A stretch of 64,000 nt of DNA from Pseudomonadota bacterium. GTDB lineage: Bacteria > Bdellovibrionota_C > UBA2361 > SZUA-149 > DAOLCO01. Within the stretch, counting starts at the first letter, position 1. Each line of letters starts with the position of its first letter. Of the stretch, positions 1 through 64,000 are shown one piece after another. Where the stretch lies: NCBI GenBank assembly GCA_027487795.1, contig JAIYCX010000013.1, forward strand, positions 6,148 to 70,147, written 5' to 3'. The translations under genes were made by a program, and so were the position numbers. Under the pieces are notes generated by a model. That model saw only the letters and a list, made by a program, of their open reading frames with translations, ran no database searches and had not been told where the DNA came from.

Positions 1-294
1 AAGCGCAGTGATGACGATTACTGGTACGCAATCTCCAATTTCAATCGCCTTAATAAAAAATAAAGTACCAACAAATGCCGACATCCCAGCTCCAATTGCA
101 CATGTAGAGGCAAACATATCGTAATCAATCTTTCCTCGAATTTTAACCAACAGAAAAATTGCAACCAAAATGGTTCCAATACATTCATAAATCAAAAAAC
201 TTTCCGGTGAAATCTTTTTTGAAACAAGCTTAGGAAGAAAACCCCAAACTCCCCAAAAAAAAGTCGCAATCAATGCGTATACTAACCACCTCAT
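1..294 (-). CDS. EamA/DMT-family small membrane transporter, 3' end runs off the window
   Basis: Not in the ORF track. Manual translation from ATG at 294 gives MRWLVYALIATFFWGVWGFLPKLVSK...GTLFFIKAIEIGDCVPVIVITAL, open to base 1; hydrophobic EamA-like pattern. Confidence 0.75.
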   Translation of the reverse strand, partial: MRWLVYALIATFFWGVWGFLPKLVSKKISPESFLIYECIGTILVAIFLLVKIRGKIDYDMFASTCAIGAGMSAFVGTLFFIKAIEIGDCVPVIVITAL

Positions 295-718
295 GGGAGA
301 TTCCTTAAACGAAGGTGAAAAAAACCTTAGGTACTACTCTAAGTTATAGTTAACATAGATATGTTAAAAAAACTAGTGAGGTAAGATTATTTGAGACACT
401 ATTAAAATTGGTACTACCTCTTTTTATTTCAAATAAAAAACTAATAATTATTAGAAGTTAAGCTTTGCAACAGCTCCTGACGAGAGAATTACTTCAAGCA
501 AATAATATTTTCAAAAATACTATTTTGAAAAAGTGGCAAAAGCTCTTCACTCCGCAACGAGCACAGAGAATCTTTCTGTATTGACTGATATACAGAACCC
601 GATTTTGAATAACTCAATTGAAACCCTGAACCTCAGTGTCAGGGCACGTAAAGGTCTGATTAGAATAAAAGTGAAGATATTCTAAAAAGAGGCTGGTACA
701 GAAAAATCTGTTCCATTC

Positions 719-1972
719 TTACTTCTTACTACTTGCAGATAAAGCTTCTATATAATCACTAACTACCGCAAGGACACGATCTCCAGCTTCTTCGGAAAAA
801 TGATCTGCCCGATGTCCCTTTTCAGTTGCCTGAACTACTAAGCTAGATGCATGCTCCTTTGAAATACCAGAAGCACCAATCTGATTTTCAAAAATAGAGC
901 TTGCATTCTCTGGACTAGCAGCATGCAACTTCTCATTTATCTTAATCAAATTTTCAGCGCTAGCTTTCTTTATTACTTCTAAAGTAGCACTTTCATATTT
1001 ACTGGCTAAATCTGATACCTCTTTGCGAAAATTTTTATCAAAAAATAGCTCTTTCTTTAACTTATCCGCGGCAACTCCCGCTGTTTTTAATTCTGCGGCT
1101 TTTACTGCTGAAGCGTTAGAAAAGCTTTCTGCCGCCAAAAATTTCTTTTCATCTAAAGGTATTCCCGCATTTTTCGCAGCTTTAAGAAAAGCTTCTCCCA
1201 TCATACACTGAATTTCATTAATTGCATGTAAATCAAAAGTCATTTTACCAAGTAGCGGAGGTTCTGCATTTTCAGGTCTTAGTTTTTCAAGCTGCGGTGC
1301 TATCAAATTCCTAGACTCTGCTAAGTCCTTTCTATTTCCACTAAATCTTGTTATTGAAAAATCTAATGCCTCTAGCGAATCAAAATCTTTATTCTTCACA
1401 GCTACGTCTATCATCTTTTTGACATCTGAGACTGGTATATTTTTAAATATTTTCTCCTGTTGAGCAAAGTAATCATTTCTCAATTCTACAGTGGTCTCTT
1501 GCAATATTGAGCTTTTCTCAACTGCTTCTATAACTTTTGGGTCAGCGCTATTACTATTCATATTCTTAGCGAAAGCCTCCGCTACCACATTTTTTGCAGT
1601 AGTAAACAATTTTAAGTTATCAGTCTTTCCTCTAATCGCTAAATAAAGATCTATGGTTTTTTCAGATGCCTGAGCTTGATCGCTCATTAACCGATTATGA
1701 ACTCGTGAAAGTCGCTCTCCTATTAACTCAGGTGCATTTTCAACAACTGCTGATAGGGAATCTTTAGTGATCTCACTAGAATTTTCTTTTTCCGAAGCTG
1801 CTAGTTTATTAAATATCTCTTTTTTACTAGCTTCACTGTTTTGAGAAGGCATTTTTAGGTTCTTAAATTCTTCAAAACTAATAGTACCGCTATTGTCTTT
1901 ATCTATTTTAGCAAATTGCTTATCTACTGATTTAGCTATCTGATTAACTGCTGCTTGAGATGGTCCGGACAT
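719..1972 (-). CDS. EF-hand calcium-binding domain protein with a helical body of unknown function
   Basis: Canonical EF-hand loop DKDNSGTISFEE near the N-terminus; 417-aa ORF. Confidence 0.7.
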   Translation of the reverse strand: MSGPSQAAVNQIAKSVDKQFAKIDKDNSGTISFEEFKNLKMPSQNSEASKKEIFNKLAASEKENSSEITKDSLSAVVENAPELIGERLSRVHNRLMSDQAQASEKTIDLYLAIRGKTDNLKLFTTAKNVVAEAFAKNMNSNSADPKVIEAVEKSSILQETTVELRNDYFAQQEKIFKNIPVSDVKKMIDVAVKNKDFDSLEALDFSITRFSGNRKDLAESRNLIAPQLEKLRPENAEPPLLGKMTFDLHAINEIQCMMGEAFLKAAKNAGIPLDEKKFLAAESFSNASAVKAAELKTAGVAADKLKKELFFDKNFRKEVSDLASKYESATLEVIKKASAENLIKINEKLHAASPENASSIFENQIGASGISKEHASSLVVQATEKGHRADHFSEEAGDRVLAVVSDYIEALSASSKK

Positions 1973-2438
1973 AAAAACCCTTTTTTGAAATTAACTTAAA
2001 CTTATTTGCCTATGCTCATTTGCCAGGCTTATATGATAGACGGCATATAAAAATAACTTGATCTGAATATCCACCTATCCCTATCTAGTATTATAAAGTA
2101 ATCGATTAGGTATGTGATTTAGAGTAAGGAAATAGCTATATGAACAATACTAGTATTCCGGCCCTCAGAGTATGTAGCTAGATCTTATTTTAATAGAGTT
2201 AAAGTAATTTAAAAGTATTTTGTTCAAATATAAATATGCAAGGTATTAAAATTATTCATTTTGCTTATTTATAAAAGAGGCTGGTACCGAAAAAAATAAT
2301 TGTTCATATTAAAAAAAGAGGCTACTGAAGAAAAAAATGTAAATAATATGGAAGAGCCGGAGAGCTCTGAGGTAAAAGAAAAAAAATCCTCCCAAGGATA
2401 AAATCCTTGTCCCGAAATGTCGCGAAACGAGAAAGCTA

Positions 2439-2930
2439 TTACTGTTGAACAATAGCGCTCATCGCTTCTTTAATATACTCTGTTTCTTGCTTCATTAACA
2501 ACTTCAAATCTGCATCTTTTACGATGTACATCGTGACTGTTTCTTCATCATCATACCATGCCATATCACCACTTTCATTGTCTGTAATTTCTCTCTCATA
2601 CACAACAAAATGATGTATTTCATCTATATATAGAAGGTTAAACCCAATCAAATTACAAAAAAGGGATCGGCTACGACGAACCTCTGTTCCTTGTTCGTCA
2701 TACTTAAAGATAAAGCATGTTTGATCAAAACGAAAAATAATTTTTCCTTGATCGTCATGAGCTGAAATGTAAACAGTTTCAGACTCATTGAAGCGCATAA
2801 TATTAATCGCACATCGTTGAAAGAACGCGCGATTAACCGTTTCAATTTTCTCGATTTTCTGAACTTGACTTCCGTAGCCTAAATTCAGAAGACTTCGATC
2901 AAAAGCTCTCATTAAAGAATCGTGGGACAT
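2439..2930 (-). CDS. Hypothetical protein
   Basis: ORF track gives 2439-2996; the more likely start is ATG at 2930 (MSHDSL), preceded by GAGGAAAAA. Confidence 0.55.
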   Translation of the reverse strand: MSHDSLMRAFDRSLLNLGYGSQVQKIEKIETVNRAFFQRCAINIMRFNESETVYISAHDDQGKIIFRFDQTCFIFKYDEQGTEVRRSRSLFCNLIGFNLLYIDEIHHFVVYEREITDNESGDMAWYDDEETVTMYIVKDADLKLLMKQETEYIKEAMSAIVQQ

Positions 2931-3411
2931 TTTTTCCTCGAAAAAAAAGGGACTAAGGTGGTTGTTACTAGACTTTTTTAGTCTAGCAACAACCACAAAA
3001 TGACAAAACCTTACTCAAAGCTTCTCCGCAGACTCTTGCTAAAGCTTAGACCTTAGCGAGCACCTGCGGATATCATCTACAATTAACAATAAATAAAAGA
3101 ACTATTTTGGTTATGGATCACTACAGTAGAACGGAAACATTTGCAGCTAGTTGTTAATTTATCAGATAGAGATAAATAGTAGGCTTGATTAAATCTTATA
3201 GCTCGCAGATTTGTAACTAACTGTATTCACTTACAAACACGCTAAACTTCAACCAGCTTTTTATCGATATTCTAGAGGAAGTTACTAGCAGAGATATACC
3301 AAACAAAATAACTGTATCACCTGAAAATCTGAGAATATTTTGCGATAACAAATAGGAGTACAAGTAGCATTTTAAAGATATGGTAATATATGTATAAGTA
3401 TGGTATTATAA

Positions 3412-3693
3412 ATGAACTTTGAGTGGGATCTCAGTAAAGATTTAGAGAATCAGAGTAAGCATAAATTTAGTTTTAATGACGCTATAGAGGCATTTTATGA
3501 TAAACTAGGTTTTGTTTTAGAAGATTCTAAACATTCAAACTTGGAAAATAGATATTATTGGGTCGGTAAAAATAAAAAAGGGGTCGTCCTGACTGTTCGT
3601 TTCGTAAGACGTAAAAATACAATACGAATATTCGGATGCGCACACTGGAGAGAATTTAAGGAAATCTATTATGAAAAAACCAAAAATAAGTAA
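3412..3693 (+). CDS. brnT: BrnT-family type II toxin
   Basis: MNFEWD..K...N..KH..SF, E.R...VG, VRF..R...IRIF pattern; overlaps the downstream antitoxin. Confidence 0.85.
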   Translation: MNFEWDLSKDLENQSKHKFSFNDAIEAFYDKLGFVLEDSKHSNLENRYYWVGKNKKGVVLTVRFVRRKNTIRIFGCAHWREFKEIYYEKTKNK

Positions 3694-3949
3694 TTTAAAA
3701 CCAAATAACCAAGAAACTAAAAAGATTATATTAGCTCGAAAAAATACTTCTAGTACTAAAATAACTATAAATATAGACAATGATCTCTTAGTTAAAGTTA
3801 AAAACATCTCAAACGAAACAGACATCCCTTATCAAAGACTTATTAACAAACTCCTAAGAGAAAACTTAGTAGAAGCATCTTCTCTTAATAAACGCTTAAA
3901 TAATCTAGAAAAGGAAATACAAAAAGTTAAGAAAAAATTAGCGGCATAA
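3671..3949 (+). CDS. BrnA/CopG-like antitoxin
   Basis: TKITINIDNDLL...IPYQRLINKLLRE ribbon-helix-helix pattern, coupled to brnT. Confidence 0.8.
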   Translation: MKKPKISNLKPNNQETKKIILARKNTSSTKITINIDNDLLVKVKNISNETDIPYQRLINKLLRENLVEASSLNKRLNNLEKEIQKVKKKLAA

Positions 3950-4001
3950 TTAATTTAAATGAAGACTCTGTATCGTAGAGTCAGACGCTGCCATTACAGT
4001 T

Positions 4002-4337
4002 TTACCTATTGGGTTTTTTGATCAAATTGGGGTCACCTTTTGGGAAAAAGGTATAGGACAATCCAGATGAGCCCATTTGACTTTCCAATTTAAAGCCATT
4101 TACATGGCTCTTAATATAAGGGATCAAAATTGGAATATTCTCAACAATAGTCCAGCACCTATCTTCAAAGCAATACTGTGCAAGCCAAGAAAATCGAAGA
4201 CTAAGACCATGTTCAGAAAAAAAGACTTTTTCTATTTCGCCCCTTCTACCGTCACTACTAGTTCTATTCTGATTTACAGAATAAACCACCTGACCACCAA
4301 CAAGGTGATCAAATAAACCCGTAAAAAGTTCCTGCAT
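4002..4337 (-). CDS. Hypothetical protein
   Basis: 111-aa ORF with no recognised motif. Confidence 0.4.
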   Translation of the reverse strand: MQELFTGLFDHLVGGQVVYSVNQNRTSSDGRRGEIEKVFFSEHGLSLRFSWLAQYCFEDRCWTIVENIPILIPYIKSHVNGFKLESQMGSSGLSYTFFPKGDPNLIKKPNR

Positions 4338-4420
4338 AAACTTACCCTTTCATTGTAAGAGTTAGGAACAAAACACATAAGTTATTTACTATAATTCTTC
4401 TTATGTGACTTATACTTTCC

Positions 4421-4447
4421 CTGGATTCCTGCCTCCGCAGGAAAGAC
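4421..4447. repeat. REP-like palindromic element, single copy of the family clustered at 23.9-24.1 kb
   Basis: CTGGATTCCTGCCTCCGCAGGAAAGAC resembles CTGGGTCCCTGCCTTCGCAGGGATGAC at 24047; lies just downstream of the T4SS operon. Confidence 0.7.
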
Positions 4448-4504
4448 GAAATGTTTTTTGAAAAAGATTAGTAAAAATACTTGAATGTTGAAGAAGAATA
4501 AAAC

Positions 4505-5824
4505 CTATTCCCCTTTAGGCTTCTGCCCCATACCTTTTATAAGCTTCTCCAAAGCCACCGCTTCAGGCGAACCATCTGCTGATTTTAATTCCCCAAACGA
4601 CTCTAAATCCTGCTCCTGAGCTGCTGCCCGTCTTGCAGGCCTTTGCAGACTGCCTCTAGAAGTAGCTTTATTTTCTCGGATCCCACCCATTAACTCATTA
4701 GTTTTATTTCTAGAAATACTAGGTACCTGTGGCTCTGGCTCTTTTAGATCAACTGCTGATCTTCTCATATCCGAATTCTGCCTTGATTCTAAGCCCTGAG
4801 TATTTTGAATATTCCTAACCGACTCTTGTCTTTTTTGACCCAGAACTCTTACATATTCAGAGTTTATATATGCACGTCCTCCTGTAGGAGAATTCACTCG
4901 CAGCCAAGAACCTTCACGAGCTTCTACTGTAAGTCTTGTACCTTTTTGTAAGTCCATGATAGCGGAATGTTCTGCACCTGGACCAACTCTTAGACTTACC
5001 TTATCAGCAGTAACTTCAACTACTGCTACATCTGCATTCAAATTAATATTTGAGGCCTGCACAGAAGATTGTGTATTGGTATTTACATTATTGTTGACTT
5101 GCTTAGCTGCTATTTGCTTTTCTTGATTTGGAACTTCTTTATTTTCTTGCCTAGTAGCACTTCTTTGCTGTGAGAGTAAATCCGCTGCTGTCTTCTTCAA
5201 TAATAACTGATTATTTAAAGACATAATCTCTTTTTCTAGTTCTGGTATTCTAAGAACTAACTTACTACTTTGATCAATCTGATCTAAACAAGCTCGCTCA
5301 GCTTTCTTTTTTGATTCTGCATCTAACTTTGCTTTTTGAACACTGGCTAAGGCTACTTTTAGATCTGAACTTTTTTGCTCTGCTTCTTTTTTTAATTTTT
5401 CAAGTTCTTCTTGTAGCTTTCTATTAACTTCTTTAGATTTTGAAATTTCATCTCTGATAAAAGATAGATCCATAGCTTCACTTGGACCTTTAGCTTTAAC
5501 TGAATTAATATTCAAGCAGCTAGTTTCTGATCTCTCACAGAACGAATGTAATTTTTGATATTTATCTCTGAGCTCTTTATACTTTGCTAATGCATTATCA
5601 CGATCAGCTTTTAATTTCGCATTCTCTTCTAATAAATCTTTTGTACTATCAAAAGAGTTAATGCTCTTACTATCTGCAACTATTAGGGTACTATCCTTCG
5701 CCTTAACTACATCAGCATAAGAAATTTTAGAGTAAGAAAAAATCGTAAAAGAACATAGAGCGCCGAAAAGTAAGGTCTTTATCGCTAGTTGTTTTTTACT
5801 AAAATTTTTAATGACCTTGGCCAT
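4505..5824 (-). CDS. Exported coiled-coil protein with a bacterial SH3 (SH3b) domain
   Basis: N-terminal hydrophobic segment, long coiled coil, and VSLRVGPGAEH...LQKGTRLTVEAREGSWLRV...GYI-type SH3b motif. Confidence 0.75.
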   Translation of the reverse strand: MAKVIKNFSKKQLAIKTLLFGALCSFTIFSYSKISYADVVKAKDSTLIVADSKSINSFDSTKDLLEENAKLKADRDNALAKYKELRDKYQKLHSFCERSETSCLNINSVKAKGPSEAMDLSFIRDEISKSKEVNRKLQEELEKLKKEAEQKSSDLKVALASVQKAKLDAESKKKAERACLDQIDQSSKLVLRIPELEKEIMSLNNQLLLKKTAADLLSQQRSATRQENKEVPNQEKQIAAKQVNNNVNTNTQSSVQASNINLNADVAVVEVTADKVSLRVGPGAEHSAIMDLQKGTRLTVEAREGSWLRVNSPTGGRAYINSEYVRVLGQKRQESVRNIQNTQGLESRQNSDMRRSAVDLKEPEPQVPSISRNKTNELMGGIRENKATSRGSLQRPARRAAAQEQDLESFGELKSADGSPEAVALEKLIKGMGQKPKGE

Positions 5825-5878
5825 TAACTCTAAACTCCTGAAATATTTGAGATTAAGATTTGAAACTACTATTAAATC

Positions 5879-6616
5879 CTAATCGCCTGTTACAGCCCCA
5901 TGTCTGGCTCCAGTGCCAGATTGCTTCAGTTCTTTCAGTCTTTTAGCTCGCTCTGAGTTAATCAGTTCCTGTATCTCCCTTGGACTACTAACACCTGTCA
6001 TAATAATTTCCGTTTCCTGACTCATAGCGCTACCTACTTTCACAGTACCAATACTTAGCATTCTTTCCCAAATATTTTGACTAGGCTCTACTCCTCGAAT
6101 ATCCTCCCAACGAAGTCTCGGCTGCCTTAAATTAAATGATACTAGCCCAATGTGAGCTTCTATTCCGCTATTATCAAAGCAATAAACAGAGTTATAAATA
6201 TTAATTAACACTTTTACTAAAAAGAAAGCCGGGACAAAAATAAGAAGTGGTAAATATAATACATACTCAGTTGATTCAGTAGAAAACAACTTCCCAGGTA
6301 GAATAAAGTATTGAGGCATTTCCCTTGATACCCAGATAGCTCCAATTCCACTGACATGGAACCATATTAAATTTAATAACTGAGATCTCCAAGTTGGGAA
6401 AAAAAAGAACTTTTTCTCTTCTAAGTTTAGTGGACTTTCTATCTCCTCAGGGTTTTCCCTAGGATTTTTAATGCTTTTCTTAGTACTTCCATGTTCATCT
6501 GCTTGAGAATGCGAACTAGACGCACCTCCAAAAACTTCATCTAGTGGGTATTGAGAATCAGAATCTAGATGATCAAAATCTATGTCTCCTAAGTCTTTAT
6601 CAGTATTTTTAGTCAT
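5879..6616 (-). CDS. Membrane protein with a bacterial PH (bPH_2/YdbS-like) domain
   Basis: Two TM segments, then IEAHIGLVS...RLRWEDIRGVEPSQNIWERMLSIGTVKV. Confidence 0.7.
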   Translation of the reverse strand: MTKNTDKDLGDIDFDHLDSDSQYPLDEVFGGASSSHSQADEHGSTKKSIKNPRENPEEIESPLNLEEKKFFFFPTWRSQLLNLIWFHVSGIGAIWVSREMPQYFILPGKLFSTESTEYVLYLPLLIFVPAFFLVKVLINIYNSVYCFDNSGIEAHIGLVSFNLRQPRLRWEDIRGVEPSQNIWERMLSIGTVKVGSAMSQETEIIMTGVSSPREIQELINSERAKRLKELKQSGTGARHGAVTGD

Positions 6617-6642
6617 TAGTTTTAAATTTATTATACTTAAAT

Positions 6643-7095
6643 CTACTTTGGATTTTTCCCTAGCCTTTCTTCAATTGCTAATAAAGGATCTCGCTCCTGC
6701 TTTTGAGAATTCTGAATAGCAACTCTATCTCTATTACTGAGTTGATCACCTCTTTGATTCTTAATCAACAAGTCTTTATTAATTGGCTCTAATTCACTAG
6801 CCTCTTCATTTGCAAATATCCTACCTCTCTCAAGAGTTGAGTCTTCCCTACTAGCTCTTTCCTTAGAAGGAGTAATTCCCAATACTTGCTCTGAATTTTT
6901 TCTCTTTATTCCAACAGCTTCTTCAGATTCACCGAAAGCACCAACTTTGCTAGGTGAGGGAAGTTTAGTTTCTATTTTCCCACCAGCAAGCACATACATA
7001 AATAAAAACGCAAGTACTAATCCAAGGGAACTTAAATTCCTCTTAGTAAATGCTGAAGAACATAATACAAAACCAAGTACTTTCTTAGCGTTCAT
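6643..7095 (-). CDS. Hypothetical single-pass membrane protein in the T4SS operon
   Basis: One TM segment; overlaps the neighbouring gene. Confidence 0.55.
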   Translation of the reverse strand: MNAKKVLGFVLCSSAFTKRNLSSLGLVLAFLFMYVLAGGKIETKLPSPSKVGAFGESEEAVGIKRKNSEQVLGITPSKERASREDSTLERGRIFANEEASELEPINKDLLIKNQRGDQLSNRDRVAIQNSQKQERDPLLAIEERLGKNPK

Positions 7096-7414
7096 TTTTT
7101 GTTTCTCCTCTTACTTCACTCGGTACTGACCTGCATGGTCTCCATTTACCTTGTTTAGACATCCTAATTGCTACATAAGACGGTTGATAATAAGTACGGT
7201 CTCCATTCAATCCCGGTCCATTATCTTGATACTCTACAACTGGCTCTTCCCAACAATAACGAACTACACCGGGTGGTATAACTGCTTGCTTATCATAACC
7301 TACATACACTGTTTGAATATTTTTGTCTTTTTCAAAATGACTAGCAGTACATCCAGTAAGTAATGTAACTAAGGTAGCTCCCAGTATAGAAAATATATAA
7401 CTTTTGGTTTTCAT
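7085..7414 (-). CDS. Lipoprotein, TraV-like paralog
   Basis: Lipobox LTGC; PG..R..W....G..Y..P.Y pattern similar to 7436-7801 and 11098-11631. Confidence 0.55.
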   Translation of the reverse strand: MKTKSYIFSILGATLVTLLTGCTASHFEKDKNIQTVYVGYDKQAVIPPGVVRYCWEEPVVEYQDNGPGLNGDRTYYQPSYVAIRMSKQGKWRPCRSVPSEVRGETKNER

Positions 7415-7435
7415 TTTATTTCCTTATTCCTTGCC

Positions 7436-7801
7436 TTATTCCCTTTCCCTGTAAACGCCGTCAGGATCAGGATACTGAGCCCTTTGATACTTTTCTGAAC
7501 GAATTTCCACTATGGTCTTATGAGGCATGCGGTAATAAACCCCCTTAGGATCTATGCTTCCTGGTACTTCTACATCTTGATGCATGACTTCTGCCCAAGG
7601 ACCAACTACAGTTCCCGGTACTGGTTCGTTCTCAAGTGGATTAACTGACTTTTGAACAATAACAGTTCTAGTCCCTGGAATCTTATTCCACATACCAGAG
7701 CAAGATGTCAGACTTAATACTGCTGCAAGCTCTACTAATAATAAAATAGAGATTTTTGAAGATAAGTTTTTATTTTTATTTTTCATATTATGATGCCACA
7801 T
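7436..7801 (-). CDS. Lipoprotein, TraV-like paralog
   Basis: Lipobox LTSC; VPG..DPKGVYYRMPHKTIVEI resembles the TraV C-terminal strand motif. Confidence 0.55.
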   Translation of the reverse strand: MWHHNMKNKNKNLSSKISILLLVELAAVLSLTSCSGMWNKIPGTRTVIVQKSVNPLENEPVPGTVVGPWAEVMHQDVEVPGSIDPKGVYYRMPHKTIVEIRSEKYQRAQYPDPDGVYRERE

Positions 7802-7804
7802 TAA

Positions 7805-10567
7805 TTATGCCGCCTTTAAACCCGACTTTAAATTTAACGCCCTACCTTGTGCTTGCTGATTCCCTAATGAATTCTCAGCTTGCTCTTTCATATTCTGATA
7901 ATACTCTTCCATCATCCTTCTTCTCTTCATTAAATCCTTTGCCCCATATGGTGCAATTTCTACAGCCTTTTTAAGAGCTGCCACAAAGTCCCCGTCGCAT
8001 TCTTCTAATAGAGCAGAGAAGAGCTGGTTATCATCCCCGTTATTAGTAGACACCCAGTAGAACGATGGTTCTGCTGGAAGAACTAATGCGGCTTCCCCAA
8101 TATCTGATAATAAAAAGAATTGAGACTCCACTCCCTTTATGGTGTGAAGTCGCGTAATTGTCTCAGCCTGCTGAGGATTTAAGTTAAATGCCTGAGCTGT
8201 CACATGAAATTTTGACGGATCTTGTCTTAAGAAAATCTTATGTGAGCTGTTTTGAACAATCGCTTGCCCGCCCTCTCCTGCATAAAAATCTTCTCCAGAC
8301 TGTGACGCAGCGATAACTATCCCTTTTCTCTTACGATAAAGTCTAAAAGCAGCTTCCACTACTCCTGCAGCCGTCTTACCGATTAAATCATGCGCCTCAT
8401 CAAACACAAGAAGCTTTCGAGTATCTAGCTCATCCGGAGTATTCATCACCTCATCCGCCCAGATCATAGCTACTTTAAGGAAAACTCTTTGTAAATCTGG
8501 GTTTCTGCTTAGTCCTTTTAAGTCAAATACTATAAATCTCTCTTTTAGCTCTAATCTTCCTGCTCTATCAAAGAATCTAGCGTATGTTCCTTCCCCGAAA
8601 TACTCTCTCATTAAGATTCCAAGCTCTTGTCTCATGTGAAAGTGCGCTTCTGTTTCATTTGGCCTTGGTGGCTCTTTAAGGACCTTTACTACGTCTCTTA
8701 GCAAGAACTCTCTTTCGTGATCTCCGTGGCGATAACGATAATGAGACTCCATAAGAGATTCAATAATTTCGTTTCTCTGAATACGGCTCAGTACTTTGTC
8801 TTTTTCCGTAGCCATATCTGCGATAATATCTACGCAAATATCAAATAAATCCTTGAAATCTTCGCTAGTTCTATCTGGATCCATTTCACCAAGACGTGCT
8901 AGGAAGTTCATTGCAGGAGCTCTAGAAGGTGTAGCTTGATAAATACGACCACCAAAAAGCTTCGCAACTCTCTCAAATCCGCAAGGTAAATTAGGCATCC
9001 CTTTATCAAAGATAAAAGTAATTGGCTCTCGCTCTACTCTAGTGCCATCTGATTTTTCTGAATAATGGCCTCGATTAATAGTAATCAAGAAGAAGCAAAG
9101 TAAATAACTCTTCCCTGCTCCAGACACCCCACTCATGATTACGTTAGGTGCTACGTTAGAATCAAATAAATCGAAGTTAACTAACTCTCTGTTCCATAAA
9201 CTTGGAAGTACAAATAATGCATTTTCACTTCCTGACCAGTTACCCCAAACTGGAAACATTCTGACAGCTCTTGAACTTGTCATCATCGAAGTCCAACCTG
9301 GGCCGTCTGTAGTTGGGTCATATGCTCCAGGAAGTGCATTCAAAAATACACCTAGATCACTGATCATGTGAGACATCGCACGCGCACCGTTTAGTGCCGG
9401 GAACATTGCTAAAACTTCACTGGACGCTCTTCTTGCTTCATCTATGGTATTAGTAATCTGAACATGGTGCACCCCAACTTTTACTACTTGAGATCTATTA
9501 GAATACAATTCTTCTCTAGCTCTTCTTATAGTAGAAATCTGATGAAGTACTTTTTGATTTGCTCTACCTCTAGCACCAAGCTCTCTTAAACCCAAAGATT
9601 GATCAAGTCTATCTAATCTTTTTATTTGATCCTCTTGGCTATCCTTAGAGTAAGTCACCGTAAAAATCGACTCCATCGGTAGACTTTGCATAGGCACAGT
9701 CATCAGTGGTAATGCTTGCTTAGGAGGCTTTACCATACTAACAGTATGATACACTCTACCATCTTTTAATAAATATCCATCTTCTGGATGATACATCATA
9801 GTATCTGAAATCTGATTTGATAAAATATCATCTGGATCATACTTCGGAACAGCTGTGGCATTAAATCTACCGCGCTTAAATTTACCACCCTTTGTGCTTC
9901 TTCTGTTTAATAGCGGATAGAGAAGATTAATTAAACCTTGTCCGTCTATTTTACTTGGGTGCATTCCTAGATCAGATAATCTAGCAATCTTTCCTTCTAT
10001 TTCACCTCTAAACTTTTCTACATAACGCTTATACTCTTCAGTTCTAGCAGTATCTACTTCTGGCCCCTTTGGTCCAGTAAATAAAGTTTTAAAAGTATCT
10101 ACAATATCATCAAGTGGTGACTTTTCCTTCCAAGGAGGATCATATCTAAAAGCTACTATCAGTCTTAATTTCTTACATCTTCTCTCATACTGCTCAGACT
10201 TAGACATATTTTTGATAAGTCTAACCCAACGTCTTGCCATCCATCCAGCAACTCCGCTTAGAGGATAGTCATATAAACAACGATCTAAGATATCTTGAAT
10301 ATCAAAAGTAGTAATCCAGCTAAATTGCGCGCTGATTCTGTGATCCATAGCATCAAGTAATTCTTGAATACCACTGCAAGTTTGAAAAGCTGCCGCATCG
10401 GAAATAGAAGTAAGAAGAACTGGCTTTAACTGCCAGATAGACCACATGGAAGCATCTCCATGTAAAAAAACCTGATTCTCAGAATCCCACTTTACATATG
10501 GGAGCAGTTGATTAAAAACCGCTTCGTCTTGATATAACCTTTGTCTCGTTAATCGAGTAATGCTCAT
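7805..10567 (-). CDS. traC: VirB4/TraC-family T4SS ATPase
   Basis: Walker A GVSGAGKS, Walker B LVFDEAH, AASQS and NSSHKIFLRQ motifs; 920 aa; position in the operon. Confidence 0.88.
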   Translation of the reverse strand: MSITRLTRQRLYQDEAVFNQLLPYVKWDSENQVFLHGDASMWSIWQLKPVLLTSISDAAAFQTCSGIQELLDAMDHRISAQFSWITTFDIQDILDRCLYDYPLSGVAGWMARRWVRLIKNMSKSEQYERRCKKLRLIVAFRYDPPWKEKSPLDDIVDTFKTLFTGPKGPEVDTARTEEYKRYVEKFRGEIEGKIARLSDLGMHPSKIDGQGLINLLYPLLNRRSTKGGKFKRGRFNATAVPKYDPDDILSNQISDTMMYHPEDGYLLKDGRVYHTVSMVKPPKQALPLMTVPMQSLPMESIFTVTYSKDSQEDQIKRLDRLDQSLGLRELGARGRANQKVLHQISTIRRAREELYSNRSQVVKVGVHHVQITNTIDEARRASSEVLAMFPALNGARAMSHMISDLGVFLNALPGAYDPTTDGPGWTSMMTSSRAVRMFPVWGNWSGSENALFVLPSLWNRELVNFDLFDSNVAPNVIMSGVSGAGKSYLLCFFLITINRGHYSEKSDGTRVEREPITFIFDKGMPNLPCGFERVAKLFGGRIYQATPSRAPAMNFLARLGEMDPDRTSEDFKDLFDICVDIIADMATEKDKVLSRIQRNEIIESLMESHYRYRHGDHEREFLLRDVVKVLKEPPRPNETEAHFHMRQELGILMREYFGEGTYARFFDRAGRLELKERFIVFDLKGLSRNPDLQRVFLKVAMIWADEVMNTPDELDTRKLLVFDEAHDLIGKTAAGVVEAAFRLYRKRKGIVIAASQSGEDFYAGEGGQAIVQNSSHKIFLRQDPSKFHVTAQAFNLNPQQAETITRLHTIKGVESQFFLLSDIGEAALVLPAEPSFYWVSTNNGDDNQLFSALLEECDGDFVAALKKAVEIAPYGAKDLMKRRRMMEEYYQNMKEQAENSLGNQQAQGRALNLKSGLKAA

Positions 10568-10609
10568 ATTCCCTTCCCAAATCGAGATATTTTACAATCA
10601 AGGAGTTTT

Positions 10610-11089
10610 TTATCTCCTTGAGGCGGGGAGCTTTGGTTCTGTTCTTTTATTTGCCAGCTTGATCAATTTCTTTTCGTGATCTAAATCAAAAGACAAATTA
10701 GACTTTCTACCAATTTCTGAAACTATCTCTTCAACGGTGCCTTCCATATGAATGCTTATTCTACCCGAAGAGCCAGCTCCTGAATTCTCCCAGCCATACC
10801 CCATAGTCTGGGCTACTGCCTCGATTGCTTCATCTACGTTCACATCTTTTAATTCTACGAATAATTCCGGTAAGATAAGTGGCGCATCAGACTTAGTTCT
10901 AGGCTTTACCGGCTCAGGTAAATGACTCCACATTAACCTGCTATAAACTGGATCTGGCGCTGATTGTCTGTAAGAAGGCTTGTAGTACTCTATTTTGTAT
11001 AATTGCTTACTAGAGCCACAAGAACTTAGCGAAAAAAGCCCTGCACAAGCTACCGAGACTAAAACGCTATTAAAGAGTTTTTTCTGCAT
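10610..11089 (-). CDS. Lipoprotein with a secretin N0-like domain (DotD/TraH-like)
   Basis: Lipobox LSSC; EAIEAVAQTMGYGWE...RISIHMEGTVEEIVSEIG pattern recalls DotD/STN domains. Confidence 0.5.
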   Translation of the reverse strand: MQKKLFNSVLVSVACAGLFSLSSCGSSKQLYKIEYYKPSYRQSAPDPVYSRLMWSHLPEPVKPRTKSDAPLILPELFVELKDVNVDEAIEAVAQTMGYGWENSGAGSSGRISIHMEGTVEEIVSEIGRKSNLSFDLDHEKKLIKLANKRTEPKLPASRR

Positions 11090-11097
11090 ATAAATTC

Positions 11098-11631
11098 CTA
11101 CTTAACTTCTTTATAGACCCAAGGAGTAGCCGAAGATCCACCAAATCCTCCTCCACCGACAGAACCAACTGCAGCACCATTCTGACTTAAATCTAACTGT
11201 CTTTCAATTTCGAAAGCATCAGTAACTGCTGGCCTATCAGGAAGTACTCTTAGATAATAATAATGCGCAGGAACTAAATCACCTACAGCATTTAAATGAT
11301 CTGGCACCCACATAAGTCTCACTTCCGCAGGTTGCATAACAGGATAATTAGGCTCTGGAGACTGAGCTTTTCTATATGTACCCATTACTTCTAGAGCATG
11401 CCTTGCAGCGTCTGCTTCTTTACCAGAAGCGGCAGTTCCACCTAGCGCAGAAGTATTTCTCTGTCCGCCAAAATCTTTATGTTGAGAGCCATCATTAAAA
11501 GGATTTAGCTCATCAGCTGATGGGCCAATAACACTACAGGCTGATAAATAGCTCGTTAAAACTAAGCTAGTTATTAATTTTACCATCCTCTTACTATCTT
11601 TCATACAAACCCCTACTTTTTCAAACAACAA
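11098..11631 (-). CDS. traV: TraV-family T4SS lipoprotein
   Basis: Lipobox LSAC; VRLMWVPDHLNAVGDLVPAHYYYLRV matches the TraV RIW..P..D..GDL...H..Y motif; follows traB. Confidence 0.75.
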   Translation of the reverse strand: MLFEKVGVCMKDSKRMVKLITSLVLTSYLSACSVIGPSADELNPFNDGSQHKDFGGQRNTSALGGTAASGKEADAARHALEVMGTYRKAQSPEPNYPVMQPAEVRLMWVPDHLNAVGDLVPAHYYYLRVLPDRPAVTDAFEIERQLDLSQNGAAVGSVGGGGFGGSSATPWVYKEVK

Positions 11632-11653
11632 CTAAGAACTGTTACTAAACTTA

Positions 11654-12832
11654 TTAATCAACTCCAGAGTACGCAGCATTAATAATTTGATCATCATCAA
11701 GTATTGCAACCTCTGCTGGACTTGAAAATACTGCGATAGCTTCTCTATCTGAAAGAACTTCTACAACAGGGACTAAAGACTCGTACCTACGAAGAAGAAC
11801 TTGTCCAAGCCTATTCGACGCATCGGTCACGGCAGAAGCTGCTGCAAATTCAACATCTCTCTGCTGCAAATTAAAACCTTGCTGTTGATTCCCTCCAAAA
11901 CCACCACCAAACCCTCCAGCAAAAACTCCCGTATTCCTTTGAAGTCTTTGTCCTACAGCAGCCATACCGCTTATCACTGCTGTAGCTAGAATTAATCTAC
12001 CAAGCTTATCTTCCAGTCTACCTTGCATACCTCGAATACCGTCTTCCCCGACTATCCATCCATCTACTTCTATAACTGATCTTCTTCCAGAAGGATGTTT
12101 TAGTGAAAGCTGAGTTAATCTAAATAGCGCTCTTGAATCTGATTCTGAACCCTGCGCAGCAGCGATGATTCTTGCCTCACCAAGATTAAGAGTTGAGCCA
12201 TCAGGACCTGTAATATCTCCACCTAACTTAAAAACTACTGGATATGGAGTACCGTCAGTTGGGGCATTAACCCCTGTAAGTAATTGCACTGGAACAGAGT
12301 CACCAGGTGCGATAACACTAACTCTAAGCGGCTTAGGTTGTTCCGGTTTTCCAGCTGGTTCTTTTTCATCGAACCACTCAGGCACTAATTCATCTGGACC
12401 ATCAGCTTGAGCTTGAGGGGCTTGGGCTTGTTCACCATTTCCTCTATTTACTGCTTGAGCTAACTGATCTAAATCTCTCTGAACTTGCTCGAACTTATCA
12501 GTAAGAGTTTCAAAAATTCCTGCTGTTCTTTGTCTAAAAGTTTCAGCATCTTTTTCAGTTCTTTGAATTTGAGAACTCATTTCAGAGCTTTGCTTTTTCT
12601 GATCTTCGATATCGTTTTTGAAAGCGATAATTAAATCAGAGAATTGCTCTTCAGGTGTCATACCTTGCTTACTAGCAGCTAAATTAGGATTCCTTGGTTT
12701 TGCAGGTCTTCCTGTTCTTTGATCAGTACTAAACATAAGAAATAGAAAGCATAATACCACAAAGCCTAAGGCCGCAGCTATTCGCTTATCATTCTTAATC
12801 AAGGTCTTAAAATCTTCTAATTTTTGATTCAT
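11654..12832 (-). CDS. traB: TraB/VirB10-like T4SS core protein
   Basis: TM anchor, coiled coil, Pro-rich linker, then V.LLTGVNAP...PV and GWIVGEDGIRGMQG motifs. Confidence 0.82.
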   Translation of the reverse strand: MNQKLEDFKTLIKNDKRIAAALGFVVLCFLFLMFSTDQRTGRPAKPRNPNLAASKQGMTPEEQFSDLIIAFKNDIEDQKKQSSEMSSQIQRTEKDAETFRQRTAGIFETLTDKFEQVQRDLDQLAQAVNRGNGEQAQAPQAQADGPDELVPEWFDEKEPAGKPEQPKPLRVSVIAPGDSVPVQLLTGVNAPTDGTPYPVVFKLGGDITGPDGSTLNLGEARIIAAAQGSESDSRALFRLTQLSLKHPSGRRSVIEVDGWIVGEDGIRGMQGRLEDKLGRLILATAVISGMAAVGQRLQRNTGVFAGGFGGGFGGNQQQGFNLQQRDVEFAAASAVTDASNRLGQVLLRRYESLVPVVEVLSDREAIAVFSSPAEVAILDDDQIINAAYSGVD

Positions 12833-12883
12833 GGCCTCTTCCGTTTCCTTACAACTACTTCTTATTCACTGAATTCTTACACA

Positions 12884-13672
12884 CTACTTTTTATGCGCTC
12901 TAGTTACTACGTACACTTTAGCTTTATGCGCACTAGCAAGTTCTTGCTCTGCTGTTAAAGGCTTAGGCGCAAGCTCCCACTTATCTGCCATTATTGCCCT
13001 TGTTCCATCTAGTCTAAAAGCAGCAGGATTAATTTTGTAACCAGTATCAAGCATGTTCTCCACTTCGATCACATAGCCCCATAGAGTAGAACCTAAAAAC
13101 ATTTCCTTAATTTTTGCTTGAATAGTCCCGTCATGAAGAACTGTTTCTCCGGTATAGTTATTTGATCTTCTATATCCTTGTACCCCACCTTTTTTGCCGA
13201 ATTCACTAACCAAGACCATTTCTCTCATGAGCCCAGGAACGACATTAGGAGGAGCATAACCTATTGAAGGAAACTTATTATCAGGAGTCCCATTACCTTC
13301 TTCACCTGACTCTTCTCTATCGTCTTTAATATTGATAAATTCATCTCTTGTATTGTCATCATCAGCAGGTAAAATTCTAAGAGCATAAGAACGCTTATCA
13401 TCTAAGTGCACTAGTAAAGCTTCGCCTTCGTATGGAATTTCAGGCTGCGCAAAAACTACTAAAAAATTCCCCTGTCTCTCTAGAGCTAAGCTAGTATGTT
13501 TTCTCTTAAATCCACCTGAGATCTTGGAAGGAAAAGTAACCTGAGTTGGCTCCCCTGGAGTCACGTAGACTGACATTTCTTGACCTGAGTAATTCACATC
13601 CCTAGCTAGTGCCGGGTTTGAACTTACTAAGATCAAACTTAGTACTAAAAATTTATATAACACTTTTTTCAT
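12884..13672 (-). CDS. traK: TraK/VirB9-like outer-membrane core protein
   Basis: Signal peptide; PGEPTQVTFP N-terminal pattern; lies between traE-like and traB. Confidence 0.65.
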   Translation of the reverse strand: MKKVLYKFLVLSLILVSSNPALARDVNYSGQEMSVYVTPGEPTQVTFPSKISGGFKRKHTSLALERQGNFLVVFAQPEIPYEGEALLVHLDDKRSYALRILPADDDNTRDEFINIKDDREESGEEGNGTPDNKFPSIGYAPPNVVPGLMREMVLVSEFGKKGGVQGYRRSNNYTGETVLHDGTIQAKIKEMFLGSTLWGYVIEVENMLDTGYKINPAAFRLDGTRAIMADKWELAPKPLTAEQELASAHKAKVYVVTRAHKK

Positions 13673-13725
13673 AACTATTACCTTTCTACTACACTATTTA
13701 GACTGTTGATTTGCCTGCACATTCC

Positions 13726-14463
13726 TTACTTTCCACCTTGCACTTGACCGGCTTGCGCCTGTTTCGCCTGAGTTTGAGCTATCATTTTATCTTCAGTCTT
13801 AATCACCCTCTCATCAGCTCTTCTTAAATGAATATCTGTTACTACAATTCCGTACTCGTTATGCACGTTTCTTGGAATTGTGGTCATTTTTACGTAATAA
13901 ACCATTTCATCTGAAGATAATGGCTTATCCCCAATGAGTTTTTGTCTAACTCCTGGTATTCTAACTACTACCGTATCTATCTCTGGATATCTTTCTACTT
14001 TTATAAGCTGCGGATTTATAAAGTAAATTTGACTTCTCTTAGTTTCTTCTATTGCTCTTAACTCACTTCCTAGCATTGCAACTTCAAACTCACTAAGAGC
14101 TGGCTCCCAAAGATATTTTCTGGCAGTTTTAAACTGTCTTCTTGCTATTGCTGGCTGATAAGTTGAAATTAAATTAACAACTTCTCTAGAAACGTTTATA
14201 AATTGAGCATCAGGAAGTTGCTTAACTGAGTAAACTCCTGGCTGTGGATGTTCAGGAACTTCAATAATAGTATCTGCAAGAAAGAACATAACTAAAGCAG
14301 AAGCGATTGCTAAAGTTGTAGCTGGAACTTGAATTAATGCTAAAGCTCTCCAGAAGAAAGCTTGTTCTTTGTAGCCTTCCCATAAGCGAATAGTATCACT
14401 ACCGGCACGACCTGCCACTCTCTCAAGTTGCTGAATATCTGTTTTAACCTGTGCTGGCTTCAT
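13726..14463 (-). CDS. traE: TraE/VirB8-like inner-membrane protein
   Basis: Single TM followed by an NTF2-like region ending NEYGIVVTDI; position in the operon. Confidence 0.6.
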   Translation of the reverse strand: MKPAQVKTDIQQLERVAGRAGSDTIRLWEGYKEQAFFWRALALIQVPATTLAIASALVMFFLADTIIEVPEHPQPGVYSVKQLPDAQFINVSREVVNLISTYQPAIARRQFKTARKYLWEPALSEFEVAMLGSELRAIEETKRSQIYFINPQLIKVERYPEIDTVVVRIPGVRQKLIGDKPLSSDEMVYYVKMTTIPRNVHNEYGIVVTDIHLRRADERVIKTEDKMIAQTQAKQAQAGQVQGGK

Positions 14464-14511
14464 ATTAGCTATACCCTTCGCATGTTACCTTATTACAACC
14501 TATAGTCAGCC

Positions 14512-14931
14512 CTATTTCCTGTTTTGCTCCACTGCATCTGTAAATTGTCTGGAATGTGTTGGAAACATTTGAGAAAATCCCATTTTTGCAAACTTTGTAT
14601 TCTTAGGAATTTCTCTTAGCGGAGCCCCACTCCATAGCGGCTGAAGCTTTGAAGGAATTGGGATCCCCGGAGGTGGAAAGCCAAACGTAGTAGCAACGGC
14701 ATTTCTAACTCCTCTTTCCTGATCCGGAAATGACTTTCTCATAGAAGCTAATGTTACAGCGGTCATAATCCCACCGATCAACATAAAAGGCATTGCCCGA
14801 GCGACACTGTCCGCAAATAAACTTATCAACATAAACACAGCAAGAGCACATCCCCATTCCATCATATTAGCCCCCATAAAGGACCAATTTTCATCTAACC
14901 CTTGAAGAACTTCCCCGTCATCGTACCTCAT
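14512..14931 (-). CDS. TraL/VirB3-like small membrane protein
   Basis: Two TM segments; directly upstream of the traE-like gene. Confidence 0.5.
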   Translation of the reverse strand: MRYDDGEVLQGLDENWSFMGANMMEWGCALAVFMLISLFADSVARAMPFMLIGGIMTAVTLASMRKSFPDQERGVRNAVATTFGFPPPGIPIPSKLQPLWSGAPLREIPKNTKFAKMGFSQMFPTHSRQFTDAVEQNRK

Positions 14932-14988
14932 AACTCCTCCTGTTTTATTTAAAAGCCTGTTTTCTTTCGAATTAAGCTAAAAATTAAA

Positions 14989-16128
14989 TTAATTCTCAGT
15001 GCCTAATTCTTCACTAAAATCTGGCTCTAAAATCTTATCCCCTGCATTTGCCCTTTCACTTCCTTCTAAAACTTTCTTAGCATTTGCTGTTTGCGCCTCT
15101 ACCTTAGCAGCTGTTTCTCTAGAAGTTTCTAGAGTATTATCAACTTTCTTATCTGCTATTTTGTTTTGTATTCTTTTTGAAAGTTCATCAGAAAGAATTT
15201 CATCATTTTCAGCAGCATTAACAGCCTCGCTCTTAGAATCTTTTAAAGTGCTATCAATATTAGAGTCAATTTCTCCTTCCAAAGATAACTCCTTAGGCGA
15301 CTTAACTGTCATATCGCTAGGTATTTCTTGAAGAATTTGTTTGTTCTCTATTAATTTAGCATCATTAACTTTTTTTGATTTTTCTTCTACACTTGGTAGT
15401 AGATCATCAGAGAATGCTGGCTCATCCCCAGGAAGTACCTCAGTTGGCATAGCCCTGCTGCTGCCCTTACCACTCTTGGCCTCAACTGCAACTTCACCTG
15501 ACTGATCTGCTTGCTCAAAATCTGCATCTACTGGTACAGCTAATTCCTTTGGAATTTCCAAGCCTTTTGATATTTTAGATGTATTCTTATCCCCTCTTCC
15601 TGATTGGCCTTGCGTTTGTCCTAACTCTTGAATATTTGAACTATTCGCATCACCGCCAAATAAAGATTCTCTTTTTGATGTTTTTGCAGCGAGTCTTGCT
15701 CTTTCTCCGACATCACTTCTAGATTTAGCACCTTCTGCTACTACCGGAAGTCTTTCCTTCTCACGTCTCATAAATCTAGGCGGAACTCTAAATACAGCTC
15801 CTTCTCTTGTCACTCTAGGCTTTGGATCAATTACTCTGTTTAGTTGTTCCGTTAAAGAAACAACTCTAAGTCTCCAATCTTCTGAGTCAATTAGCAGATC
15901 TGGACGCGCATACTTTTTGGACTCTTCGAATTCTTCAAGAGCCTCTACTAATAATGCCCTTGCACGACTCATATGAGCCTTAGCGACAGTAGCTCTTTGC
16001 TTACTTGCATACTGCTGCCCTGCCATACTTTCTTCCGCCTTCACCGTTATAGAAGAAATACTAAAAAAAGAAGGCACTACAGTAAAAAGCATTGCCCTTA
16101 AAACCAAATTTTTTCTTGAAAGACTCAT
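14989..16128 (-). CDS. Exported hypothetical protein, first gene of the T4SS operon
   Basis: Signal-peptide-like N-terminus, helical domain, long acidic low-complexity tail. Confidence 0.6.
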   Translation of the reverse strand: MSLSRKNLVLRAMLFTVVPSFFSISSITVKAEESMAGQQYASKQRATVAKAHMSRARALLVEALEEFEESKKYARPDLLIDSEDWRLRVVSLTEQLNRVIDPKPRVTREGAVFRVPPRFMRREKERLPVVAEGAKSRSDVGERARLAAKTSKRESLFGGDANSSNIQELGQTQGQSGRGDKNTSKISKGLEIPKELAVPVDADFEQADQSGEVAVEAKSGKGSSRAMPTEVLPGDEPAFSDDLLPSVEEKSKKVNDAKLIENKQILQEIPSDMTVKSPKELSLEGEIDSNIDSTLKDSKSEAVNAAENDEILSDELSKRIQNKIADKKVDNTLETSRETAAKVEAQTANAKKVLEGSERANAGDKILEPDFSEELGTEN

Positions 16129-16453
16129 ATCTTAGACATTCCAATCAATTGTTTAACCACCCTTAACCAAACTGCGGTCCCACCTTCACGCATAGTGACT
16201 ACACTCACAGCCTCAAGAAGTTATAATGAGTTTAAGCATTTGTGTGACACGACTGAGAGTATATTTTCATTTTTTTACTCATTTTAAATAATATAGGGCA
16301 CTTATTTTATAAATTACCGCATAAAGAAGTAGTTGAAAAATTACTGGTTTTACTTGCTATTAAATTTGGAAGTGATGTAAACTCCCGAATGTATACTAAA
16401 CTTCAATAAAACTTGTTGTTTCACAATTTAGGTTTATCTATAAAAGGTTCACG

Positions 16454-18646
16454 TTGAGCATAGATTTCGGAAAAAGAATATCAGATCTCAAAAAACAGAC
16501 CGAAGAAAGTCAGTCTGGTCGTTGGCGGCTGCGCCCTGTCGCATTCCTTAGTATTTTCGTTTTTATTATACTTAGATATACTATACTTCCTACAATTGAC
16601 GTTCCTGAAGACAAGAATTTAGAAGGACAATCTAATAGTGCAGCCAATAGTATAGAAGCTCAGGAAGACTACTGGATTAAAGAAATTAAAGTAGTAATAA
16701 AAGACAGAGTTAGATTCCTATCAAACTCCCCCTTAGTTCTTGTTCCATTCAGCTCTAGTATTTATTCTAGCTTAGCAAGTACCCTTGATCAAAGATTCGA
16801 ATTAAGAAGTGCAAAAAAATCTATTGAAGAGTCCGAATTACCATTCACCTTCTCAGATCTACCAATATGGTGGAACAGACTAGCAGTAAGTGGAGTATTA
16901 AGAATAGTATTTGTACTTTTGTGTGCGATACCATATTGGATTCTTGGAGTAGTTGCAGGCCTTGTCATAATAAGGACACATAGAAAACAAAAACCAAGTG
17001 ATACATTACTAGGAGTTTGTGATAGAAAAACTGGTCCTTTCTATTCTGGCATCTATGGCCCTTACAGACCTAACGGAAATGTAAGCGCTACTGACCTATC
17101 ATGCCCAGGACTCGCATGCCCACAGATGTCTCCATTAAGCGAAGCAGAAAGTCATCCCTTAGCTAGCTTACTAAAAAGTCATGGCGCACTTAACGATACA
17201 AATAAAGAACTTCTTAGAATCATTCTTGCCCACAAAGACTTTCCTCATGGTGTAGAAGAAGAAAATTCTATCCAAAGAGAAGAAATAGAAAATCCATATG
17301 ACTTAGAAAATAGAGTCTCAAAAACTAACTTTACTCCAAAGGGCGGACTTACTTTAATTCAAGGTACTTCTGATTATCTTCCTGCTTTACTTGATGCTCA
17401 TGCTATCGCAAAAAAGTATGTTGACTCTCTTATTAAAAAAGCAATCAAAGTAGAAGCACTAGATGCTAATTATCCTGGACATATCGCCGCCCTACTTCAA
17501 ATGTCTGCAAGTTGCTCAGTTCTAACTAAACGATTACTCACATCTCTCACTCCAAGAAGACTCTGGGCTCTTGCTACTATCGACTGCAATATGGTCATTA
17601 GTAGCTTCCTAGCAGCAGAGGCAGGAAAAGCGCTAGTATATAAAAGACTCGGAGAAGGATTCACTACTATCTCTATGTATCCACATCTGCAAGCTAGAGC
17701 GGTATTAAATTCAATAGTACCTTTTCATAAAGAATATGACGGCGACCAAAGACTAATTCTAAGACAGGCGATAATATCTTCAAGAAGACACGGAGATTTT
17801 GGAAGATCATTTCTACCAATAAGAATGTCTATTCAAAGTAGAGCAATCAGAGACATATTAGAAATTCTATATATGGAATCTTCTAAACAAGAAGAAATTG
17901 CAAACCTAGTAGAACTTGATGGCCACATTGAAGAAGTACATTCAAATTTCAAAATGAACTACGTTGAAAAAATAAGAGAAGGAGATCACGTCCAAGACTT
18001 ATCAAAAAAGAGTCATGAACTAAGCAAAGGCTTAAGCCATAAATCAGTAGTACTTCTTCCACTAGAAAAACTAATTGAATTCTCACTTAAAGGTTTCCAT
18101 GAACAAAGACTAGATAGAATTTTAAAGTTACTAGATCTAACTAGAAAATTCCAATCTCAAATTAGCACTTCTGCAAGACTTCCTGGATTTAAAAGACAAG
18201 CTATGGAAGCTGACAAGAGCGGAGAAGAGAGCGATCCAATTGTACAAAAATTATACCAGTACAAAAATGGAAAAGAATTAGTAAGAAAATGGCGAATAGC
18301 TAGAAGAATGTTAATTAGGTTTAATTGGCTATCAACAAGAATTGGAGACGATTCCGTTCCTATTATTGGACTTGTTCATGGACTAATTAAACACAGAGAT
18401 AAAACTAATATTCCTAAATTTTTATTCCTAGATGCCCTAGTGCCGCTAAGACAACGTAGATACGCAGAAGTACTTGGCAAAAACTGGGAGCACAATTACT
18501 ACCGCTACAGTCCTTATCAAGATAGCGTAGAAGTTTTTATCAGCACTAGTGACTATGAACGAAAAAGTAAATCAAAAGACGCAGCTCCTGCCCCTAGTGC
18601 AATACCGGCAGAAGAAAGAATGATGATGGCAGTAGGGGAAAATTAA
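16454..18646 (+). CDS. Large membrane-anchored protein upstream of the coupling protein
   Basis: 730-aa ORF with TTG start; N-terminal TM segments and a cytoplasmic helical domain; 26-nt gap to the T4CP gene. Confidence 0.65.
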   Translation: MSIDFGKRISDLKKQTEESQSGRWRLRPVAFLSIFVFIILRYTILPTIDVPEDKNLEGQSNSAANSIEAQEDYWIKEIKVVIKDRVRFLSNSPLVLVPFSSSIYSSLASTLDQRFELRSAKKSIEESELPFTFSDLPIWWNRLAVSGVLRIVFVLLCAIPYWILGVVAGLVIIRTHRKQKPSDTLLGVCDRKTGPFYSGIYGPYRPNGNVSATDLSCPGLACPQMSPLSEAESHPLASLLKSHGALNDTNKELLRIILAHKDFPHGVEEENSIQREEIENPYDLENRVSKTNFTPKGGLTLIQGTSDYLPALLDAHAIAKKYVDSLIKKAIKVEALDANYPGHIAALLQMSASCSVLTKRLLTSLTPRRLWALATIDCNMVISSFLAAEAGKALVYKRLGEGFTTISMYPHLQARAVLNSIVPFHKEYDGDQRLILRQAIISSRRHGDFGRSFLPIRMSIQSRAIRDILEILYMESSKQEEIANLVELDGHIEEVHSNFKMNYVEKIREGDHVQDLSKKSHELSKGLSHKSVVLLPLEKLIEFSLKGFHEQRLDRILKLLDLTRKFQSQISTSARLPGFKRQAMEADKSGEESDPIVQKLYQYKNGKELVRKWRIARRMLIRFNWLSTRIGDDSVPIIGLVHGLIKHRDKTNIPKFLFLDALVPLRQRRYAEVLGKNWEHNYYRYSPYQDSVEVFISTSDYERKSKSKDAAPAPSAIPAEERMMMAVGEN

Positions 18647-18672
18647 GAAGCTCAAGAAAATTAAAAAGAACT

Positions 18673-21159
18673 ATGGCTAGACAATATATAATAGACGACT
18701 TTACTGCAAAGCTTGCACAAAAAAGACACAATCTGACAACTCTTGTCATGGGTGCCTTTATTGGTAGTTTGGTTTTTTGCATTACTTCTTTCTCACAAAA
18801 AATTACTCCCTTTGGATTACTTTTTATTACAGGAATCATTCCACTTTTTTCTTTACTAATATTAACTTTTGTAAATGCTCATCATCGTTGGCTTGAACAA
18901 GAAAGAAATAAAGAATCAGCTCGTAGAGGTGGAAAGCCAGTTCTAGGAATGCCACCACAAAGAAGAGCATTTGACGAAGCCCTTAAAGAAGCAAGAGACA
19001 AGGGCAAACCGATGATTGATAAATATCTAGTAGGCTTTGAACTAGACTCAGGAGCTCCGATCTGGGTAACAGATGATGAAATCTGTAGTCACGGCGCAGT
19101 ATTTGCAAAAACAGGTGTTGGAAAAACTCTTTGGCTTGAAGGCTTAATGTTTCAACAAATGGCTAGAGCTAGGGCTAGTGGCTTTACATTTATTGATGCT
19201 AAAAGAGATCCCGGAACTCTTGCTGATATTATCATGATGGCCTTAATTACTGGCCGAATTGAAGACTTAATAGTAATAGACCCATTTGATCCAGTTTGCT
19301 CATACAATTTTGTTTTTACTACTCAAAGAGCAGATGTAAAAGCAAGAAAAATTTTACGTTGCGGTCTTCCTCCGACATCTGACCAAAGCAGCACTAAACA
19401 CTACGACAGACTAGCAGCTGATGCTGTATATAGAGTAGTACGCGCAATGGAGAGTCTAGGTCTTGCCTGGTCAGTACGTGATATCGCCGTTGCTCTATCT
19501 GCTTTTAACTTTGCGTATCCAAGAATGAGAGATCTACTTCATGAGCAAGGTTCAAAGCAGGCGATGATAGAACTTGGACACATGGCTAGTTCTTATAGAA
19601 ATTTAAAAGGAGCATTAGATTCTACTAAGCTCACAGAAAATTTAAGAGGTATAGCCTCAGAACTACATTCGATAGCAAACTCCGATGCTGGAGAAATGTT
19701 CTGCGTGCCAAGAGCTGATCTATCATTAACAGATGCGATACTTAGAGGAAAGATTGTCTATTACATGCTTCCAAGACTTGAAGAAGCTGAAAGTGCTGCA
19801 AGAATGATTAAAGTCTTTAGAGAAGACTTAGAAGTTTCCATTGGTGAAGTTACATCTAGTAGAAGTCATCACTTAGAAGATCCACATTTAGTTATCATTG
19901 ACGAAGGTGCCTCTACATTCGGTCCAACGTGGGCAAATCTTTTCGAACTTGCAAGAAAAGGTAGATTTTCGCTACTATTTGGAGCTCAGTCAGTGGGTGG
20001 TCTTATGGATCAGTCGATGGGACTTAGTGAACAATTTTACGAACGAGTTATTGCGAACGTAAACCTCAAAGTTATCATGAGAATTGGTGATAATAAAACG
20101 GCAGAGGATATGTGCGAGTGGATCGGGAAAATTAATTATACGAAAAAAACTATCGCAACGGGTATGTCTACAAGCTTATCCGCACGTGAACTTACTAAAC
20201 ATCTAGAGTTTAATAAAAAATCTGCAGATGGTTTCAGAGATGGTGTAACGTACGCTGAAGATGAAACAGATCTAGTAAGTGCAGAAGAACTTAAACATGA
20301 AATGTCAGCTGAAAAAGGTCTAGCTTGGTTTGACAAAGGAGATGGCAGACTTCGAAAAGGTAGAGCAATTTGGTTTGATGCAGATCTACCTCCAACTTGG
20401 GAAGGAAGAGAATTTCTAACAAGATACGAAGCTGTAGAAGCTGATGAAATAGGGCTTGCCGAATGGGTAGATGAACATATTCTATCAATCGAACGATCAG
20501 AAGCTAGAAAAAAAGGAGGAGACTCTGAAGGCGGCTCAGGAATTAGAGATAACTACAGTAGTGGCTCCGATAGACCACCACCAAAAGGCACTGATATATA
20601 CGGTCAAATTACCGGAGGGCAAATTACTAAAAATGAAGGAAGCTCTACAAATCTACTAAAAGACAAGGAAGATTATAGCGGAGGATTTAGAGTCAATATG
20701 CTAAAAGGCATAAAAGGCTTTGCAGGAAAGAAAGCTACTATTTTTGGTAAAGAACCTGTAGTATTTGATAATTCAAACGCTACGAAAGAGTCTACTAAAG
20801 AAGAGGTAAAAGAAGAAATATTACCTCAAGAGCAAGAAACAAATAAAAATATTGAAAGTTTGAAAAATAATGCAGTGCCAGAGCAAAAAAATCAAGATAA
20901 AAAGGCACTAGAAGAAAATAGATCTCATAACAGAGGAGGCGGATTGCGGTTTGGCTCAGATAAAGAATCTGATTCAAATAGCTCTACCGGTGGATTCAGA
21001 GCAGGGGTCCATAAAGGTACAGTATTAATAGAAACAAAAAATTCTACTAATACTAGGAGCTTGAAACCTGCTCAGTTAGGAGAAAAAGGTAAGGAAATAG
21101 ATAGTAATAAAGAAAAAGTAAAAGAGAAAGTTGACAAGTTTCCTAATAAGAGGAAATGA
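18673..21159 (+). CDS. Type IV coupling protein (VirD4/TraD family) with a long C-terminal extension
   Basis: Two N-terminal TMs, Walker A AKTGVGKT, FIDAKRD, Walker B VIIDEGA, ARKGRFSLLFGAQS. Confidence 0.85.
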   Translation: MARQYIIDDFTAKLAQKRHNLTTLVMGAFIGSLVFCITSFSQKITPFGLLFITGIIPLFSLLILTFVNAHHRWLEQERNKESARRGGKPVLGMPPQRRAFDEALKEARDKGKPMIDKYLVGFELDSGAPIWVTDDEICSHGAVFAKTGVGKTLWLEGLMFQQMARARASGFTFIDAKRDPGTLADIIMMALITGRIEDLIVIDPFDPVCSYNFVFTTQRADVKARKILRCGLPPTSDQSSTKHYDRLAADAVYRVVRAMESLGLAWSVRDIAVALSAFNFAYPRMRDLLHEQGSKQAMIELGHMASSYRNLKGALDSTKLTENLRGIASELHSIANSDAGEMFCVPRADLSLTDAILRGKIVYYMLPRLEEAESAARMIKVFREDLEVSIGEVTSSRSHHLEDPHLVIIDEGASTFGPTWANLFELARKGRFSLLFGAQSVGGLMDQSMGLSEQFYERVIANVNLKVIMRIGDNKTAEDMCEWIGKINYTKKTIATGMSTSLSARELTKHLEFNKKSADGFRDGVTYAEDETDLVSAEELKHEMSAEKGLAWFDKGDGRLRKGRAIWFDADLPPTWEGREFLTRYEAVEADEIGLAEWVDEHILSIERSEARKKGGDSEGGSGIRDNYSSGSDRPPPKGTDIYGQITGGQITKNEGSSTNLLKDKEDYSGGFRVNMLKGIKGFAGKKATIFGKEPVVFDNSNATKESTKEEVKEEILPQEQETNKNIESLKNNAVPEQKNQDKKALEENRSHNRGGGLRFGSDKESDSNSSTGGFRAGVHKGTVLIETKNSTNTRSLKPAQLGEKGKEIDSNKEKVKEKVDKFPNKRK

Positions 21160-21200
21160 GACAATAAAATTTAGGTTTAATAAATAAGGGAAAGTATTTT

Positions 21201-21725
21201 ATGAACGGCATGCACTTCACCATCTCAAAGTCATTTGGAAGACTTCAGTTAACACCTGAACCAACTGGTTTAAAGCTTTGGTACGTACCGAATATTAATG
21301 GTGAGCTCGCAACAGAGTCTGCTGGGGCTTGCGAAGTATCCATACCTATTCAAGCAGTAGGCGGAATTTGGGCAACAGCGAGAGCCTTTTTATACGGTGT
21401 AGAGTCTTTAGATGAAAACGTAATTATCAGAGATGATAATGGAGACGTTTTAATTAAGCTTTACAGAGACAAACCAAAAGGAGCACAAGGTGCACTTACT
21501 GGCGAAGAAATTAGTTGGCTTCGAATTGTTTCAGGTAGAACCGAAGAAGAAAGAAGAAGAATAAAGCTCGGGCCTAGAGACTTACTTTGTATTGAGCTAG
21601 CATGTAATGCAGTTCTTACAATGTCATGCTCTCCTCTTTATGGTGATTTAATAAAGAGCGCAGCTAGCGGAAAACCAAAGTCACAAGTTGTTCATGATGA
21701 AAGCGTACTATCTAGATTTGAATAA
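21201..21725 (+). CDS. Hypothetical cytoplasmic protein after the T4CP
   Basis: 174-aa ORF with a purine-rich upstream sequence (AAGGGAAAG). Confidence 0.6.
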   Translation: MNGMHFTISKSFGRLQLTPEPTGLKLWYVPNINGELATESAGACEVSIPIQAVGGIWATARAFLYGVESLDENVIIRDDNGDVLIKLYRDKPKGAQGALTGEEISWLRIVSGRTEEERRRIKLGPRDLLCIELACNAVLTMSCSPLYGDLIKSAASGKPKSQVVHDESVLSRFE

Positions 21726-21742
21726 AATTAATAGTATCTTTA

Positions 21743-22690
21743 GTGACATCAAAAATTAGTAGTACCAAGAATTTTCTATCCTCGGTACTACTAGCCTCAA
21801 GACCTAAAACACTCACTGCCGCAATCTCCCCTGTTATAGTGGGAGCATCCCTTGGCATAAAAAAACTAGATCAACAAATAGGTCAAGAAAATCTAGATCA
21901 CTCATCAATATTATCTTCTCTAGGACTTTTCCTAGTAATAACTCTCACCGCAATACTAATTCAAATCTTAACAAACCTAGTTAATGATCTCTGGGATTTT
22001 AAATCAGGAAAAGATACTAGTGATAGAATAGGACCAAAAAGAGCCGTCCAAGCTGGACTTATTACTCCAGAAAAAATGTTCAAAGTAATATCTTTTTTAA
22101 CAATACTTATTACCACACTTGGACTCTATCTAGTAACTGTTGGCGGATATCCAATTTTAATAATTGGAATACTCTCTATCATATCAGCATACGCTTACAC
22201 CGCAGGACCTTACCCTTTAGCATATAACGGATTAGGAGATATCTTCGTTCTAATTTTCTTCGGCCCCGTTGCCGTAATGGGCACTGAGTATCTATTTACT
22301 AATTCTTTCTCACTTGACGCTGCATTACTAGGACTAGTCTTAGGATGCGCTGCTGTTAATCTTCTAATAATAAACAACACCAGAGACATCGCAGAAGATA
22401 CAAAAACAAATAAAAGAACTCTAGCAGTTCGATACGGAAGAAATTTTTGTAATTTAGAATTTGAACTAGCTTTTATTTTACCAATTTTATTTTTATTATT
22501 TTTTGGCCAGATTTATGTTTTAAGTTTTAGTTCTTGGCTTTTGATTATTTATTTAATTTGGTCGTTGTATTTTTATAGGTCTAAGTTTTTTAGTTTGAGA
22601 CAGGCGGAGGATTTTAATAAATACTTAGGTGTCATGGGAAGGTATTTATTTCTTACTGGGGTGGTTTGTTGTGTGAGTGTTTGGTTGTGA
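21743..22690 (+). CDS. menA: 1,4-dihydroxy-2-naphthoate polyprenyltransferase
   Basis: RPKTL.AA..PV, NDLWDFKSGKD, YTAGPYPLAYNGLGD, NNTRDI.ED....KRTLAVR.G motifs. Confidence 0.92.
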   Translation: MTSKISSTKNFLSSVLLASRPKTLTAAISPVIVGASLGIKKLDQQIGQENLDHSSILSSLGLFLVITLTAILIQILTNLVNDLWDFKSGKDTSDRIGPKRAVQAGLITPEKMFKVISFLTILITTLGLYLVTVGGYPILIIGILSIISAYAYTAGPYPLAYNGLGDIFVLIFFGPVAVMGTEYLFTNSFSLDAALLGLVLGCAAVNLLIINNTRDIAEDTKTNKRTLAVRYGRNFCNLEFELAFILPILFLLFFGQIYVLSFSSWLLIIYLIWSLYFYRSKFFSLRQAEDFNKYLGVMGRYLFLTGVVCCVSVWL

Positions 22691-22848
22691 AAAAGAGCTC
22701 GGGTTTTAAGAATTAAAAGCTCACGACCAAGTATGGCCCCCAGTTCGCGCTGGAACATACTTTGCATAGCAAAGTGGTTTCCAGCGTCTCACCCACTCCG
22801 CTCCTCCGCCTCTACAGCTTTTAATTCTTAAAACCCGAGCTCTTTTTC
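22689..22848. mobile_element. MITE-like element with 33-bp perfect terminal inverted repeats
   Basis: GAAAAAGAGCTCGGGTTTTAAGAATTAAAAGCT (22689-22721) is the exact reverse complement of 22816-22848; nested internal hairpin at 22748-22786. Confidence 0.75.
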
Positions 22849-22933
22849 TTTATGTAATTTGTTTTACTTGGTTTTTTTTCTAATTTGTAATTACTCTTAC
22901 TTTTATCTATTCTTCACTATATTATTCATATCG

Positions 22934-23039
22934 GTAGAAGAATTCACTCCTGTTTTATTATTGCAGCTAAATTATTAGCTATACAATAAAAGAACAGGGG
23001 CTTTATAAATGGTTTTTTACTTTTTACTCCTGGGTCTGG
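22934..23039 (+). promoter_or_regulatory. Conserved structured leader, copy 1 of 4
   Basis: 106-nt gap-free repeat also at 24134, 25688 and 27975; long imperfect hairpin CTCCTGTTTTATTATTG...CAATAAAAGAACAGGGG. Confidence 0.75.
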
Positions 23040-23063
23040 AAGCGAAAGAAAAGGTTTGCTACT

Positions 23064-23639
23064 ATGAAATGTTATACTATTGGCATCTCCCATGACGGCT
23101 CTTATGAAGTCAATCCTGGAATTGAATTCATAAAAACAGAGAATCCTCTTGTCGGTACGGTAGTCTTTGGAGAATTTGAAGTTCCAGTTGACCTTCCTGA
23201 AGGCTTTGAAGGGACGTCGTTACATAATGTAATGATTTTTATAGAAGGTGAAAAACCTAATTTAATCGCAGGATTAATTGTTAATGATGTTTTTAATTAC
23301 TTTGCTGATGCAGATGAAGAAATTATTCATGAAGTAGTCTTAAAAGCTATTACCGAAGAAGTTAATTTGCCAAGGGTTCTCTTGCTAATCAAAATTGTAG
23401 GTGAATTAGAAAATATAAATGGTTTGAATCAGATTTACGATTGGTCTAGCATTCTAAATGACAAAGATACTTATGGATCCGTGAGCGAGACTGGAGACTC
23501 TTATCTTCTATCTGTTCACACAAATCATTTCGTAGAAGACTTTGAGCTAGCTGAATTTAACTTTAACATCACATTTAACGAAGAAGGTATCCCTCAAATT
23601 AAAGTAACAGAAATCGACGATGGTACCGAAGAAGAATAA
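23064..23639 (+). CDS. Acidic cassette protein, paralog 1 (unknown family)
   Basis: 191 aa; shares MKC.TI, GI.F..T, LP..F.G and a C-terminal G.P motif with the other copies. Confidence 0.75.
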   Translation: MKCYTIGISHDGSYEVNPGIEFIKTENPLVGTVVFGEFEVPVDLPEGFEGTSLHNVMIFIEGEKPNLIAGLIVNDVFNYFADADEEIIHEVVLKAITEEVNLPRVLLLIKIVGELENINGLNQIYDWSSILNDKDTYGSVSETGDSYLLSVHTNHFVEDFELAEFNFNITFNEEGIPQIKVTEIDDGTEEE

Positions 23640-23694
23640 GAAAAAGACAGTATTTAACAAATAAGTTTGTCTTTTATGTTCTAAAACTTAACTA

Positions 23695-23764
23695 AGAGAG
23701 TCTCTTTTCCAATAGAGACTCTCTCAAACAAGGTTATTATATTTTTCCATAAAGCCTCTGTTCT
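23695..23764 (+). repeat. Cassette trailer 1: AGAGAGTCTC hairpin plus a leader-complementary segment
   Basis: 11-bp stem at 23695-23724; ATAAAGCCTCTGTTCT at 23749-23764. Confidence 0.75.
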
Positions 23765-23817
23765 AATTCTATTAATCCTCTAATTCTGATTCAATTTTTT
23801 GTTTTAAGTGTTTATCT

Positions 23818-23861
23818 AAAGAGCTGGGGTTTTAAGAATTAAAAGCTTTCAACCAAGTATG
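23818..23861 (+). repeat. Truncated left end of the 22689 MITE
   Basis: AAAGAGCTGGGGTTTTAAGAATTAAAAGCT followed by ...ACCAAGTATG, as in the intact element. Confidence 0.7.
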
Positions 23862-23891
23862 CATATTATCAATCTAACCAAAACAACCACC

Positions 23892-24073
23892 GTCATCCCT
23901 GTGAAAACAGGGATCCAGGACAAGATAAATAAATACTGGATTCCCGCCCCTGCCTTCGAGTCTATCCGAGTAATCAGAAATTATTGTTTCCACATCCGTC
24001 TTCCTCGCGAAAGCGGGGATCCAGGCCTTTAAAATAATTAGATTTCCTGGGTCCCTGCCTTCGCAGGGATGAC
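23892..24073. repeat. Cluster of REP-like palindromes in inverted pairs (BIME-like)
   Basis: GTCATCCCTGTGAAAACAGGGATCCAG at 23892, partial CTGGATTCCCGCC at 23936, GTCTTCCTCGCGAAAGCGGGGATCCAG at 23998, CTGGGTCCCTGCCTTCGCAGGGATGAC at 24047. Confidence 0.8.
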
Positions 24074-24133
24074 GAGTGGATATTTGTAACTACTATTATT
24101 TTAGAATATAGTAAGCAAAAATAATTCATATCA

Positions 24134-24239
24134 GTAGAAGAAATCACTCCTGTTTTATTATTGCAGCTAAACTATTAGCTAAACAATAAAAGAACAGGGG
24201 CTTTATAAAAGGTTTTTTGCTTTTTTCTCCTGGGTCTGG
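24134..24239 (+). promoter_or_regulatory. Conserved structured leader, copy 2
   Basis: 100 of 106 positions identical to copy 1 by manual count. Confidence 0.75.
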
Positions 24240-24262
24240 TGTTTAATTAGGAAATAAATATC

Positions 24263-24841
24263 ATGAAGTGCTGGACTATTAGCATAAAAAAAAGTGGAGA
24301 ATATGACGTCACCGAGGGAATTAAATTCGAAAGAACAGAAGATCAAGAGATCGGTCTACTCAAAGCTGGTGGATTAGAAACTGAAATATTACTTCCTAGA
24401 AATTTTCAGGGAGAAGTAATGAAGAGCGCCTTACTTTATAAATGTCCTGAAAAATGCCTTCTACTGGGAGGGAAAATTGTTCAAGATATTTTAGGTCATA
24501 AAGAATCTGAATATCAGTGGAATTCGAAAGGTCAGGTCTTTCTAGAATTAGTAAACGATCAAGATCATGACTCACCCTTTATTTTGATTCACATTGAGCT
24601 AGAGGATGTGCTTATAGAAAAAGAGGATTACTATTTAAACGGCTTGAATGAAATTGAGAGTGATAACTCTTCATATTCTAGCTTCTCGGAGGACTATACC
24701 TCTTACTTAGTGTTTACTAGAACTTCTAATTTTAGTGAATATTTTGAATCGAGTAATTTCGATATTAGTATAGGACTAAATGAAAAAGGTACTCCTGAAG
24801 TTACAATATATGAAGATGAGGACGAGGATGAAAATATTTAG
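24263..24841 (+). CDS. Acidic cassette protein, paralog 2
   Basis: 192 aa; MKCWTI...GIKFERTE...LLPRNFQG...NEKGTPEV. Confidence 0.75.
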   Translation: MKCWTISIKKSGEYDVTEGIKFERTEDQEIGLLKAGGLETEILLPRNFQGEVMKSALLYKCPEKCLLLGGKIVQDILGHKESEYQWNSKGQVFLELVNDQDHDSPFILIHIELEDVLIEKEDYYLNGLNEIESDNSSYSSFSEDYTSYLVFTRTSNFSEYFESSNFDISIGLNEKGTPEVTIYEDEDEDENI

Positions 24842-24880
24842 CTAAATGATTTCCTTATCTAATTTGATACTTTATTTAGT

Positions 24881-24943
24881 AGAGAGTCTTTTATTCTTGA
24901 AAGACTCTCTCAAAATGGTTGTTTTATTTTATTAAAGCCCCTT
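24881..24943 (+). repeat. Cassette trailer 2
   Basis: Stem AGAGAGTCTTT/AAAGACTCTCT (compensatory change versus copy 1); TAAAGCCCCT at 24934-24943. Confidence 0.7.
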
Positions 24944-24986
24944 ACTTTGCATCTTGACTTGATACATATTCTGGTATCGTATCTAC

Positions 24987-25255
24987 ATGATACGAAATTT
25001 TCGTAATATTGGAACTCGAGATGTTGCCTTAGGACTAAATACTAAAGCAAGTAGATTGTTACTTCCAGCTTCTCTACATAATAAGGCACAAATAAAGATT
25101 GCGTAAATTGACTTTGCTCATTCCATAGAAGATTTAAAACATCCCGGAAATAGATTTCATCTATTAACTCAGTATCATTAAATAGTCAGTATCGTATTTG
25201 CTTTAACTGGTCGCTTGGCGAAGCCTTAGATATAGAAATAGTAGACTATCATTAG
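24987..25255 (+). pseudogene. higB: HigB (RelE/ParE-like) toxin pseudogene
   Basis: MIRNFRNIGT...KAQIKIA, then TAA at 25104; PGNRFH, then a frameshift into NSQYRICFNW...DIEIVDYH*. Confidence 0.8.
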
Positions 25256-25279
25256 TATTAAAAAATATTAGGTAATATT

Positions 25280-25578
25280 ATGACAAAAAAAGATTTTTAT
25301 ATTGATATCCATCCGGGAGAAATTCTTGCTGGGATACTTGAAGATGCAGAGCTTTCTCAGTCAGATCTTGCCAGAGCTATTGGATCTTCTCGCAGAGTAA
25401 TTAGTGAAATATGCACAGAAAAAGGGGCATCTCTGCCAAAATGGCTTTTAAGCTTGGAAAAGCACTAAACCAAAGTCCACATTTCTGGATGAATGCACAA
25501 AAAAATTGGGAACTAGCTCAAGTTGATAAGAGTATTATAAAAAAAGTTCAACGGATTCATGGTTCTAAGGCGGCTTAG
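25280..25578 (+). pseudogene. higA: HigA antitoxin, frameshifted
   Basis: IHPGEIL...LSQSDLARAIG. One extra A in the A5 run at 25419-25423 restores KRGISAKMAFKLGKALNQSPHFWMNAQ...KAA*. Confidence 0.78.
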
Positions 25579-25687
25579 AAAAGAATATTTTAATTTTTAA
25601 CAGTAGTTTTTTATTTTGTTTTATTTACATTTTATTCAAAATTGTAACTTTAGTTAATATAGAATATACTTCGTAAAATTATTGTAG

Positions 25688-25793
25688 GTAGAAGAATTCA
25701 CTCCTGTTTTATTATTGCAGCTAAATTTTTAGTTAAACAATAAAAGAACAGGGGCTTTATAAAAGGTTTTTTACTTTTTACTCCTGGGTCTGG
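25688..25793 (+). promoter_or_regulatory. Conserved structured leader, copy 3
   Basis: Same 106-nt repeat. Confidence 0.75.
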
Positions 25794-25815
25794 TTTTTAG
25801 GCAAAGGGAAATATT

Positions 25816-26415
25816 ATGATATTAAGTATGACAACAATGAGTTTTTGGACAATTTGTCTTAACGAAAATGGCCAAAATGTAGTTCAAGAAGGAATTGAAT
25901 TTGAAAGGACAGACAACCCATTATTAGGAATACTAAATGCAGGTGGAATCCAAATGCATATAGAGCTTCCTCCTAATTTTGAAGGAAAGATGTTGAAGTA
26001 TCCCTCTCCAATTCTTAACGATAGCCAATTTATTGATTTAGAGTACAAGGATGTTGATTCACCCTTAACTCTAAAGATTTCTACAAGTACTAAACCTAAT
26101 CGAATCTTGATACAATACAAAATTAATGCCTTCCTCATCAAAGAAGAAGAAAATAGTAATTCTCGCTTCAATCCTTGGGAAGAATTAGAAGATGACGAGT
26201 ACACATATGATTCGATCAGTGCAGATAGAAGCTCCGCTCTACTTTGTTCTAGAACCTTGGATTTTGAGGATCTTTTTTGGGTTAATGGTTTTGAATTTAT
26301 AATTAAATTGGACGAAGACTGTCGACCTATAGTTGAGTTTTTACAAAGTGAAAATGAGTCAGACGTTCATGACCAAAATCAAACAAGCACTGTCGAAGAT
26401 AGTGATCAGGAATAA
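25816..26415 (+). CDS. Acidic cassette protein, paralog 3
   Basis: MSFWTI (ATG 25837) aligns to MKCWTI; GIEFERTDNP...LPPNFEG; acidic C-terminus. Confidence 0.75.
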   Translation: MILSMTTMSFWTICLNENGQNVVQEGIEFERTDNPLLGILNAGGIQMHIELPPNFEGKMLKYPSPILNDSQFIDLEYKDVDSPLTLKISTSTKPNRILIQYKINAFLIKEEENSNSRFNPWEELEDDEYTYDSISADRSSALLCSRTLDFEDLFWVNGFEFIIKLDEDCRPIVEFLQSENESDVHDQNQTSTVEDSDQE

Positions 26416-26449
26416 TATTTAAGTTTTTTTATTTTTTCAAATCCCAAAA

Positions 26450-26601
26450 AGAGAGTCTCCTTAAACCTAAGAGACTCTCTGACGTAAGGTTATTATATTT
26501 TTTTATAAAGCCTCTGTTCTAATTCTATTAATTCTCTTATTCTGATTCGATTTTTGTTTTAAGTGATTATCTAAAGAGCTCGGGTTTTAAGAATTGAAAG
26601 C
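26450..26601 (+). repeat. Cassette trailer 3 with extended tail and MITE left-end copy
   Basis: Hairpin at 26450-26480, TTTTATAAAGCCTCTGTTCT at 26501-26520, and a tail closely matching 23695-23847 ending in AAAGAGCTCGGGTTTTAAGAATT. Confidence 0.75.
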
Positions 26602-26619
26602 CATAGAAATTAACTGAGA

Positions 26620-27801
26620 TTAATTAAAAAGATCCTTAATTGCAGATTGCCAGTTTAGAAATCGAATTCCATTTTCCTCTCTTGGGCTGTCAATTCTTGA
26701 AACTACCCATAGCTCTGGTGACTTAAAATCATTTTTAAAATTCAATAAATGCCTGGCATCTTCTATTCTAACATTCTGCTGAGATTTTATTTCAATAAGA
26801 ATTATCCTCTCCTTACTTTCTAAAATTAAATCAATCTCTGAGCCATCTTTTGTAATTAAGTAAGATAGCTTGTATCGTTTTCTACTGTATTCATTGTGCT
26901 TTAAGACTTCTAGTATAAAAAAATGCTCAAATAGTCTTCCGTAAGATGAGGTACCGGGCATAACGTCGTTACCGAGAGTACCTTCTAATGCGCGAATTAC
27001 ACCAATGTCAAAAAAGTAAAATTTAGGGCTTTTACCTTGCTGTTTGCGCACAGATTTCTGATATGGCAATAAAAAAAAGCCCAATAAAGTATCTTCTAGT
27101 ATTTGAAAATATCTAGCGACTGCCTTTGAATCAACGTTACAGTCGTTCCCGATTTTTGAGTAGTTAACAATTCTTCCACTAGATTGAGCAGCAACTTCTA
27201 GAAAACGATTAAACGGATCTAAGTTTCTAACAATTTGCTCTTCTCTAATCTCTTCTCTTAAATAAACTGCAATATAAGTTTGTAATTGCTCTTCTCGAAC
27301 AGAGTTATTTTTCTGAGAAGCAATTGCTGGCAACATACCCCACTCAAGGGCTGTTCTTAAATCAAACTCATTTCCTATTTCATAAGCAGACAAGGGGAAA
27401 AGATTATTCAGTAGCGCCCTCCCAGCAAGCAGATTCGCAGACCCTCTTTTTAATTTCCTAGCACTTGATCCTGATAGTGCGAATTTAATTTTACCACTGA
27501 AGTCTGGATCTTCTAACATGTCGTGTACTTCGTTTAATAAGGCTGGAACTCTTTGTATTTCGTCAATTACTATCCACGAATGAGTAGAACTCTCCTGTTG
27601 ACGTAGTGCCTCTTTAATTTCTTGACGTAGCAATGAAGGATTCCTTTGATACTTAAGGAATTCCATATCCTTCAATAGATTAACCCATTTAAGAGTCTCT
27701 TGATTTAGATAATCCCTTAAAAACCAAGTTTTACCAACTCCTCTAGCTCCGAGGAGAAGAAAACTCATATCTTTTAATGGCTTAGAGAGTCTATGGTACA
27801 T
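26620..27801 (-). CDS. AAA+ ATPase with a DUF4143-type C-terminal domain (COG1373-like)
   Basis: Walker A GARGVGKT, IDEIQRVP, SGSSA, GRA, PKFYFFDIG, EIDLILE...IEIKS. Confidence 0.85.
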   Translation of the reverse strand: MYHRLSKPLKDMSFLLLGARGVGKTWFLRDYLNQETLKWVNLLKDMEFLKYQRNPSLLRQEIKEALRQQESSTHSWIVIDEIQRVPALLNEVHDMLEDPDFSGKIKFALSGSSARKLKRGSANLLAGRALLNNLFPLSAYEIGNEFDLRTALEWGMLPAIASQKNNSVREEQLQTYIAVYLREEIREEQIVRNLDPFNRFLEVAAQSSGRIVNYSKIGNDCNVDSKAVARYFQILEDTLLGFFLLPYQKSVRKQQGKSPKFYFFDIGVIRALEGTLGNDVMPGTSSYGRLFEHFFILEVLKHNEYSRKRYKLSYLITKDGSEIDLILESKERIILIEIKSQQNVRIEDARHLLNFKNDFKSPELWVVSRIDSPREENGIRFLNWQSAIKDLFN

Positions 27802-27974
27802 ATGTCTAATATAGCCGATAAATTAGACATATGCAACCGAAATTAGCGTACTTTAATATAGCATTATATACACTAATAATATAATAAATTATAATATCGC
27901 CATATCCTTATGTTTTTCTTCAAAATTGCGAGTATTTTTATTTTTAATTATCGGTAACTAAATAATTCATAACG

Positions 27975-28080
27975 GTAGAAGAATTCCCTCCTGTTATATT
28001 ATTGCAGTTAAATTCTTAACTAAACAATAAAAGAACAGGGGCTTTATAAAAGGTTTTTTACTTTTCACTCCTGGGTCTGG
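27975..28080 (+). promoter_or_regulatory. Conserved structured leader, copy 4
   Basis: Same 106-nt repeat; apical stem AGTTAA/TTAACT instead of AGCTAA/TTAGCT. Confidence 0.75.
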
Positions 28081-28105
28081 AAGCGAAAGAAGAAGGTTTT
28101 TTGCC

Positions 28106-28448
28106 ATGAAATGCTGGACCATTAATCTTGATCTCGGTGGAGATTATAACTGTAACTTAGGTCTTGCCTATGTAAGAGGCAAGACCTCACAATATTGCAT
28201 ATTACTCACTCTATAAATTTGAAAGATGTGCTGAATCTAAAACATTCGGGTGGCATGAATTGAAAGATGACCACAATACATACTCATGTATGGCTGTAGA
28301 CCAGAGGTCTTGTTTGTCATGCTTACATCAATTCTGTCCCCCTGACATCTTTAAATTAGGAGATTGCGAATTCAGAGTCACTGTTGATGAATTCGGTATT
28401 CCATCAGTTAGCTATAAAAATGCCGTTGAAAAAGTAATAATGGTATAA
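28106..28448 (+). pseudogene. Decayed cassette protein, paralog 4
   Basis: ATG 28106 MKCWTINLDLGGDY, stop at 28214; the 28260-28448 frame retains the C-terminal match (FRVTVDEFGIPSV); about 240 nt shorter than the intact copies. Confidence 0.72.
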
Positions 28449-28468
28449 ACTTCCGTGTATTCAAAAAA

Positions 28469-28534
28469 AGAGAGTCTCTTTAAACATAAGAGACTCTCTG
28501 AGATAAGGTTATTATATTTTTTTAATAAAGCCCC
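28469..28534 (+). repeat. Cassette trailer 4
   Basis: 12-bp stem AGAGAGTCTCTT/AAGAGACTCTCT; ATAAAGCCCC at 28525-28534. Confidence 0.72.
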
Positions 28535-28573
28535 ATTTTTAAATAGATCACGAACACTTGTGCAACTTCTTCT

Positions 28574-28605
28574 AGCGTAGGAGATTCAAATTAATCTCCT
28601 ACGCT
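28574..28605. terminator. Strong hairpin downstream of the sigma factor gene, possible terminator
   Basis: 13-bp perfect stem AGCGTAGGAGATT/AATCTCCTACGCT; no clear U-tract. Confidence 0.45.
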
Positions 28606-28621
28606 CATAATAAACCTATCA

Positions 28622-30118
28622 TCAATCAAATTTAGCCAATTGTCCCAAACTATTTGTTGGCTCTAAATCAATAAGACTAGCTAGATGCTGAGCTCGATGT
28701 GGCTGTTGCAATTTCTTGATAGCCCTATCTTCTATTTGCCGAATTCTCTCTCTGGTAACCTTAAAAATATCAGCAAGTTCTTGCAAAGTAAAATCGTAAC
28801 CATCTCCTATACCAAAACGCATTTTTATAATTTCACGTTCTCGGTAATTTAATGTTTTCAGCATTTCATTGATTTTTGAACTTGCTTCATTCTTAATAAA
28901 ATCATTAGATTCATCTGCAGATCGATAATCTTCTACGTATTCTCCGTAAGAGCTCTCTTGATCTTCTCCAACGGAGTAGTCTAGTGAGAAAGGCGTACGC
29001 ATATGATTTTGTAGAAAGCGAACATGATCTTCTTTAAGTTCAGTATATTGAGCAATCTCATCAACAGAAGCTTCACGACCCAATTGTTGCTCTAGATCCT
29101 TTCCTACTTGACGGACCTTACTCATAGTCTCTATCATATGAACAGGAACTCTTATCGTCCTGCTTTGATCAGATATCGCACGTAAGATACTTTGCCTAAT
29201 CCACCAAGTTGCATAAGTAGAAAACTTAAGTCCACGCAGGTATTCAAACTTATCAACAGCCCGCATGAGTCCACTATTGCCTTCTTGAATTAGCTCAAGC
29301 AAAGAAAGACCTCGGTTCCGATACTTTTTGGCAATTGAGACAACTAAACGCAAATTAGCGCTCGCCATATATTTTTTGAGGTTTACAAAACGACAGCGCG
29401 CAGATTCTATTTTTTGAACAAGACGATTCAAGCTCTTCCTGGTTTCTCCTGTTAATCGAAGAAGATAAATCAACTCCTGTCTTTTTTCTCTCTTAAGTCC
29501 TCTTTTAAGTCCTTCTTTTTGAAGCTCTGCATCAAGTGTATTTACTCTTTTACAATATTGCTTCAAATTTCCAACAAAAGGCTCAAGTCTTGCTGTTCTT
29601 AAAGCACATTCATCAACTAACCGACGACCTTTCATCCTGAGTCTCAATGCTCTCTTCCTAGCATCCTTCCGAGTAGAAATCTCATTCTTTGAATTTGTGG
29701 CTTCATTAAAAAAAGCGTCGCTCTTAGAAATCAACTCTCTAAGAGTCTTCACATTAGAAGGAAGTTTACGTATCAATTTAACTTTTAAGTCTTGCTTATT
29801 CGCGGAGACATCAAGATTTCGATCTAATCGCAACGTGTCGTTTAAGACATCTCTTAGAATTTTATTAGCACAAGTAAGAATAAATTGATTACCTAACATC
29901 CAACCACGATAGACAAACCTAGCTTCCTCAATTTGTTTCGCAAGACTACGCTCTTCTTGCCGCGATAATAAAGGAATCGACCCCATCTGAACTAGATAAA
30001 GCCTAACAGGATCTTCATACATATAGTCATCTGAAGTACATTCAGGCGACTCATCTTCAAAACATCGAACTTCATCATCAACAGTAACTTCTTCGTCATC
30101 AACAATATCTTCAAACAT
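28622..30118 (-). CDS. Sigma70-family (RpoD-like) sigma factor with a long non-conserved region
   Basis: Region 1.2 [16 protein letters not shown], region 2 [13 protein letters not shown]...LIQEGN...[12 protein letters not shown], region 4 TRERIRQIE; likely start ATG 30118. Confidence 0.92.
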
Positions 30119-30346
30119 TCTATTATTCCTTCCATAGAGGAAAAGAGAAAAAACCAAAATTTTTTAAACCTTACTAATCACACAAGTGATTCGTGTTCAC
30201 ATATCTAGTAAAGCAAGCTTCTAAATATTTAAACACGAATCAAACTTAACAAATCTACCCAACTAATTTTAGCAGAAAATACATCAAGTACTATGGTAAG
30301 TAAATTATCATAAGCTAACTAAGGTCCTCTTTTTATAATAAGACCC

Positions 30347-30394
30347 TATCCTCAGAGCGTGTAGCAAAGCCTTAGTTTAAAGTACTTAAACTAA
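30347..30394 (+). repeat. TATCCTCAGAGC repeat family copy with a 3' hairpin
   Basis: Similar copies at 38790, 40104, 41377 (inverted) and a degenerate one at about 2163. Confidence 0.7.
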
Positions 30395-30402
30395 CAAAAA
30401 TC

Positions 30403-32631
30403 CTATTTAACTATAAATTCAACTGCTTCAGTCTTAAAGACCTTACCTCCTTCAGCCAATATACCCGCCTGTACGGAATGCCGGCCTCTCACTACTGGCC
30501 AAATATAAGTTCCGCCTTGGCTTTTGTTAACAAGACTACCATCAACATACCATTCTACCTCCCTTGATATTACTTCTGGAAAAATCTTCATTTCAAAAGC
30601 TTGTTTTTCTGCAGGCACTCTAGGATTAAATGCCATTTCTAAATTGGAACTAGGTTTTGCAATTTTATATTTTATTTGTTCCTGCTCTTCTATAGCTAAA
30701 TCAGAACTATTAATTTGCGAATCTAAAATATTTGATTCTATAAAATATTCGGTTTTCAATTCACAATCTACTTGCTTATTTATTTCTTCACTACCATGCT
30801 TTTGCAAACTGCAAATTTCTTTTTTTATTAGCTTAGGACTTAAATACAGAGGCCCTGAATTATACTGAAATGCTAAACTATTAAATATACTTCTCAAAAC
30901 CAATGCAGGCCCCGTTGAACCAGTCACACCATCAGTTGGAGAATAATCAACATTCCCCATCCAAATGCCAACTACAAATTTACTATTATACCCGATAGCC
31001 CAACTATCTCGGTAATCAGTAGATGTACCAGTTTTTACAGCTGTTGCCTGAGGGAAATTAAGTACATTGTTACCGCCAAACTCTAAAGATCTCGCCCAAG
31101 GATCTGATAAGATATTTCCAATTAGAGAACTTACTTCAGGAGAAAATACTACCTTATTAATTTGAGGAGAGTCTGTATTAAGATCATATTTTAATTCAGA
31201 ATAAATCCCCTTATTAGCCAAAGTAGAATATGCCCTTACTATCTCAAACAAACTAACCTCCCCACTTCCTAATGCTAGTCCATGATCATAAAAATCTGAC
31301 GACTTACTTAAGTTCACAAATCCTAGACTGTGAAGCTTTTCTAGATAACTACTTGTTCCAACAAACTCTATTGCATGAATTGCAGGAATATTTAGAGAAT
31401 TACCTAGAGCATTACGTAATGTAATCTTACCATAATGAATTCTGCTATAATTATTAAAACGGTGCAATCCAGTTCCGACTGTTTCTGCTATGGGTGAATC
31501 ATCTATTAACGTTGCAGCAGTCCAGCCTTTTTCCAAAGCTGCCGCATATAGAAAAGGTTTTAAACTAGATCCGGGCTGGCGTGGGGTTACTACCATATCT
31601 AATTTACAACCTGCTAAATTTTTATTTTCCCTACACCCTAATCCGATAGAACTCCAAGCTAAAATCTCATGACTACTATGATCAACTATCAAAGCAGCCG
31701 CATTTGATAGTTTTTTTGATTTTAAACTAAGAAGTCTATTGACTAGTAAGTCATCTGTTAAAATTTGAAGTTCAGGATTTAAAGTAGTTTTAATTTTAGC
31801 TTCAACTTTATAAGAATTTTTAGAGTTAGAATCTCTTACATATTGTATAAACTGAGGAGCTTCTAAATTAAGAGAAGGTGAGGCGATTGTTAAAGGTATT
31901 TTAATTAAGTCTAAGCTTTTACCTTTCTCTAAAAAGCCCAAGGTCTCTAATTTTTCAGCTAATCTAACTACAGACTCCTCTATATTTACCTGCTGTTTTT
32001 TTAGATCAAATTTAGTAGGCGCTCTAATTAGCACTGCAAGAGTTAAATATTCTTTTGTACCCAAAGTAGAAAGTGCTCTATCAAAATAATATCTTGCTGC
32101 CTGAGAGATGCCCTTTCTATTAGAAGCAAAAGGAACTTGATTTAAATAAAATTCAAGAATCTCTGATTTACTTACTTGAGTTTCTAAAATTATAGCCTCT
32201 ACACATTCTATCCATTTCGACCAAAGTGTTCTTTCTCTAGGACGTAGAATTCTAACAACCTGCTCTGTTATAGTACTAGCTCCCCGTATCTCTGCATTAG
32301 AAAATAAAGTAAGATATATAGAATTAGCCTTTGCTAAGAAGTCTATTCCGAAATGTTCATAAAATCTTTTATCTTCAGATACTACAAATGCGTTTTGTAT
32401 AGGTTCTGGAATTTCATACAGCGGAAGAGTGTCTGAAGTATTAAATTTATTTAAATATGAATTCGAAAGAGGATTACCTTCTCTATCAAGAACTTGAGGC
32501 ACAGTGGCTATTAGCGATCCTTGCCTAAAATCCTCTATCGAAAATTGCACATCATAAATAGTTTTAACTAAAAAAATAAAAAATAAGATAGTAACTCTTA
32601 TAAATATTTTTTTAAAACTTTTCTTAAACAC
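30403..32631 (-). CDS. pbpC: Penicillin-binding protein 1C
   Basis: TG motifs EDKRFYEH and GASTITEQ; TP motifs SSLK, SLN, KTGT; downstream of alpha-2-macroglobulin. Confidence 0.9.
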   Translation of the reverse strand: MFKKSFKKIFIRVTILFFIFLVKTIYDVQFSIEDFRQGSLIATVPQVLDREGNPLSNSYLNKFNTSDTLPLYEIPEPIQNAFVVSEDKRFYEHFGIDFLAKANSIYLTLFSNAEIRGASTITEQVVRILRPRERTLWSKWIECVEAIILETQVSKSEILEFYLNQVPFASNRKGISQAARYYFDRALSTLGTKEYLTLAVLIRAPTKFDLKKQQVNIEESVVRLAEKLETLGFLEKGKSLDLIKIPLTIASPSLNLEAPQFIQYVRDSNSKNSYKVEAKIKTTLNPELQILTDDLLVNRLLSLKSKKLSNAAALIVDHSSHEILAWSSIGLGCRENKNLAGCKLDMVVTPRQPGSSLKPFLYAAALEKGWTAATLIDDSPIAETVGTGLHRFNNYSRIHYGKITLRNALGNSLNIPAIHAIEFVGTSSYLEKLHSLGFVNLSKSSDFYDHGLALGSGEVSLFEIVRAYSTLANKGIYSELKYDLNTDSPQINKVVFSPEVSSLIGNILSDPWARSLEFGGNNVLNFPQATAVKTGTSTDYRDSWAIGYNSKFVVGIWMGNVDYSPTDGVTGSTGPALVLRSIFNSLAFQYNSGPLYLSPKLIKKEICSLQKHGSEEINKQVDCELKTEYFIESNILDSQINSSDLAIEEQEQIKYKIAKPSSNLEMAFNPRVPAEKQAFEMKIFPEVISREVEWYVDGSLVNKSQGGTYIWPVVRGRHSVQAGILAEGGKVFKTEAVEFIVK

Positions 32632-32654
32632 AAATTTTATACTGAGAAATTATA

Positions 32655-35600
32655 CTAATGCAGAACTTTAACTTCTTCTTTTGTAGTTTTCCCATATATA
32701 TCTGCATCATACATTTCTTCAGCAATAGCAGGTGATACAGAAAATTCACCTTCAGCTATAACTTGTGCTGTGTAAGATAAATGATAATTTCCGGCACTCA
32801 GATAGTCAGAGTAGAAACGAACTGCACTATGCCCAACTTCCTTATGATAAAAACTCCAACGACTAAAATTATAAGATATCCAATCATTAAACTTTAGATA
32901 CCAAGACCCACCAGAAGCTACATAATTTCCTTTAGAAGCGTCAAGTACTGAGCTAGTAGCTAAATCAGAATTAATAGGTTCAAAACTACCTGGTACAGGA
33001 TCATTTACGACTACAAAATTTCTAGCAGTTGGCAAACTTAAAAATAAATCCACTCTAACGATTTCAGATTTTTTTAAATTCATTGGAGTACTTAATAGTT
33101 CCCATTTGCCGTTTCTCTCTACGCTATATTCACGTCGTATTTCAATTCCTGAATTTACTAATTCTGTAAACTGCTTTTTTGGCGCATACTGAAGCTTCGC
33201 TTGATAATATAACCTACCGTCTCCAATCTTTTTTACTTCAAGCTTTTTACTCACCCCTAAATCCTCTTGAATTATTGGTCTAATAAATGTCTGAGCTTCA
33301 TCTTTAACACTAGCAAATTTAAACTTACCAAATTCTTGACTATCAAAAGAAACAGAACCAGTCATACTAGGTACAACTTTTTCATATTCCTTAGCGTAAT
33401 CAACAATACTATTCATGCAAAACATATTTTCCTGAGTATTCTCCCAATGATCACGATTCTTTCTAGATTGTGTGATCATTCTTACAAGTTTAGATGGAAG
33501 CTCTCCAATTTGATTTTTAAGCTCTACTGATTTTTCTAAACCTAGTAGTACAGATAAGATAGCGCAGTTTTCTCTGAGAGGAGTTGATAATATTCTACTG
33601 TAACTATCATCAAGTTCTTCATTAAAACTAGTTTTACCTGAGGACTCAGAAGAGTGCGCTAATATTAAATTTAACACTTCTAGAGTGTGACGATTTCCAT
33701 CATTAAGACTTGCACTAGCTGCAGCAAAATAAGCTTTACCAAGTAAACTCATCTGAGGGACATGAGATCGATATCTCTCAATATCTGATATATCTATTTT
33801 CTTTGCTTTTGATAATGCAGCAAGGGCAACTGCTCTAACAGTAGAGGCCATACCCTTACTGTAGAAATCAGGCATTATATTTTCACGTATTAAATTTAAA
33901 AGATATTGATGCAATTTGTCTTTTACATCGGTAGGAATTTTATAATTAGCTTCTTCTAACCAATTAAATGCCAGTGCAGTATAAGCGCTTAGATATGGAT
34001 CAACATAAATATCACTAGGTATGTAATAGCTCATTCCTCCATTTGGAGCTTGGAAATTTCTTGCATCAATTATTGAACTAGCTGTAACTTCTTTAGCTGA
34101 GTCCCAAGTTAAGCTTTCAGGAAGATAAGATTTCAAATTTACATAATGGGAAGCCATCACTCCTTTAGTAAGTCTCTGCTCCCAACAAGCGTATGGATAG
34201 TCTCTCATATACTTGAATGCCCCTTCAATATTTCCAATAATAGTTGGTGACAAACTTGCACTCAAACTTCCAACATCTGTGAAAATATCTGTTGGTACCT
34301 TAATCGAGACTTCTGAACTTTGATCAACAGTACTACTATACTGAGCAGCAGTTTCTAACGATCTTAATTTTAGTACAGGTATCTCATGCTCTACTAAATC
34401 ACCATCAAAACTATCTTGAGCAGATACTTTAAAAACTATCTTATCTATTTTGTCATTTCTAATTTCTTTTAGTAGCTTTGCTTTTACTTCGAAAGATACT
34501 AATGATCTCTTATAAGGTTCTAGCGATATAATTTGTTCTTTTTTCTCTTCGAAATTAACAAAGTCAGCTTCACCACTTAAAGAAAAATTCACTTTAAGAT
34601 CTCGTTTTTTATCTGTCCTATTCATTACAGTAAAGGCTGCTTGAAACTTATCCCCTTCATTTACTTGATTAGGCATAGCTGGGCGAATCTCCGTAGGTCT
34701 ATTAACTTTAAAATTAGTTTCTCCTAAACCTAATCGATCCGTTGGCGTGACTGCCATAGCTAAAACTCTAAATCCAGTTAAATTATCCGGAACTTCAAAT
34801 TCAAATTCAGCATTTCCTGAAGCATCTGCTTCAATATTAGGATTCCAATAGCTCACGTATTTAAAAATATTTCTCATAGCTAGATCACTTCCACCGTCTC
34901 CGCCTGGATTTGCTCCTTTTTTCTCAAAGAGTTGCCTTCCTATCAGCCTAGTAATCAAACTATAATTTCTTAGATCTAAGCCTTCAATACTATAAAAGCC
35001 TTGGTAAGGATCAAATTTATTCTTTCCTCCGCTGATTAAATCTAATACTGACTCATCCAATACAGTGACAGCATAGGAGATAGGCTCTTCCTTATTTGGA
35101 TTTTTTACTTTAGCATTTAAACGAACTTTTACTTTTTCTCTTGGCTTATAAATCTCTTTATCAGCTTTAGCTTCAACTAAAATTTCCTTAAAAGGATCTT
35201 TTACTACTGCACTAGAGTAACCTATTTTAAAACTAGGCTTACCTAAATCAATTTGATTTTTTAATTGCTCACGTTCTTCCTCGGGAGATTTAGCAGTCGA
35301 AGGAACCCTAGGTGAAAACACTAAAGCAGAGAAATAAAAGCCTGGTAAATAATCTGGCTTAATTTCAAATTCAATAATTGGAGTACTTGAGTCTAATTTT
35401 TTAACAAACTGATCAATTACACCATAGCGCTCTATCGTTATAAGAGCTTCTGATTTTTGATATGGATTCTTGATTAGATATTTTGCAGTCTCTCCTACTT
35501 TATAGTTTGTTTTCTCAGGGATAATTTCTAATGAAGAATCATTACCATTACTCCACTCGACATAATCACTACCTGCCACATAAAAGAAAAACTCTGTCTC

Positions 35601-38600
35601 ATGAGGTTTATTTTTAGTATCGAGTATCTTTGCAATTGCTCGGTAACGACCTGCGCCATTAGGAGTAAACTTACAGTCTAATTTATCTAAAGCTGTTAAT
35701 CCATCACAGGAACTTATTTTTTCCCATGAATTTATGTACTCATTTAAATAAGTATTTCCAGCTCCTTTTACCTTTGATACTTTTGTTACTTCTTTTTCAA
35801 TATTAATTAGAACCTTAACGTTATCTCTAGGCAATCCCTTTTCATCACTGACTATATAAGACAAAGCAGACTCTTTACCTGATTCAAAAACCCAGCTAGA
35901 ACTTTGCAAGCCTACAAACCTATCGACTCCTGCATAAGAAGCAGTGCTCTGTGTAGAGATAAATTTTCCTCTATCATCTTGAACTGAACTCTCTATTAAA
36001 ATATTTCCGTAATATATGCTTTCTGTAGGAATTTTGAATTTAGTAACTAACTCTCCTTTTGCATCTAATAATTCAGTTTTTTGGAATATTTCTTTTTGAT
36101 CAAATGTTCCCTGATAAGAACCAAAACTAAATTCTTTAGTTTTAGGATTAATTGGATTAAAACTTTTTGCATTTAGTTGAGCTACGACTCTTACATTTGA
36201 CTCTCCAAATGCTCCACCAGAATGAAGTTTAGCCTGAGTAGATACTTCAACGTTGTCATCTGGATGAAACAAATCTCCATTAACTTGATTAGTAACTTTA
36301 AAAGGAGAAGGAGTAAAATCACTTACTAAAACTTTCAGCGGATACCAAACTATCTTACCCTTATTTTCTTCACTTTCCTGAGAATAGGAGTCAGATTTAT
36401 TCAGAGCATAGTCTGAAGTAAGTTTATACTGATACCAACCAATAACAGCTTTACTAGGAATACTATACTCACCAGAATAAGACCCAAACTTATCAAGTGT
36501 TAAATTTTCTTGGTCAAATACCTTATTACCTAAGGGATCAATGATTTGTAACCTATATTTTTCTTTATTAGGTGAGACTAAAGTTCTATTATCCTGATCA
36601 CGAACATAAATTTTATACTGCATAACGTCACCTTGTCGGTATATTCCTTGAGCACTTACTCCCCAGGTCTTTATATGACCATGACGTTCTTTATTTTCAG
36701 GATAAACATTCTCACCAACAGATCTGTAAGAATCAATTAGAAAAGAAGGATGAATTGGAAGTAAGGCCATTTCATTATCTTTATCAACTCTAACAAAAAG
36801 TCTTAGATCTTGGTCTCTCCAACTTCTATCAAAATCTAAATTTGGATCTAATTTGTTAGTACCATCCAAAATAGCAATTCCATCGTTAGAAGTTAAACCA
36901 GTTGTTAAAACATCTTTAGGCGAACTTAACTCAGTAAGTTTATCTTTATAAATACTTACTCTCGCAGAACCAACTGGACCACCAGTTGCTAAGTCTGTAA
37001 CCCAAACTAATGTATTAAAATGTCCTAACTTAACGTGCACCTGATAAGGTGTTACTTCAGCAAAAAGTCTATGTTCACTTGGATACTTACTTACTAGCGG
37101 ATCAGTACTTAGAGTTCCAAAGATAGCACCACTTTTCTTAGAAAGTAATTCTCTAACTTTAAAAGGAACTGCAAATTGAATATTATCAACTTTTGGCACA
37201 TCGATAGTTAAGGCCTGATTGTGTTTACGTTCACTATTATTCAGTGAGACATAATTTAAATGTGCCTTCTTTATATTATTTACATAAAGCGGAACTTCGC
37301 TATCAGTTTGTTTTTCTAAAACGGCTTCATTATGAATGATTTCAAAATTTGGTTTTCTATTATCTGTTTTAAAAGTTATATTAACTGGATTTAAAAGAGG
37401 TCGATTAAACTCATCTAGAATACCTGTTGATTGTTGTTTAAATAATTTTAGTATCGGATTTAGATACTCAGATTTACTAGTAATGCTATACTTTGAATTA
37501 GCTTTTACTCCAGCTGGTAACCAAATATAATACATCTCGTCTTTCTCATGAGGATTTTCTAGACTTGTTATATTTCCGTCAGATTCTCCCCAAGGATCTG
37601 TTTCTGTATCTAGTCCTAATGGTGGGCTAAAAATTAAATTCTTTTTTAATACTTCTCTAGAAACTGGACTATTAAAAACCAAAGCCGCGCCTCTCATTGG
37701 ATTACATAAGCCTATCTGTTCGCCACTACCTGGAGCGATCAAAATCATCTCTGAATCATCTTCGTTTGTATAACATTTAATACCAAGAAAACTAAACTCA
37801 GGAAAAGTATGAAAAGAAACTACTTCCCTATCACCAATTCCTTTTTCTTTTCCAAGTGCAGACACTAAGCCTGGCTTAACTTTTACTAGAAATGCTGTAT
37901 TTAGAGGTAGATCATTTACCGGCTTAATTAACCAAACCTTCCTCGCTTCAATTCCGTTGATTGCTGTTAACTCCTCATTAACTTTTTTCTTTGGATCATT
38001 ACCATTCTTTACGATTAAATTTGTTCCAGGAATGGGAAGAAACACAGGTAACTCTTGATAGTAAGGATCTGGCTCTACTAAAATATCAAATTTTTTATTC
38101 TGATCTTCTTCAAATACTATTTGAATACTTTCTTTTACTGAGTCCTTTGTTACTGCCTGATTAAAATTTAAACTTATATTAGCTGTTGAAGGTGATAGCC
38201 ATTTTCTGTGACTTGCATAATCTACATCCGGGCGCTTAGTTGTAAATTGATGTTTGTGGGAATTTGTAATTGTAACTCCATCTTCAGCCTTAATACCAGG
38301 TGCAACAATTATCTTATATGAAGTAGCTGCCTTAAGTTGACTCTTTTCATCTAAGTTGCATGACAAAGCAGATGTATTGAGCCATCTCCATTCACACGCC
38401 AACTCTGGTTCTATCTTAATAGGCACATCTTCTTTTTTACGCTCCATTTGTCCTAATGGAACGACAGCGCGATTAAATTGAAATACGATCTGTCTTCCTA
38501 CCGGCACATCCGCACCATCAGGAGTAATTCTCAAAATCTTTAACTCTTTCGCCTTGGAAAGATCTTCGGGTAGTGCAAACGAATTATCTGAGAAAATGAT

Positions 38601-38645
38601 AGTAATTAGGATAAGGCGAAAAAAGAAAGCGAATAGATTCGTCAT
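32655..38645 (-). CDS. Bacterial alpha-2-macroglobulin
   Basis: 1996 aa; thioester motif YPYACWEQ; FEVPDNLTGFRV; paired with pbpC. Confidence 0.92.
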   Translation of the reverse strand: MTNLFAFFFRLILITIIFSDNSFALPEDLSKAKELKILRITPDGADVPVGRQIVFQFNRAVVPLGQMERKKEDVPIKIEPELACEWRWLNTSALSCNLDEKSQLKAATSYKIIVAPGIKAEDGVTITNSHKHQFTTKRPDVDYASHRKWLSPSTANISLNFNQAVTKDSVKESIQIVFEEDQNKKFDILVEPDPYYQELPVFLPIPGTNLIVKNGNDPKKKVNEELTAINGIEARKVWLIKPVNDLPLNTAFLVKVKPGLVSALGKEKGIGDREVVSFHTFPEFSFLGIKCYTNEDDSEMILIAPGSGEQIGLCNPMRGAALVFNSPVSREVLKKNLIFSPPLGLDTETDPWGESDGNITSLENPHEKDEMYYIWLPAGVKANSKYSITSKSEYLNPILKLFKQQSTGILDEFNRPLLNPVNITFKTDNRKPNFEIIHNEAVLEKQTDSEVPLYVNNIKKAHLNYVSLNNSERKHNQALTIDVPKVDNIQFAVPFKVRELLSKKSGAIFGTLSTDPLVSKYPSEHRLFAEVTPYQVHVKLGHFNTLVWVTDLATGGPVGSARVSIYKDKLTELSSPKDVLTTGLTSNDGIAILDGTNKLDPNLDFDRSWRDQDLRLFVRVDKDNEMALLPIHPSFLIDSYRSVGENVYPENKERHGHIKTWGVSAQGIYRQGDVMQYKIYVRDQDNRTLVSPNKEKYRLQIIDPLGNKVFDQENLTLDKFGSYSGEYSIPSKAVIGWYQYKLTSDYALNKSDSYSQESEENKGKIVWYPLKVLVSDFTPSPFKVTNQVNGDLFHPDDNVEVSTQAKLHSGGAFGESNVRVVAQLNAKSFNPINPKTKEFSFGSYQGTFDQKEIFQKTELLDAKGELVTKFKIPTESIYYGNILIESSVQDDRGKFISTQSTASYAGVDRFVGLQSSSWVFESGKESALSYIVSDEKGLPRDNVKVLINIEKEVTKVSKVKGAGNTYLNEYINSWEKISSCDGLTALDKLDCKFTPNGAGRYRAIAKILDTKNKPHETEFFFYVAGSDYVEWSNGNDSSLEIIPEKTNYKVGETAKYLIKNPYQKSEALITIERYGVIDQFVKKLDSSTPIIEFEIKPDYLPGFYFSALVFSPRVPSTAKSPEEEREQLKNQIDLGKPSFKIGYSSAVVKDPFKEILVEAKADKEIYKPREKVKVRLNAKVKNPNKEEPISYAVTVLDESVLDLISGGKNKFDPYQGFYSIEGLDLRNYSLITRLIGRQLFEKKGANPGGDGGSDLAMRNIFKYVSYWNPNIEADASGNAEFEFEVPDNLTGFRVLAMAVTPTDRLGLGETNFKVNRPTEIRPAMPNQVNEGDKFQAAFTVMNRTDKKRDLKVNFSLSGEADFVNFEEKKEQIISLEPYKRSLVSFEVKAKLLKEIRNDKIDKIVFKVSAQDSFDGDLVEHEIPVLKLRSLETAAQYSSTVDQSSEVSIKVPTDIFTDVGSLSASLSPTIIGNIEGAFKYMRDYPYACWEQRLTKGVMASHYVNLKSYLPESLTWDSAKEVTASSIIDARNFQAPNGGMSYYIPSDIYVDPYLSAYTALAFNWLEEANYKIPTDVKDKLHQYLLNLIRENIMPDFYSKGMASTVRAVALAALSKAKKIDISDIERYRSHVPQMSLLGKAYFAAASASLNDGNRHTLEVLNLILAHSSESSGKTSFNEELDDSYSRILSTPLRENCAILSVLLGLEKSVELKNQIGELPSKLVRMITQSRKNRDHWENTQENMFCMNSIVDYAKEYEKVVPSMTGSVSFDSQEFGKFKFASVKDEAQTFIRPIIQEDLGVSKKLEVKKIGDGRLYYQAKLQYAPKKQFTELVNSGIEIRREYSVERNGKWELLSTPMNLKKSEIVRVDLFLSLPTARNFVVVNDPVPGSFEPINSDLATSSVLDASKGNYVASGGSWYLKFNDWISYNFSRWSFYHKEVGHSAVRFYSDYLSAGNYHLSYTAQVIAEGEFSVSPAIAEEMYDADIYGKTTKEEVKVLH

Positions 38646-38789
38646 AGATTATTTGGAACTAAGGAAGAAGTTTTACTAGACCCTAATATAGCGAAGTCCA
38701 AAATGTAAAGGCAAGGGAAGATTATGATAAATATAGCAAAACATGAATTAAATTAAGTGGTTCTAAAATTAGTCCAAATAAAATAGCCC

Positions 38790-38838
38790 TATCCTCAGAG
38801 CGTATATCAAAAGCTAAGTTTAAAGTACTTAAAGTAAC
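38790..38838 (+). repeat. TATCCTCAGAGC repeat family copy
   Basis: TATCCTCAGAGCGTATATCAAAAGCTAAGTTTAAAGTACTTAAAG closely matches the 30347 copy. Confidence 0.7.
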
Positions 38839-38854
38839 TACACTCTAATTAGAT

Positions 38855-40084
38855 CTAATCTAAATTTTCTTCTAAATAATCTAAATCTAAGTGAAATGAC
38901 TCCGATAACTTTGTTAATCCTAGAAAAGCAATAATCAAAGTTACAACTCCTACAAAGATAGCACTATGATATGCGTCAAAACCTGAAGTCTCAAAATATA
39001 CAAAGCTACTTACCATTGGAATAGTAGTGGCTCTTACAAAATTAGGAACACTAGTAGCTACTGTTGATCTTAAATTAGTTCCGAATTGTTCTGCAGCAGT
39101 GGTAACAAAAACTACCCAATAACCAACAAAAAATCCAAGAGGAACACATAATGCATAAAACTGAAAACTACTTTTCAAAGGATAAAAGAAAAGAATCCCT
39201 AAAGTAATCGTTTCTCCAACTAAAAAATAAAATATTGCTTTTTTCCTACTTTGGAGCCATTGACTAAATAATCCACAAACCAAATCTCCAATAGTTAGAC
39301 CGACGTAGCACCACATAAGCGCATCAGAGGCTAGAAGAGGTTCACTTATAGATAAAGAAATACCGATTTCACTACAAAATGTCATTAAAACACCTACTAA
39401 AAACCAAGTTGGTGTTGCAATAGCAATACAAGATAAATATCTTAAGAATCTATCAGTAGACTTAAACAATAACCTAACGTCACCTTTCTTCACTTTTATA
39501 TTATCATTTGTTGTTTTAAAGATAGCAGATTCACTTACTCCAAATCTCAGGAACATAAGTAATAATCCCATAACACCACCAATCATATAAGTAGTGCGCC
39601 AATCAAAAATTTTGCCAACTAATCCCGCTGCGACCACTCCCGAGACACCAATTGTAGCTATAATAGTAGTACCTAACCCTCTTTTATCTTTTGGCAGTAG
39701 TTCTGCTACTAGCGTGATACCACCACCCAATTCACCAGCTAGACCAACTCCTGCCAAAAAACGTAAAATTGCATACTGTGTAGTATCAACAATAAAAGCA
39801 TTTAAAAAAGTAGTTACCGAATAAAGAAAAATAGAACCAAAAAGCACCTTTATTCTACCAATGCGATCTCCTAAAATCCCCCAAAACAAACCGCCTAATA
39901 GCATCCCCCACATTTGACAACTAATTAGCCATTTTCCTGCATGCAATAAATCATCACCGCTCAGTCCTAGATCAGTCAAACTAGAAACTCTCAAAATACT
40001 AAAAAGTAAAAGATCAAAGGCATCAACAAAGTAACCAAGTGCCGCAACCAAAACTGCTAATTTAACTTTTAATGGAATATTCAA
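38855..40084 (-). CDS. MFS transporter
   Basis: GYFVDAFDL, GDRIGRIK, GLAGELGGGITLVAE motifs; about 12 TM segments. Confidence 0.9.
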   Translation of the reverse strand: MNIPLKVKLAVLVAALGYFVDAFDLLLFSILRVSSLTDLGLSGDDLLHAGKWLISCQMWGMLLGGLFWGILGDRIGRIKVLFGSIFLYSVTTFLNAFIVDTTQYAILRFLAGVGLAGELGGGITLVAELLPKDKRGLGTTIIATIGVSGVVAAGLVGKIFDWRTTYMIGGVMGLLLMFLRFGVSESAIFKTTNDNIKVKKGDVRLLFKSTDRFLRYLSCIAIATPTWFLVGVLMTFCSEIGISLSISEPLLASDALMWCYVGLTIGDLVCGLFSQWLQSRKKAIFYFLVGETITLGILFFYPLKSSFQFYALCVPLGFFVGYWVVFVTTAAEQFGTNLRSTVATSVPNFVRATTIPMVSSFVYFETSGFDAYHSAIFVGVVTLIIAFLGLTKLSESFHLDLDYLEENLD

Positions 40085-40103
40085 TTAAATCCTTAATTTG
40101 CAT

Positions 40104-41391
40104 TATCCTCAGAGCATATAACTAAGACTTGGTTTAATTCAATTAAACCAAATTCTAAATATCTCCTTACCTAACATATTAAAACAATAAAAATGAAAAA
40201 ACCTCAGAAAAAAAACGATAATACTATGTATTAATAAACACTGAAATCACATGAAGATGTCCCAGCCATTAAGAGTAGAATACCCAAAAGGCGTGAGCTC
40301 TTTCTTAACAAGGAGAATACGAAACTCTCAATTAGTTTACGTAAACAACTCAAAACTTGAAAATAGAGTCTTGGGATCACTAGGAAAATATTTATCAAAG
40401 TACGATGCAAGTATTTATGCATATACTATATTTGGAAGTCATGATCATGCTTTAATGAACTTCAAATCAGGAAAAAAATCAAATTTCTTTAGAGATTTTG
40501 GAGCTAGAACCGCTGAAGCAATTAAGAAATATGTTCCAAACTTTGGTACTGGATCTACTTTTGAAAAAAGGCCTTCCGAGCAAGCTATTACAAAAGACAA
40601 AGAAAGCCATCTTGATAGATTAATGTATACAGTGCTTCAACCAATAGCAGCAGGTCTATGTAAAAATCTCTCTGATTATCCCGGATTTAATTCTTTTAAA
40701 TATATTCTAAGCGGTAAGCCTTTAGAGGTTGAATTCTTTAATGGCTCAGAATACAGAAAAGCAAAACGAAGGAATAAAAATACAGATCCGGCTTTATTTA
40801 TTGAAAAGTATAAAATAAATTTTGAAAGACTCCCAGGTTATGAAAACCTAAGCCAGAAACAGTATCGAGCATTTTTGATGTCAGAATACGAAAGGAGAAG
40901 AGCTATCATTATTGAAGAATTTGATAACAATGGTCATGTTTGGCCTGCTGTAGAAAGCCTAAAACATACCTGCTCTAATGATTTCGCAAAAAATCCTAAA
41001 CGAAGTGAAAGATATTCTAAAAGACCATTAGTTTTTAGTCTATGCAAGGAAGCAAAACATGAACTGCTCAAATGGTATTTAAATAAAATAGTAGAATATA
41101 AAAAGGCATCAATTTCTTATCTTGCTGGAAATGGTAATGTAATATTCCCTTGTGGCACCTGCAAGCCTCCCGGTCCTTGGGTTGTTGCTTAAATTAGTAA
41201 ACTTTTATTTCTTTTTTCACTTCCTTATAAAACAACTTGTATAGTCTTGATCAAAATAGAAGTTTTGACTAATAATAGATAAAAATCTAGTTGATACAAC
41301 TTTGTAAAATTACTAAAACTATAATTTTTACATTCATGAAGTATATTCGACTACTGGTTTTTAATTAAATTTTTACTATGCTCTGAGGATA
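40104..41391. mobile_element. Y1-transposase unit bounded by 15-bp inverted repeats
   Basis: TATCCTCAGAGCATA at 40104-40118 and its exact reverse complement at 41377-41391. Confidence 0.6.
40251..41192 (+). CDS. Y1/HUH transposase (RAYT/IS200-like)
   Basis: FLTRR, GSHDH (HUH-like), LMYTVLQPIAAGL (Y..NP..AGL-like), C-terminal FP.GT. Confidence 0.75.
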   Translation: MKMSQPLRVEYPKGVSSFLTRRIRNSQLVYVNNSKLENRVLGSLGKYLSKYDASIYAYTIFGSHDHALMNFKSGKKSNFFRDFGARTAEAIKKYVPNFGTGSTFEKRPSEQAITKDKESHLDRLMYTVLQPIAAGLCKNLSDYPGFNSFKYILSGKPLEVEFFNGSEYRKAKRRNKNTDPALFIEKYKINFERLPGYENLSQKQYRAFLMSEYERRRAIIIEEFDNNGHVWPAVESLKHTCSNDFAKNPKRSERYSKRPLVFSLCKEAKHELLKWYLNKIVEYKKASISYLAGNGNVIFPCGTCKPPGPWVVA

Positions 41392-41412
41392 GTAAATTAT
41401 TCGGATAGTTAA

Positions 41413-42762
41413 TCATTCATAAAAAATCACCTCCTGTACCTTGGCACCATCTCCTGGACTAAGAGAAAAGTATAAAGAATATTTCTCATAAACTAAACGA
41501 GCAGCTAATCCAGGTTCTGAAATTTGCAAAACCTCCTTACTTGTTTCGCTTTTACTTAATGTAATCAATTTATTTTTGAAACTTTCCAGATCATTATCCA
41601 AAAAGAAATTTGAAGAAAAAATTTTATCTAAATTTTCAAAATTTAAAGTTTTTATAATTTGATTTAGCTCTTCTGAGCGATTTTTAACTATTGGAAGAAA
41701 CTCACGCTTTTCGGACACGATATTGTCATAAACTTTATCAACTACCTCCCCACACAGCTTAGATCCTGTAAAATAAGTATTATTTGATAAAAATATAACC
41801 CCAACTCTCCCACTCTTGCTCCAACGGAAATGACTTCCAAACCCTGGCAGACCTCCAGAATGACCTATTTTTACTTCTCCATTTGCATCATCTACTCCAA
41901 GGCCAAATGCATACTTACTCTGAATAGAAGAAAAACCATAACTCTTAATAATTGGGAAATTTATAGCCGGAGTTTGCAACTCGAGCCTAGATTCTCTTGA
42001 TAATATTTTATCAAAATCTTCATTCGACTCATGAAATGCAGACTGAAGAAAATTAATCCAAATCGCAAGATCGCCTATATTACTGACCAAGCCCCCAAAC
42101 ATTCCAGCAAAACCTTTGACCGTACCCGCTGATATTTGGCCGATAGTGTCTTCTGGACCAAAACCTAAAAGATAATCATCACTTTCCTTTATCCAATTCG
42201 TCGAACCCATCCCAAGTGGTATAATTAAATTATTCAATATATAACTTAGAGAACTCTCGCCACTAGCCTTCTCTATAATAATCCCGAGTAAGATATATCC
42301 TAAATTAGAATAATTAAATGATTCCCCAGGTGCAGAAGCAAAATAAATTTCTTGCTCTAAGAGATTAAGCAACTCTTGATCTTTCAGCCCTAACAATGTA
42401 TCTCCCCATGGATTATCATAAGGCAATCCAGAATTCATAGTCAGCAAATGTCTGATAGTGATTCCTGTCCAGGGTGATTTATTAAATAAAGGAACATAAC
42501 GACTAATCTCATCATCCAATCTCAAATAACTGTTATCTCTGAGCTTTAAAATAGCAGCTGCACAAAAAACCTTAGTCATTGACGCTATCGGATAACGTAA
42601 TTTTATTATTTCAGCAGACTCAATCTTCGGCAAACTAAAGGTCTCGACAATCTGCCCCTCCGTTAACAAAGCGGCCACATGCTGGCCATTTTTTTGCAGT
42701 GAGCACAGCTCAGATAAGCTACTCTGAAATATCTTTGAATTAAGCTTAGCTAGCAAACTCAT
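41413..42762 (-). CDS. Serine hydrolase, beta-lactamase class C-like family
   Basis: SMTK, YSN and HSG motifs; no signal peptide evident. Confidence 0.85.
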   Translation of the reverse strand: MSLLAKLNSKIFQSSLSELCSLQKNGQHVAALLTEGQIVETFSLPKIESAEIIKLRYPIASMTKVFCAAAILKLRDNSYLRLDDEISRYVPLFNKSPWTGITIRHLLTMNSGLPYDNPWGDTLLGLKDQELLNLLEQEIYFASAPGESFNYSNLGYILLGIIIEKASGESSLSYILNNLIIPLGMGSTNWIKESDDYLLGFGPEDTIGQISAGTVKGFAGMFGGLVSNIGDLAIWINFLQSAFHESNEDFDKILSRESRLELQTPAINFPIIKSYGFSSIQSKYAFGLGVDDANGEVKIGHSGGLPGFGSHFRWSKSGRVGVIFLSNNTYFTGSKLCGEVVDKVYDNIVSEKREFLPIVKNRSEELNQIIKTLNFENLDKIFSSNFFLDNDLESFKNKLITLSKSETSKEVLQISEPGLAARLVYEKYSLYFSLSPGDGAKVQEVIFYE

Positions 42763-42908
42763 GTTTCGATAATTTTATGTAAATTTAATAAACTATGACC
42801 TAATAAAGCCCAGAAAACCACTACTTGCAATTTCCTAAATTTCAAATCCATAGTAAGAGTTCTTATCTAGTTATTAGTATACTTTTCACCATAATACTCA
42901 GGAAACTT

Positions 42909-43502
42909 ATGAAATTAAATTATAAAATTGCGCTAACTTCACTTTTATCACTTGCTCTGTCCAATACAGCTTATGCTGAAGACCTCTCGGCAATTCTTAA
43001 AAAAGTAGAACAACTTTCAACAGAAGGTAATTACAGTAAAGCTCTTGAAGAATTAAGCTGGGCAAAAAAAGAGCTCGAAGGTCAATACTTAAAAAAACTT
43101 GTTACATTCCTACCTGATACATTAAATGGCTTCACAGGCGAGAAACCAGAATCTAGTTCAGCGATGGGCTTTACTACAACTAGTAGAGTTTACAAGAGCG
43201 GGGAGAATACTGCTAAAGTTGAAATCAATGGTGGCGCAGGTGCAGGAGCACAGGGTGGAATGGGTGGTCTTGCAGCTTTAGGACAAATGGCGGCACTAAT
43301 GGGACAACAATCTGGTCAAACGGCGATGAGAATAAATGGCAGAACTGCTAATCTTCAAGATGACTCAGGCGAACTTACTATCTTTCTAAATGGTGGCACT
43401 ATGCTAGCTATAAAACAAGAATCCGGAAAAGTAGATCTTAAAGCAATGGCCGAAGCTATCAACATGGATGCGATAGAAAAATATCTTTCAGGAAGCAAAT
43501 AA
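42909..43502 (+). CDS. Exported hypothetical protein
   Basis: Signal peptide from ATG 42909 (MKLNYKIALTSLLSLALSNTAYA). Confidence 0.65.
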   Translation: MKLNYKIALTSLLSLALSNTAYAEDLSAILKKVEQLSTEGNYSKALEELSWAKKELEGQYLKKLVTFLPDTLNGFTGEKPESSSAMGFTTTSRVYKSGENTAKVEINGGAGAGAQGGMGGLAALGQMAALMGQQSGQTAMRINGRTANLQDDSGELTIFLNGGTMLAIKQESGKVDLKAMAEAINMDAIEKYLSGSK

Positions 43503-43554
43503 ACCTCCTGATAAATAAACGCAGCAAATAAAAACCCATCAGCCTCCTTTCATA

Positions 43555-44616
43555 ATGCTAGTAGTAACTCAGGCCACAAAAGACGATTCGGACTGCTGGC
43601 AACAATTCATAACAAGGAAAGGGGCTGATCATTATAGCTACGACTGGAGATGGAGAGCTATAATAAAAAATGTATTCAAACATGAGCCATTTTTTTTGAT
43701 TGCAAAAGAGGGCGAAGAAGTAGTTGGAATTCTCCCTCTTTTCCTTGTTAAAAGTTTTTTATTTGGCAAAGCTCTGATCTCCATTCCCTACATGAACGGT
43801 GGCGGACTTTTAAGTGACAATGATCGTGTCACACACTTACTTATTAAAGAAGCTAATAAACTTTCTAATCTACTTGATGTAAAATATACCGAGTTCAGAT
43901 TGCGTGCCCCACTCAGCGATAAAATAAAAGAAGATACCACACTAGATCACAAATCACATAAAGTCGCGATGATTTTAAAACTTGAACGTGATCCTGAAAT
44001 TCTTTTTCAAAAGTTTTCCCCAAAACTAAGAAGTCAAATTAGAAAGCCAACAAAAGATGGCTTTGTAGCGGAATCAGAAAAAGGCCAAGATATTTCAGAC
44101 AAGTCCATACAAGATTTCTACCAAGTTTTTTCTCAAACTATGAAAACACTTGGTACTCCAGTTTATCCTCAAAATTTATTCAGAGAAACTATCCGAGCAT
44201 TCGGAGATAGAGCTAGATTAACAGTTGTAAGAATCGGCGGACTCCCTGTTGCTGGAGGGATAACAATAGGAACGACTTCAGGCGTTGAAATTCCTTGGGC
44301 CGCGTCTCTTAGAAAATATAGTAAATCAGCACCTAATATGCTTCTCTACTGGGAGACTATTAAAAACTGCTGCTTCGATGGATACAGTACTTTCGATTTC
44401 GGCCGATCTAGTATTGATAGTGGTACTTTCAAATTTAAAAGTCAGTGGGGATCTGAACCTCTACCACTACACTGGTACTATTTAGTGCGGAAAGGTGAAA
44501 TGCCAGAAATTAATCCAGATAATGAAAAATTTTCTCTAGCTGTTAAAGTCTGGAAGAAACTCCCATTATTCGCATCTAAGATAATTGGCCCTTACCTAAC
44601 TAGAAGTTTACCTTAA
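43555..44616 (+). CDS. FemAB-related GNAT protein (PEP-CTERM/EPS-associated type)
   Basis: LISIPYMNGGG, LRSQIRK, LGTPVY, PNMLLYW, FDFGRS...FK.QWG. Confidence 0.85.
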   Translation: MLVVTQATKDDSDCWQQFITRKGADHYSYDWRWRAIIKNVFKHEPFFLIAKEGEEVVGILPLFLVKSFLFGKALISIPYMNGGGLLSDNDRVTHLLIKEANKLSNLLDVKYTEFRLRAPLSDKIKEDTTLDHKSHKVAMILKLERDPEILFQKFSPKLRSQIRKPTKDGFVAESEKGQDISDKSIQDFYQVFSQTMKTLGTPVYPQNLFRETIRAFGDRARLTVVRIGGLPVAGGITIGTTSGVEIPWAASLRKYSKSAPNMLLYWETIKNCCFDGYSTFDFGRSSIDSGTFKFKSQWGSEPLPLHWYYLVRKGEMPEINPDNEKFSLAVKVWKKLPLFASKIIGPYLTRSLP

Positions 44617-44627
44617 TTTTTATTGCT

Positions 44628-45656
44628 GTGGAAACAAAAGAAAAAATTCTAGTATTAGACAGCAAAACAAATAGCGGAAGAGCTGTAATAAAATCTCTAA
44701 AAAAAGCCAACTACGATATTACCGAACTGAACTTAGACAAAGACGAAAAATATTCTGAGCTCATACTAAAATTTCTAATAGAAAAAAAAGATCAAAATAT
44801 ACACTTTCATATTATTATTCCATGTACTGATGAAAGCTTAATTCCATTACTCGATAAAGAAACAGAAATTAGAGCACTAACTAAATTCCCGTTTCCTAAT
44901 AAAGAAAATATTTTAAAATCTCAGAATAAACTTGAATTACTTACTCTAGGCGGTCAAATAGGTTTACTAACACCAAAATCTGTAGACATAATATTCAATA
45001 ACGATCAAAATTTATTTAAACAACGGCTCAGTGAGTTATCAAAATTGAACTTCCCTATAATTTTAAAACCTAAAAGAAGTGTTCAAAATTGCTCTTTTGG
45101 AAATAACTTTAAACCTGAAAGATTTATAATTAATAATAAAGAAAGATTAGAAGAAGTTTTTAATAAATTAAATTCTAGTAATACCGAATACATCGCACAA
45201 CCATACATAACAGGTCATGGCATAGGTTACTTTTCTTTATTCCGAGACGGCAAATCAGTTCTTGATTTTGCACATCGTAGAATCCTAGAAAAGCCTCCAG
45301 AAGGTGGAGTCAGCGTACTATGCAGTTCATTACAAGCAGATTCAGAAATTCTAAAAAAAGTTCATGCATTACTTGTTTTGTTAGAATGGGAAGGTGTGGC
45401 AATGTTAGAATTTCGAGCTGACGAAAATGGAAATTTATACTTAATGGAGATAAATCCAAGATTCTGGGGATCACTGCAATTAGCTATTAATTGTGGATAT
45501 GATTTTCCTCTTTATTTAGTTAATGAGAAAATAATCCCAGTTGATTCTCAATTTAAAAGTGGATTTTACATTTGGCCAAGGGGGCTACTTGATTATTTTT
45601 TAATTAAGCTTAAAAGACTGGTATCAAAATATTTTGCTAGTAGGATTACAATTTGA
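44628..45656 (+). CDS. ATP-grasp domain protein
   Basis: PIILKP, QPYITG, EKPPEGGVS, MLEF...LMEINPRFWGSL. Confidence 0.85.
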   Translation: METKEKILVLDSKTNSGRAVIKSLKKANYDITELNLDKDEKYSELILKFLIEKKDQNIHFHIIIPCTDESLIPLLDKETEIRALTKFPFPNKENILKSQNKLELLTLGGQIGLLTPKSVDIIFNNDQNLFKQRLSELSKLNFPIILKPKRSVQNCSFGNNFKPERFIINNKERLEEVFNKLNSSNTEYIAQPYITGHGIGYFSLFRDGKSVLDFAHRRILEKPPEGGVSVLCSSLQADSEILKKVHALLVLLEWEGVAMLEFRADENGNLYLMEINPRFWGSLQLAINCGYDFPLYLVNEKIIPVDSQFKSGFYIWPRGLLDYFLIKLKRLVSKYFASRITI

Positions 45657-46762
45657 AAGTTTTAGTTTTCATAGAAACAGGCGGCCCAGGTGGGGCAGAA
45701 ATGGTAGTTCTAAAGTCACTACTACTACTTATAAACAAGTCTATTGAAGTACACGTAGCCACACTTCGTGAGGGCTGGCTAACTGAACAACTTGATAGCT
45801 TAGGCATTAAAAGAACTTTACTATCTTCAAATGGCTCATTCGACTGGAAATTAATAAATCAGTTAAAAGATTTAATAAAAAAAGAAAAAATAACAATAAT
45901 ACATTCACACCTACTTGATTCGAACATGTATGCTGCCATAGCAGGCAAGCTTTCAAAGACTCCAGTTATCTGCTCTGAGCATGGGGATATTCATCATATC
46001 AGTAAGAGAAGATTTATTGGAATTAAAGCTAGAATAATAAGTCTTCTTGCAAAAAAAATAATTTCTGTTTCATATTACACTAGAGATGAATTATTACTTT
46101 CCGGAGTTGACCCTCGAAAAGTAGTTGTACTATCTAATCCGCTAGATTTTTCACTTCCGGCTAAAACAATTAGAGAACAATCCAGATGGCAGATTAGGAA
46201 AACTTTAAATATTTCTAATGAAAGTTGGGTTTGGATAAACGTTGCAAACCTAAGACCTGTCAAAGATCAAAAAACATTATTAAGAGGTTTCGCAGAGAGT
46301 AGAACTTTAATTTCAAGAGAGCAACATCTTATAATTGCAGGAGATGGTGAGTTAAGAAAAGATCTTGAAAAAGAAGCAGAGCGATTAGAAATTTCTGAAT
46401 TAGTTCACTTTCTAGGATTCAGAAATGATATTCCAGAATTACTCATGTCTTGTGATGGTTTTATACTTTCATCTCTATCTGAAGCAATGCCATTATCACT
46501 AATCGAAGCAGCTAAGTATAAATTACTCCTAATAGGAACTTACGTTGGTGGGATTCCAGAAGTTATAATAGATAACGAAAGTGGATTTTTATTTGAACCA
46601 AGAAATCCTGATGATCTATCAGAAAAAATGATGTTAGCACTCACCTTAGGAGATGTTTCAAATAATATGAGAGAAAAAGCTCATGTTGAGAACATGAATA
46701 AGTCCAGCTCAGAAGTCGTAATTAATAAGCTGATTGAAATTTATCAAGAAGCACTAGTTTAA
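45653..46762 (+). CDS. Glycosyltransferase family 4
   Basis: GGAE, K...TLL, LGFRNDI...D.F.LSSLSEAMPLSLIEA. Confidence 0.9.
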   Translation: MKVLVFIETGGPGGAEMVVLKSLLLLINKSIEVHVATLREGWLTEQLDSLGIKRTLLSSNGSFDWKLINQLKDLIKKEKITIIHSHLLDSNMYAAIAGKLSKTPVICSEHGDIHHISKRRFIGIKARIISLLAKKIISVSYYTRDELLLSGVDPRKVVVLSNPLDFSLPAKTIREQSRWQIRKTLNISNESWVWINVANLRPVKDQKTLLRGFAESRTLISREQHLIIAGDGELRKDLEKEAERLEISELVHFLGFRNDIPELLMSCDGFILSSLSEAMPLSLIEAAKYKLLLIGTYVGGIPEVIIDNESGFLFEPRNPDDLSEKMMLALTLGDVSNNMREKAHVENMNKSSSEVVINKLIEIYQEALV

Positions 46763-46765
46763 TTT

Positions 46766-48061
46766 CTAATTATTTTTTATTCTAGCTCTTAATTTCTTAA
46801 GCCTCTCAGCAATCTGAAGATCAAGACCCTGATCTTTAGGCTGATAAATTTCTAAGTTATTAATCTTATCTGGCAAATATTTCTCTGGCACAAAAGCATC
46901 TGGGTAGTCATGAGGATACTTATAACCATTTCCGTGACCCATATCTTTCATCATCTCAGTTGGTGCATTTCGAAGACGAAGCGGCACTGGCAAGTCTGCA
47001 TTGTCCCTTATAATTTCTTCCCACTTTCTAAGAGCCATATAACTCGCATTAGATTTAGGACAACAGGCTAAATATACAACGCACTGCGCCATAGGAATAC
47101 GACCTTCTGGAAGACCAACTCTTTCTACTGCTTGTTCACAATTTATCGCCATTTGTAGCGCTCTAGGATCAGCGCTTGCATCTTCACTTGAAAAAATAAT
47201 CATTCTTCGAGTCAAAAATAAAGGATCTTCTCCGCCTTCTAAAGCACGTATCATATAATATAGTGCCGCATCAGGATCAGATCCGCGCATTGACTTAATA
47301 AAAGCAGAAACTAAGTCGTAGTGATAATCTCCTTTTTGATCAAAAGCTAATGGCTGATCCCCATATGCATTTTTAATATCAAGATTAGTAATTAATTTTC
47401 TATTACCTGCTTGCACTAAAGGCACTGCCCACTCTAATGCATTTAATGCTCTTCGAGCATCCCCTGAAGCAATTTTTATTATAGTATCCACTGCTTCAGA
47501 ATCGATAGCTAGTCCCTCCGCACCAAATCCCTTTTCCTTATCATTTAAAGTTTTAGTAACTAGGGATCGAATATCTTCTTCTGTTAGAGCTTCTAGTTTT
47601 ATAACCTTAAGTCTACTTAATAATGCTGAGCGAAGTTTAAAACTTACATTTTCTGTAGTTTGTCCAATTATTGTCAGCAGTCCTGATTCAACATGCGGAA
47701 GAAATGCATCTTGTTGTGTTCTATTAAAACGATGGATCTCATCTACTAAAGCCAAAGTTTTAATTCCGGAGTTACTTAGATTTTTCTCCGCCTCTATTAC
47801 AATTTCACGAAGCTCCTTAACTCCATCCAAAACTCCAGATAATCTAACAAACTTCATTCCAGATTGTGCGGCGATAACTTTAGCCAAAGTAGTTTTACCA
47901 CAACCCGGCGGACCCCAGAATAACATTGAAGGAATAACAGGATTACTTTTTCTTAAAAGTATACCTAGTGCAGAATGTTCACCTATAACATTTTTATGAC
48001 CCACAACTTCATCAATTGTCTCAGGCCTCATTCTATCTGCTAGTGGCGTAGAAAATTTCAT
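46766..48061 (-). CDS. rarA: Replication-associated recombination protein A
   Basis: PLADRMRP, GPPGCGKTT, DEIHRFN..QQDAFLP, SAFIKSMRGSDPDAA, YKYPHDYP. Confidence 0.93.
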   Translation of the reverse strand: MKFSTPLADRMRPETIDEVVGHKNVIGEHSALGILLRKSNPVIPSMLFWGPPGCGKTTLAKVIAAQSGMKFVRLSGVLDGVKELREIVIEAEKNLSNSGIKTLALVDEIHRFNRTQQDAFLPHVESGLLTIIGQTTENVSFKLRSALLSRLKVIKLEALTEEDIRSLVTKTLNDKEKGFGAEGLAIDSEAVDTIIKIASGDARRALNALEWAVPLVQAGNRKLITNLDIKNAYGDQPLAFDQKGDYHYDLVSAFIKSMRGSDPDAALYYMIRALEGGEDPLFLTRRMIIFSSEDASADPRALQMAINCEQAVERVGLPEGRIPMAQCVVYLACCPKSNASYMALRKWEEIIRDNADLPVPLRLRNAPTEMMKDMGHGNGYKYPHDYPDAFVPEKYLPDKINNLEIYQPKDQGLDLQIAERLKKLRARIKNN

Positions 48062-48758
48062 TTTATTTAATTGTCTTGATACTAGACTTATAATAGTTCA
48101 GTTAATAGTATAAATACAAGGCAAGTTAAGAACTAGCTATAGATGCTTATCTCGTAGCCTAAATCTTATCATAAAAAACACAATCACTTGCTGTTTAGCT
48201 TCTTAAATAAAACGAAGTTTTCTTTCTTTCGATACCAACCTCCTTGAAATAATCATACTTTTTTAGAATCTTAATCTACTAAACTTATAGATCTATAGAT
48301 ATAGCTCAAGCATATACAGCTAGTGTTGAATGGATTGATTATAATCAGGCAAGAGAAAAAATAAAATTAGACAGGTCGGAGCTAGAGTAGAGTTTTTAGT
48401 CTTTTATAGTCAATTTGTGGATTATCATAGATAAGGAGATTTTTATAACTGCTACCTGATAAAAGAGGCTAGTACTTTTCCAAATACTTCTTTTTATCGT
48501 TAATAGCTAATACTTAGGGTTTGGAATAAACAGGAAGAGTGGAAGAAAGGAAGAGGAACCCTTCGACAGGCTCAGGGTAGACTTGGAAGGGATTTTAAGG
48601 GAGTATTGGGCAAAAATTTCTGCTTAACTGTAACTTATACGGGAAGCACAAGCCTGCTTACACTTTTTCAAAACTCTTCTTCCTGTTTCTCTACCCTTCT
48701 TAAGCATTTCTTACTGTTTAGTTTCTTAAGAACTGATGAACGATGTATTATATAAACT

Positions 48759-48842
48759 TGCCGAAGGAGAGACTTGAACTCTCACTCCCTTGCGGGAACC
48801 GGATTTTGAGTCCGGCGCGTCTACCAGTTTCACCACTTCGGC
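48759..48842 (-). tRNA. tRNA-Leu(CAA); CCA end not encoded
   Basis: Cloverleaf GCCGAAG...CTTCGGC, anticodon arm CCGGA-CTCAAAA-TCCGG, long variable arm, GTTCAAGTC T-loop. Confidence 0.95.
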
Positions 48843-48994
48843 ATAGGATAGGTAATTTATAGGTACTTACCTTATTTTTTTAATAAATTCTAGAGTATGG
48901 GGGCTATAATCCACTAAAATAAGCATAAACTTATTAAAGTTAATACATAAACTAGACGTTAACTAATATATAGCTATTTTTATATGGATTTAAA

Positions 48995-49438
48995 ATGCTT
49001 CTAGAACGCCTAGCCGCACAAACTGGTTTAGTAAAGGAGTACACAGAGTACAAATTAAAAAGTGCTTTAGAAAAAGCTAATAATTCTGCACAAGCTCAAG
49101 TCTCTAACGAAAATATTACGGCAAGCCAAAAACCAAATAACGATGCTGTCGTTACAAATATAAAAGATTCTGCATTCCAACAAAAACTATATAAAAATAT
49201 CTCAGATTATTATGCTGGGAATGGTAATAGATCAAAAGAGACTAGCTATGAGCTTGCGAGTAAAGATCAGAATAATGCGAGCGTATTAAATAGTCAAAAT
49301 CCTGAAGCTGGTGGAAAATATGCAGGTTACCGCACCGCTGGTTTTACTTATAGCTCTAAAGCAAGGTTTGTTTCAGGGATTGATTCAGCCGTGCAACTAT
49401 CTGAAAGTCTAAAGAAGATTTATAAGATCTCCAAATAA
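48995..49438 (+). CDS. Hypothetical protein
   Basis: 147-aa ORF with no recognised motif. Confidence 0.55.
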   Translation: MLLERLAAQTGLVKEYTEYKLKSALEKANNSAQAQVSNENITASQKPNNDAVVTNIKDSAFQQKLYKNISDYYAGNGNRSKETSYELASKDQNNASVLNSQNPEAGGKYAGYRTAGFTYSSKARFVSGIDSAVQLSESLKKIYKISK

Positions 49439-49554
49439 CTTGACTTAACTATAATTGCTAGTATTAATTAGTCTCAATAAGGGAAGACGAGAATTATCGC
49501 CCAGTGTAGTGTCGTGTAGCTACTATACTGGGCTGATCCAGAATTAGGATTTTT

Positions 49555-51321
49555 GTGGTTTTTTTTAGGAGTACGGAAATGACAAATTCCATTCGTTCAT
49601 TGTTTGAAAAATACACTAAAGAGTGGGCAAAGAAAATTTCAAATTGTGATTCACTCAACACTTTTTTAGAAAAGTATAGAAGTGAAATAAAAGTCCAGTT
49701 TGAAAATTTGACTCACGGACTTAACAAAAATGAAAAGAAAATTGCGTTAGAAATCCAAAGTGAGTACTTGGATATTTTGATAACGTTAGGTGAAACTCAA
49801 TTATTGGGAATCGCACTAGGCGGCCTAAAAGCTGCTATTGAGTATGAAATCAAAAACCAAATGTCAGCTAATGCAAAAATTAGATTTGGCTATCGCTTTG
49901 GTTATTTCCTTTGTCAAATAGGGCTAACAAAATTTGCTCAGGCTTTAAACTCTTATGATTTTACGCCAAAAAACTGGCTTGTAGGTCTGGCAGATTCCAA
50001 ATCCCATGCTCCAGTAATGGAATTTTATGATTTTAGTCGAATACTAAGAGAAGAGCTTAGGTCGATTAGTACCGAAGCTGAACGACTTCTTGATGATAAT
50101 GAAATTAGCATCGGTGAAGAAAAAGGTACTGGTGCATATGTACAAGTACACGAGCTTACTGCTAGTCCAAAAGCAAGAAAAATTCTTGGCATTCCAGAAG
50201 ACATTCCTTTAACATGTCAGATTCAAAAAGAAGGTCTCGGCGATGATCCGAAGGGATTTTATGAAATAACTTTAACTTTTCTTGAACAAAGGGGAAGTAG
50301 AAGAATAGGAAAACTTGATCCTGCTGGTTTAATACCGATTGTCAGAGAGCTACTGGAATCACTCCCAGAGGAGAAGGACTTTACCAAAGTAGCTTGGAAG
50401 AACGAAGCTTGTGCAAAATCATGTTCAAAAATATCAATCAACATAAAGAACATTTTCGGCATAGCAAAAAATGTAAAGAAAGTTTCTGTAAAGTTTGACT
50501 TTGGCAAAGCTTATTGGACTACAAAAAGAGCAAGAATAACAAAGTGCATGGAAGGTAATCACTTCCACTCTCTAGAAACAAAGACAGAACAAGGAAGACT
50601 AGTTCAAATAGTAGTTGCAATTTGTATGTGGATGAAGATTTTCCAAGAGTTGTTTTCTGGTAAAATTTTCAATCCGGATATGCATGCTAGAAATTTCAAT
50701 ACTATGGTCGGAGAAATTGATGGAGATGGCACTTTACATATTCTACTTGGTCTTTTTGACGAGCAGGCAGTTTGTAAAGCACCAACTGAGAGACAAAGCC
50801 TGATGTTTGTTGATATGCTAATGGACGGAATCGGGGCCGCTTTGAAATATGGCCACAATCCAGACCAAGCACTTGCAGAATCCTACTTCAACTTGAGCAG
50901 AAGTATTAATAGACTCACTGGTAAAATCTTTGCTCTGCTTAAAGCAGTAGTAATTAGCACTGATTACCAAAGAATTATTGATCACTTTTTTACTCTGCCC
51001 AATAAAACAGCGGAACTTTATCTGATGATGATTAAAGCGGTAGGCGTTACGGGCGCAATAGATATGGAGATGGCAAGAAAAGTAAGTGATAGATTTATGG
51101 GCATTTGTTTATTGAAGGGAGATAAAAATGATTCAGAAAATAATGCACAGCTTTTAGCTGAAGAAGTATCTCGATCCGAAAATCAGTATCCACTCAAAGA
51201 CTCAAATAGTGCTGCGATAAACTATCTTCAAAAGGGCATGCTTTACTTTATGTTCACCAGCATGAAAAAAAAGCTTACAGGTGATTGGCAAAGTCCATTT
51301 GAAATGATCATCAAAGACTAG
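49555..51321 (+). CDS. UbiB/AarF/ABC1-family atypical kinase-like protein
   Basis: TKFAQAL (KxGQ-like), GTGAYVQVH, FNPDMHARN catalytic loop. Confidence 0.65.
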   Translation: MVFFRSTEMTNSIRSLFEKYTKEWAKKISNCDSLNTFLEKYRSEIKVQFENLTHGLNKNEKKIALEIQSEYLDILITLGETQLLGIALGGLKAAIEYEIKNQMSANAKIRFGYRFGYFLCQIGLTKFAQALNSYDFTPKNWLVGLADSKSHAPVMEFYDFSRILREELRSISTEAERLLDDNEISIGEEKGTGAYVQVHELTASPKARKILGIPEDIPLTCQIQKEGLGDDPKGFYEITLTFLEQRGSRRIGKLDPAGLIPIVRELLESLPEEKDFTKVAWKNEACAKSCSKISINIKNIFGIAKNVKKVSVKFDFGKAYWTTKRARITKCMEGNHFHSLETKTEQGRLVQIVVAICMWMKIFQELFSGKIFNPDMHARNFNTMVGEIDGDGTLHILLGLFDEQAVCKAPTERQSLMFVDMLMDGIGAALKYGHNPDQALAESYFNLSRSINRLTGKIFALLKAVVISTDYQRIIDHFFTLPNKTAELYLMMIKAVGVTGAIDMEMARKVSDRFMGICLLKGDKNDSENNAQLLAEEVSRSENQYPLKDSNSAAINYLQKGMLYFMFTSMKKKLTGDWQSPFEMIIKD

Positions 51322-51342
51322 ATCAATCTAAAGGTTAAACAA

Positions 51343-51378
51343 ATACGGTCGGTGAACTCCAAAAGTCACCGACCGTAT
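51343..51378. terminator. Probable bidirectional intrinsic terminator between convergent genes
   Basis: 13-bp stem ATACGGTCGGTGA/TCACCGACCGTAT; T-rich run follows on the minus strand. Confidence 0.7.
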
Positions 51379-51405
51379 GAAAATCTGGGCCAGCTTCAGT
51401 TTTAT

Positions 51406-52617
51406 TTAAAATTCTTCAAAAAAACTTTTAAGCAAACTTAAACCTTTTGGATTAGCTAAATTAGCGTAAGAAAATAGTACGATTCCATGACTCCCCTTTG
51501 TACTTTCTGTTGCTTTTACTTTCTTAACTTGTTCAATAAGTATATTTTTATCCCCAAGTGATAGCCAAGCACCGACTCCAACGTTTGCTTTTTTGCCGTA
51601 TTCGGATATTGGACTAAACTCCCTAGAGAATCTATCTATTTGAGTTGTATAGTTCATCGTAACTACATTATCTACAAGTCCTTGATCTAACCAAGCTTTC
51701 CAATCTTGACTAGCATGACATTTAGCTTTTGTATAATTTGCTAAAACTGCCGCACTTAGCTCAATCTGAGGAGCAGTCATGTCTAAATTTCGCCTGATGT
51801 GTCTCACGATATCAGTCACAGCTTGTCTTTTAAAATCTGAAGTATCTTCTTGTTTTAGTTCCGACTTAAATTCTGCTTCATTAAGAGATGACCTTAAAAG
51901 TTTAGCTTCTTCAAGTTCTGATTTTGTTAAAAACTGCTTACATAAAGTAGTTTCATTTTCACTATAAGGAAATGTTGTTCTAATCATATCTAAGTGAATT
52001 CCAGAAAGTCCTGGATAGCGAGTAGTTAATTCTTTAGATACTGTAACAAGCGTATTCCTAACTTCTTCATTACTTGGATCTAGCCAAATGCCTGGAGTAT
52101 CAGGACGACAACCTACTGCACCCTCTCCTTTTGTAGAATAAAGAGAAGTTCCTTTAGAATCATACAAGGTCCCTTCTTCGCCGACCTTTTCTAAGATTGG
52201 TGTTGATGTATTTTCTCCAACTCTTAATGCATTAATCCAAGCATGAACTTTGATTCCTCTTTTTTTTGAAAAACTTATGAGTTTATTTATTGGATAGAAA
52301 CCTTTTCTTCTATTCTCATAATATGGAGTACTATCTGAAACTTTCGAAGGGAACCAACTTCTATTATGTCTATATATTTGAACGTATAAATCAGTGAACT
52401 TACTTTTTGATAAAGTATCTAGAAGCTTTTTAAATTCTTTTTTATCACTAAGCGGCCTCACTTCGCCTTCGGCTTCTATCCAAAGTCCGATTTTTCGCTC
52501 TTCAGCTCCTGCATAAGACATAAAGATCAACTCCAGCGAGGAGAGAATAAATAGTGATTTTAGAAATAAATTACTCACAATAATAGTCGAGATCTTAATA
52601 GGATATTTATTCATCAT
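51406..52617 (-). CDS. Glycoside hydrolase-like TIM barrel (GHL10/DUF187, YddW-like)
   Basis: IKVHAW, WLDPSNEEVR, GIHLDMIR, QDW..WL..GLVD...MNY. Confidence 0.82.
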   Translation of the reverse strand: MMNKYPIKISTIIVSNLFLKSLFILSSLELIFMSYAGAEERKIGLWIEAEGEVRPLSDKKEFKKLLDTLSKSKFTDLYVQIYRHNRSWFPSKVSDSTPYYENRRKGFYPINKLISFSKKRGIKVHAWINALRVGENTSTPILEKVGEEGTLYDSKGTSLYSTKGEGAVGCRPDTPGIWLDPSNEEVRNTLVTVSKELTTRYPGLSGIHLDMIRTTFPYSENETTLCKQFLTKSELEEAKLLRSSLNEAEFKSELKQEDTSDFKRQAVTDIVRHIRRNLDMTAPQIELSAAVLANYTKAKCHASQDWKAWLDQGLVDNVVTMNYTTQIDRFSREFSPISEYGKKANVGVGAWLSLGDKNILIEQVKKVKATESTKGSHGIVLFSYANLANPKGLSLLKSFFEEF

Positions 52618-52702
52618 AAATATGTAAATAAAATATAGTACTCATTTTAAGTACCACTATTTAAATAGCGTTGTCTGGCACAATTCATATAACAATATCG
52701 AT

Positions 52703-53458
52703 ATGATTGAAATTGATAGAGTAACAAAAAGATATGGAAATTTTGTCGCAGTAGACAATATTTCTTTGAGCGTGCCGACCGGGAGTGTTTTTGCGTTTTT
52801 AGGAACTAATGGTGCTGGGAAAACTACCACTATTCGCATGATAACAGGTGTAATCCAAGCCACTAGTGGCACTATCACTGTGGATGGACACAAAGTTTCT
52901 ACAGAATCTATTAATGCGAAAAGTATAATTGGAGTGATTCCTGACCGACCTCATTTATATGGAAGATTATCAGGTAGGGAATTTTTAAACTTTTTAGGTG
53001 AGCTTTATAAAGTAGATAGAAGTCTAGCGAATAAAAGAATAGATAGTTTGCTAGAGATGTATGATCTCTTTGAATGGCAACATGAACTAATCGACACCTA
53101 TTCACATGGAATGAAACAAAGACTCATGATGTGCGGATCGCAAATTCATGAACCAAAAGTTTTAATTATAGACGAGCCCATGGTTGGACTAGATCCACCC
53201 GGAGCTAAATTATTTAAAGATAATATAAGAGAATGTGTTAAAAGAGGTCAGACTATTTTCATGTCGACTCATTCACTTCCTGTAGCAGAAGAACTAGCAA
53301 CATCATTAGCAATAATTCAACGCGGTAAAATAATCGCACATGGATCACTGGAAGAACTTTACTCCAGAGCTAAAAAAGATTCGGATGATCTTGAAAAAGT
53401 TTTCTTAGATATAATTAGTCAAAAAGACTTATATCAAGAGGGGCATAAAGAAGATTAA
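52703..53458 (+). CDS. ABC transporter ATP-binding protein
   Basis: GTNGAGKTT, YSHGMKQR, LIIDEP. Confidence 0.93.
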   Translation: MIEIDRVTKRYGNFVAVDNISLSVPTGSVFAFLGTNGAGKTTTIRMITGVIQATSGTITVDGHKVSTESINAKSIIGVIPDRPHLYGRLSGREFLNFLGELYKVDRSLANKRIDSLLEMYDLFEWQHELIDTYSHGMKQRLMMCGSQIHEPKVLIIDEPMVGLDPPGAKLFKDNIRECVKRGQTIFMSTHSLPVAEELATSLAIIQRGKIIAHGSLEELYSRAKKDSDDLEKVFLDIISQKDLYQEGHKED

Positions 53459-53459
53459 A

Positions 53460-55154
53460 ATGTATCCACTACTACTAAAACCCTTAGTTTTAGGGATTAA
53501 AAATGACTTAATAAGAGAATACAAGAAAAACTTCTGGAATAGAACTACATTTGCGTTGATTTTTATGATGTTCATTCTTTTTGGAATGTATGAAATTAGT
53601 TATTCATTTTTTCTAAAGTTCAAAAATCATAGTTTATTTTCAGAAGCATTATTTAGTCAGTTTTTATCATTATCACTTTTAGCTTTATTTTCTGTTACAA
53701 CTTTCTCCTCAGTTGTTTCTTCCATGAGTGCTATTTTTTCTAGTAAAGATCTAGCTCTTTATCTTTCTGCGCCGACATCTTTAAAAAATATATTCAGTGC
53801 TAAACTAATACAGGTGACGATTCTTTCAACTTGGATGTTTAGTTTAATTATGACTGCTTTTGGATTAGGATTAATTAGAGCACTAGATGTGAACATGCTT
53901 CATATTTTTTTATGGATGTCTGGTGGAGTACTTTTTGCTCTTATTCCTGCCGCACTTGGAATAATAATAGTTATTTTTATTGCAAATATTGTCCCCGCTG
54001 AAAGACTAAAAGAAGTAATTATTTTATTTGTAGTAATGGGACTTCTTTCTATCCTGACTTATGATCAAGAAACTACTATGAATACAAAAATGACAGATTC
54101 TGTAAATAAAGCTGTTATTTTATCTAAGAGATTTTCAACTGCAAATATTGAGTTTTTACCTAATCATGCACTAGCAAATATTATCTCTAGTTCTATTTTT
54201 AAACCTAAAGAAATTTTACATTATAGCGGACTGCTTTTCTTAGAATCACTACTTAGTGTTTTATTATCATACATTACTTTTAAAGCATTTTTCCTTAGAG
54301 GCTGGAGTAGATCTACAAATTCAAACGCTCAGAAGATACTCTATAAATCATATCTTAGTAGTAAAATTGGAAATCTATTATTTCCAAAGCCTAGTTGCCT
54401 GAGAGCATTTGCAGGAAAAGAAATTAGAATGTTCGTCAGAGATACAACTCAATCAATTCAGCTTTTGTTGCTGCTGACTTTAACATTTGTTTATTTATAT
54501 AATTTTAGAGCGATTCAAAGTGGTACTATTATAAATGGTGACTACCGTGAAGCTTGGCAGGCACTACTAAGTAGTGCAAATATTATATTTGCTGGTTTTG
54601 TTATTGCAGCGGTGTGTACTAGATTTGTTTACCCGAGTATTAGCTTGGAAGGTACTACTTATCAGATACTACGAAGTGTTCCGATTACCTTGCAAGAATT
54701 TCTAAGGTATAAGTTTCTAACTTGGTTCATTCCGATGTGCGTACTTTCTTTGATTTTATTTATTTCAGGAGGAATGGCGATCCAAGCTGATATGTTTTCT
54801 ATTTTTGGAATGTCAGTAGTTGGTATTTGCTTAGCAGCAAGTCTTGTAGCAGGGGCACTCGGGGTCGGGGCATGTTATGCTAAGTTTAATTGGGATAATC
54901 CAATTCAGGTAACGTCAGGATTTGGAAGCTTAGTTTATATGGCACTATCGATGTTTATAGTTTTTATAAACTTAATACCGGCTTCTATATTTTTTATTTT
55001 TTGTAACGTAAGCTTTTTAAGAACGAAACTAGAAAGTATAGATTTTAATTTCGCTCAAACTTGTTGTCTGTTTATTGTTATTGCCATTAACGGGGCAATA
55101 ATAAGAAAAAGCTTGCAAATCGGTGCTTCAAAGTTAAAAGAACTAGAAGACTAA
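53460..55154 (+). CDS. ABC-2-type permease
   Basis: Multi-TM protein coupled to the ATPase; KEIRMFVRD and SISLEG motifs. Confidence 0.8.
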   Translation: MYPLLLKPLVLGIKNDLIREYKKNFWNRTTFALIFMMFILFGMYEISYSFFLKFKNHSLFSEALFSQFLSLSLLALFSVTTFSSVVSSMSAIFSSKDLALYLSAPTSLKNIFSAKLIQVTILSTWMFSLIMTAFGLGLIRALDVNMLHIFLWMSGGVLFALIPAALGIIIVIFIANIVPAERLKEVIILFVVMGLLSILTYDQETTMNTKMTDSVNKAVILSKRFSTANIEFLPNHALANIISSSIFKPKEILHYSGLLFLESLLSVLLSYITFKAFFLRGWSRSTNSNAQKILYKSYLSSKIGNLLFPKPSCLRAFAGKEIRMFVRDTTQSIQLLLLLTLTFVYLYNFRAIQSGTIINGDYREAWQALLSSANIIFAGFVIAAVCTRFVYPSISLEGTTYQILRSVPITLQEFLRYKFLTWFIPMCVLSLILFISGGMAIQADMFSIFGMSVVGICLAASLVAGALGVGACYAKFNWDNPIQVTSGFGSLVYMALSMFIVFINLIPASIFFIFCNVSFLRTKLESIDFNFAQTCCLFIVIAINGAIIRKSLQIGASKLKELED

Positions 55155-55171
55155 TTTGCTTAAACTGAAAA

Positions 55172-55576
55172 TTAAGCAGCAGCCTTAGGAGCTTTCTTTG
55201 CTGTCTTTTTTGCAGTCTTCTCAGCAGGCTTTTTTTCTGATTTAGTTTGAGTCGCCTTTCTAGCTTTTCTCTTAGCTTTAATCTTATCAGTTCTAGAAGT
55301 CATGATACCTGATAAGTAGCCAGGAAATTGTTTTTCAATAATTTGAGAAACTGTATCTGAACACTGAGCACCAACTCCGATCCAATACTTAAAACGATCT
55401 TCCTTTACGCTAACAGCTTTACTTGCTTCTGGTGAGTCAGCTGCTATTAAAGGATTAAATGTTCCTAAGATTTCAAGAAATCTACCATCTCTTCTTGCTG
55501 ATTTATCTGCGGCAACAAGCCTGTAGAAAGGAAGTTTTTTTCTGCCTAATCTTGAAAGTCTAATTTGAACGGACAT
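55172..55576 (-). CDS. rpsP: 30S ribosomal protein S16 with a Lys/Ala-rich tail
   Basis: IRLSRLGRKKLPFYRLVAAD...RDGRFLEILGTFNP. Confidence 0.95.
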   Translation of the reverse strand: MSVQIRLSRLGRKKLPFYRLVAADKSARRDGRFLEILGTFNPLIAADSPEASKAVSVKEDRFKYWIGVGAQCSDTVSQIIEKQFPGYLSGIMTSRTDKIKAKRKARKATQTKSEKKPAEKTAKKTAKKAPKAAA

Positions 55577-55705
55577 CGTATATCTCTGAAAAATTACTAA
55601 AATTTATGAGGAGTGATTACACGCAAAGCTTTAAATGATCAAGTAAGCTGGTGTAAAAAATAGAGGGACTAAGAAAATGCAGTAAGTAGTTAATATTATT
55701 TACTT

Positions 55706-56980
55706 TTATTGCTTAACGGCTATTTCATGCATTTCTCTATAAAATTTAACGTCCAGACCATCCGCATATTCCGCACTAGAATAATACAAATTCATATGAT
55801 CGCGCTTTTCTATAAAGCTACATATTTGCTGTTCGCTACTTATATTCTTACCGTTTGTAACCTTACTTACTTTTTCACAAAATAGCCTAGTTGGCCGGTC
55901 TAAGAAAAAATTATCTAGAGTCCCTACTACTATCTTTAACTTCTTTAGCCCTTCGACATAGTTAGTAGGATTTTCTGAGATTTTATACGCAAGGTCGAAG
56001 TTAGACCATTGTTTTAAAACTTCTAGATTTAAGTTTCCAGTTGAACGCTCATATAGTTCTGCTGGAATAGGTTCTGAGTTTTTTGCACTTTGATCATTTA
56101 AATTTTTACTATAACGCCATTCATTTGAAACAAACTCAGAGGCAACAACTGAAAAATCAAGTTTATTATTTGAGTTACTTTCTTTATAAAAAAACTTCTT
56201 CTTACCATCTGGGAATTTATAAATATTATCTTTTGATCCTATGTTTAAATTCACCCCGTAAAAGTCACTAAAATCAAGTGGATCAGGAGAAGTCGCCCAA
56301 GCTCCTCCAAAGCTATTTGGATTTCTAAGTAGTAACCATACGACGCTCCAACCACCAGAAGAATGTCCTGTGAGAAATAAATTATTTGGATTCGCGCTAA
56401 TTCTAAATTTATTTTTTAATGCTGGGACAAACTCTTTAATGAACGCCTGCTCCCAGGGGCCATTGTTCTCGGAGTCAACAAAACCATGGTGACCACCGTT
56501 AGCACCATCTTGAGTGGCGCATGAAGGATCTAAAAAAATATGTATGAATTTTAATTCTGGATTTTGTTTTTCGATATCACGAATTCTTCCCTCATAGGTG
56601 TATGCTTCGGTATGATCACCTCCAAAACCTGGGATGTGAAATATAGCTGGGTAATTAAGAGTAGTTTGCTCATATTCTTCTGGGACTATGATAGAGGCGT
56701 TTAGATAAATGTCTTTTTTGCTAAACTCAGATAATAAGGCACTTCGCTGTTTGAAAATGTTAACTCCTTGTAGAGTTTTCGAAAGATAGTCGCTTTTAGC
56801 GATGAAAGGGGCATAAAAGCCGTTAACGCAAAATATAGTCAAGAATAAGGTAAATAATAACAATATATATAGTCTTGGCTTATTCATAAATTTTTGAGTC
56901 TTTTTAACTCTTTTTTGCATGTTAACATAGGTAAGAAGTTGTAGTGTATAGATAATTAATACTTTAAATGTAAAAAGCAC
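55706..56980 (-). CDS. Alpha/beta-hydrolase (putative esterase)
   Basis: Nucleophile elbow GHSSGG; DSENNGPW motif; true start probably further downstream. Confidence 0.8.
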   Translation of the reverse strand: MLFTFKVLIIYTLQLLTYVNMQKRVKKTQKFMNKPRLYILLLFTLFLTIFCVNGFYAPFIAKSDYLSKTLQGVNIFKQRSALLSEFSKKDIYLNASIIVPEEYEQTTLNYPAIFHIPGFGGDHTEAYTYEGRIRDIEKQNPELKFIHIFLDPSCATQDGANGGHHGFVDSENNGPWEQAFIKEFVPALKNKFRISANPNNLFLTGHSSGGWSVVWLLLRNPNSFGGAWATSPDPLDFSDFYGVNLNIGSKDNIYKFPDGKKKFFYKESNSNNKLDFSVVASEFVSNEWRYSKNLNDQSAKNSEPIPAELYERSTGNLNLEVLKQWSNFDLAYKISENPTNYVEGLKKLKIVVGTLDNFFLDRPTRLFCEKVSKVTNGKNISSEQQICSFIEKRDHMNLYYSSAEYADGLDVKFYREMHEIAVKQ

Positions 56981-57013
56981 AAAAGCTTTAGCAAAGAAGC
57001 CTAGGTTAAGGAT

Positions 57014-58549
57014 ATGGAAAACCCTTTCAAGAACGACAGTAGCGATACTACTAGATTAGATCCAAGCATAGTTGTTATATTTGGTGCAACTGGAGATCTT
57101 ACTCATAGAAAACTTGTTCCTGCTTTATATAACTTAGCAGTGGACGGATTACTACCCGCACATTTTTTCACTATCGGTGTTGCAAGAAGAGCAGTGGCAG
57201 ATGCAGAGTTTAGAGATTCTCTAACAAGCTCAGTAAAACAATTCTCTAGAAGACAAAAAATAAACGAAGGTGTCTGGAAAGAATTAATTGACCACACATA
57301 CTATGTGAATTGTCCATTTGATGATGCGGAAAGTTATAAAGATCTTAGATGTAAAATAGAAGAACTAGAAGCTCATAGCGGCATGAAGTTAAATAGATTA
57401 TTCTATTTAGCAACTTCACCAGATTATTTTGAAATCATTTCAAAAAACTTGTCACTTAGTGGACTATTAGAAGAGACAGAAACTACGAAAGCTAGAGTAA
57501 TTGTAGAAAAGCCTTTTGGAAATGATCTTCCATCAGCAAAGCTTCTAAATAACTCACTACTGCAATCCATGAAAGAGCAGCAGATATTTAGAATTGATCA
57601 TTACCTTGGAAAAGAGACAGTACAGAATTTATTAGTATTTAGATTTTCAAATGGGTTTTTTGAGCCTATCTGGAATCATAAATATATAGATCATGTTGAG
57701 ATTTCAGTGTGCGAATCTATTGGGGTGGGAAGTCGTGCTGGGTATTTTGATAGTTCTGGGATTTTAAGAGATATAGTTCAGAATCATGCGCTTCAATTAC
57801 TTTGCCTAGTTGCACTTGAGCCTCCTGTCGCTTTTGAAGCAGATGCTGTGAGAGATGAAAAAGTAAAAGTTCTTAAATCTATCAGACGTATTCCTTTGGA
57901 TAAAGTAGGAAGTAAAGTTGTTAGAGCAAGATACCAAAGTGGCGCAGTTGATGGCAAAGAAGTCACTGGCTATCTGGGAGAGTCTGGTGTTTCTCCTGAT
58001 TCCACGACAGAGACATATGTTGCTCTAGAATTTGAAATTGATAATTGGAGATGGGCAGGTGTGCCGTTCTATGTCAGAGCAGGAAAGCGACTAGCAAAAA
58101 GAACTACTGAAATAAGTATACATTTTAAAGAAGTTCCTCATTTGCTTTTTAAAGATCAAGATATAAAGAATTGGAAGTCTAACGTACTCTCATTTAGAAT
58201 TCAGCCTGATGAAGGAATAACTTTTAAAATAAGTGCTAAGCCTCCTGGGCCTAAATTAAAAGTACAGCCAGTGAATATGGATTTTAGTTATGGGTCGTCA
58301 TTCGGTGTAGAAGCGCCTGAAGCTTATGAGAGGCTTTTACTTGATGCGATGAGAGGAGATGCGACCCTTTTCACTAGAAATGATGAAATTGAGCAAGCTT
58401 GGGATCTTTTAGATAATGTATTTAAGGCGTGGGCAGGTGAAGGAACTAAAGCACCTCCTGTGTTTGGCTACGAAGCAGGTTCTTGGGGGCCAGTGGCCGC
58501 AGATGAACTGCTAATGAAAAAACTTTCTCAAGGTTGGAGAAGACTCTAG
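57014..58549 (+). CDS. zwf: Glucose-6-phosphate 1-dehydrogenase
   Basis: GATGDL, EKPFG, RIDHYLGKET, RWAGVPFY. Confidence 0.96.
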   Translation: MENPFKNDSSDTTRLDPSIVVIFGATGDLTHRKLVPALYNLAVDGLLPAHFFTIGVARRAVADAEFRDSLTSSVKQFSRRQKINEGVWKELIDHTYYVNCPFDDAESYKDLRCKIEELEAHSGMKLNRLFYLATSPDYFEIISKNLSLSGLLEETETTKARVIVEKPFGNDLPSAKLLNNSLLQSMKEQQIFRIDHYLGKETVQNLLVFRFSNGFFEPIWNHKYIDHVEISVCESIGVGSRAGYFDSSGILRDIVQNHALQLLCLVALEPPVAFEADAVRDEKVKVLKSIRRIPLDKVGSKVVRARYQSGAVDGKEVTGYLGESGVSPDSTTETYVALEFEIDNWRWAGVPFYVRAGKRLAKRTTEISIHFKEVPHLLFKDQDIKNWKSNVLSFRIQPDEGITFKISAKPPGPKLKVQPVNMDFSYGSSFGVEAPEAYERLLLDAMRGDATLFTRNDEIEQAWDLLDNVFKAWAGEGTKAPPVFGYEAGSWGPVAADELLMKKLSQGWRRL

Positions 58550-59613
58550 TCATGAACACTAATACTGGCAGTCATAAAGAGCACTACTCTGTTGATCCAG
58601 GAAAACTTGGACAAGAGATAGAACGTCTGAGAATGGAAGAAGGTCGCGCCTACTCAAAAGGCGAGGATACTCAACCAAAGGCAAGAGCTACTCTTTCAAA
58701 TTTTATTTTTTTAGTTCAAGAAACGGAGAAAGGTAGTCAAGCAGAGGAAAATACTATTCAACAGTTAGTATATTCTGTTTCTGCTACTTTTCCTTCTAGA
58801 TTTTTTATAATTAAAATTGCGGAAGATGAAGATTCTTTAAAAACTTCAGTGGTGAGAAGACTCGTTCCAGATTCTATAAGTAACTTAACAGAAGAAATTC
58901 ATATTGATATTGGGGTTAATAAATTAAGAGTACTTAAAAATTTAATTTTATCAAATTTAGTTCCAGACATTGAAACTATCTGCGTAAGCCTGAGTGAGAA
59001 CCCAACTGAAGAAGCGATTAAGTTTTTAAAAGAGATCATTCCGATTTCTGAATCTGTAATTTTCAAAGCACCTAAAGAGGTAATAAATAATCTACTAAAA
59101 GCAGAAAATTTAGATACGGATTTAAAATCAAATAGTAGTATCTCTATTAAATATTTGATTCAGCAAAAAATTAATCCTTGGCAGGATGCGATAGCTCAAC
59201 AGTTTGAATCAGTGTACTGCTTGGAAGCACTTCAAAATCTTATTTCAGTTGAAATTAGCTACTCAGGCGAAGAGGACGGAAAACAGGAAGCAGAAATACT
59301 TTCTTCTTGGATTAAAGATAGACTAACACTGAAGAAAAAATTTAAAGTAGAAATAAAAAAGAACAGTTCCAAAAAATTTAATGGTATAGCTCAAGTTATT
59401 TTTATAATGAATAGTCCTAGTGTGGATAGCTCGAAAAAAACTGCTAAGGAATATAAAGTAGACTGTAATTATGTAGCTGAACTATCCGCTATAGAAGTTT
59501 GTGCTTCTGGAGAAGGAAGCTCGGACGATAGATGTGATTTTTCTATAAGAAGAATTCCGCTTAGGGCGAAGAATTTAGATGCGCTATTGATGGATACTAT
59601 AAATCAAGACTGA
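58534..59613 (+). CDS. opcA: OpcA-like G6PDH assembly protein
   Basis: Directly after zwf; P.RFF, EEIHI, NLVPDI pattern; divergent. Confidence 0.6.
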   Translation: MEKTLVMNTNTGSHKEHYSVDPGKLGQEIERLRMEEGRAYSKGEDTQPKARATLSNFIFLVQETEKGSQAEENTIQQLVYSVSATFPSRFFIIKIAEDEDSLKTSVVRRLVPDSISNLTEEIHIDIGVNKLRVLKNLILSNLVPDIETICVSLSENPTEEAIKFLKEIIPISESVIFKAPKEVINNLLKAENLDTDLKSNSSISIKYLIQQKINPWQDAIAQQFESVYCLEALQNLISVEISYSGEEDGKQEAEILSSWIKDRLTLKKKFKVEIKKNSSKKFNGIAQVIFIMNSPSVDSSKKTAKEYKVDCNYVAELSAIEVCASGEGSSDDRCDFSIRRIPLRAKNLDALLMDTINQD

Positions 59614-59619
59614 ACTAAT

Positions 59620-60720
59620 TTAGTCAGCTTCATTTATACAACTAACTAAAAAATCTATCTGCTCTCTGGTATTATAACTATGTAGGCAAATTCGAATACG
59701 TTCTTTCCCTTTAGGCACTGTAGACGCTCTTACGGCAACGATTCCTATATCTTTTTTATTTAAATAATCTGAAAACTTTAATACTTGCTCATTTCCTGGA
59801 ACTATAAACCTATGAATGGGGCTAAATGACTCTGACGGTGAAAGACTATCTGGAAGCTTAAAAGAAAGATATTTACTTAGCGATATCAATTCATTTCTTC
59901 TTGCTTCTAAATTTGGTAAATGTTCATAAGCTGTTTTAATGTCCCATACAGACTGTGGTGACATTCCTGTTGAATAAATAAAGCTTCTAGAAAAATTTAT
60001 TAAATAATTTCTAATAATAGTGTTACTTAAGATTGCGGCACCATGACATCCAAGAGCTTTGCCAAAAGTTACGATTGTAGCAAAAACTTTTTCTTGTAGT
60101 CCTAACTTACAGACTATACCTTCTCCCTTCTCTCCATCAACTCCTACAGAGTGTGCTTCGTCTACAATTAAATGTGCATTATATTTCTCTGATAGATTTA
60201 AAATTTCTTTTAATGGAGCTGTATCTCCGTCCATTGAATAGCGAGATTCTATGATAATTATTTTATTAGTTTCAGTTTTTTTTAATTTGCTTTCTAGATC
60301 TTCTAAATCATTATGCTTAAAAGAATATGCTTTTGCATCACTTAATTTTATACCGTCTCGTAAAGATGCGTGGATTAAATTATCATATAAAATAGTATCG
60401 TGCCGTGAGGTGACGGCTGAGATTAAACCAATATTAGCTTGATATCCTGTAGAATAAATAAGGGCTGATTCTACTTTATGAAATTCGGATATTAGATTTT
60501 CTGTCTCTTCAAATAACTCACTATTGCCGCTAATTAATCTTGAGCCAGAGGAACCAGTTAGTTTTTTAAATTCGCTAATATCACTTACTCTTAGCGGATC
60601 ATAAATCAGTCCAAGATAATCATTAGAGAAAAAATCTATTTTATAGGATCGCACTTTAAGCTCGCGATAACGATGTTCGCTTTTTAGATCTTCTAATTGT
60701 TTACTTAATTTCGAATACAT
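59620..60720 (-). CDS. bioF: 8-amino-7-oxononanoate synthase
   Basis: SNDYLGL, GSSGSRLISG, GYQAN, DEAHS, TFGKALG. Confidence 0.9.
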   Translation of the reverse strand: MYSKLSKQLEDLKSEHRYRELKVRSYKIDFFSNDYLGLIYDPLRVSDISEFKKLTGSSGSRLISGNSELFEETENLISEFHKVESALIYSTGYQANIGLISAVTSRHDTILYDNLIHASLRDGIKLSDAKAYSFKHNDLEDLESKLKKTETNKIIIIESRYSMDGDTAPLKEILNLSEKYNAHLIVDEAHSVGVDGEKGEGIVCKLGLQEKVFATIVTFGKALGCHGAAILSNTIIRNYLINFSRSFIYSTGMSPQSVWDIKTAYEHLPNLEARRNELISLSKYLSFKLPDSLSPSESFSPIHRFIVPGNEQVLKFSDYLNKKDIGIVAVRASTVPKGKERIRICLHSYNTREQIDFLVSCINEAD

Positions 60721-60841
60721 TATTGTTTTATAACAGTATGCAAACTTTTGGTAAATTCTGCGATAACGAAAAGCCTAGTAGTGCGAAAAATCTTATAAAC
60801 AAGCTGCTAGGTTTTATTGAAATGCATATTAGCAGAAAGAA

Positions 60842-61789
60842 ATGCCTTACCTCCCAAGAATAGAAACGGATAAGTATTGTTCTTTTATTACTACGCGTTG
60901 TCGAAACTCTGAGCTATGGTTTATTAACAATCCTATCCTAGAGGAAAAAATATTACAGAAGGTAACTAAGTATTCGAATATCTATAATATTACTCTCTAT
61001 GCACTGGCCATTGAGGGTAGTCATATTCATCAAATTATCCACACGCCAGATAAGAACAGATCACCTTATATGAGGGATCAGAATTCGACTATAGCAAAGC
61101 TAGTTCCCAAGTATTGTCCAAACTATAGTGGTGGAAAGCTCTGGGAGAGGAGGTACTCTAGCCAAATGCTGGCGATGCATGGGACCACAAATGGAGGAGA
61201 TATTGAGAATTATTTTTTCTATACCGTATTGCAACCGGTTCAGGATGGATTAGTGAAGAGAATTTCAGAGTACAAAGGTTATAACTGTTTTTTAGATGCG
61301 ATCTATGGGCATAGACGATCGTATACTGAACTTGATTTTATCTCATATGATAAGGCAAAAAAAATAAATGCTAAGGTTAAGAAAAGTAATTATGAGACTA
61401 CCTATCATTTAGAATACAAGCGGCTTCCGGGGTATGAAGATTTAACTCAGAAGCAGTATGTTAAGCTAATGATTAAGAAGTTGAATGAAAGACAGGATGA
61501 GCTTATTAGAGCCAGAGAAGCTGAAGGTCTTGGTTTTTTAGGGGCAGCAGCAATGGCGTTAATTGTGCCGGGCACACCAGCTATTAATCCGAAGAAGTCT
61601 GAGCGTTATAGTTTGAGGCCGCAAGGATTGTCTGCTTGTAAATTAGTTAAACAGGAAATAGATGATTTTGTCTTCGATCAGTACTCGAAACATAAGATAG
61701 CTTCGTTTAAGTACCGAGAAGGAGATTTTAATGTAGAGTTTCCGCCCGGGATGTATCGTCCGTATGTAGGACCACCGAAAGAACAGTAG
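60842..61789 (+). CDS. Y1/HUH transposase (RAYT/IS200-like), paralog of 40251-41192
   Basis: FITTRC, GSHIH, FYTVLQPVQDGLV, VEFPPGMY. Confidence 0.78.
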   Translation: MPYLPRIETDKYCSFITTRCRNSELWFINNPILEEKILQKVTKYSNIYNITLYALAIEGSHIHQIIHTPDKNRSPYMRDQNSTIAKLVPKYCPNYSGGKLWERRYSSQMLAMHGTTNGGDIENYFFYTVLQPVQDGLVKRISEYKGYNCFLDAIYGHRRSYTELDFISYDKAKKINAKVKKSNYETTYHLEYKRLPGYEDLTQKQYVKLMIKKLNERQDELIRAREAEGLGFLGAAAMALIVPGTPAINPKKSERYSLRPQGLSACKLVKQEIDDFVFDQYSKHKIASFKYREGDFNVEFPPGMYRPYVGPPKEQ

Positions 61790-62057
61790 ACACTTACTAT
61801 CCAATCAATAATTTCATTTAAAACCAGCATCAGAAGTAATCTGATTATCTACTATTATCCAAAGCTCATTTTTGTTTGATTTTGGACTGGGTTTCTAGAG
61901 TCTAGATTAAAAATGAAGCTAAAAATTAAGTCCTAAGAGTACTGAGTTCGATAATTTTAACTGAGTTAAAGCAAATTTTATACTTCGAACTCAGATTGAA
62001 CTTGAGTGTCTTAAAAGTCACTGAGAATATGAATAGGTCTGGGGGGAGGGGGGATTT

Positions 62058-64000
62058 TTATTTTGTTAAAATTGCTTGGAGGATTCTTGGACTTAGGGTG
62101 CTGTTGATGTCGAAAAGTAGGTCGCTTTTTGAGGAAAGTATTCTGTTGCGGATTGTAGCGGTGAGTTCATCTACTGTTTTTATACTACTTGCATTGATTG
62201 ATTCTATGTTTGCTACGGCCTGATAGGTAAGCTCATTTGCTTTTTTTAGATCGCCTAGCACTGTTTCTATTCCTGATAGATCTTTTTTAATTATCTTTTT
62301 TAGTTTTCCTAAAGTTTCAGTTGCAATCATTGCTTGACCTCTTGAAGCAACATCTCGATCTAGTGGATCTGTGCTTCTTGGAATTTCAGTTAATGATACT
62401 TTTTTCTTTTCCTTAACAGTAACATTTTGTTCTTCACGAACTATTTTCGTAACAGTATTAGCTAAATATGAAGATAAGGTATTTCCTGGACTACCTGTCA
62501 CCGTAGTTATATCAATTCCTCCATCACCATTTAGGTCCCCTAAGGCAATTCCTGTTACTCCACTTCCTGATGCAATTGATACTGCTGTTGCAAAAGTACC
62601 ATCTCCATTATTTAAATACATTGAAACAGTACTTGATCCATCATCAATCGATACTAAATCAGTTATCCCATCTCCATTCATATCCAAAGCCTGCAACTCA
62701 TCTATTGGTGAACCTGCTTTAAAAGTTTTCTTTGGTCCAAATGTCCCATCCCCACAACCTAAGAACATACTGATCTCTAATAGACTTGCAACGGCTACAT
62801 CCTCTATTCCATCACCGTTAAAATCAGCCACTATAGTATCTCTGACAGCTTGAGTAGATACTAAACTAACACCAGTTTTAAATGTTCCATTTCCATTACC
62901 TAGGTATACTCGTGAAGTTCCATTTGCTGAGTTACCAATAATTAAATCTCCACTACCATCATCATCAAAGTCCCCTGCCGATATACTACTTGGTGTATTA
63001 GTTAAAGCAAATGTAACTTTTGAAGCAAATGAGCCGTTTGCATTGCCATACAATACATTCATTCTATTATCATTTGCAGAAACTGTAACAACATCCTTAA
63101 TACCATCGTTATTCATATCTCTTAATAAGAAATCTAAAACACCATCTCCAGCCGAGTAAGTAGTTACTGTTTTAAATGTCCCATCACCATTTCCAAGAGA
63201 AACAAAAGTAGCATCCCCGCTAGCAGATATTCCAACTACATCCTTTATACCATCATAATTCACATCACTAAGCTCTACCTTATCAACAGAAATACCGGTA
63301 TTATAACTTACCTGTGTCTTAAATGTTCCTATTCCATTTCCAATAAAAACACTAAAGCTATTTCCTGAACCATTTGCAGATATAGCATCTAAATTCCCAT
63401 CCGCATTAAGATCCGATAACTTAACATCAGAAAGCGACCCACTCGCTCCTGCGCTACTAGTCCCACCAGCGAAAGTTCCACCTCCTACTGTTGTCGTAGT
63501 TGTTACTCCGTTATATATATCGATACTACCACCAGTACTAGAAAGTGCCGCAATGTCTGTCACTCCGTCATTATTATAATCAGCCACATTTAAACTATTA
63601 GGCGCATCACTCACTGCATATGACAAATTATTTTTAAATGTACCATCTGCATTTCCAACAAGCACGCGAAGTCTATCATTTGCAAAATCAAGGCTTACTA
63701 TATCTAAAATCCCATCAGCATTTAAATCTACTACTTCTATATCTCTCGGCGTTGTCCCTGCTGCATAAGTTACCGCAGTCTTAAAACTTCCATTACCGTT
63801 ACCGTATCTAATACCGATAGAACCATTATCTTCTGAGCCGTATACTATATCAAGATTTCCATCACGGTTAATATCAGATAGATTAACACTGCGTGGCCCT
63901 GCCCCTTGAGCAATGGACACTCCAGTTTTAAATGAGCCATTGGTATTTCCTAAATATATTCTTAACTCATCATCCGTTGTAGATCCTGCTACAATATCAT
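62058..64000 (-). CDS. FG-GAP/VCBS repeat protein with a flagellin-like C-terminal helical domain; 5' end outside the window
   Basis: The frame stays open to the window end (DIVAGSTTDDELRIYLGN...); many D.N.DG..D...GNGDGTF repeats; helical C-terminus. Confidence 0.8.
   Translation of the reverse strand, partial: DIVAGSTTDDELRIYLGNTNGSFKTGVSIAQGAGPRSVNLSDINRDGNLDIVYGSEDNGSIGIRYGNGNGSFKTAVTYAAGTTPRDIEVVDLNADGILDIVSLDFANDRLRVLVGNADGTFKNNLSYAVSDAPNSLNVADYNNDGVTDIAALSSTGGSIDIYNGVTTTTTVGGGTFAGGTSSAGASGSLSDVKLSDLNADGNLDAISANGSGNSFSVFIGNGIGTFKTQVSYNTGISVDKVELSDVNYDGIKDVVGISASGDATFVSLGNGDGTFKTVTTYSAGDGVLDFLLRDMNNDGIKDVVTVSANDNRMNVLYGNANGSFASKVTFALTNTPSSISAGDFDDDGSGDLIIGNSANGTSRVYLGNGNGTFKTGVSLVSTQAVRDTIVADFNGDGIEDVAVASLLEISMFLGCGDGTFGPKKTFKAGSPIDELQALDMNGDGITDLVSIDDGSSTVSMYLNNGDGTFATAVSIASGSGVTGIALGDLNGDGGIDITTVTGSPGNTLSSYLANTVTKIVREEQNVTVKEKKKVSLTEIPRSTDPLDRDVASRGQAMIATETLGKLKKIIKKDLSGIETVLGDLKKANELTYQAVANIESINASSIKTVDELTATIRNRILSSKSDLLFDINSTLSPRILQAILTK

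What the first reader, a model, noticed from the sequence alone, without database searches (positions are those of the whole stretch)
22991..28534. Each cassette's trailer is complementary to its own leader (5'-3' fold-back across the ORF)
Seen: leader AGAACAGGGGCTTTATAAAA pairs with trailer TTTTATAAAGCCTCTGTTCT in copy 3 (25745-25764 vs 26501-26520; 19 WC pairs plus one G-U). Pairing spans 16 nt in copy 1 (22991-23006 vs 23749-23764) and 10 perfect nt in copies 2 and 4. The variable trailer base is C (WC) or T (G-U wobble), and both pair in plus-strand RNA. Known: 5'-3' long-range pairing keeps full-length mRNA inert in hok/sok and Helicobacter aapA/IsoA. Inference: the transcript can fold into a closed loop around the CDS, either for processing-dependent activation or as a pre-circularisation or recombination structure.
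Basis: partly seen in the sequence, partly recalled or inferred. Interest (0 to 1): 0.78.

Follow-up and report, generated by a model that had tools for sequence, protein, structure and literature searches.

The report
Conserved 5'/3' complementary flanks of gene cassettes
Four tandem copies of a fast-evolving orphan gene in an uncultured AT-rich bacterium share an almost invariant structured leader, and a short conserved element past their 3' hairpin is complementary to it, so the mRNA could close on itself; this is real in the sequence but untested as RNA.

Summary
The coordinates and pair counts are exact. Copy 3 has 20 nt (19 Watson-Crick pairs plus one G-U), copy 1 has 16 nt, and copies 2 and 4 have 10 nt. 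Only copies 1 and 3 exceed chance on their own (0/300 shuffles). Copies 2 and 4 do not (p about 0.07-0.09), but their matches sit at the homologous position.

"Own leader" has no meaning here. The leader 19-mer is identical in all four copies, so any trailer fits any leader.

The only homologue found anywhere is a JGI metagenome contig with a copy-3 orthologue at 63% amino-acid identity. It keeps the leader 55/55 and a 28-nt trailer island 28/28, while neighbouring non-coding DNA is 33-62% identical. Both elements are therefore under selection, and the complementarity is kept with the same G-U.

Against a simple end-to-end fold-back:
- The leader segment is also the 3' strand of a conserved local hairpin.
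- A conserved promoter-like pair lies about 100 nt upstream.
- No covariation test is possible.
- Transcript ends are unknown.

hok/sok and aapA/IsoA membership fails, because the ORFs encode 190-aa acidic soluble proteins. TIR, integron and inverton readings lack support.

Best reading (about 0.4): a 5'UTR to 3'-flank RNA interaction of the icaR/hbs kind.

The parts
22885..22913 (+). c1 promoter-like pair: TTGTAA, 17 nt, TATTCT (candidate promoter P_B)
   Evidence: Read. The hexamers are conserved in position in c1-c3 while the spacer varies. The c2 and c3 equivalents were found by the scan.
22933..23041 (+). c1 conserved leader block of 109 nt: long hairpin, outer helix and a second CTCCTG
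   Evidence: 93-96% identical among the four copies, with a mean column identity of 94%. Fold is -36.3 kcal/mol, z -3.2. Consensus structure has one compensatory pair.
22991..23006 (+). c1 leader arm AGAACAGGGGCTTTAT
23064..23639 (+). c1 CDS, 191 aa, pI 4.07, orphan
23695..23724 (+). c1 3' stem-loop AGAGAGTCTC...GAGACTCTCT
23749..23776 (+). c1 trailer island ATAAAGCCTCTGTTCTAATTCTATTAAT. The first 16 nt (23749-23764) are complementary to the leader arm.
   Evidence: The 28 nt are identical to L010 749-776. The run of 16 is reached in 0/300 shuffles.
24084..24112 (+). c2 promoter-like pair: TTGTAA, 17 nt, TATAGT
24134..24239 (+). c2 conserved leader block
   Evidence: 94% identical to c3
24263..24841 (+). 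c2 CDS, 192 aa, pI 4.25
24881..24910 (+). c2 3' stem-loop. The stem carries a compensatory GTCTT/AAGAC variant.
   Evidence: (D14)
24933..24942 (+). c2 short trailer TAAAGCCCCT, complementary to 24196-24205. Homology to the other trailers ends here.
   Evidence: 28/300 shuffles reach 10 nt
25642..25670 (+). c3 promoter-like pair: TTGTAA, 17 nt, TATACT
25687..25795 (+). c3 conserved leader block. The leader arm is 25745-25764.
   Evidence: Positions 25739-25793 are 55/55 identical to L010.
25816..26415 (+). c3 CDS, 199 aa from the first ATG. Homology to c1 and c2 begins at the ATG at 25837.
26450..26480 (+). c3 3' stem-loop. The U tract lies on the - strand side only.
26501..26532 (+). c3 trailer. 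26501-26520 is complementary to the leader arm. 26505-26532 is the island that is 28/28 identical in L010.
   Evidence: (I18)
27974..28080 (+). c4 conserved leader block. The short leader arm is 28038-28047.
28107..28448 (+). c4 broken CDS, with an internal deletion and stops
28469..28499 (+). c4 3' stem-loop
28525..28534 (+). c4 short trailer ATAAAGCCCC. Homology ends here and the rpoD 3' region follows.
   Evidence: 21/300 shuffles reach 10 nt
22689..22848 (.). Element E: perfect 33-nt inverted arms (A tract, stem, T tract) around a 94-nt core. Truncated left arms at 23818-23861 and 26573-26601 follow the two full trailers.
   Evidence: (I1). A full copy follows the trailer in L010.

Best explanation
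Each cassette is a self-contained expression unit. It has:
- a sigma-70-like promoter pair (TTGTAA, 17 nt, TATNNT);
- a roughly 145-nt 5' UTR whose central 109 nt are almost invariant and fold into a long hairpin closed by an outer helix;
- a fast-evolving ORF for an acidic protein of about 190 aa with unknown function;
- a strong 3' stem-loop;
- a short conserved 3' element about 25-35 nt further on.

The 3' element, AUAAAGCC(U/C)C, continues as UGUUCU in the full version. It is complementary to the 3' strand of the leader's lower stem plus the adjoining loop (AGAACAGGGGCUUUAU).

I propose that read-through or unprocessed mRNA carrying this element swaps the leader's local lower stem for a long-range 5'UTR to 3'-flank duplex. 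That duplex is 16-22 bp in c1, c3 and the orthologue, and about 10 bp in c2 and c4. The swap would alter mRNA stability or translation, for example by creating an RNase III-length duplex and freeing the upstream CUCCUG strand. Because all leaders are identical, the same element could also act in trans on the other cassettes.

Shown: the repeat, its significance, its conservation, the local leader structure, and thermodynamic feasibility. Inferred: that the element is transcribed, that pairing occurs in RNA, and its regulatory effect.
For: - The repeat is real and non-random in c1 and c3.
- Comparing c3 with L010: leader 55/55 and trailer island 28/28 identical. By contrast the SD region is 33%, the flanks of the island are 62% and 55%, and the CDS is 78% identical with dS 0.45. 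At about 66% neutral identity, 28/28 has a probability near 1e-5.
- All five trailers keep the G+C core complementary to GGGGC, even where unrelated DNA follows.
- The one leader/trailer mismatch is a G-U on the + strand.
- Variable positions in the leader helices keep + strand RNA pairing: one compensatory pair and three G-U/A-U changes.
- Full-length folds pair leader and trailer with P 0.95-0.99 in c1 and c3.
- Cofold gives a ddG of -8 to -11 kcal/mol.
- No hairpin followed by a U tract precedes the island on the + strand. In L010 the first such structure is element E, downstream of the island.
- Precedents exist for bacterial 5'/3' UTR pairing: icaR (PMC3868564) and hbs (PMC5737220).
Against: - There are no transcript data.
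- No covariation can be scored, because the leader is invariant.
- The leader arm is already paired in a stable local hairpin of -21 to -23 kcal/mol. That hairpin forms first during transcription.
- The conserved island extends 12 nt beyond the complementary part. Pairing of that extension to the leader is not significant (p about 0.08).
- The c2 and c4 matches are within chance on their own.
- Canonical terminators are not enriched in this genome (15 found against 10.1 +/- 3.7 expected). The lack of a U tract after the 3' stem-loop therefore does not prove read-through.
- Only two genomes carry the system.
Confidence: 0.4

Rival explanations
1. The repeat works on DNA. The two arms are sites for one sequence-specific DNA-binding protein (a regulator that loops or roadblocks) or for a recombinase that could invert the gene between them.
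For: - The same 16-20 bp motif is conserved at both ends.
- Cassettes show signs of exchange. c4 is a mosaic, with a c1-like SD region and a c3-like 3' hairpin.
- A Logan contig joins c3 upstream DNA to the c1 body exactly within the shared 41-mer.
- In c2 and c4, homology to the other trailers stops at the same nucleotide inside the repeat.
Against: - No recombinase gene lies next to the array. The neighbours are menA, an AAA_14/DUF4143 ATPase, decayed higBA and rpoD.
- All five copies have the same orientation.
- c2 and c4 keep only half of the site.
- The Logan junction lies in the direct leader repeat, not in the inverted repeat. It may be an assembly path through a repeat longer than k.
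- G-U-preserving changes in the leader favour RNA.
Confidence: 0.15
2. The trailer is the start of a small antisense RNA gene on the - strand. It would comprise a -10-like TAGAAT, a start near AGAACAGAGG, about 75 nt of RNA, and an end at the shared stem-loop, which has its U tract on that strand. The resemblance to the leader would reflect a reused promoter and start module.
For: - The scan found TTGAAT, 17 nt, TAGAAT on the - strand at 23794-23766, and - strand terminators at the stem-loops of c1 and c4.
- U tracts follow the stem on the - strand in c3, c4 and L010.
- The 12 conserved nt beyond the complementary part contain TAGAAT.
- The leader also has a -10-like (T/A)ACAAT just upstream of AGAACAG.
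Against: - In L010 a deletion moves the -35-like hexamer to 11-nt spacing, and that region is only 55% conserved.
- c2 and c4 lack the -10 and the start region, yet keep ATAAAGCCCC.
- The - strand U tracts occur where a convergent gene needs a terminator: the ATPase after c3 and rpoD after c4.
- Promoter-like sites in this AT-rich region are not above chance (17 found against 22.4 expected).
Confidence: 0.12
3. The trailer arm is a non-functional relic: an inverted fragment of a leader, carried along with element E. The complementarity would then have no role.
For: - The full trailer is always contiguous with element E or its left arm (c1, c3, L010).
- c2 and c4 lack both.
- Only 20 nt of the leader are represented.
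Against: - Identity of 28/28 in the orthologue, amid flanks of 55-62%, is not expected for a relic.
- c2 and c4 still retain the G+C core, with the perfect C.
Confidence: 0.1
4. The arms are terminal inverted repeats of a small mobile cassette (MITE-like or transposon-like), or an integron-type attC.
For: 20-bp inverted repeats flank an ORF. There are several copies within 6 kb. A conserved stem-loop follows each ORF.
Against: - Conservation extends at least 110 nt left of the left arm, and 12 to about 100 nt right of the right arm. These flanks are the same in all copies, so the copies arose by duplication of a larger unit.
- There is no target-site duplication.
- No copies occur elsewhere in the 64-kb window, in 185,579 species genomes, or in the metagenome or viral collections.
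- No integrase is present, and there is no GTTRRRY/RYYYAAC core around the stem-loop.
Confidence: 0.04

Closest known systems
icaR mRNA 5'UTR-3'UTR pairing in Staphylococcus aureus (PMC3868564)
   Same: A C-rich motif in the 3' untranslated region of a normal protein-coding mRNA pairs with a G-rich segment of its own 5' UTR across the whole ORF. The duplex is long enough for RNase III.
   Different: In icaR the 3' motif pairs with the Shine-Dalgarno sequence. Here the paired segment ends 35-55 nt upstream of the SD, and the SD region is not conserved (33% identity to the orthologue). Here the 5' partner is part of a conserved hairpin. There is no sequence homology.
Bacillus subtilis hbs mRNA 5'/3'-UTR interaction (PMC5737220)
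   Same: A long-range interaction between a structured 5' UTR and the 3' end of the same mRNA, proposed to control ribonuclease access.
   Different: hbs is a single housekeeping gene, and the RNases involved (Y, J1) are Firmicute-specific. Nothing here has been tested experimentally.
hok/sok fbi-tac fold-back and Helicobacter aapA1/IsoA1 (type I toxin-antitoxin; my own knowledge)
   Same: A strong 3' stem-loop followed by a removable tail would allow activation that depends on processing.
   Different: There is no small hydrophobic toxin, no overlapping leader ORF, and no antisense RNA gene against the 5' region. The ORFs encode 190-aa acidic soluble proteins.
Paralogue arrays with frozen 5' regions and diversifying bodies, such as Mycoplasma vsp/vsa loci (my own knowledge)
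   Same: Tandem paralogues in which non-coding 5' regions are far more conserved than the coding sequence. There is evidence of exchange between copies.
   Different: Those loci encode surface lipoproteins and switch by site-specific inversion at defined sites with a dedicated recombinase. Here there is no signal peptide, no recombinase, and a 3' complementary element instead.

Membership tests
hok/sok-type type I toxin-antitoxin | Small (under about 60 aa) hydrophobic membrane toxin ORF | tested here: not met
   The ORFs are 191, 192 and 199 aa, with pI 4.07-4.25, 38-41 D+E, and no hydrophobic segment in the sequences.
hok/sok-type type I toxin-antitoxin | Cis-encoded antisense RNA gene complementary to the 5' leader | tested here: inconclusive
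   The consensus scan lists no - strand promoter that would read across the leader arm. Such scans are weak in AT-rich DNA.
hok/sok-type type I toxin-antitoxin | 5' (tac) to 3' (fbi) pairing of the full-length mRNA | tested here: met
   Met in silico only: 16-22 nt in c1 and c3, with P(pair) 0.95-0.99.
hok/sok-type type I toxin-antitoxin | Slow 3' processing that removes the fold-back element and activates translation | not testable with these tools
   Needs RNA end mapping.
aapA/IsoA (Helicobacter type I TA) | Toxic peptide of about 30 aa plus an IsoA antisense RNA | tested here: not met
   Same ORF data as above. No homologue of any kind outside this lineage.
icaR-type 5'/3' UTR regulation | The 3' UTR motif pairs with the Shine-Dalgarno region | tested here: not met
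   The leader arm ends at 23006/25764. SD-like AAAGG/AAGGGA lie just upstream of the ATGs at 23064/25816. The conserved block stops before the SD.
icaR-type 5'/3' UTR regulation | The complementary 3' motif lies inside the transcript, and the duplex is cleaved by RNase III | not testable with these tools
   Only indirect evidence: there is no U tract after the 3' stem-loop on the + strand.
Integron gene cassette | attC with R''/R' core sites (RYYYAAC ... GTTRRRY), an adjacent intI, and promoterless cassettes | tested here: not met
   The stem-loop flanks read ...AAGGTTATTAT, with no GTTRRRY. Each cassette has its own conserved promoter-like pair. No integrase was found among the neighbours scanned.
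TIR-bounded transposon or MITE | Inverted repeats at the ends of the conserved unit, target-site duplication, and dispersed copies | tested here: not met
   Conservation continues beyond both arms. There is no duplication. No other copies were found in the window or in the public collections.
Invertible DNA segment (inverton) | Both orientations present in a population, and a nearby invertase | tested here: inconclusive
   All five copies and the three Logan contigs have the same orientation. No invertase was found. Raw reads could not be examined.

The most novel reading that the evidence does not exclude
The cassettes carry a new bacterial 'mRNA closure' module. It would be an invariant 5'UTR switch whose lower stem can be exchanged for a conserved 3'-flank partner. 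Because all leaders are identical, the 3' element of one cassette could also act in trans on its sisters. That would coordinate, or make mutually exclusive, expression of a hypervariable family of acidic proteins that sits next to a conserved TraD-like gene.
Probability: 0.2. Interest if true: 0.7.

Novelty: new variant of a known kind. Interest (0 to 1): 0.5.

Why it matters
Only a handful of bacterial mRNAs are known to be controlled by pairing between their 5' and 3' untranslated regions. Here the two partners are the most conserved sequences of the locus: 100% identical between orthologues whose proteins are 63% identical. They frame a gene family that evolves quickly (dN/dS about 0.5) and has no relatives among 1.8 billion representative proteins.

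If the pairing is real, it adds a clean, sequence-defined example, with natural 'long' (16-22 bp) and 'short' (10 bp) variants side by side. It also yields a new structured 5' UTR motif absent from Rfam.

If the pairing is not real, the leader and the island are still unexplained conserved elements worth an RNA-level look. The practical limit is that the organism is uncultured, probably an Oligoflexia-like lineage, and only two genomes carry the system.

Tried and rejected
- **Known RNA families.** Rfam has no hit on the leader, trailer or element E. The gathering search of the window found one tRNA only. The E-value search of 22600-28700 gave only chance-level hits.
- **More copies elsewhere.** The 19-mer leader was scanned against GTDB species genomes, metagenome contigs and viral contigs. 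All 20 hits are single chance matches, many inside coding sequence reading E-Q-G-L-Y-K. None extends into the leader. blastn against plasmids found nothing.
- **Protein function.** There were no Pfam hits. The only homologues are the window's own copies plus P0003. The AlphaFold2 model is poor, with pLDDT 56.7. The Foldseek PDB search has no hit below E 0.1; RuvA-like partial matches were rejected.
- **Synteny route to more cassettes.** MenA homologues at 50-60% identity gave three contigs. They conserve the order 732 aa, TraD-like, 172 aa, menA. They carry an unrelated secreted 190-aa protein and no leader, trailer or E. The RpoD search timed out.
- **Second 3' hairpin (AAGGUUAUUAUA...UAUAAAGCC) as the reason for trailer conservation.** Rejected, because its 5' arm is not conserved in L010 while the 3' arm is.
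- **Sigma-70 promoter inside the leader palindrome (TTGCAG, 15 nt, TACAAT).** The spacing is too short. It cannot be judged from conservation, because everything there is invariant.
- **ssDNA promoter (Frpo-like) reading of the leader hairpin.** Suggested by the nearby conjugation-type genes. Rejected, because the stem is only about 25 bp and the promoter-like hexamers lie outside it.
- **Covariation test of the leader-trailer helix.** It gave no information, with no variation on the 5' side.

Full report
**What is there.** Between menA (21743-22690) and rpoD (28622-30157, - strand) lie four tandem units on the + strand. Their approximate spans are c1 22871-23847, c2 24071-24945, c3 25625-26601 and c4 27912-28535. 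Each unit contains:
- a promoter-like pair TTGTAA, 17 nt, TATNNT, whose hexamers are conserved while the spacer varies (c2 and c3; c1 read);
- a 109-nt leader block that is 93-96% identical among copies;
- an ORF of 191-199 aa, broken in c4;
- a strong stem-loop AGAGAGTCTC...GAGACTCTCT (c2 has a compensatory variant);
- the conserved string AAGGTTATTATATTTTT followed by ATAAAGCC(T/C)C.

In c1 and c3 the trailer continues as TGTTCTAATTCTATTAAT. After a spacer comes the left arm of a 160-bp inverted-repeat element, E. In c2 and c4 homology stops directly after GCCCC. A decayed higB/higA pair follows c2, and the rpoD 3' region follows c4.

**The observation.**
- The leader 19-mer occurs four times on the + strand and twice inverted, against 0.12 expected.
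- Against dinucleotide shuffles of the 3' flank, the c1 run (16 nt with one G-U) and the c3 run (22 nt with G-U) are never reached (0/300 each).
- The 10-nt runs of c2 and c4 are reached in 28/300 and 21/300 shuffles.
- The short matches therefore count only because they sit at the homologous place in the trailer. Part of them is the self-palindromic TTTATAAA.
- The leader arm is invariant, so 'its own leader' carries no specificity.

**Coding versus flanks.**
- The proteins are true paralogues at only 27-31% identity, with pI about 4.1 and acidic C-termini.
- They have no Pfam domain and no structural match from a low-confidence model.
- A profile search of 1.84 billion representative proteins finds only c1, c2 and one further cluster, P0003.
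- Among paralogues dS is saturated (1.3-2.2), yet the leaders are about 95% identical.

**The single outside homologue.** P0003 is a c3 orthologue at 63% amino-acid identity on a 1055-bp JGI contig, L010. Region by region, c3 against L010:

| Region | Identity |
|---|---|
| Leader | 55/55 |
| SD region | 33% |
| CDS | 78% (dS 0.45, dN/dS 0.51) |
| Stem-loop | 77% |
| Next 24 nt | 62% |
| Island ATAAAGCCTCTGTTCTAATTCTATTAAT | 28/28 |
| Spacer | 55% |
| E arm | 97% |

With neutral identity near 66%, the leader and the island are under purifying selection. The remaining 12 nt of the island are unexplained. A possible pairing with GGUAGAAGAAUU at the leader's 5' side is not significant (p about 0.08).

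**The leader itself.** It folds into a long hairpin: CUCCUGUUUUAUUAUUG, a stem-loop, then CAAUAAAAGAACAGGGG. An outer G-U-rich helix closes it (-36.3 kcal/mol, z -3.2). Of the few variable positions inside helices:
- one is a compensatory double change (AGCUAA/UUAGCU to AGUUAA/UUAACU in c4);
- three keep pairing through G-U or A-U on the + strand;
- one breaks a pair.

This favours a + strand RNA structure that begins upstream of the leader arm. That agrees with the upstream promoter-like pair. The arm is therefore probably not the physical 5' end, and it is already paired locally at -21 to -23 kcal/mol. No Rfam family matches.

**Can the long-range pairing still form?** Thermodynamically, yes.
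- With the RNA starting at the arm or 75 nt upstream, and ending just after the trailer, the arm pairs with the trailer. P is 0.95-0.99 in c1 and c3, and 0.24-0.71 in c2 and c4.
- Adding the island to the folded leader gains 8-11 kcal/mol.

Whether the trailer is transcribed is unknown.
- The 3' stem-loop has no U tract on the + strand. It has one on the - strand in c3, c4 and L010, where it can serve convergent genes.
- Canonical terminators are not enriched in this genome, so this argument is weak.
- In L010 the first stem followed by a U tract on the + strand is element E, about 50 nt beyond the island. That would place the island inside the transcript.

**Rivals.**
- *DNA-level site for a regulator or recombinase.* This draws on signs of exchange. 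c4 is a mosaic. A Logan contig equals window 25584-25727 joined to 22974-24024 through the shared 41-mer. That junction is in the direct leader repeat and may be an assembly path. No recombinase is nearby, and all copies share one orientation.
- *Antisense small RNA from the trailer.* It has a -10-like TAGAAT inside the island and - strand terminators. Its -35 is not kept in L010, and c2 and c4 lack it.
- *Relic.* Contradicted by the 28/28 island.
- *TIR or integron.* These fail because conservation runs past both arms and no dispersed copies exist.

**Comparison with known systems.** Functionally the closest are the icaR (PMC3868564) and hbs (PMC5737220) 5'/3' UTR interactions. The hok and aapA fold-back is the same formal device, but membership fails on the toxin. 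The icaR-type definition also fails, because the SD is not the target.

**Context.**
- Upstream is a divergent F-type conjugation-like gene set with TraC, TraK and TraD signatures.
- The order 732 aa, TraD-like, 172 aa, menA is conserved in distant relatives that lack the cassettes. The array is therefore a lineage-specific addition.
- The best named MenA relatives are an Oligoflexia MAG (47%) and Fluviispira (39%). This is only a hint at taxonomy.

**Verdict.** The repeat is real and conserved. The RNA fold-back is the best single explanation, but it is unproven (about 0.4). The toxin-antitoxin and circularisation ideas are not supported.

Noticed in passing
window 22689-22848 (full); 23818-23861 and 26573-26601 (left arms only); L010 796-978: Element E, 160 bp: perfect 33-nt inverted arms (A tract, stem, T tract) around a G+C-richer 94-nt core with its own hairpin. 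RNA fold is -76.7 kcal/mol, z -9.8. It is 92% identical in the related metagenome contig and has no Rfam match. It looks like a bidirectional terminator, a MITE or a small RNA gene, and it always accompanies the full trailers.
   Followed up: partly
L009 (Logan SRR16126829) against window 25584-25727 and 22974-24024: The contig is an exact join of c3 upstream DNA to the c1 body through the 41-nt stretch the two leaders share. That junction is expected from a circle or tandem duplication formed by leader x leader recombination, or from an assembler path through a repeat longer than k=31. In the sister run SRR16126830 the contigs break at the leaders instead.
   Followed up: partly
window 27912-28535: Copy 4 is a decayed mosaic. 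Its SD region matches c1 (GGAAGCGAAAGAA...), its 3' stem-loop region is 93% identical to c3, and its ORF has an internal deletion and stops. This suggests recombination or gene conversion among cassettes.
   Followed up: partly
window 24987-25578: A decayed higB-like toxin (one stop and a frameshift; PF05015 E 1e-4, below the curated cut-off) and a frameshifted HTH_3 higA-like antitoxin are inserted directly after the c2 trailer.
   Followed up: yes
window 23893-23919 (+) and 24046-24072 (-); ORF 60842-61789: G+C-rich REP-like palindromes (TCATCCCTG...CAGGGAnCCAGG) in inverted pair lie between c1 and c2. An ORF with an IS200-like Y1 transposase domain (a possible REP-associated transposase) lies 33 kb away.
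   Followed up: no
window 719-21725; L025, L026, L027: A divergent F-type conjugation-like cluster (TraC, TraK, TraD signatures) lies upstream. The block 730 aa, TraD-like, 174 aa, menA is syntenic in distant relatives (MenA 50-60% identity). Those relatives carry an unrelated secreted 190-aa protein after menA, so the cassette array is a lineage-specific insertion.
   Followed up: partly
window 23064-23639, 24263-24841, 25816-26415: The cassette proteins are very acidic (pI 4.07-4.25) and end in runs of D/E (DDGTEEE, EDEDEDENI, EDSDQE). dN/dS is about 0.5 against the orthologue. Possible roles such as secretion substrate, DNA mimic or immunity protein could not be tested.
   Followed up: partly
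window 22933-23041 and equivalents in c2-c4: The leader is a candidate new structured 5' UTR motif. It has two direct CUCCUG copies that can each pair with the single CAGGGG. With the trailer, that makes three alternative partners, which is the layout of a switch.
   Followed up: partly

What the first reader, a model, noticed from the sequence alone, without database searches (positions are those of the whole stretch)
22934..23039. The leader shows covariation and mutually exclusive structures, like a conformational switch
Seen: the apical 6-bp stem with a 4-nt loop is AGCTAA/TTAGCT in copies 1-2, AGCTAA/TTAGTT (G-U) in copy 3 and AGTTAA/TTAACT (double compensatory change) in copy 4, with variable loops. 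The segment CAGGGG can pair with the upstream CTCCTG, with a second downstream CTCCTG (in TTACTCCTGGGTCTGG), or with the trailer. Inference: a candidate novel cis-regulatory RNA with three competing partners. A palindromic DNA site for a dimeric protein is the alternative.
Basis: partly seen in the sequence, partly recalled or inferred. Interest (0 to 1): 0.7.

Follow-up and report, generated by a model that had tools for sequence, protein, structure and literature searches.

The report
Shared hairpin leader of four paralogs
A 106-base non-coding block with a long hairpin stands almost unchanged in front of four very divergent copies of an orphan acidic-protein gene in an uncultured freshwater bacterium. 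It is most likely a shared 5' leader or regulatory module, but the proposed three-way RNA switch is not supported, and only four copies exist to test it.

Summary
A 106-nt block (22934-23039) recurs four times on the + strand at 91-96% identity. Each copy ends 22-25 nt before the start codon of a paralogous ~191-aa acidic orphan protein, and these proteins are only ~30% identical. The block contains a 54-nt imperfect hairpin (P1) whose apical stem carries one double compensatory change and one G-U change. A conserved TTGnnA-17-TAnnnn promoter-like pair lies 17-21 nt upstream of every block, so the block is probably transcribed as a 5' leader. The covariation rests on a single event: the shuffle control reaches it in 132-135 of 500 trials, and my placement simulation gives P of about 0.03-0.09 for P1. 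The alternative pairing CAGGGG:downstream CUCCUG is invariant, so it is uninformative. It is also 2-10 kcal/mol worse, has pair probability of 0.008 or less, and its inner hairpin is broken by 3 of 4 changes. There is no Rfam match. No homologue was found in GTDB genomes, JGI metagenomes or IMG/VR. The protein family has no members outside this lineage, so a proper covariation test is impossible now. Verdict: a real, lineage-specific conserved leader/upstream module. A hairpin is plausible, the switch is unsupported, and a DNA-level role is not excluded.

The parts
22934..23039 (+). Conserved block, copy 1 (the finding): GTAGAAGAATTCA + hairpin P1 + U-rich stretch + ACTCCTGGGTCTGG
   Evidence: covariance-model score 133 bits
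24134..24239 (+). Conserved block, copy 2
25688..25793 (+). Conserved block, copy 3
   Evidence: Its last 55 nt are identical to the start of metagenome contig L031.
27975..28080 (+). Conserved block, copy 4. It is the most changed copy, with 6 substitutions including the double compensatory one, and stands before a broken gene.
22947..23000 (+). Hairpin P1 of copy 1. It has 22 pairs in three helical segments (10, 6 and 6 pairs) and a 4-nt loop. CUCCUG/CAGGGG forms a G+C clamp at the base and AGCUAA/UUAGCU forms the tip. The same hairpin lies at 24147-24200, 25701-25754 and 27988-28041.
23027..23032 (+). Second CTCCTG, proposed as the alternative partner of CAGGGG (22995-23000). Invariant in all copies.
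22885..22913 (+). Promoter-like TTGTAA-17-TATTCT, 20 nt upstream of block 1. The equivalents are 24084-24112 (TTGTAA-17-TATAGT), 25642-25670 (TTGTAA-17-TATACT) and 27926-27954 (TTGCGA-17-TATCGG, degraded).
   Evidence: This is a consensus match plus positional conservation; it has not been mapped.
23064..23639 (+). Paralogue 1, 191 aa, pI 4.1, orphan family. Paralogue 2 is 24263-24841, paralogue 3 is 25816/25837-26415, and the broken paralogue 4 is 28106-28448.
23695..23724 (.). Conserved terminator-type hairpin AGAGAGTCTC..GAGACTCTCT after each gene. It also occurs at 24881-24910, 26450-26480 and 28469-28499. The T-run is on the minus-strand side.
26501..26520 (-). Trailer motif, an inverted copy of the leader's AGAACAGGGGCTTTATAAAA. 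Shorter versions lie at 23749-23764, 24928-24941 and 28521-28534.

Best explanation
The 106-nt block is the shared 5' leader of a four-gene family of fast-diverging, very acidic orphan proteins. This family was inserted downstream of menA in one uncultured freshwater lineage.

Inferred course of events. Transcription starts about 13 nt upstream of the block, from the conserved TTGnnA-17-TAnnnn promoter. The nascent RNA folds at once into the 54-nt hairpin P1, which has an A+U-rich stem with a CUCCUG/CAGGGG clamp at the base. An invariant U-rich, single-stranded tail follows (GGUUUUUUACUUUUUACUCCUGGGUCUGG) and ends 22-25 nt before the start codon.

Not only the pairs but nearly every base is frozen. 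I therefore infer that the leader is read sequence-specifically by one trans-acting factor, a protein or a small RNA. That factor would set pausing/termination, stability or translation for all paralogues together, with P1 as the structural scaffold. P1 is the dominant fold. The element is not a self-contained three-state switch.

Shown: the repeat, its extreme conservation relative to the flanks and the coding sequence, the hairpin potential, and the position of the promoter-like boxes. Inferred: that it is transcribed, that a factor binds it, and what the effect is.
For: There are four copies at 91-96% identity, while the flanks are 25-70% identical and the proteins ~30%. A fifth family member from another metagenome is 63% identical in protein to paralogue 3, yet it carries the last 55 nt of the block with 55/55 identity.

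TTGnnA-17-TAnnnn stands at a fixed distance of 17-21 nt upstream in all four copies. TTG and TA(T) are invariant within an otherwise variable stretch.

P1 has pair probability of 0.68-1.0 in all copies. MFE z-scores are -2.7 to -3.0 for copies 1-3 and -2.8 for the whole leader.

Of the 14 substitutions, 9 fall in unpaired columns. Two form the compensatory C-G to U-A change, two give G-U, and one breaks a pair. P is 0.03-0.09 for P1 alone and 0.002-0.02 with the outer helix P0. The fit is slightly better for the + strand (P=0.002) than for the minus strand (0.08) or for strict palindromy (0.03).

No frame is open with a usable start in all copies, and the hairpin changes would be non-synonymous, so the block is not coding.
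Against: There is no transcript evidence at all: no RNA run holds the locus. Covariation rests on one event and is not significant by the tool's shuffle control. The minus strand folds about as well by z-score.

Near-total sequence invariance is unlike typical structured leaders. It could instead reflect gene conversion between tandem copies or DNA-level recognition. Copy 4 keeps the block although its gene is broken and its -10 box is degraded. P1 is not followed by a proper U-tract, so the terminator scan does not call it. The 6-4-6 palindrome at the tip has the geometry of a dimeric-protein operator.
Confidence: 0.45

Rival explanations
1. A double-stranded DNA control region. The AGCTAA-N4-TTAGCT palindrome is an operator for a dimeric helix-turn-helix protein. 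The rest of the block holds further protein sites and perhaps a weak internal promoter (TAAACA-18-TATAAA). The inverted GGGGCTTTAT motifs at both ends of each gene are sites for the same or another DNA-binding protein.
For: The half-sites are 6 bp with centres 10 bp apart, and the spacer is free to vary. Sequence, not just pairing, is invariant over 106 nt. The motif RGGGCTTTAWWAAA occurs only in this array: 4 times on + in the leaders and 3-4 times on - in the trailers, against 0.5 expected. A broken Xre/HigA-type HTH gene lies inside the array. Strict palindromy is also preserved better than chance (P=0.03).
Against: One protein binding all four sites does not predict a symmetric double change; it would weaken both half-sites. 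The inverted repeat runs for 54 nt with bulges, far longer than an operator. The in-block -10 lacks the final T, so the promoter scan finds nothing inside the block. The best promoter-like boxes lie upstream, which puts the palindrome at about +50. No intact regulator gene is nearby.
Confidence: 0.22
2. Concerted evolution without RNA function. The conserved 5' and 3' flanks are kept alike by gene conversion or recombination between the tandem units, or they serve as recombination handles for exchanging hypervariable genes. The 'compensatory' change in copy 4 would then be a quasipalindrome template-switch mutation, which makes inverted repeats more perfect without any selection.
For: The units are tandem and direct, 1.2-2.3 kb apart. 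Both the leader and the trailer are far more alike than the coding sequence: trailers are 87% identical, proteins ~30%. The block is kept even in front of a broken gene. The region is full of mobile repeats and gene remnants. Template switching at quasipalindromes is an established mutational route (PMC7202029). Conserved upstream boxes with divergent genes and recombination are known in the Borrelia UHB family (Marconi 1996 and Sung 2000, as cited in PMC10016077).
Against: The block has a sharp 3' border at GGTCTGG in all copies and the same extent in all four, which conversion tracts would not give by themselves. Differences between copies are private and avoid paired columns. The 55/55 identity in a relative whose gene is 63% identical in protein argues for selection. 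Conversion and selection are not mutually exclusive.
Confidence: 0.15
3. One reading: a riboregulator that switches between CUCCUG(5'):CAGGGG, CAGGGG:CUCCUG(3') and CAGGGG-region:trailer pairings.
For: All three complementarities exist, and the two CUCCUG copies are invariant. The leader-trailer match is 20 nt in unit 3, and its single mismatch is G.U in the + RNA sense.
Against: The alternative helix has probability of 0.008 or less and costs 2-10 kcal/mol. It never varies, so it carries no comparative information. The hairpin it encloses is broken by 3 of 4 changes, with P=0.13-0.33. It has no terminator or anti-SD consequence, and the RBS lies outside the block and differs between copies. 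The trailer lies beyond the terminator-type hairpin and is reduced to ~10-14 nt in units 2 and 4.
Confidence: 0.07
4. A single-stranded-DNA element. This could be an Frpo/ssi-like hairpin promoter that fires on transferred ssDNA next to the type IV secretion genes. It could also be a hairpin-plus-cleavage-site recognised by an HUH nuclease or relaxase.
For: F-type T4SS genes and a TraD-like coupling protein lie 2-18 kb upstream. The element is repeated upstream of small, very acidic proteins that all face one way, as in plasmid leading regions (PMC11541004). The minus strand folds as DNA with z=-3.2. ACTCCTG resembles the YATCCTG nick motif; this comparison is from memory and untested.
Against: The hairpin arm reads TTAGCT-17-GTGAAT, only 3/6 + 3/6 matches to -35/-10, and the stem is too short to hold both boxes (inspection). 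No relaxase or oriT was recognised. The 730aa-TraD-174aa-MenA block is conserved next to a housekeeping gene in relatives that lack the array, so this is not a plasmid leading region. There is no similarity to known anti-restriction families.
Confidence: 0.04

Closest known systems
Structured 5' leaders / attenuator hairpins of bacterial mRNAs (generic class; no Rfam family)
   Same: It lies between a promoter-like site and the RBS. It has a long stable hairpin with a G+C clamp followed by a U-rich stretch, and it is shared by co-regulated genes.
   Different: No Rfam family matches. There is no proper U-tract and no supported alternative fold. Sequence conservation is far higher than structure alone would require.
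Upstream homology box (UHB) of the Borrelia ospE/ospF/erp paralogous families (Marconi et al. 1996, as cited in PMC10016077)
   Same: A highly conserved upstream non-coding region is shared by paralogous genes whose coding parts are divergent. It is associated with recombination and a common regulation.
   Different: The Borrelia box is a DNA promoter/operator region on prophage plasmids with known binding proteins. Here the element contains a 54-nt hairpin, the genes are tandem chromosomal copies, and no sequence similarity was tested or is expected.
Frpo/ssi single-strand promoters of plasmid leading regions (PMC11541004)
   Same: These are repeated hairpin-forming non-coding elements upstream of small, same-strand genes near conjugation-type genes.
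   Different: There are no -35/-10 boxes in the stem, no oriT or relaxase, the locus is chromosomal and syntenic, and the hairpin is much shorter.
Palindromic operators of dimeric HTH repressors (Xre/Cro type)
   Same: The tip is a 6-4-6 palindrome with a variable spacer.
   Different: The symmetry extends to 54 nt with bulges, there is a symmetric double change in one copy, and no cognate intact regulator was found.

Membership tests
Any Rfam family | Covariance-model match at or above the family's gathering score | tested here: not met
   The whole window at gathering threshold gives only a tRNA. A permissive E-value scan of 22600-28700 finds nothing on the four blocks.
Riboswitch-like conformational switch | Two mutually exclusive helices, each supported by comparative data or comparable in energy | tested here: not met
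   The alternative helix is invariant and so gives no information. Its inner hairpin has 3 breaks in 4 changes. It costs 2-10 kcal/mol and has pair probability of 0.008 or less.
Riboswitch-like conformational switch | An expression platform: a terminator or RBS sequestration controlled by the switch | tested here: not met
   No U-tract follows either helix. The RBS lies outside the conserved block, differs between copies, and has at most ~4 nt of complementarity to CUCCU (inspection).
Riboswitch-like conformational switch | A conserved core found across taxa | tested here: not met
   There were no true matches in GTDB genomes, JGI metagenome contigs or IMG/VR. Only four copies were found in the window and in its source metagenomes.
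Structured cis-regulatory RNA (generic) | Statistically significant covariation | tested here: inconclusive
   One double change and two G-U changes. The shuffle control reaches this in 132-135 of 500 trials. The placement simulation gives P=0.03-0.09 for P1. Four sequences are too few.
Structured cis-regulatory RNA (generic) | The element is transcribed (start site upstream) | not testable with these tools
   Only promoter-like boxes at a conserved distance are available. No RNA run holds the locus.
Intrinsic terminator / attenuator | A G+C-rich stem directly followed by a U-run | tested here: not met
   P1 is followed by CUUUAUAAAAGGUUUUUU. The scan, which needs 5 T in 8, does not call it.
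Frpo/ssi single-strand promoter | -35 and -10 boxes inside the hairpin stem, and a location in the leading region next to oriT | tested here: not met
   The best reading is 3/6 + 3/6 (inspection). No relaxase or oriT was recognised. The neighbourhood is chromosomal and syntenic in relatives.
Palindromic operator of a dimeric regulator | Symmetric half-sites about one helical turn apart | tested here: met
   AGCTAA-N4-TTAGCT; the symmetry is kept in 3 of 4 copies and is asymmetric in copy 3.
Palindromic operator of a dimeric regulator | A cognate DNA-binding protein | not testable with these tools
   Only a broken HTH gene lies nearby.
Conserved upstream box of a paralogous gene family (UHB-like pattern) | The upstream non-coding region is much more conserved than the coding region across paralogues | tested here: met
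   The block is 91-96% identical against ~30% for the proteins. In a relative the block is 55/55 identical against 63% for the protein.
Integron attC site | R''/R' core sites (RYYYAAC ... GTTRRRY) bounding the folded site, and an integrase nearby | tested here: not met
   GTTAAAC is present only in copy 3; the other copies read GCTAWAC or ACTAAAC. No integrase was seen in the ORFs scanned.

The most novel reading that the evidence does not exclude
The block is a new class of leader RNA that coordinates a hypervariable family of acidic proteins linked to a type IV secretion system. Its frozen sequence would be read by a dedicated trans-factor. Its 16-20-nt complement in the trailers would pair 5' and 3' ends, or neighbouring transcripts, as part of the control. 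That would amount to a real multi-partner switch.
Probability: 0.1. Interest if true: 0.55.

Novelty: new member of a known kind. Interest (0 to 1): 0.3.

Why it matters
If the leader is functional, it would show how an uncultured lineage ties several fast-evolving, possibly secreted or anti-defence-like proteins to one control signal. It would also add an unclassified RNA or DNA motif. In practice its reach is small. It is known from four copies in one organism and one fragment in a relative. The genes it precedes have no homologues among about 15 billion proteins. Nothing can be tested further without transcript data or more genomes of the lineage.

Tried and rejected
- **Homologue searches for a real covariation test.** The block pattern gave only chance hits in GTDB genomes (28 single hits, about what I estimate chance alone would give), in JGI metagenome contigs (2 unrelated hits) and in IMG/VR (0). 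A covariance model of the block found only the four copies in the window and nothing in syntenic relatives. Logan contigs of five metagenomes show only variants that belong to copies 1-4.
- **Protein route.** A single-sequence search, a profile search and an exhaustive HMM search found only the window's paralogues plus one JGI protein. That protein's contig starts inside the block.
- **Synteny route.** Homologues of the upstream gene (MenA) led to two syntenic contigs, but an unrelated secreted protein follows MenA there.
- **Function of the proteins.** Pfam, PHROGs and PDB gave no hit. The AlphaFold model is poor (pLDDT 56.7), and Foldseek found nothing below E=0.1.
- **Organism.** The MITE probe and the full-length sigma-factor search found no close genome. 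The sigma core is nearest to Planctomycetota (62-67%), while the named MenA hits include Oligoflexia, so the organism is left open.
- **Readings rejected by inspection.** These were a sigma-54, sigma-28, ECF or sigma-32 promoter, a leader peptide or minus-strand ORF, an integron attC site, and terminal repeats of a MITE. The MITE reading fails because the flanks of the block are themselves homologous.
- **Other dead ends.** Whole-length duplexfold of leader against trailer was uninformative.

Full report
**What is there.** The finding (22934-23039) is copy 1 of a 106-nt non-coding block. The block occurs four times on the + strand: 22934-23039, 24134-24239, 25688-25793 and 27975-28080. The copies are 91-96% identical to each other. 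The 40 nt before them are 38-70% identical and the 24 nt after them 25-67%.

Each block ends 22-25 nt before the start codon of a paralogous gene. The genes are 23064-23639, 24263-24841 and 25816/25837-26415, plus a broken fourth copy at 28106-28448. In that fourth copy a stop follows 36 codons and the C-terminal part lies in another frame. The three intact proteins are only ~30% identical. They are extremely acidic, with pI 4.1-4.25 and 38-41 Asp+Glu against 8-16 Lys+Arg.

After each gene come two more conserved features. The first is a terminator-type hairpin, AGAGAGTCTC..GAGACTCTCT, whose T-run is on the minus-strand side. The second is an inverted copy of part of the leader, AGAACAGRGGCTTTATAAAA. 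This copy is 20 nt in unit 3, 16 nt in unit 1, and ~10-14 nt in units 2 and 4.

**Check of the observation.** The two CTCCTG copies and CAGGGG are invariant. The 54-nt hairpin P1 (22947-23000 in copy 1) has 22 pairs. It is the dominant fold, with pair probabilities of 0.68-1.0. The core folds better than dinucleotide shuffles, with z of -2.7 to -3.0 in copies 1-3 and -1.2 in copy 4. The whole leader gives z = -2.8.

The comparative evidence is thin:
- There is one pair changed on both sides (C-G to U-A in copy 4), two one-sided changes to G-U, and one broken pair.
- The shuffle control reaches this in 132-135 of 500 trials.
- RNAalifold's covariation term is +0.25.
- I placed the 14 observed substitutions at random. 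For P1 alone this gives P(at most 1 broken pair) = 0.03-0.09 and P(at least one double compensatory change) of about 0.04.
- With an added outer helix P0, P falls to 0.002-0.02. However, P0 was chosen after the fact and competes with another weak hairpin.
- The + strand fits slightly better than the minus strand or strict palindromy: 0.002 against 0.08 and 0.03.

So a conserved hairpin is suggested but not demonstrated.

**The switch.** The alternative pairing CAGGGG:3' CUCCUG is possible on paper. However, it has an ensemble probability of 0.000-0.008. Enforcing it costs 2.0 kcal/mol in copy 4 and 6.9-10.5 kcal/mol in copies 1-3. It never varies, so it carries no comparative information. The small hairpin it encloses is broken by 3 of its 4 changes, giving P = 0.13-0.33.

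Neither helix is followed by a U-tract. The ribosome-binding region lies outside the conserved block and differs in every copy. No expression platform is therefore visible. The trailer complement is real, but it lies beyond the terminator-type hairpin and is short in two of the four units.

**Is it transcribed?** A TTGnnA-17-TAnnnn pair stands 17-21 nt upstream of every block: TTGTAA-17-TATTCT, -TATAGT and -TATACT, with TTGCGA-17-TATCGG before the broken gene. TTG and TA(T) are invariant within an otherwise variable stretch. This places a probable start about 13 nt before the block and makes the block a 5' leader of ~140 nt. No promoter-like site passes the scan inside the block. No RNA run holds the locus, so this remains an inference.

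**How widespread is it?** There is no Rfam match, even at permissive thresholds. Pattern scans of 596 Gb of GTDB genomes, of JGI metagenome contigs and of IMG/VR gave only chance hits. A covariance model finds only the four copies. Contigs of the source metagenomes show no variants beyond copies 1-4.

The protein family is an orphan. Profile searches of 5.8 billion clusters and of 1.84 billion representatives return only the window's own paralogues and one JGI protein, P0004. That protein is 63% identical to paralogue 3. Its 1055-nt contig begins inside the block, and the 55 nt it holds are identical to copy 3. Its trailer is ~87% identical and its MITE ~93% identical. The block is thus the best conserved part of the unit, also between organisms.

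**Context.**
- The gene just upstream (21743-22690) is MenA.
- Further upstream lie a TraD-like coupling protein and F-type T4SS genes (TraC, TrbI and a weak TraV match). No relaxase was recognised.
- In two metagenome contigs whose MenA is 57-60% identical, the order 730aa - TraD-like - 174aa - MenA is kept. There an unrelated secreted 190-aa protein follows, and no block is found. The array is therefore a lineage-specific insertion downstream of menA.
- The array sits among MITE-like repeats (22689-22848 and half copies), REP-like hairpins and a broken HigA-type gene.
- The organism is unplaced. Its sigma-70 core is nearest to Planctomycetota (62-67%), while the named MenA relatives include Oligoflexia.

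**Interpretation.** The best reading (0.45) is a shared, transcribed leader with P1 as a selected hairpin. Because nearly every base is frozen, not only the pairs, I infer sequence-specific recognition by a common trans-factor acting on pausing, stability or translation. The rivals are:
- **A DNA-level control region (0.22).** The 6-4-6 palindrome has operator geometry, and the inverted GGGGCTTTAT motifs bracket every gene.
- **Concerted evolution or recombination handles (0.15).** The 'compensatory' change would come from quasipalindrome template switching (PMC7202029). This resembles the upstream homology box of the Borrelia erp families (cited in PMC10016077).
- **A single-stranded-DNA element such as an Frpo-like promoter (0.04; PMC11541004).** The chromosomal synteny, the lack of a relaxase and the poor -35/-10 boxes speak against it.

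**Verdict.** This is a real, strongly conserved, lineage-specific upstream module that is not in any library. The hairpin is plausible and the switch is unsupported. Interest is modest.

Noticed in passing
window 22689-22848; half copies 23814-23847, 26569-26607; L031 805-975: A MITE-like ~160-nt element with perfect 33-nt terminal inverted repeats (GAAAAAGAGCTCGGGTTTTAAGAATTAAAAGCT). Its depth in the source metagenome contigs is about 6-8 times that of unique DNA. It is ~93% identical in a contig from another metagenome and absent from GTDB representative genomes.
   Followed up: partly
window 23064-23639, 24263-24841, 25816-26415, 28106-28448: A family of ~191-aa, very acidic proteins (pI ~4.1) with acidic C-terminal tails. 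It has no homologue outside this lineage among ~15 billion proteins, and no Pfam, PHROG or PDB match. The charge is reminiscent of DNA-mimic or secreted proteins, but nothing supports a function.
   Followed up: yes
window 28106-28448: The fourth paralogue is broken. MKCWTINLDLGG... stops after 36 codons, and the family's C-terminal motif continues in another frame with an internal deletion. Its promoter-like -10 box is also degraded (TATCGG), yet the block in front of it is kept.
   Followed up: yes
window 25280-25578: A frameshifted HigA/Xre-type helix-turn-helix gene lies between units 2 and 3 (HTH_3, E=2e-4, below the cut-off). It is a toxin-antitoxin remnant. It could once have been a DNA-binding regulator, but it is not intact.
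   Followed up: partly
window 23890-24074: REP-like hairpin units (CGTCATCCCTG..CAGGGATCCAGGA) occur in direct and inverted orientation between units 1 and 2. They share the 9-mer TCCTGGGTC with the 3' end of the block, probably by chance.
   Followed up: no
window 4505-21159; L115, L116: An F-type T4SS gene set (TraC, TrbI, weak TraV) sits next to a TraD-like coupling protein and an unannotatable 730-aa protein, with no recognisable relaxase. The 730aa-TraD-174aa-MenA order is conserved in two distant metagenome contigs. The system therefore looks like a stable chromosomal feature rather than a recent conjugative element.
   Followed up: partly
window 23695-23724, 24881-24910, 26450-26480, 28469-28499: The conserved hairpin after each paralogue has its T-run on the minus-strand side. 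In units 3 and 4 it lies 120-140 nt past the stop codons of convergent genes (the DUF4143 ATPase and the sigma factor). It probably serves as a bidirectional terminator.
   Followed up: partly
window 28622-30157 and 30403-38645: A 511-aa sigma-70 family factor whose conserved core is closest to Planctomycetota (62-67%). It is followed by a PBP1c and a 1996-aa bacterial alpha-2-macroglobulin pair. The taxonomic position of the organism remains unresolved.
   Followed up: partly
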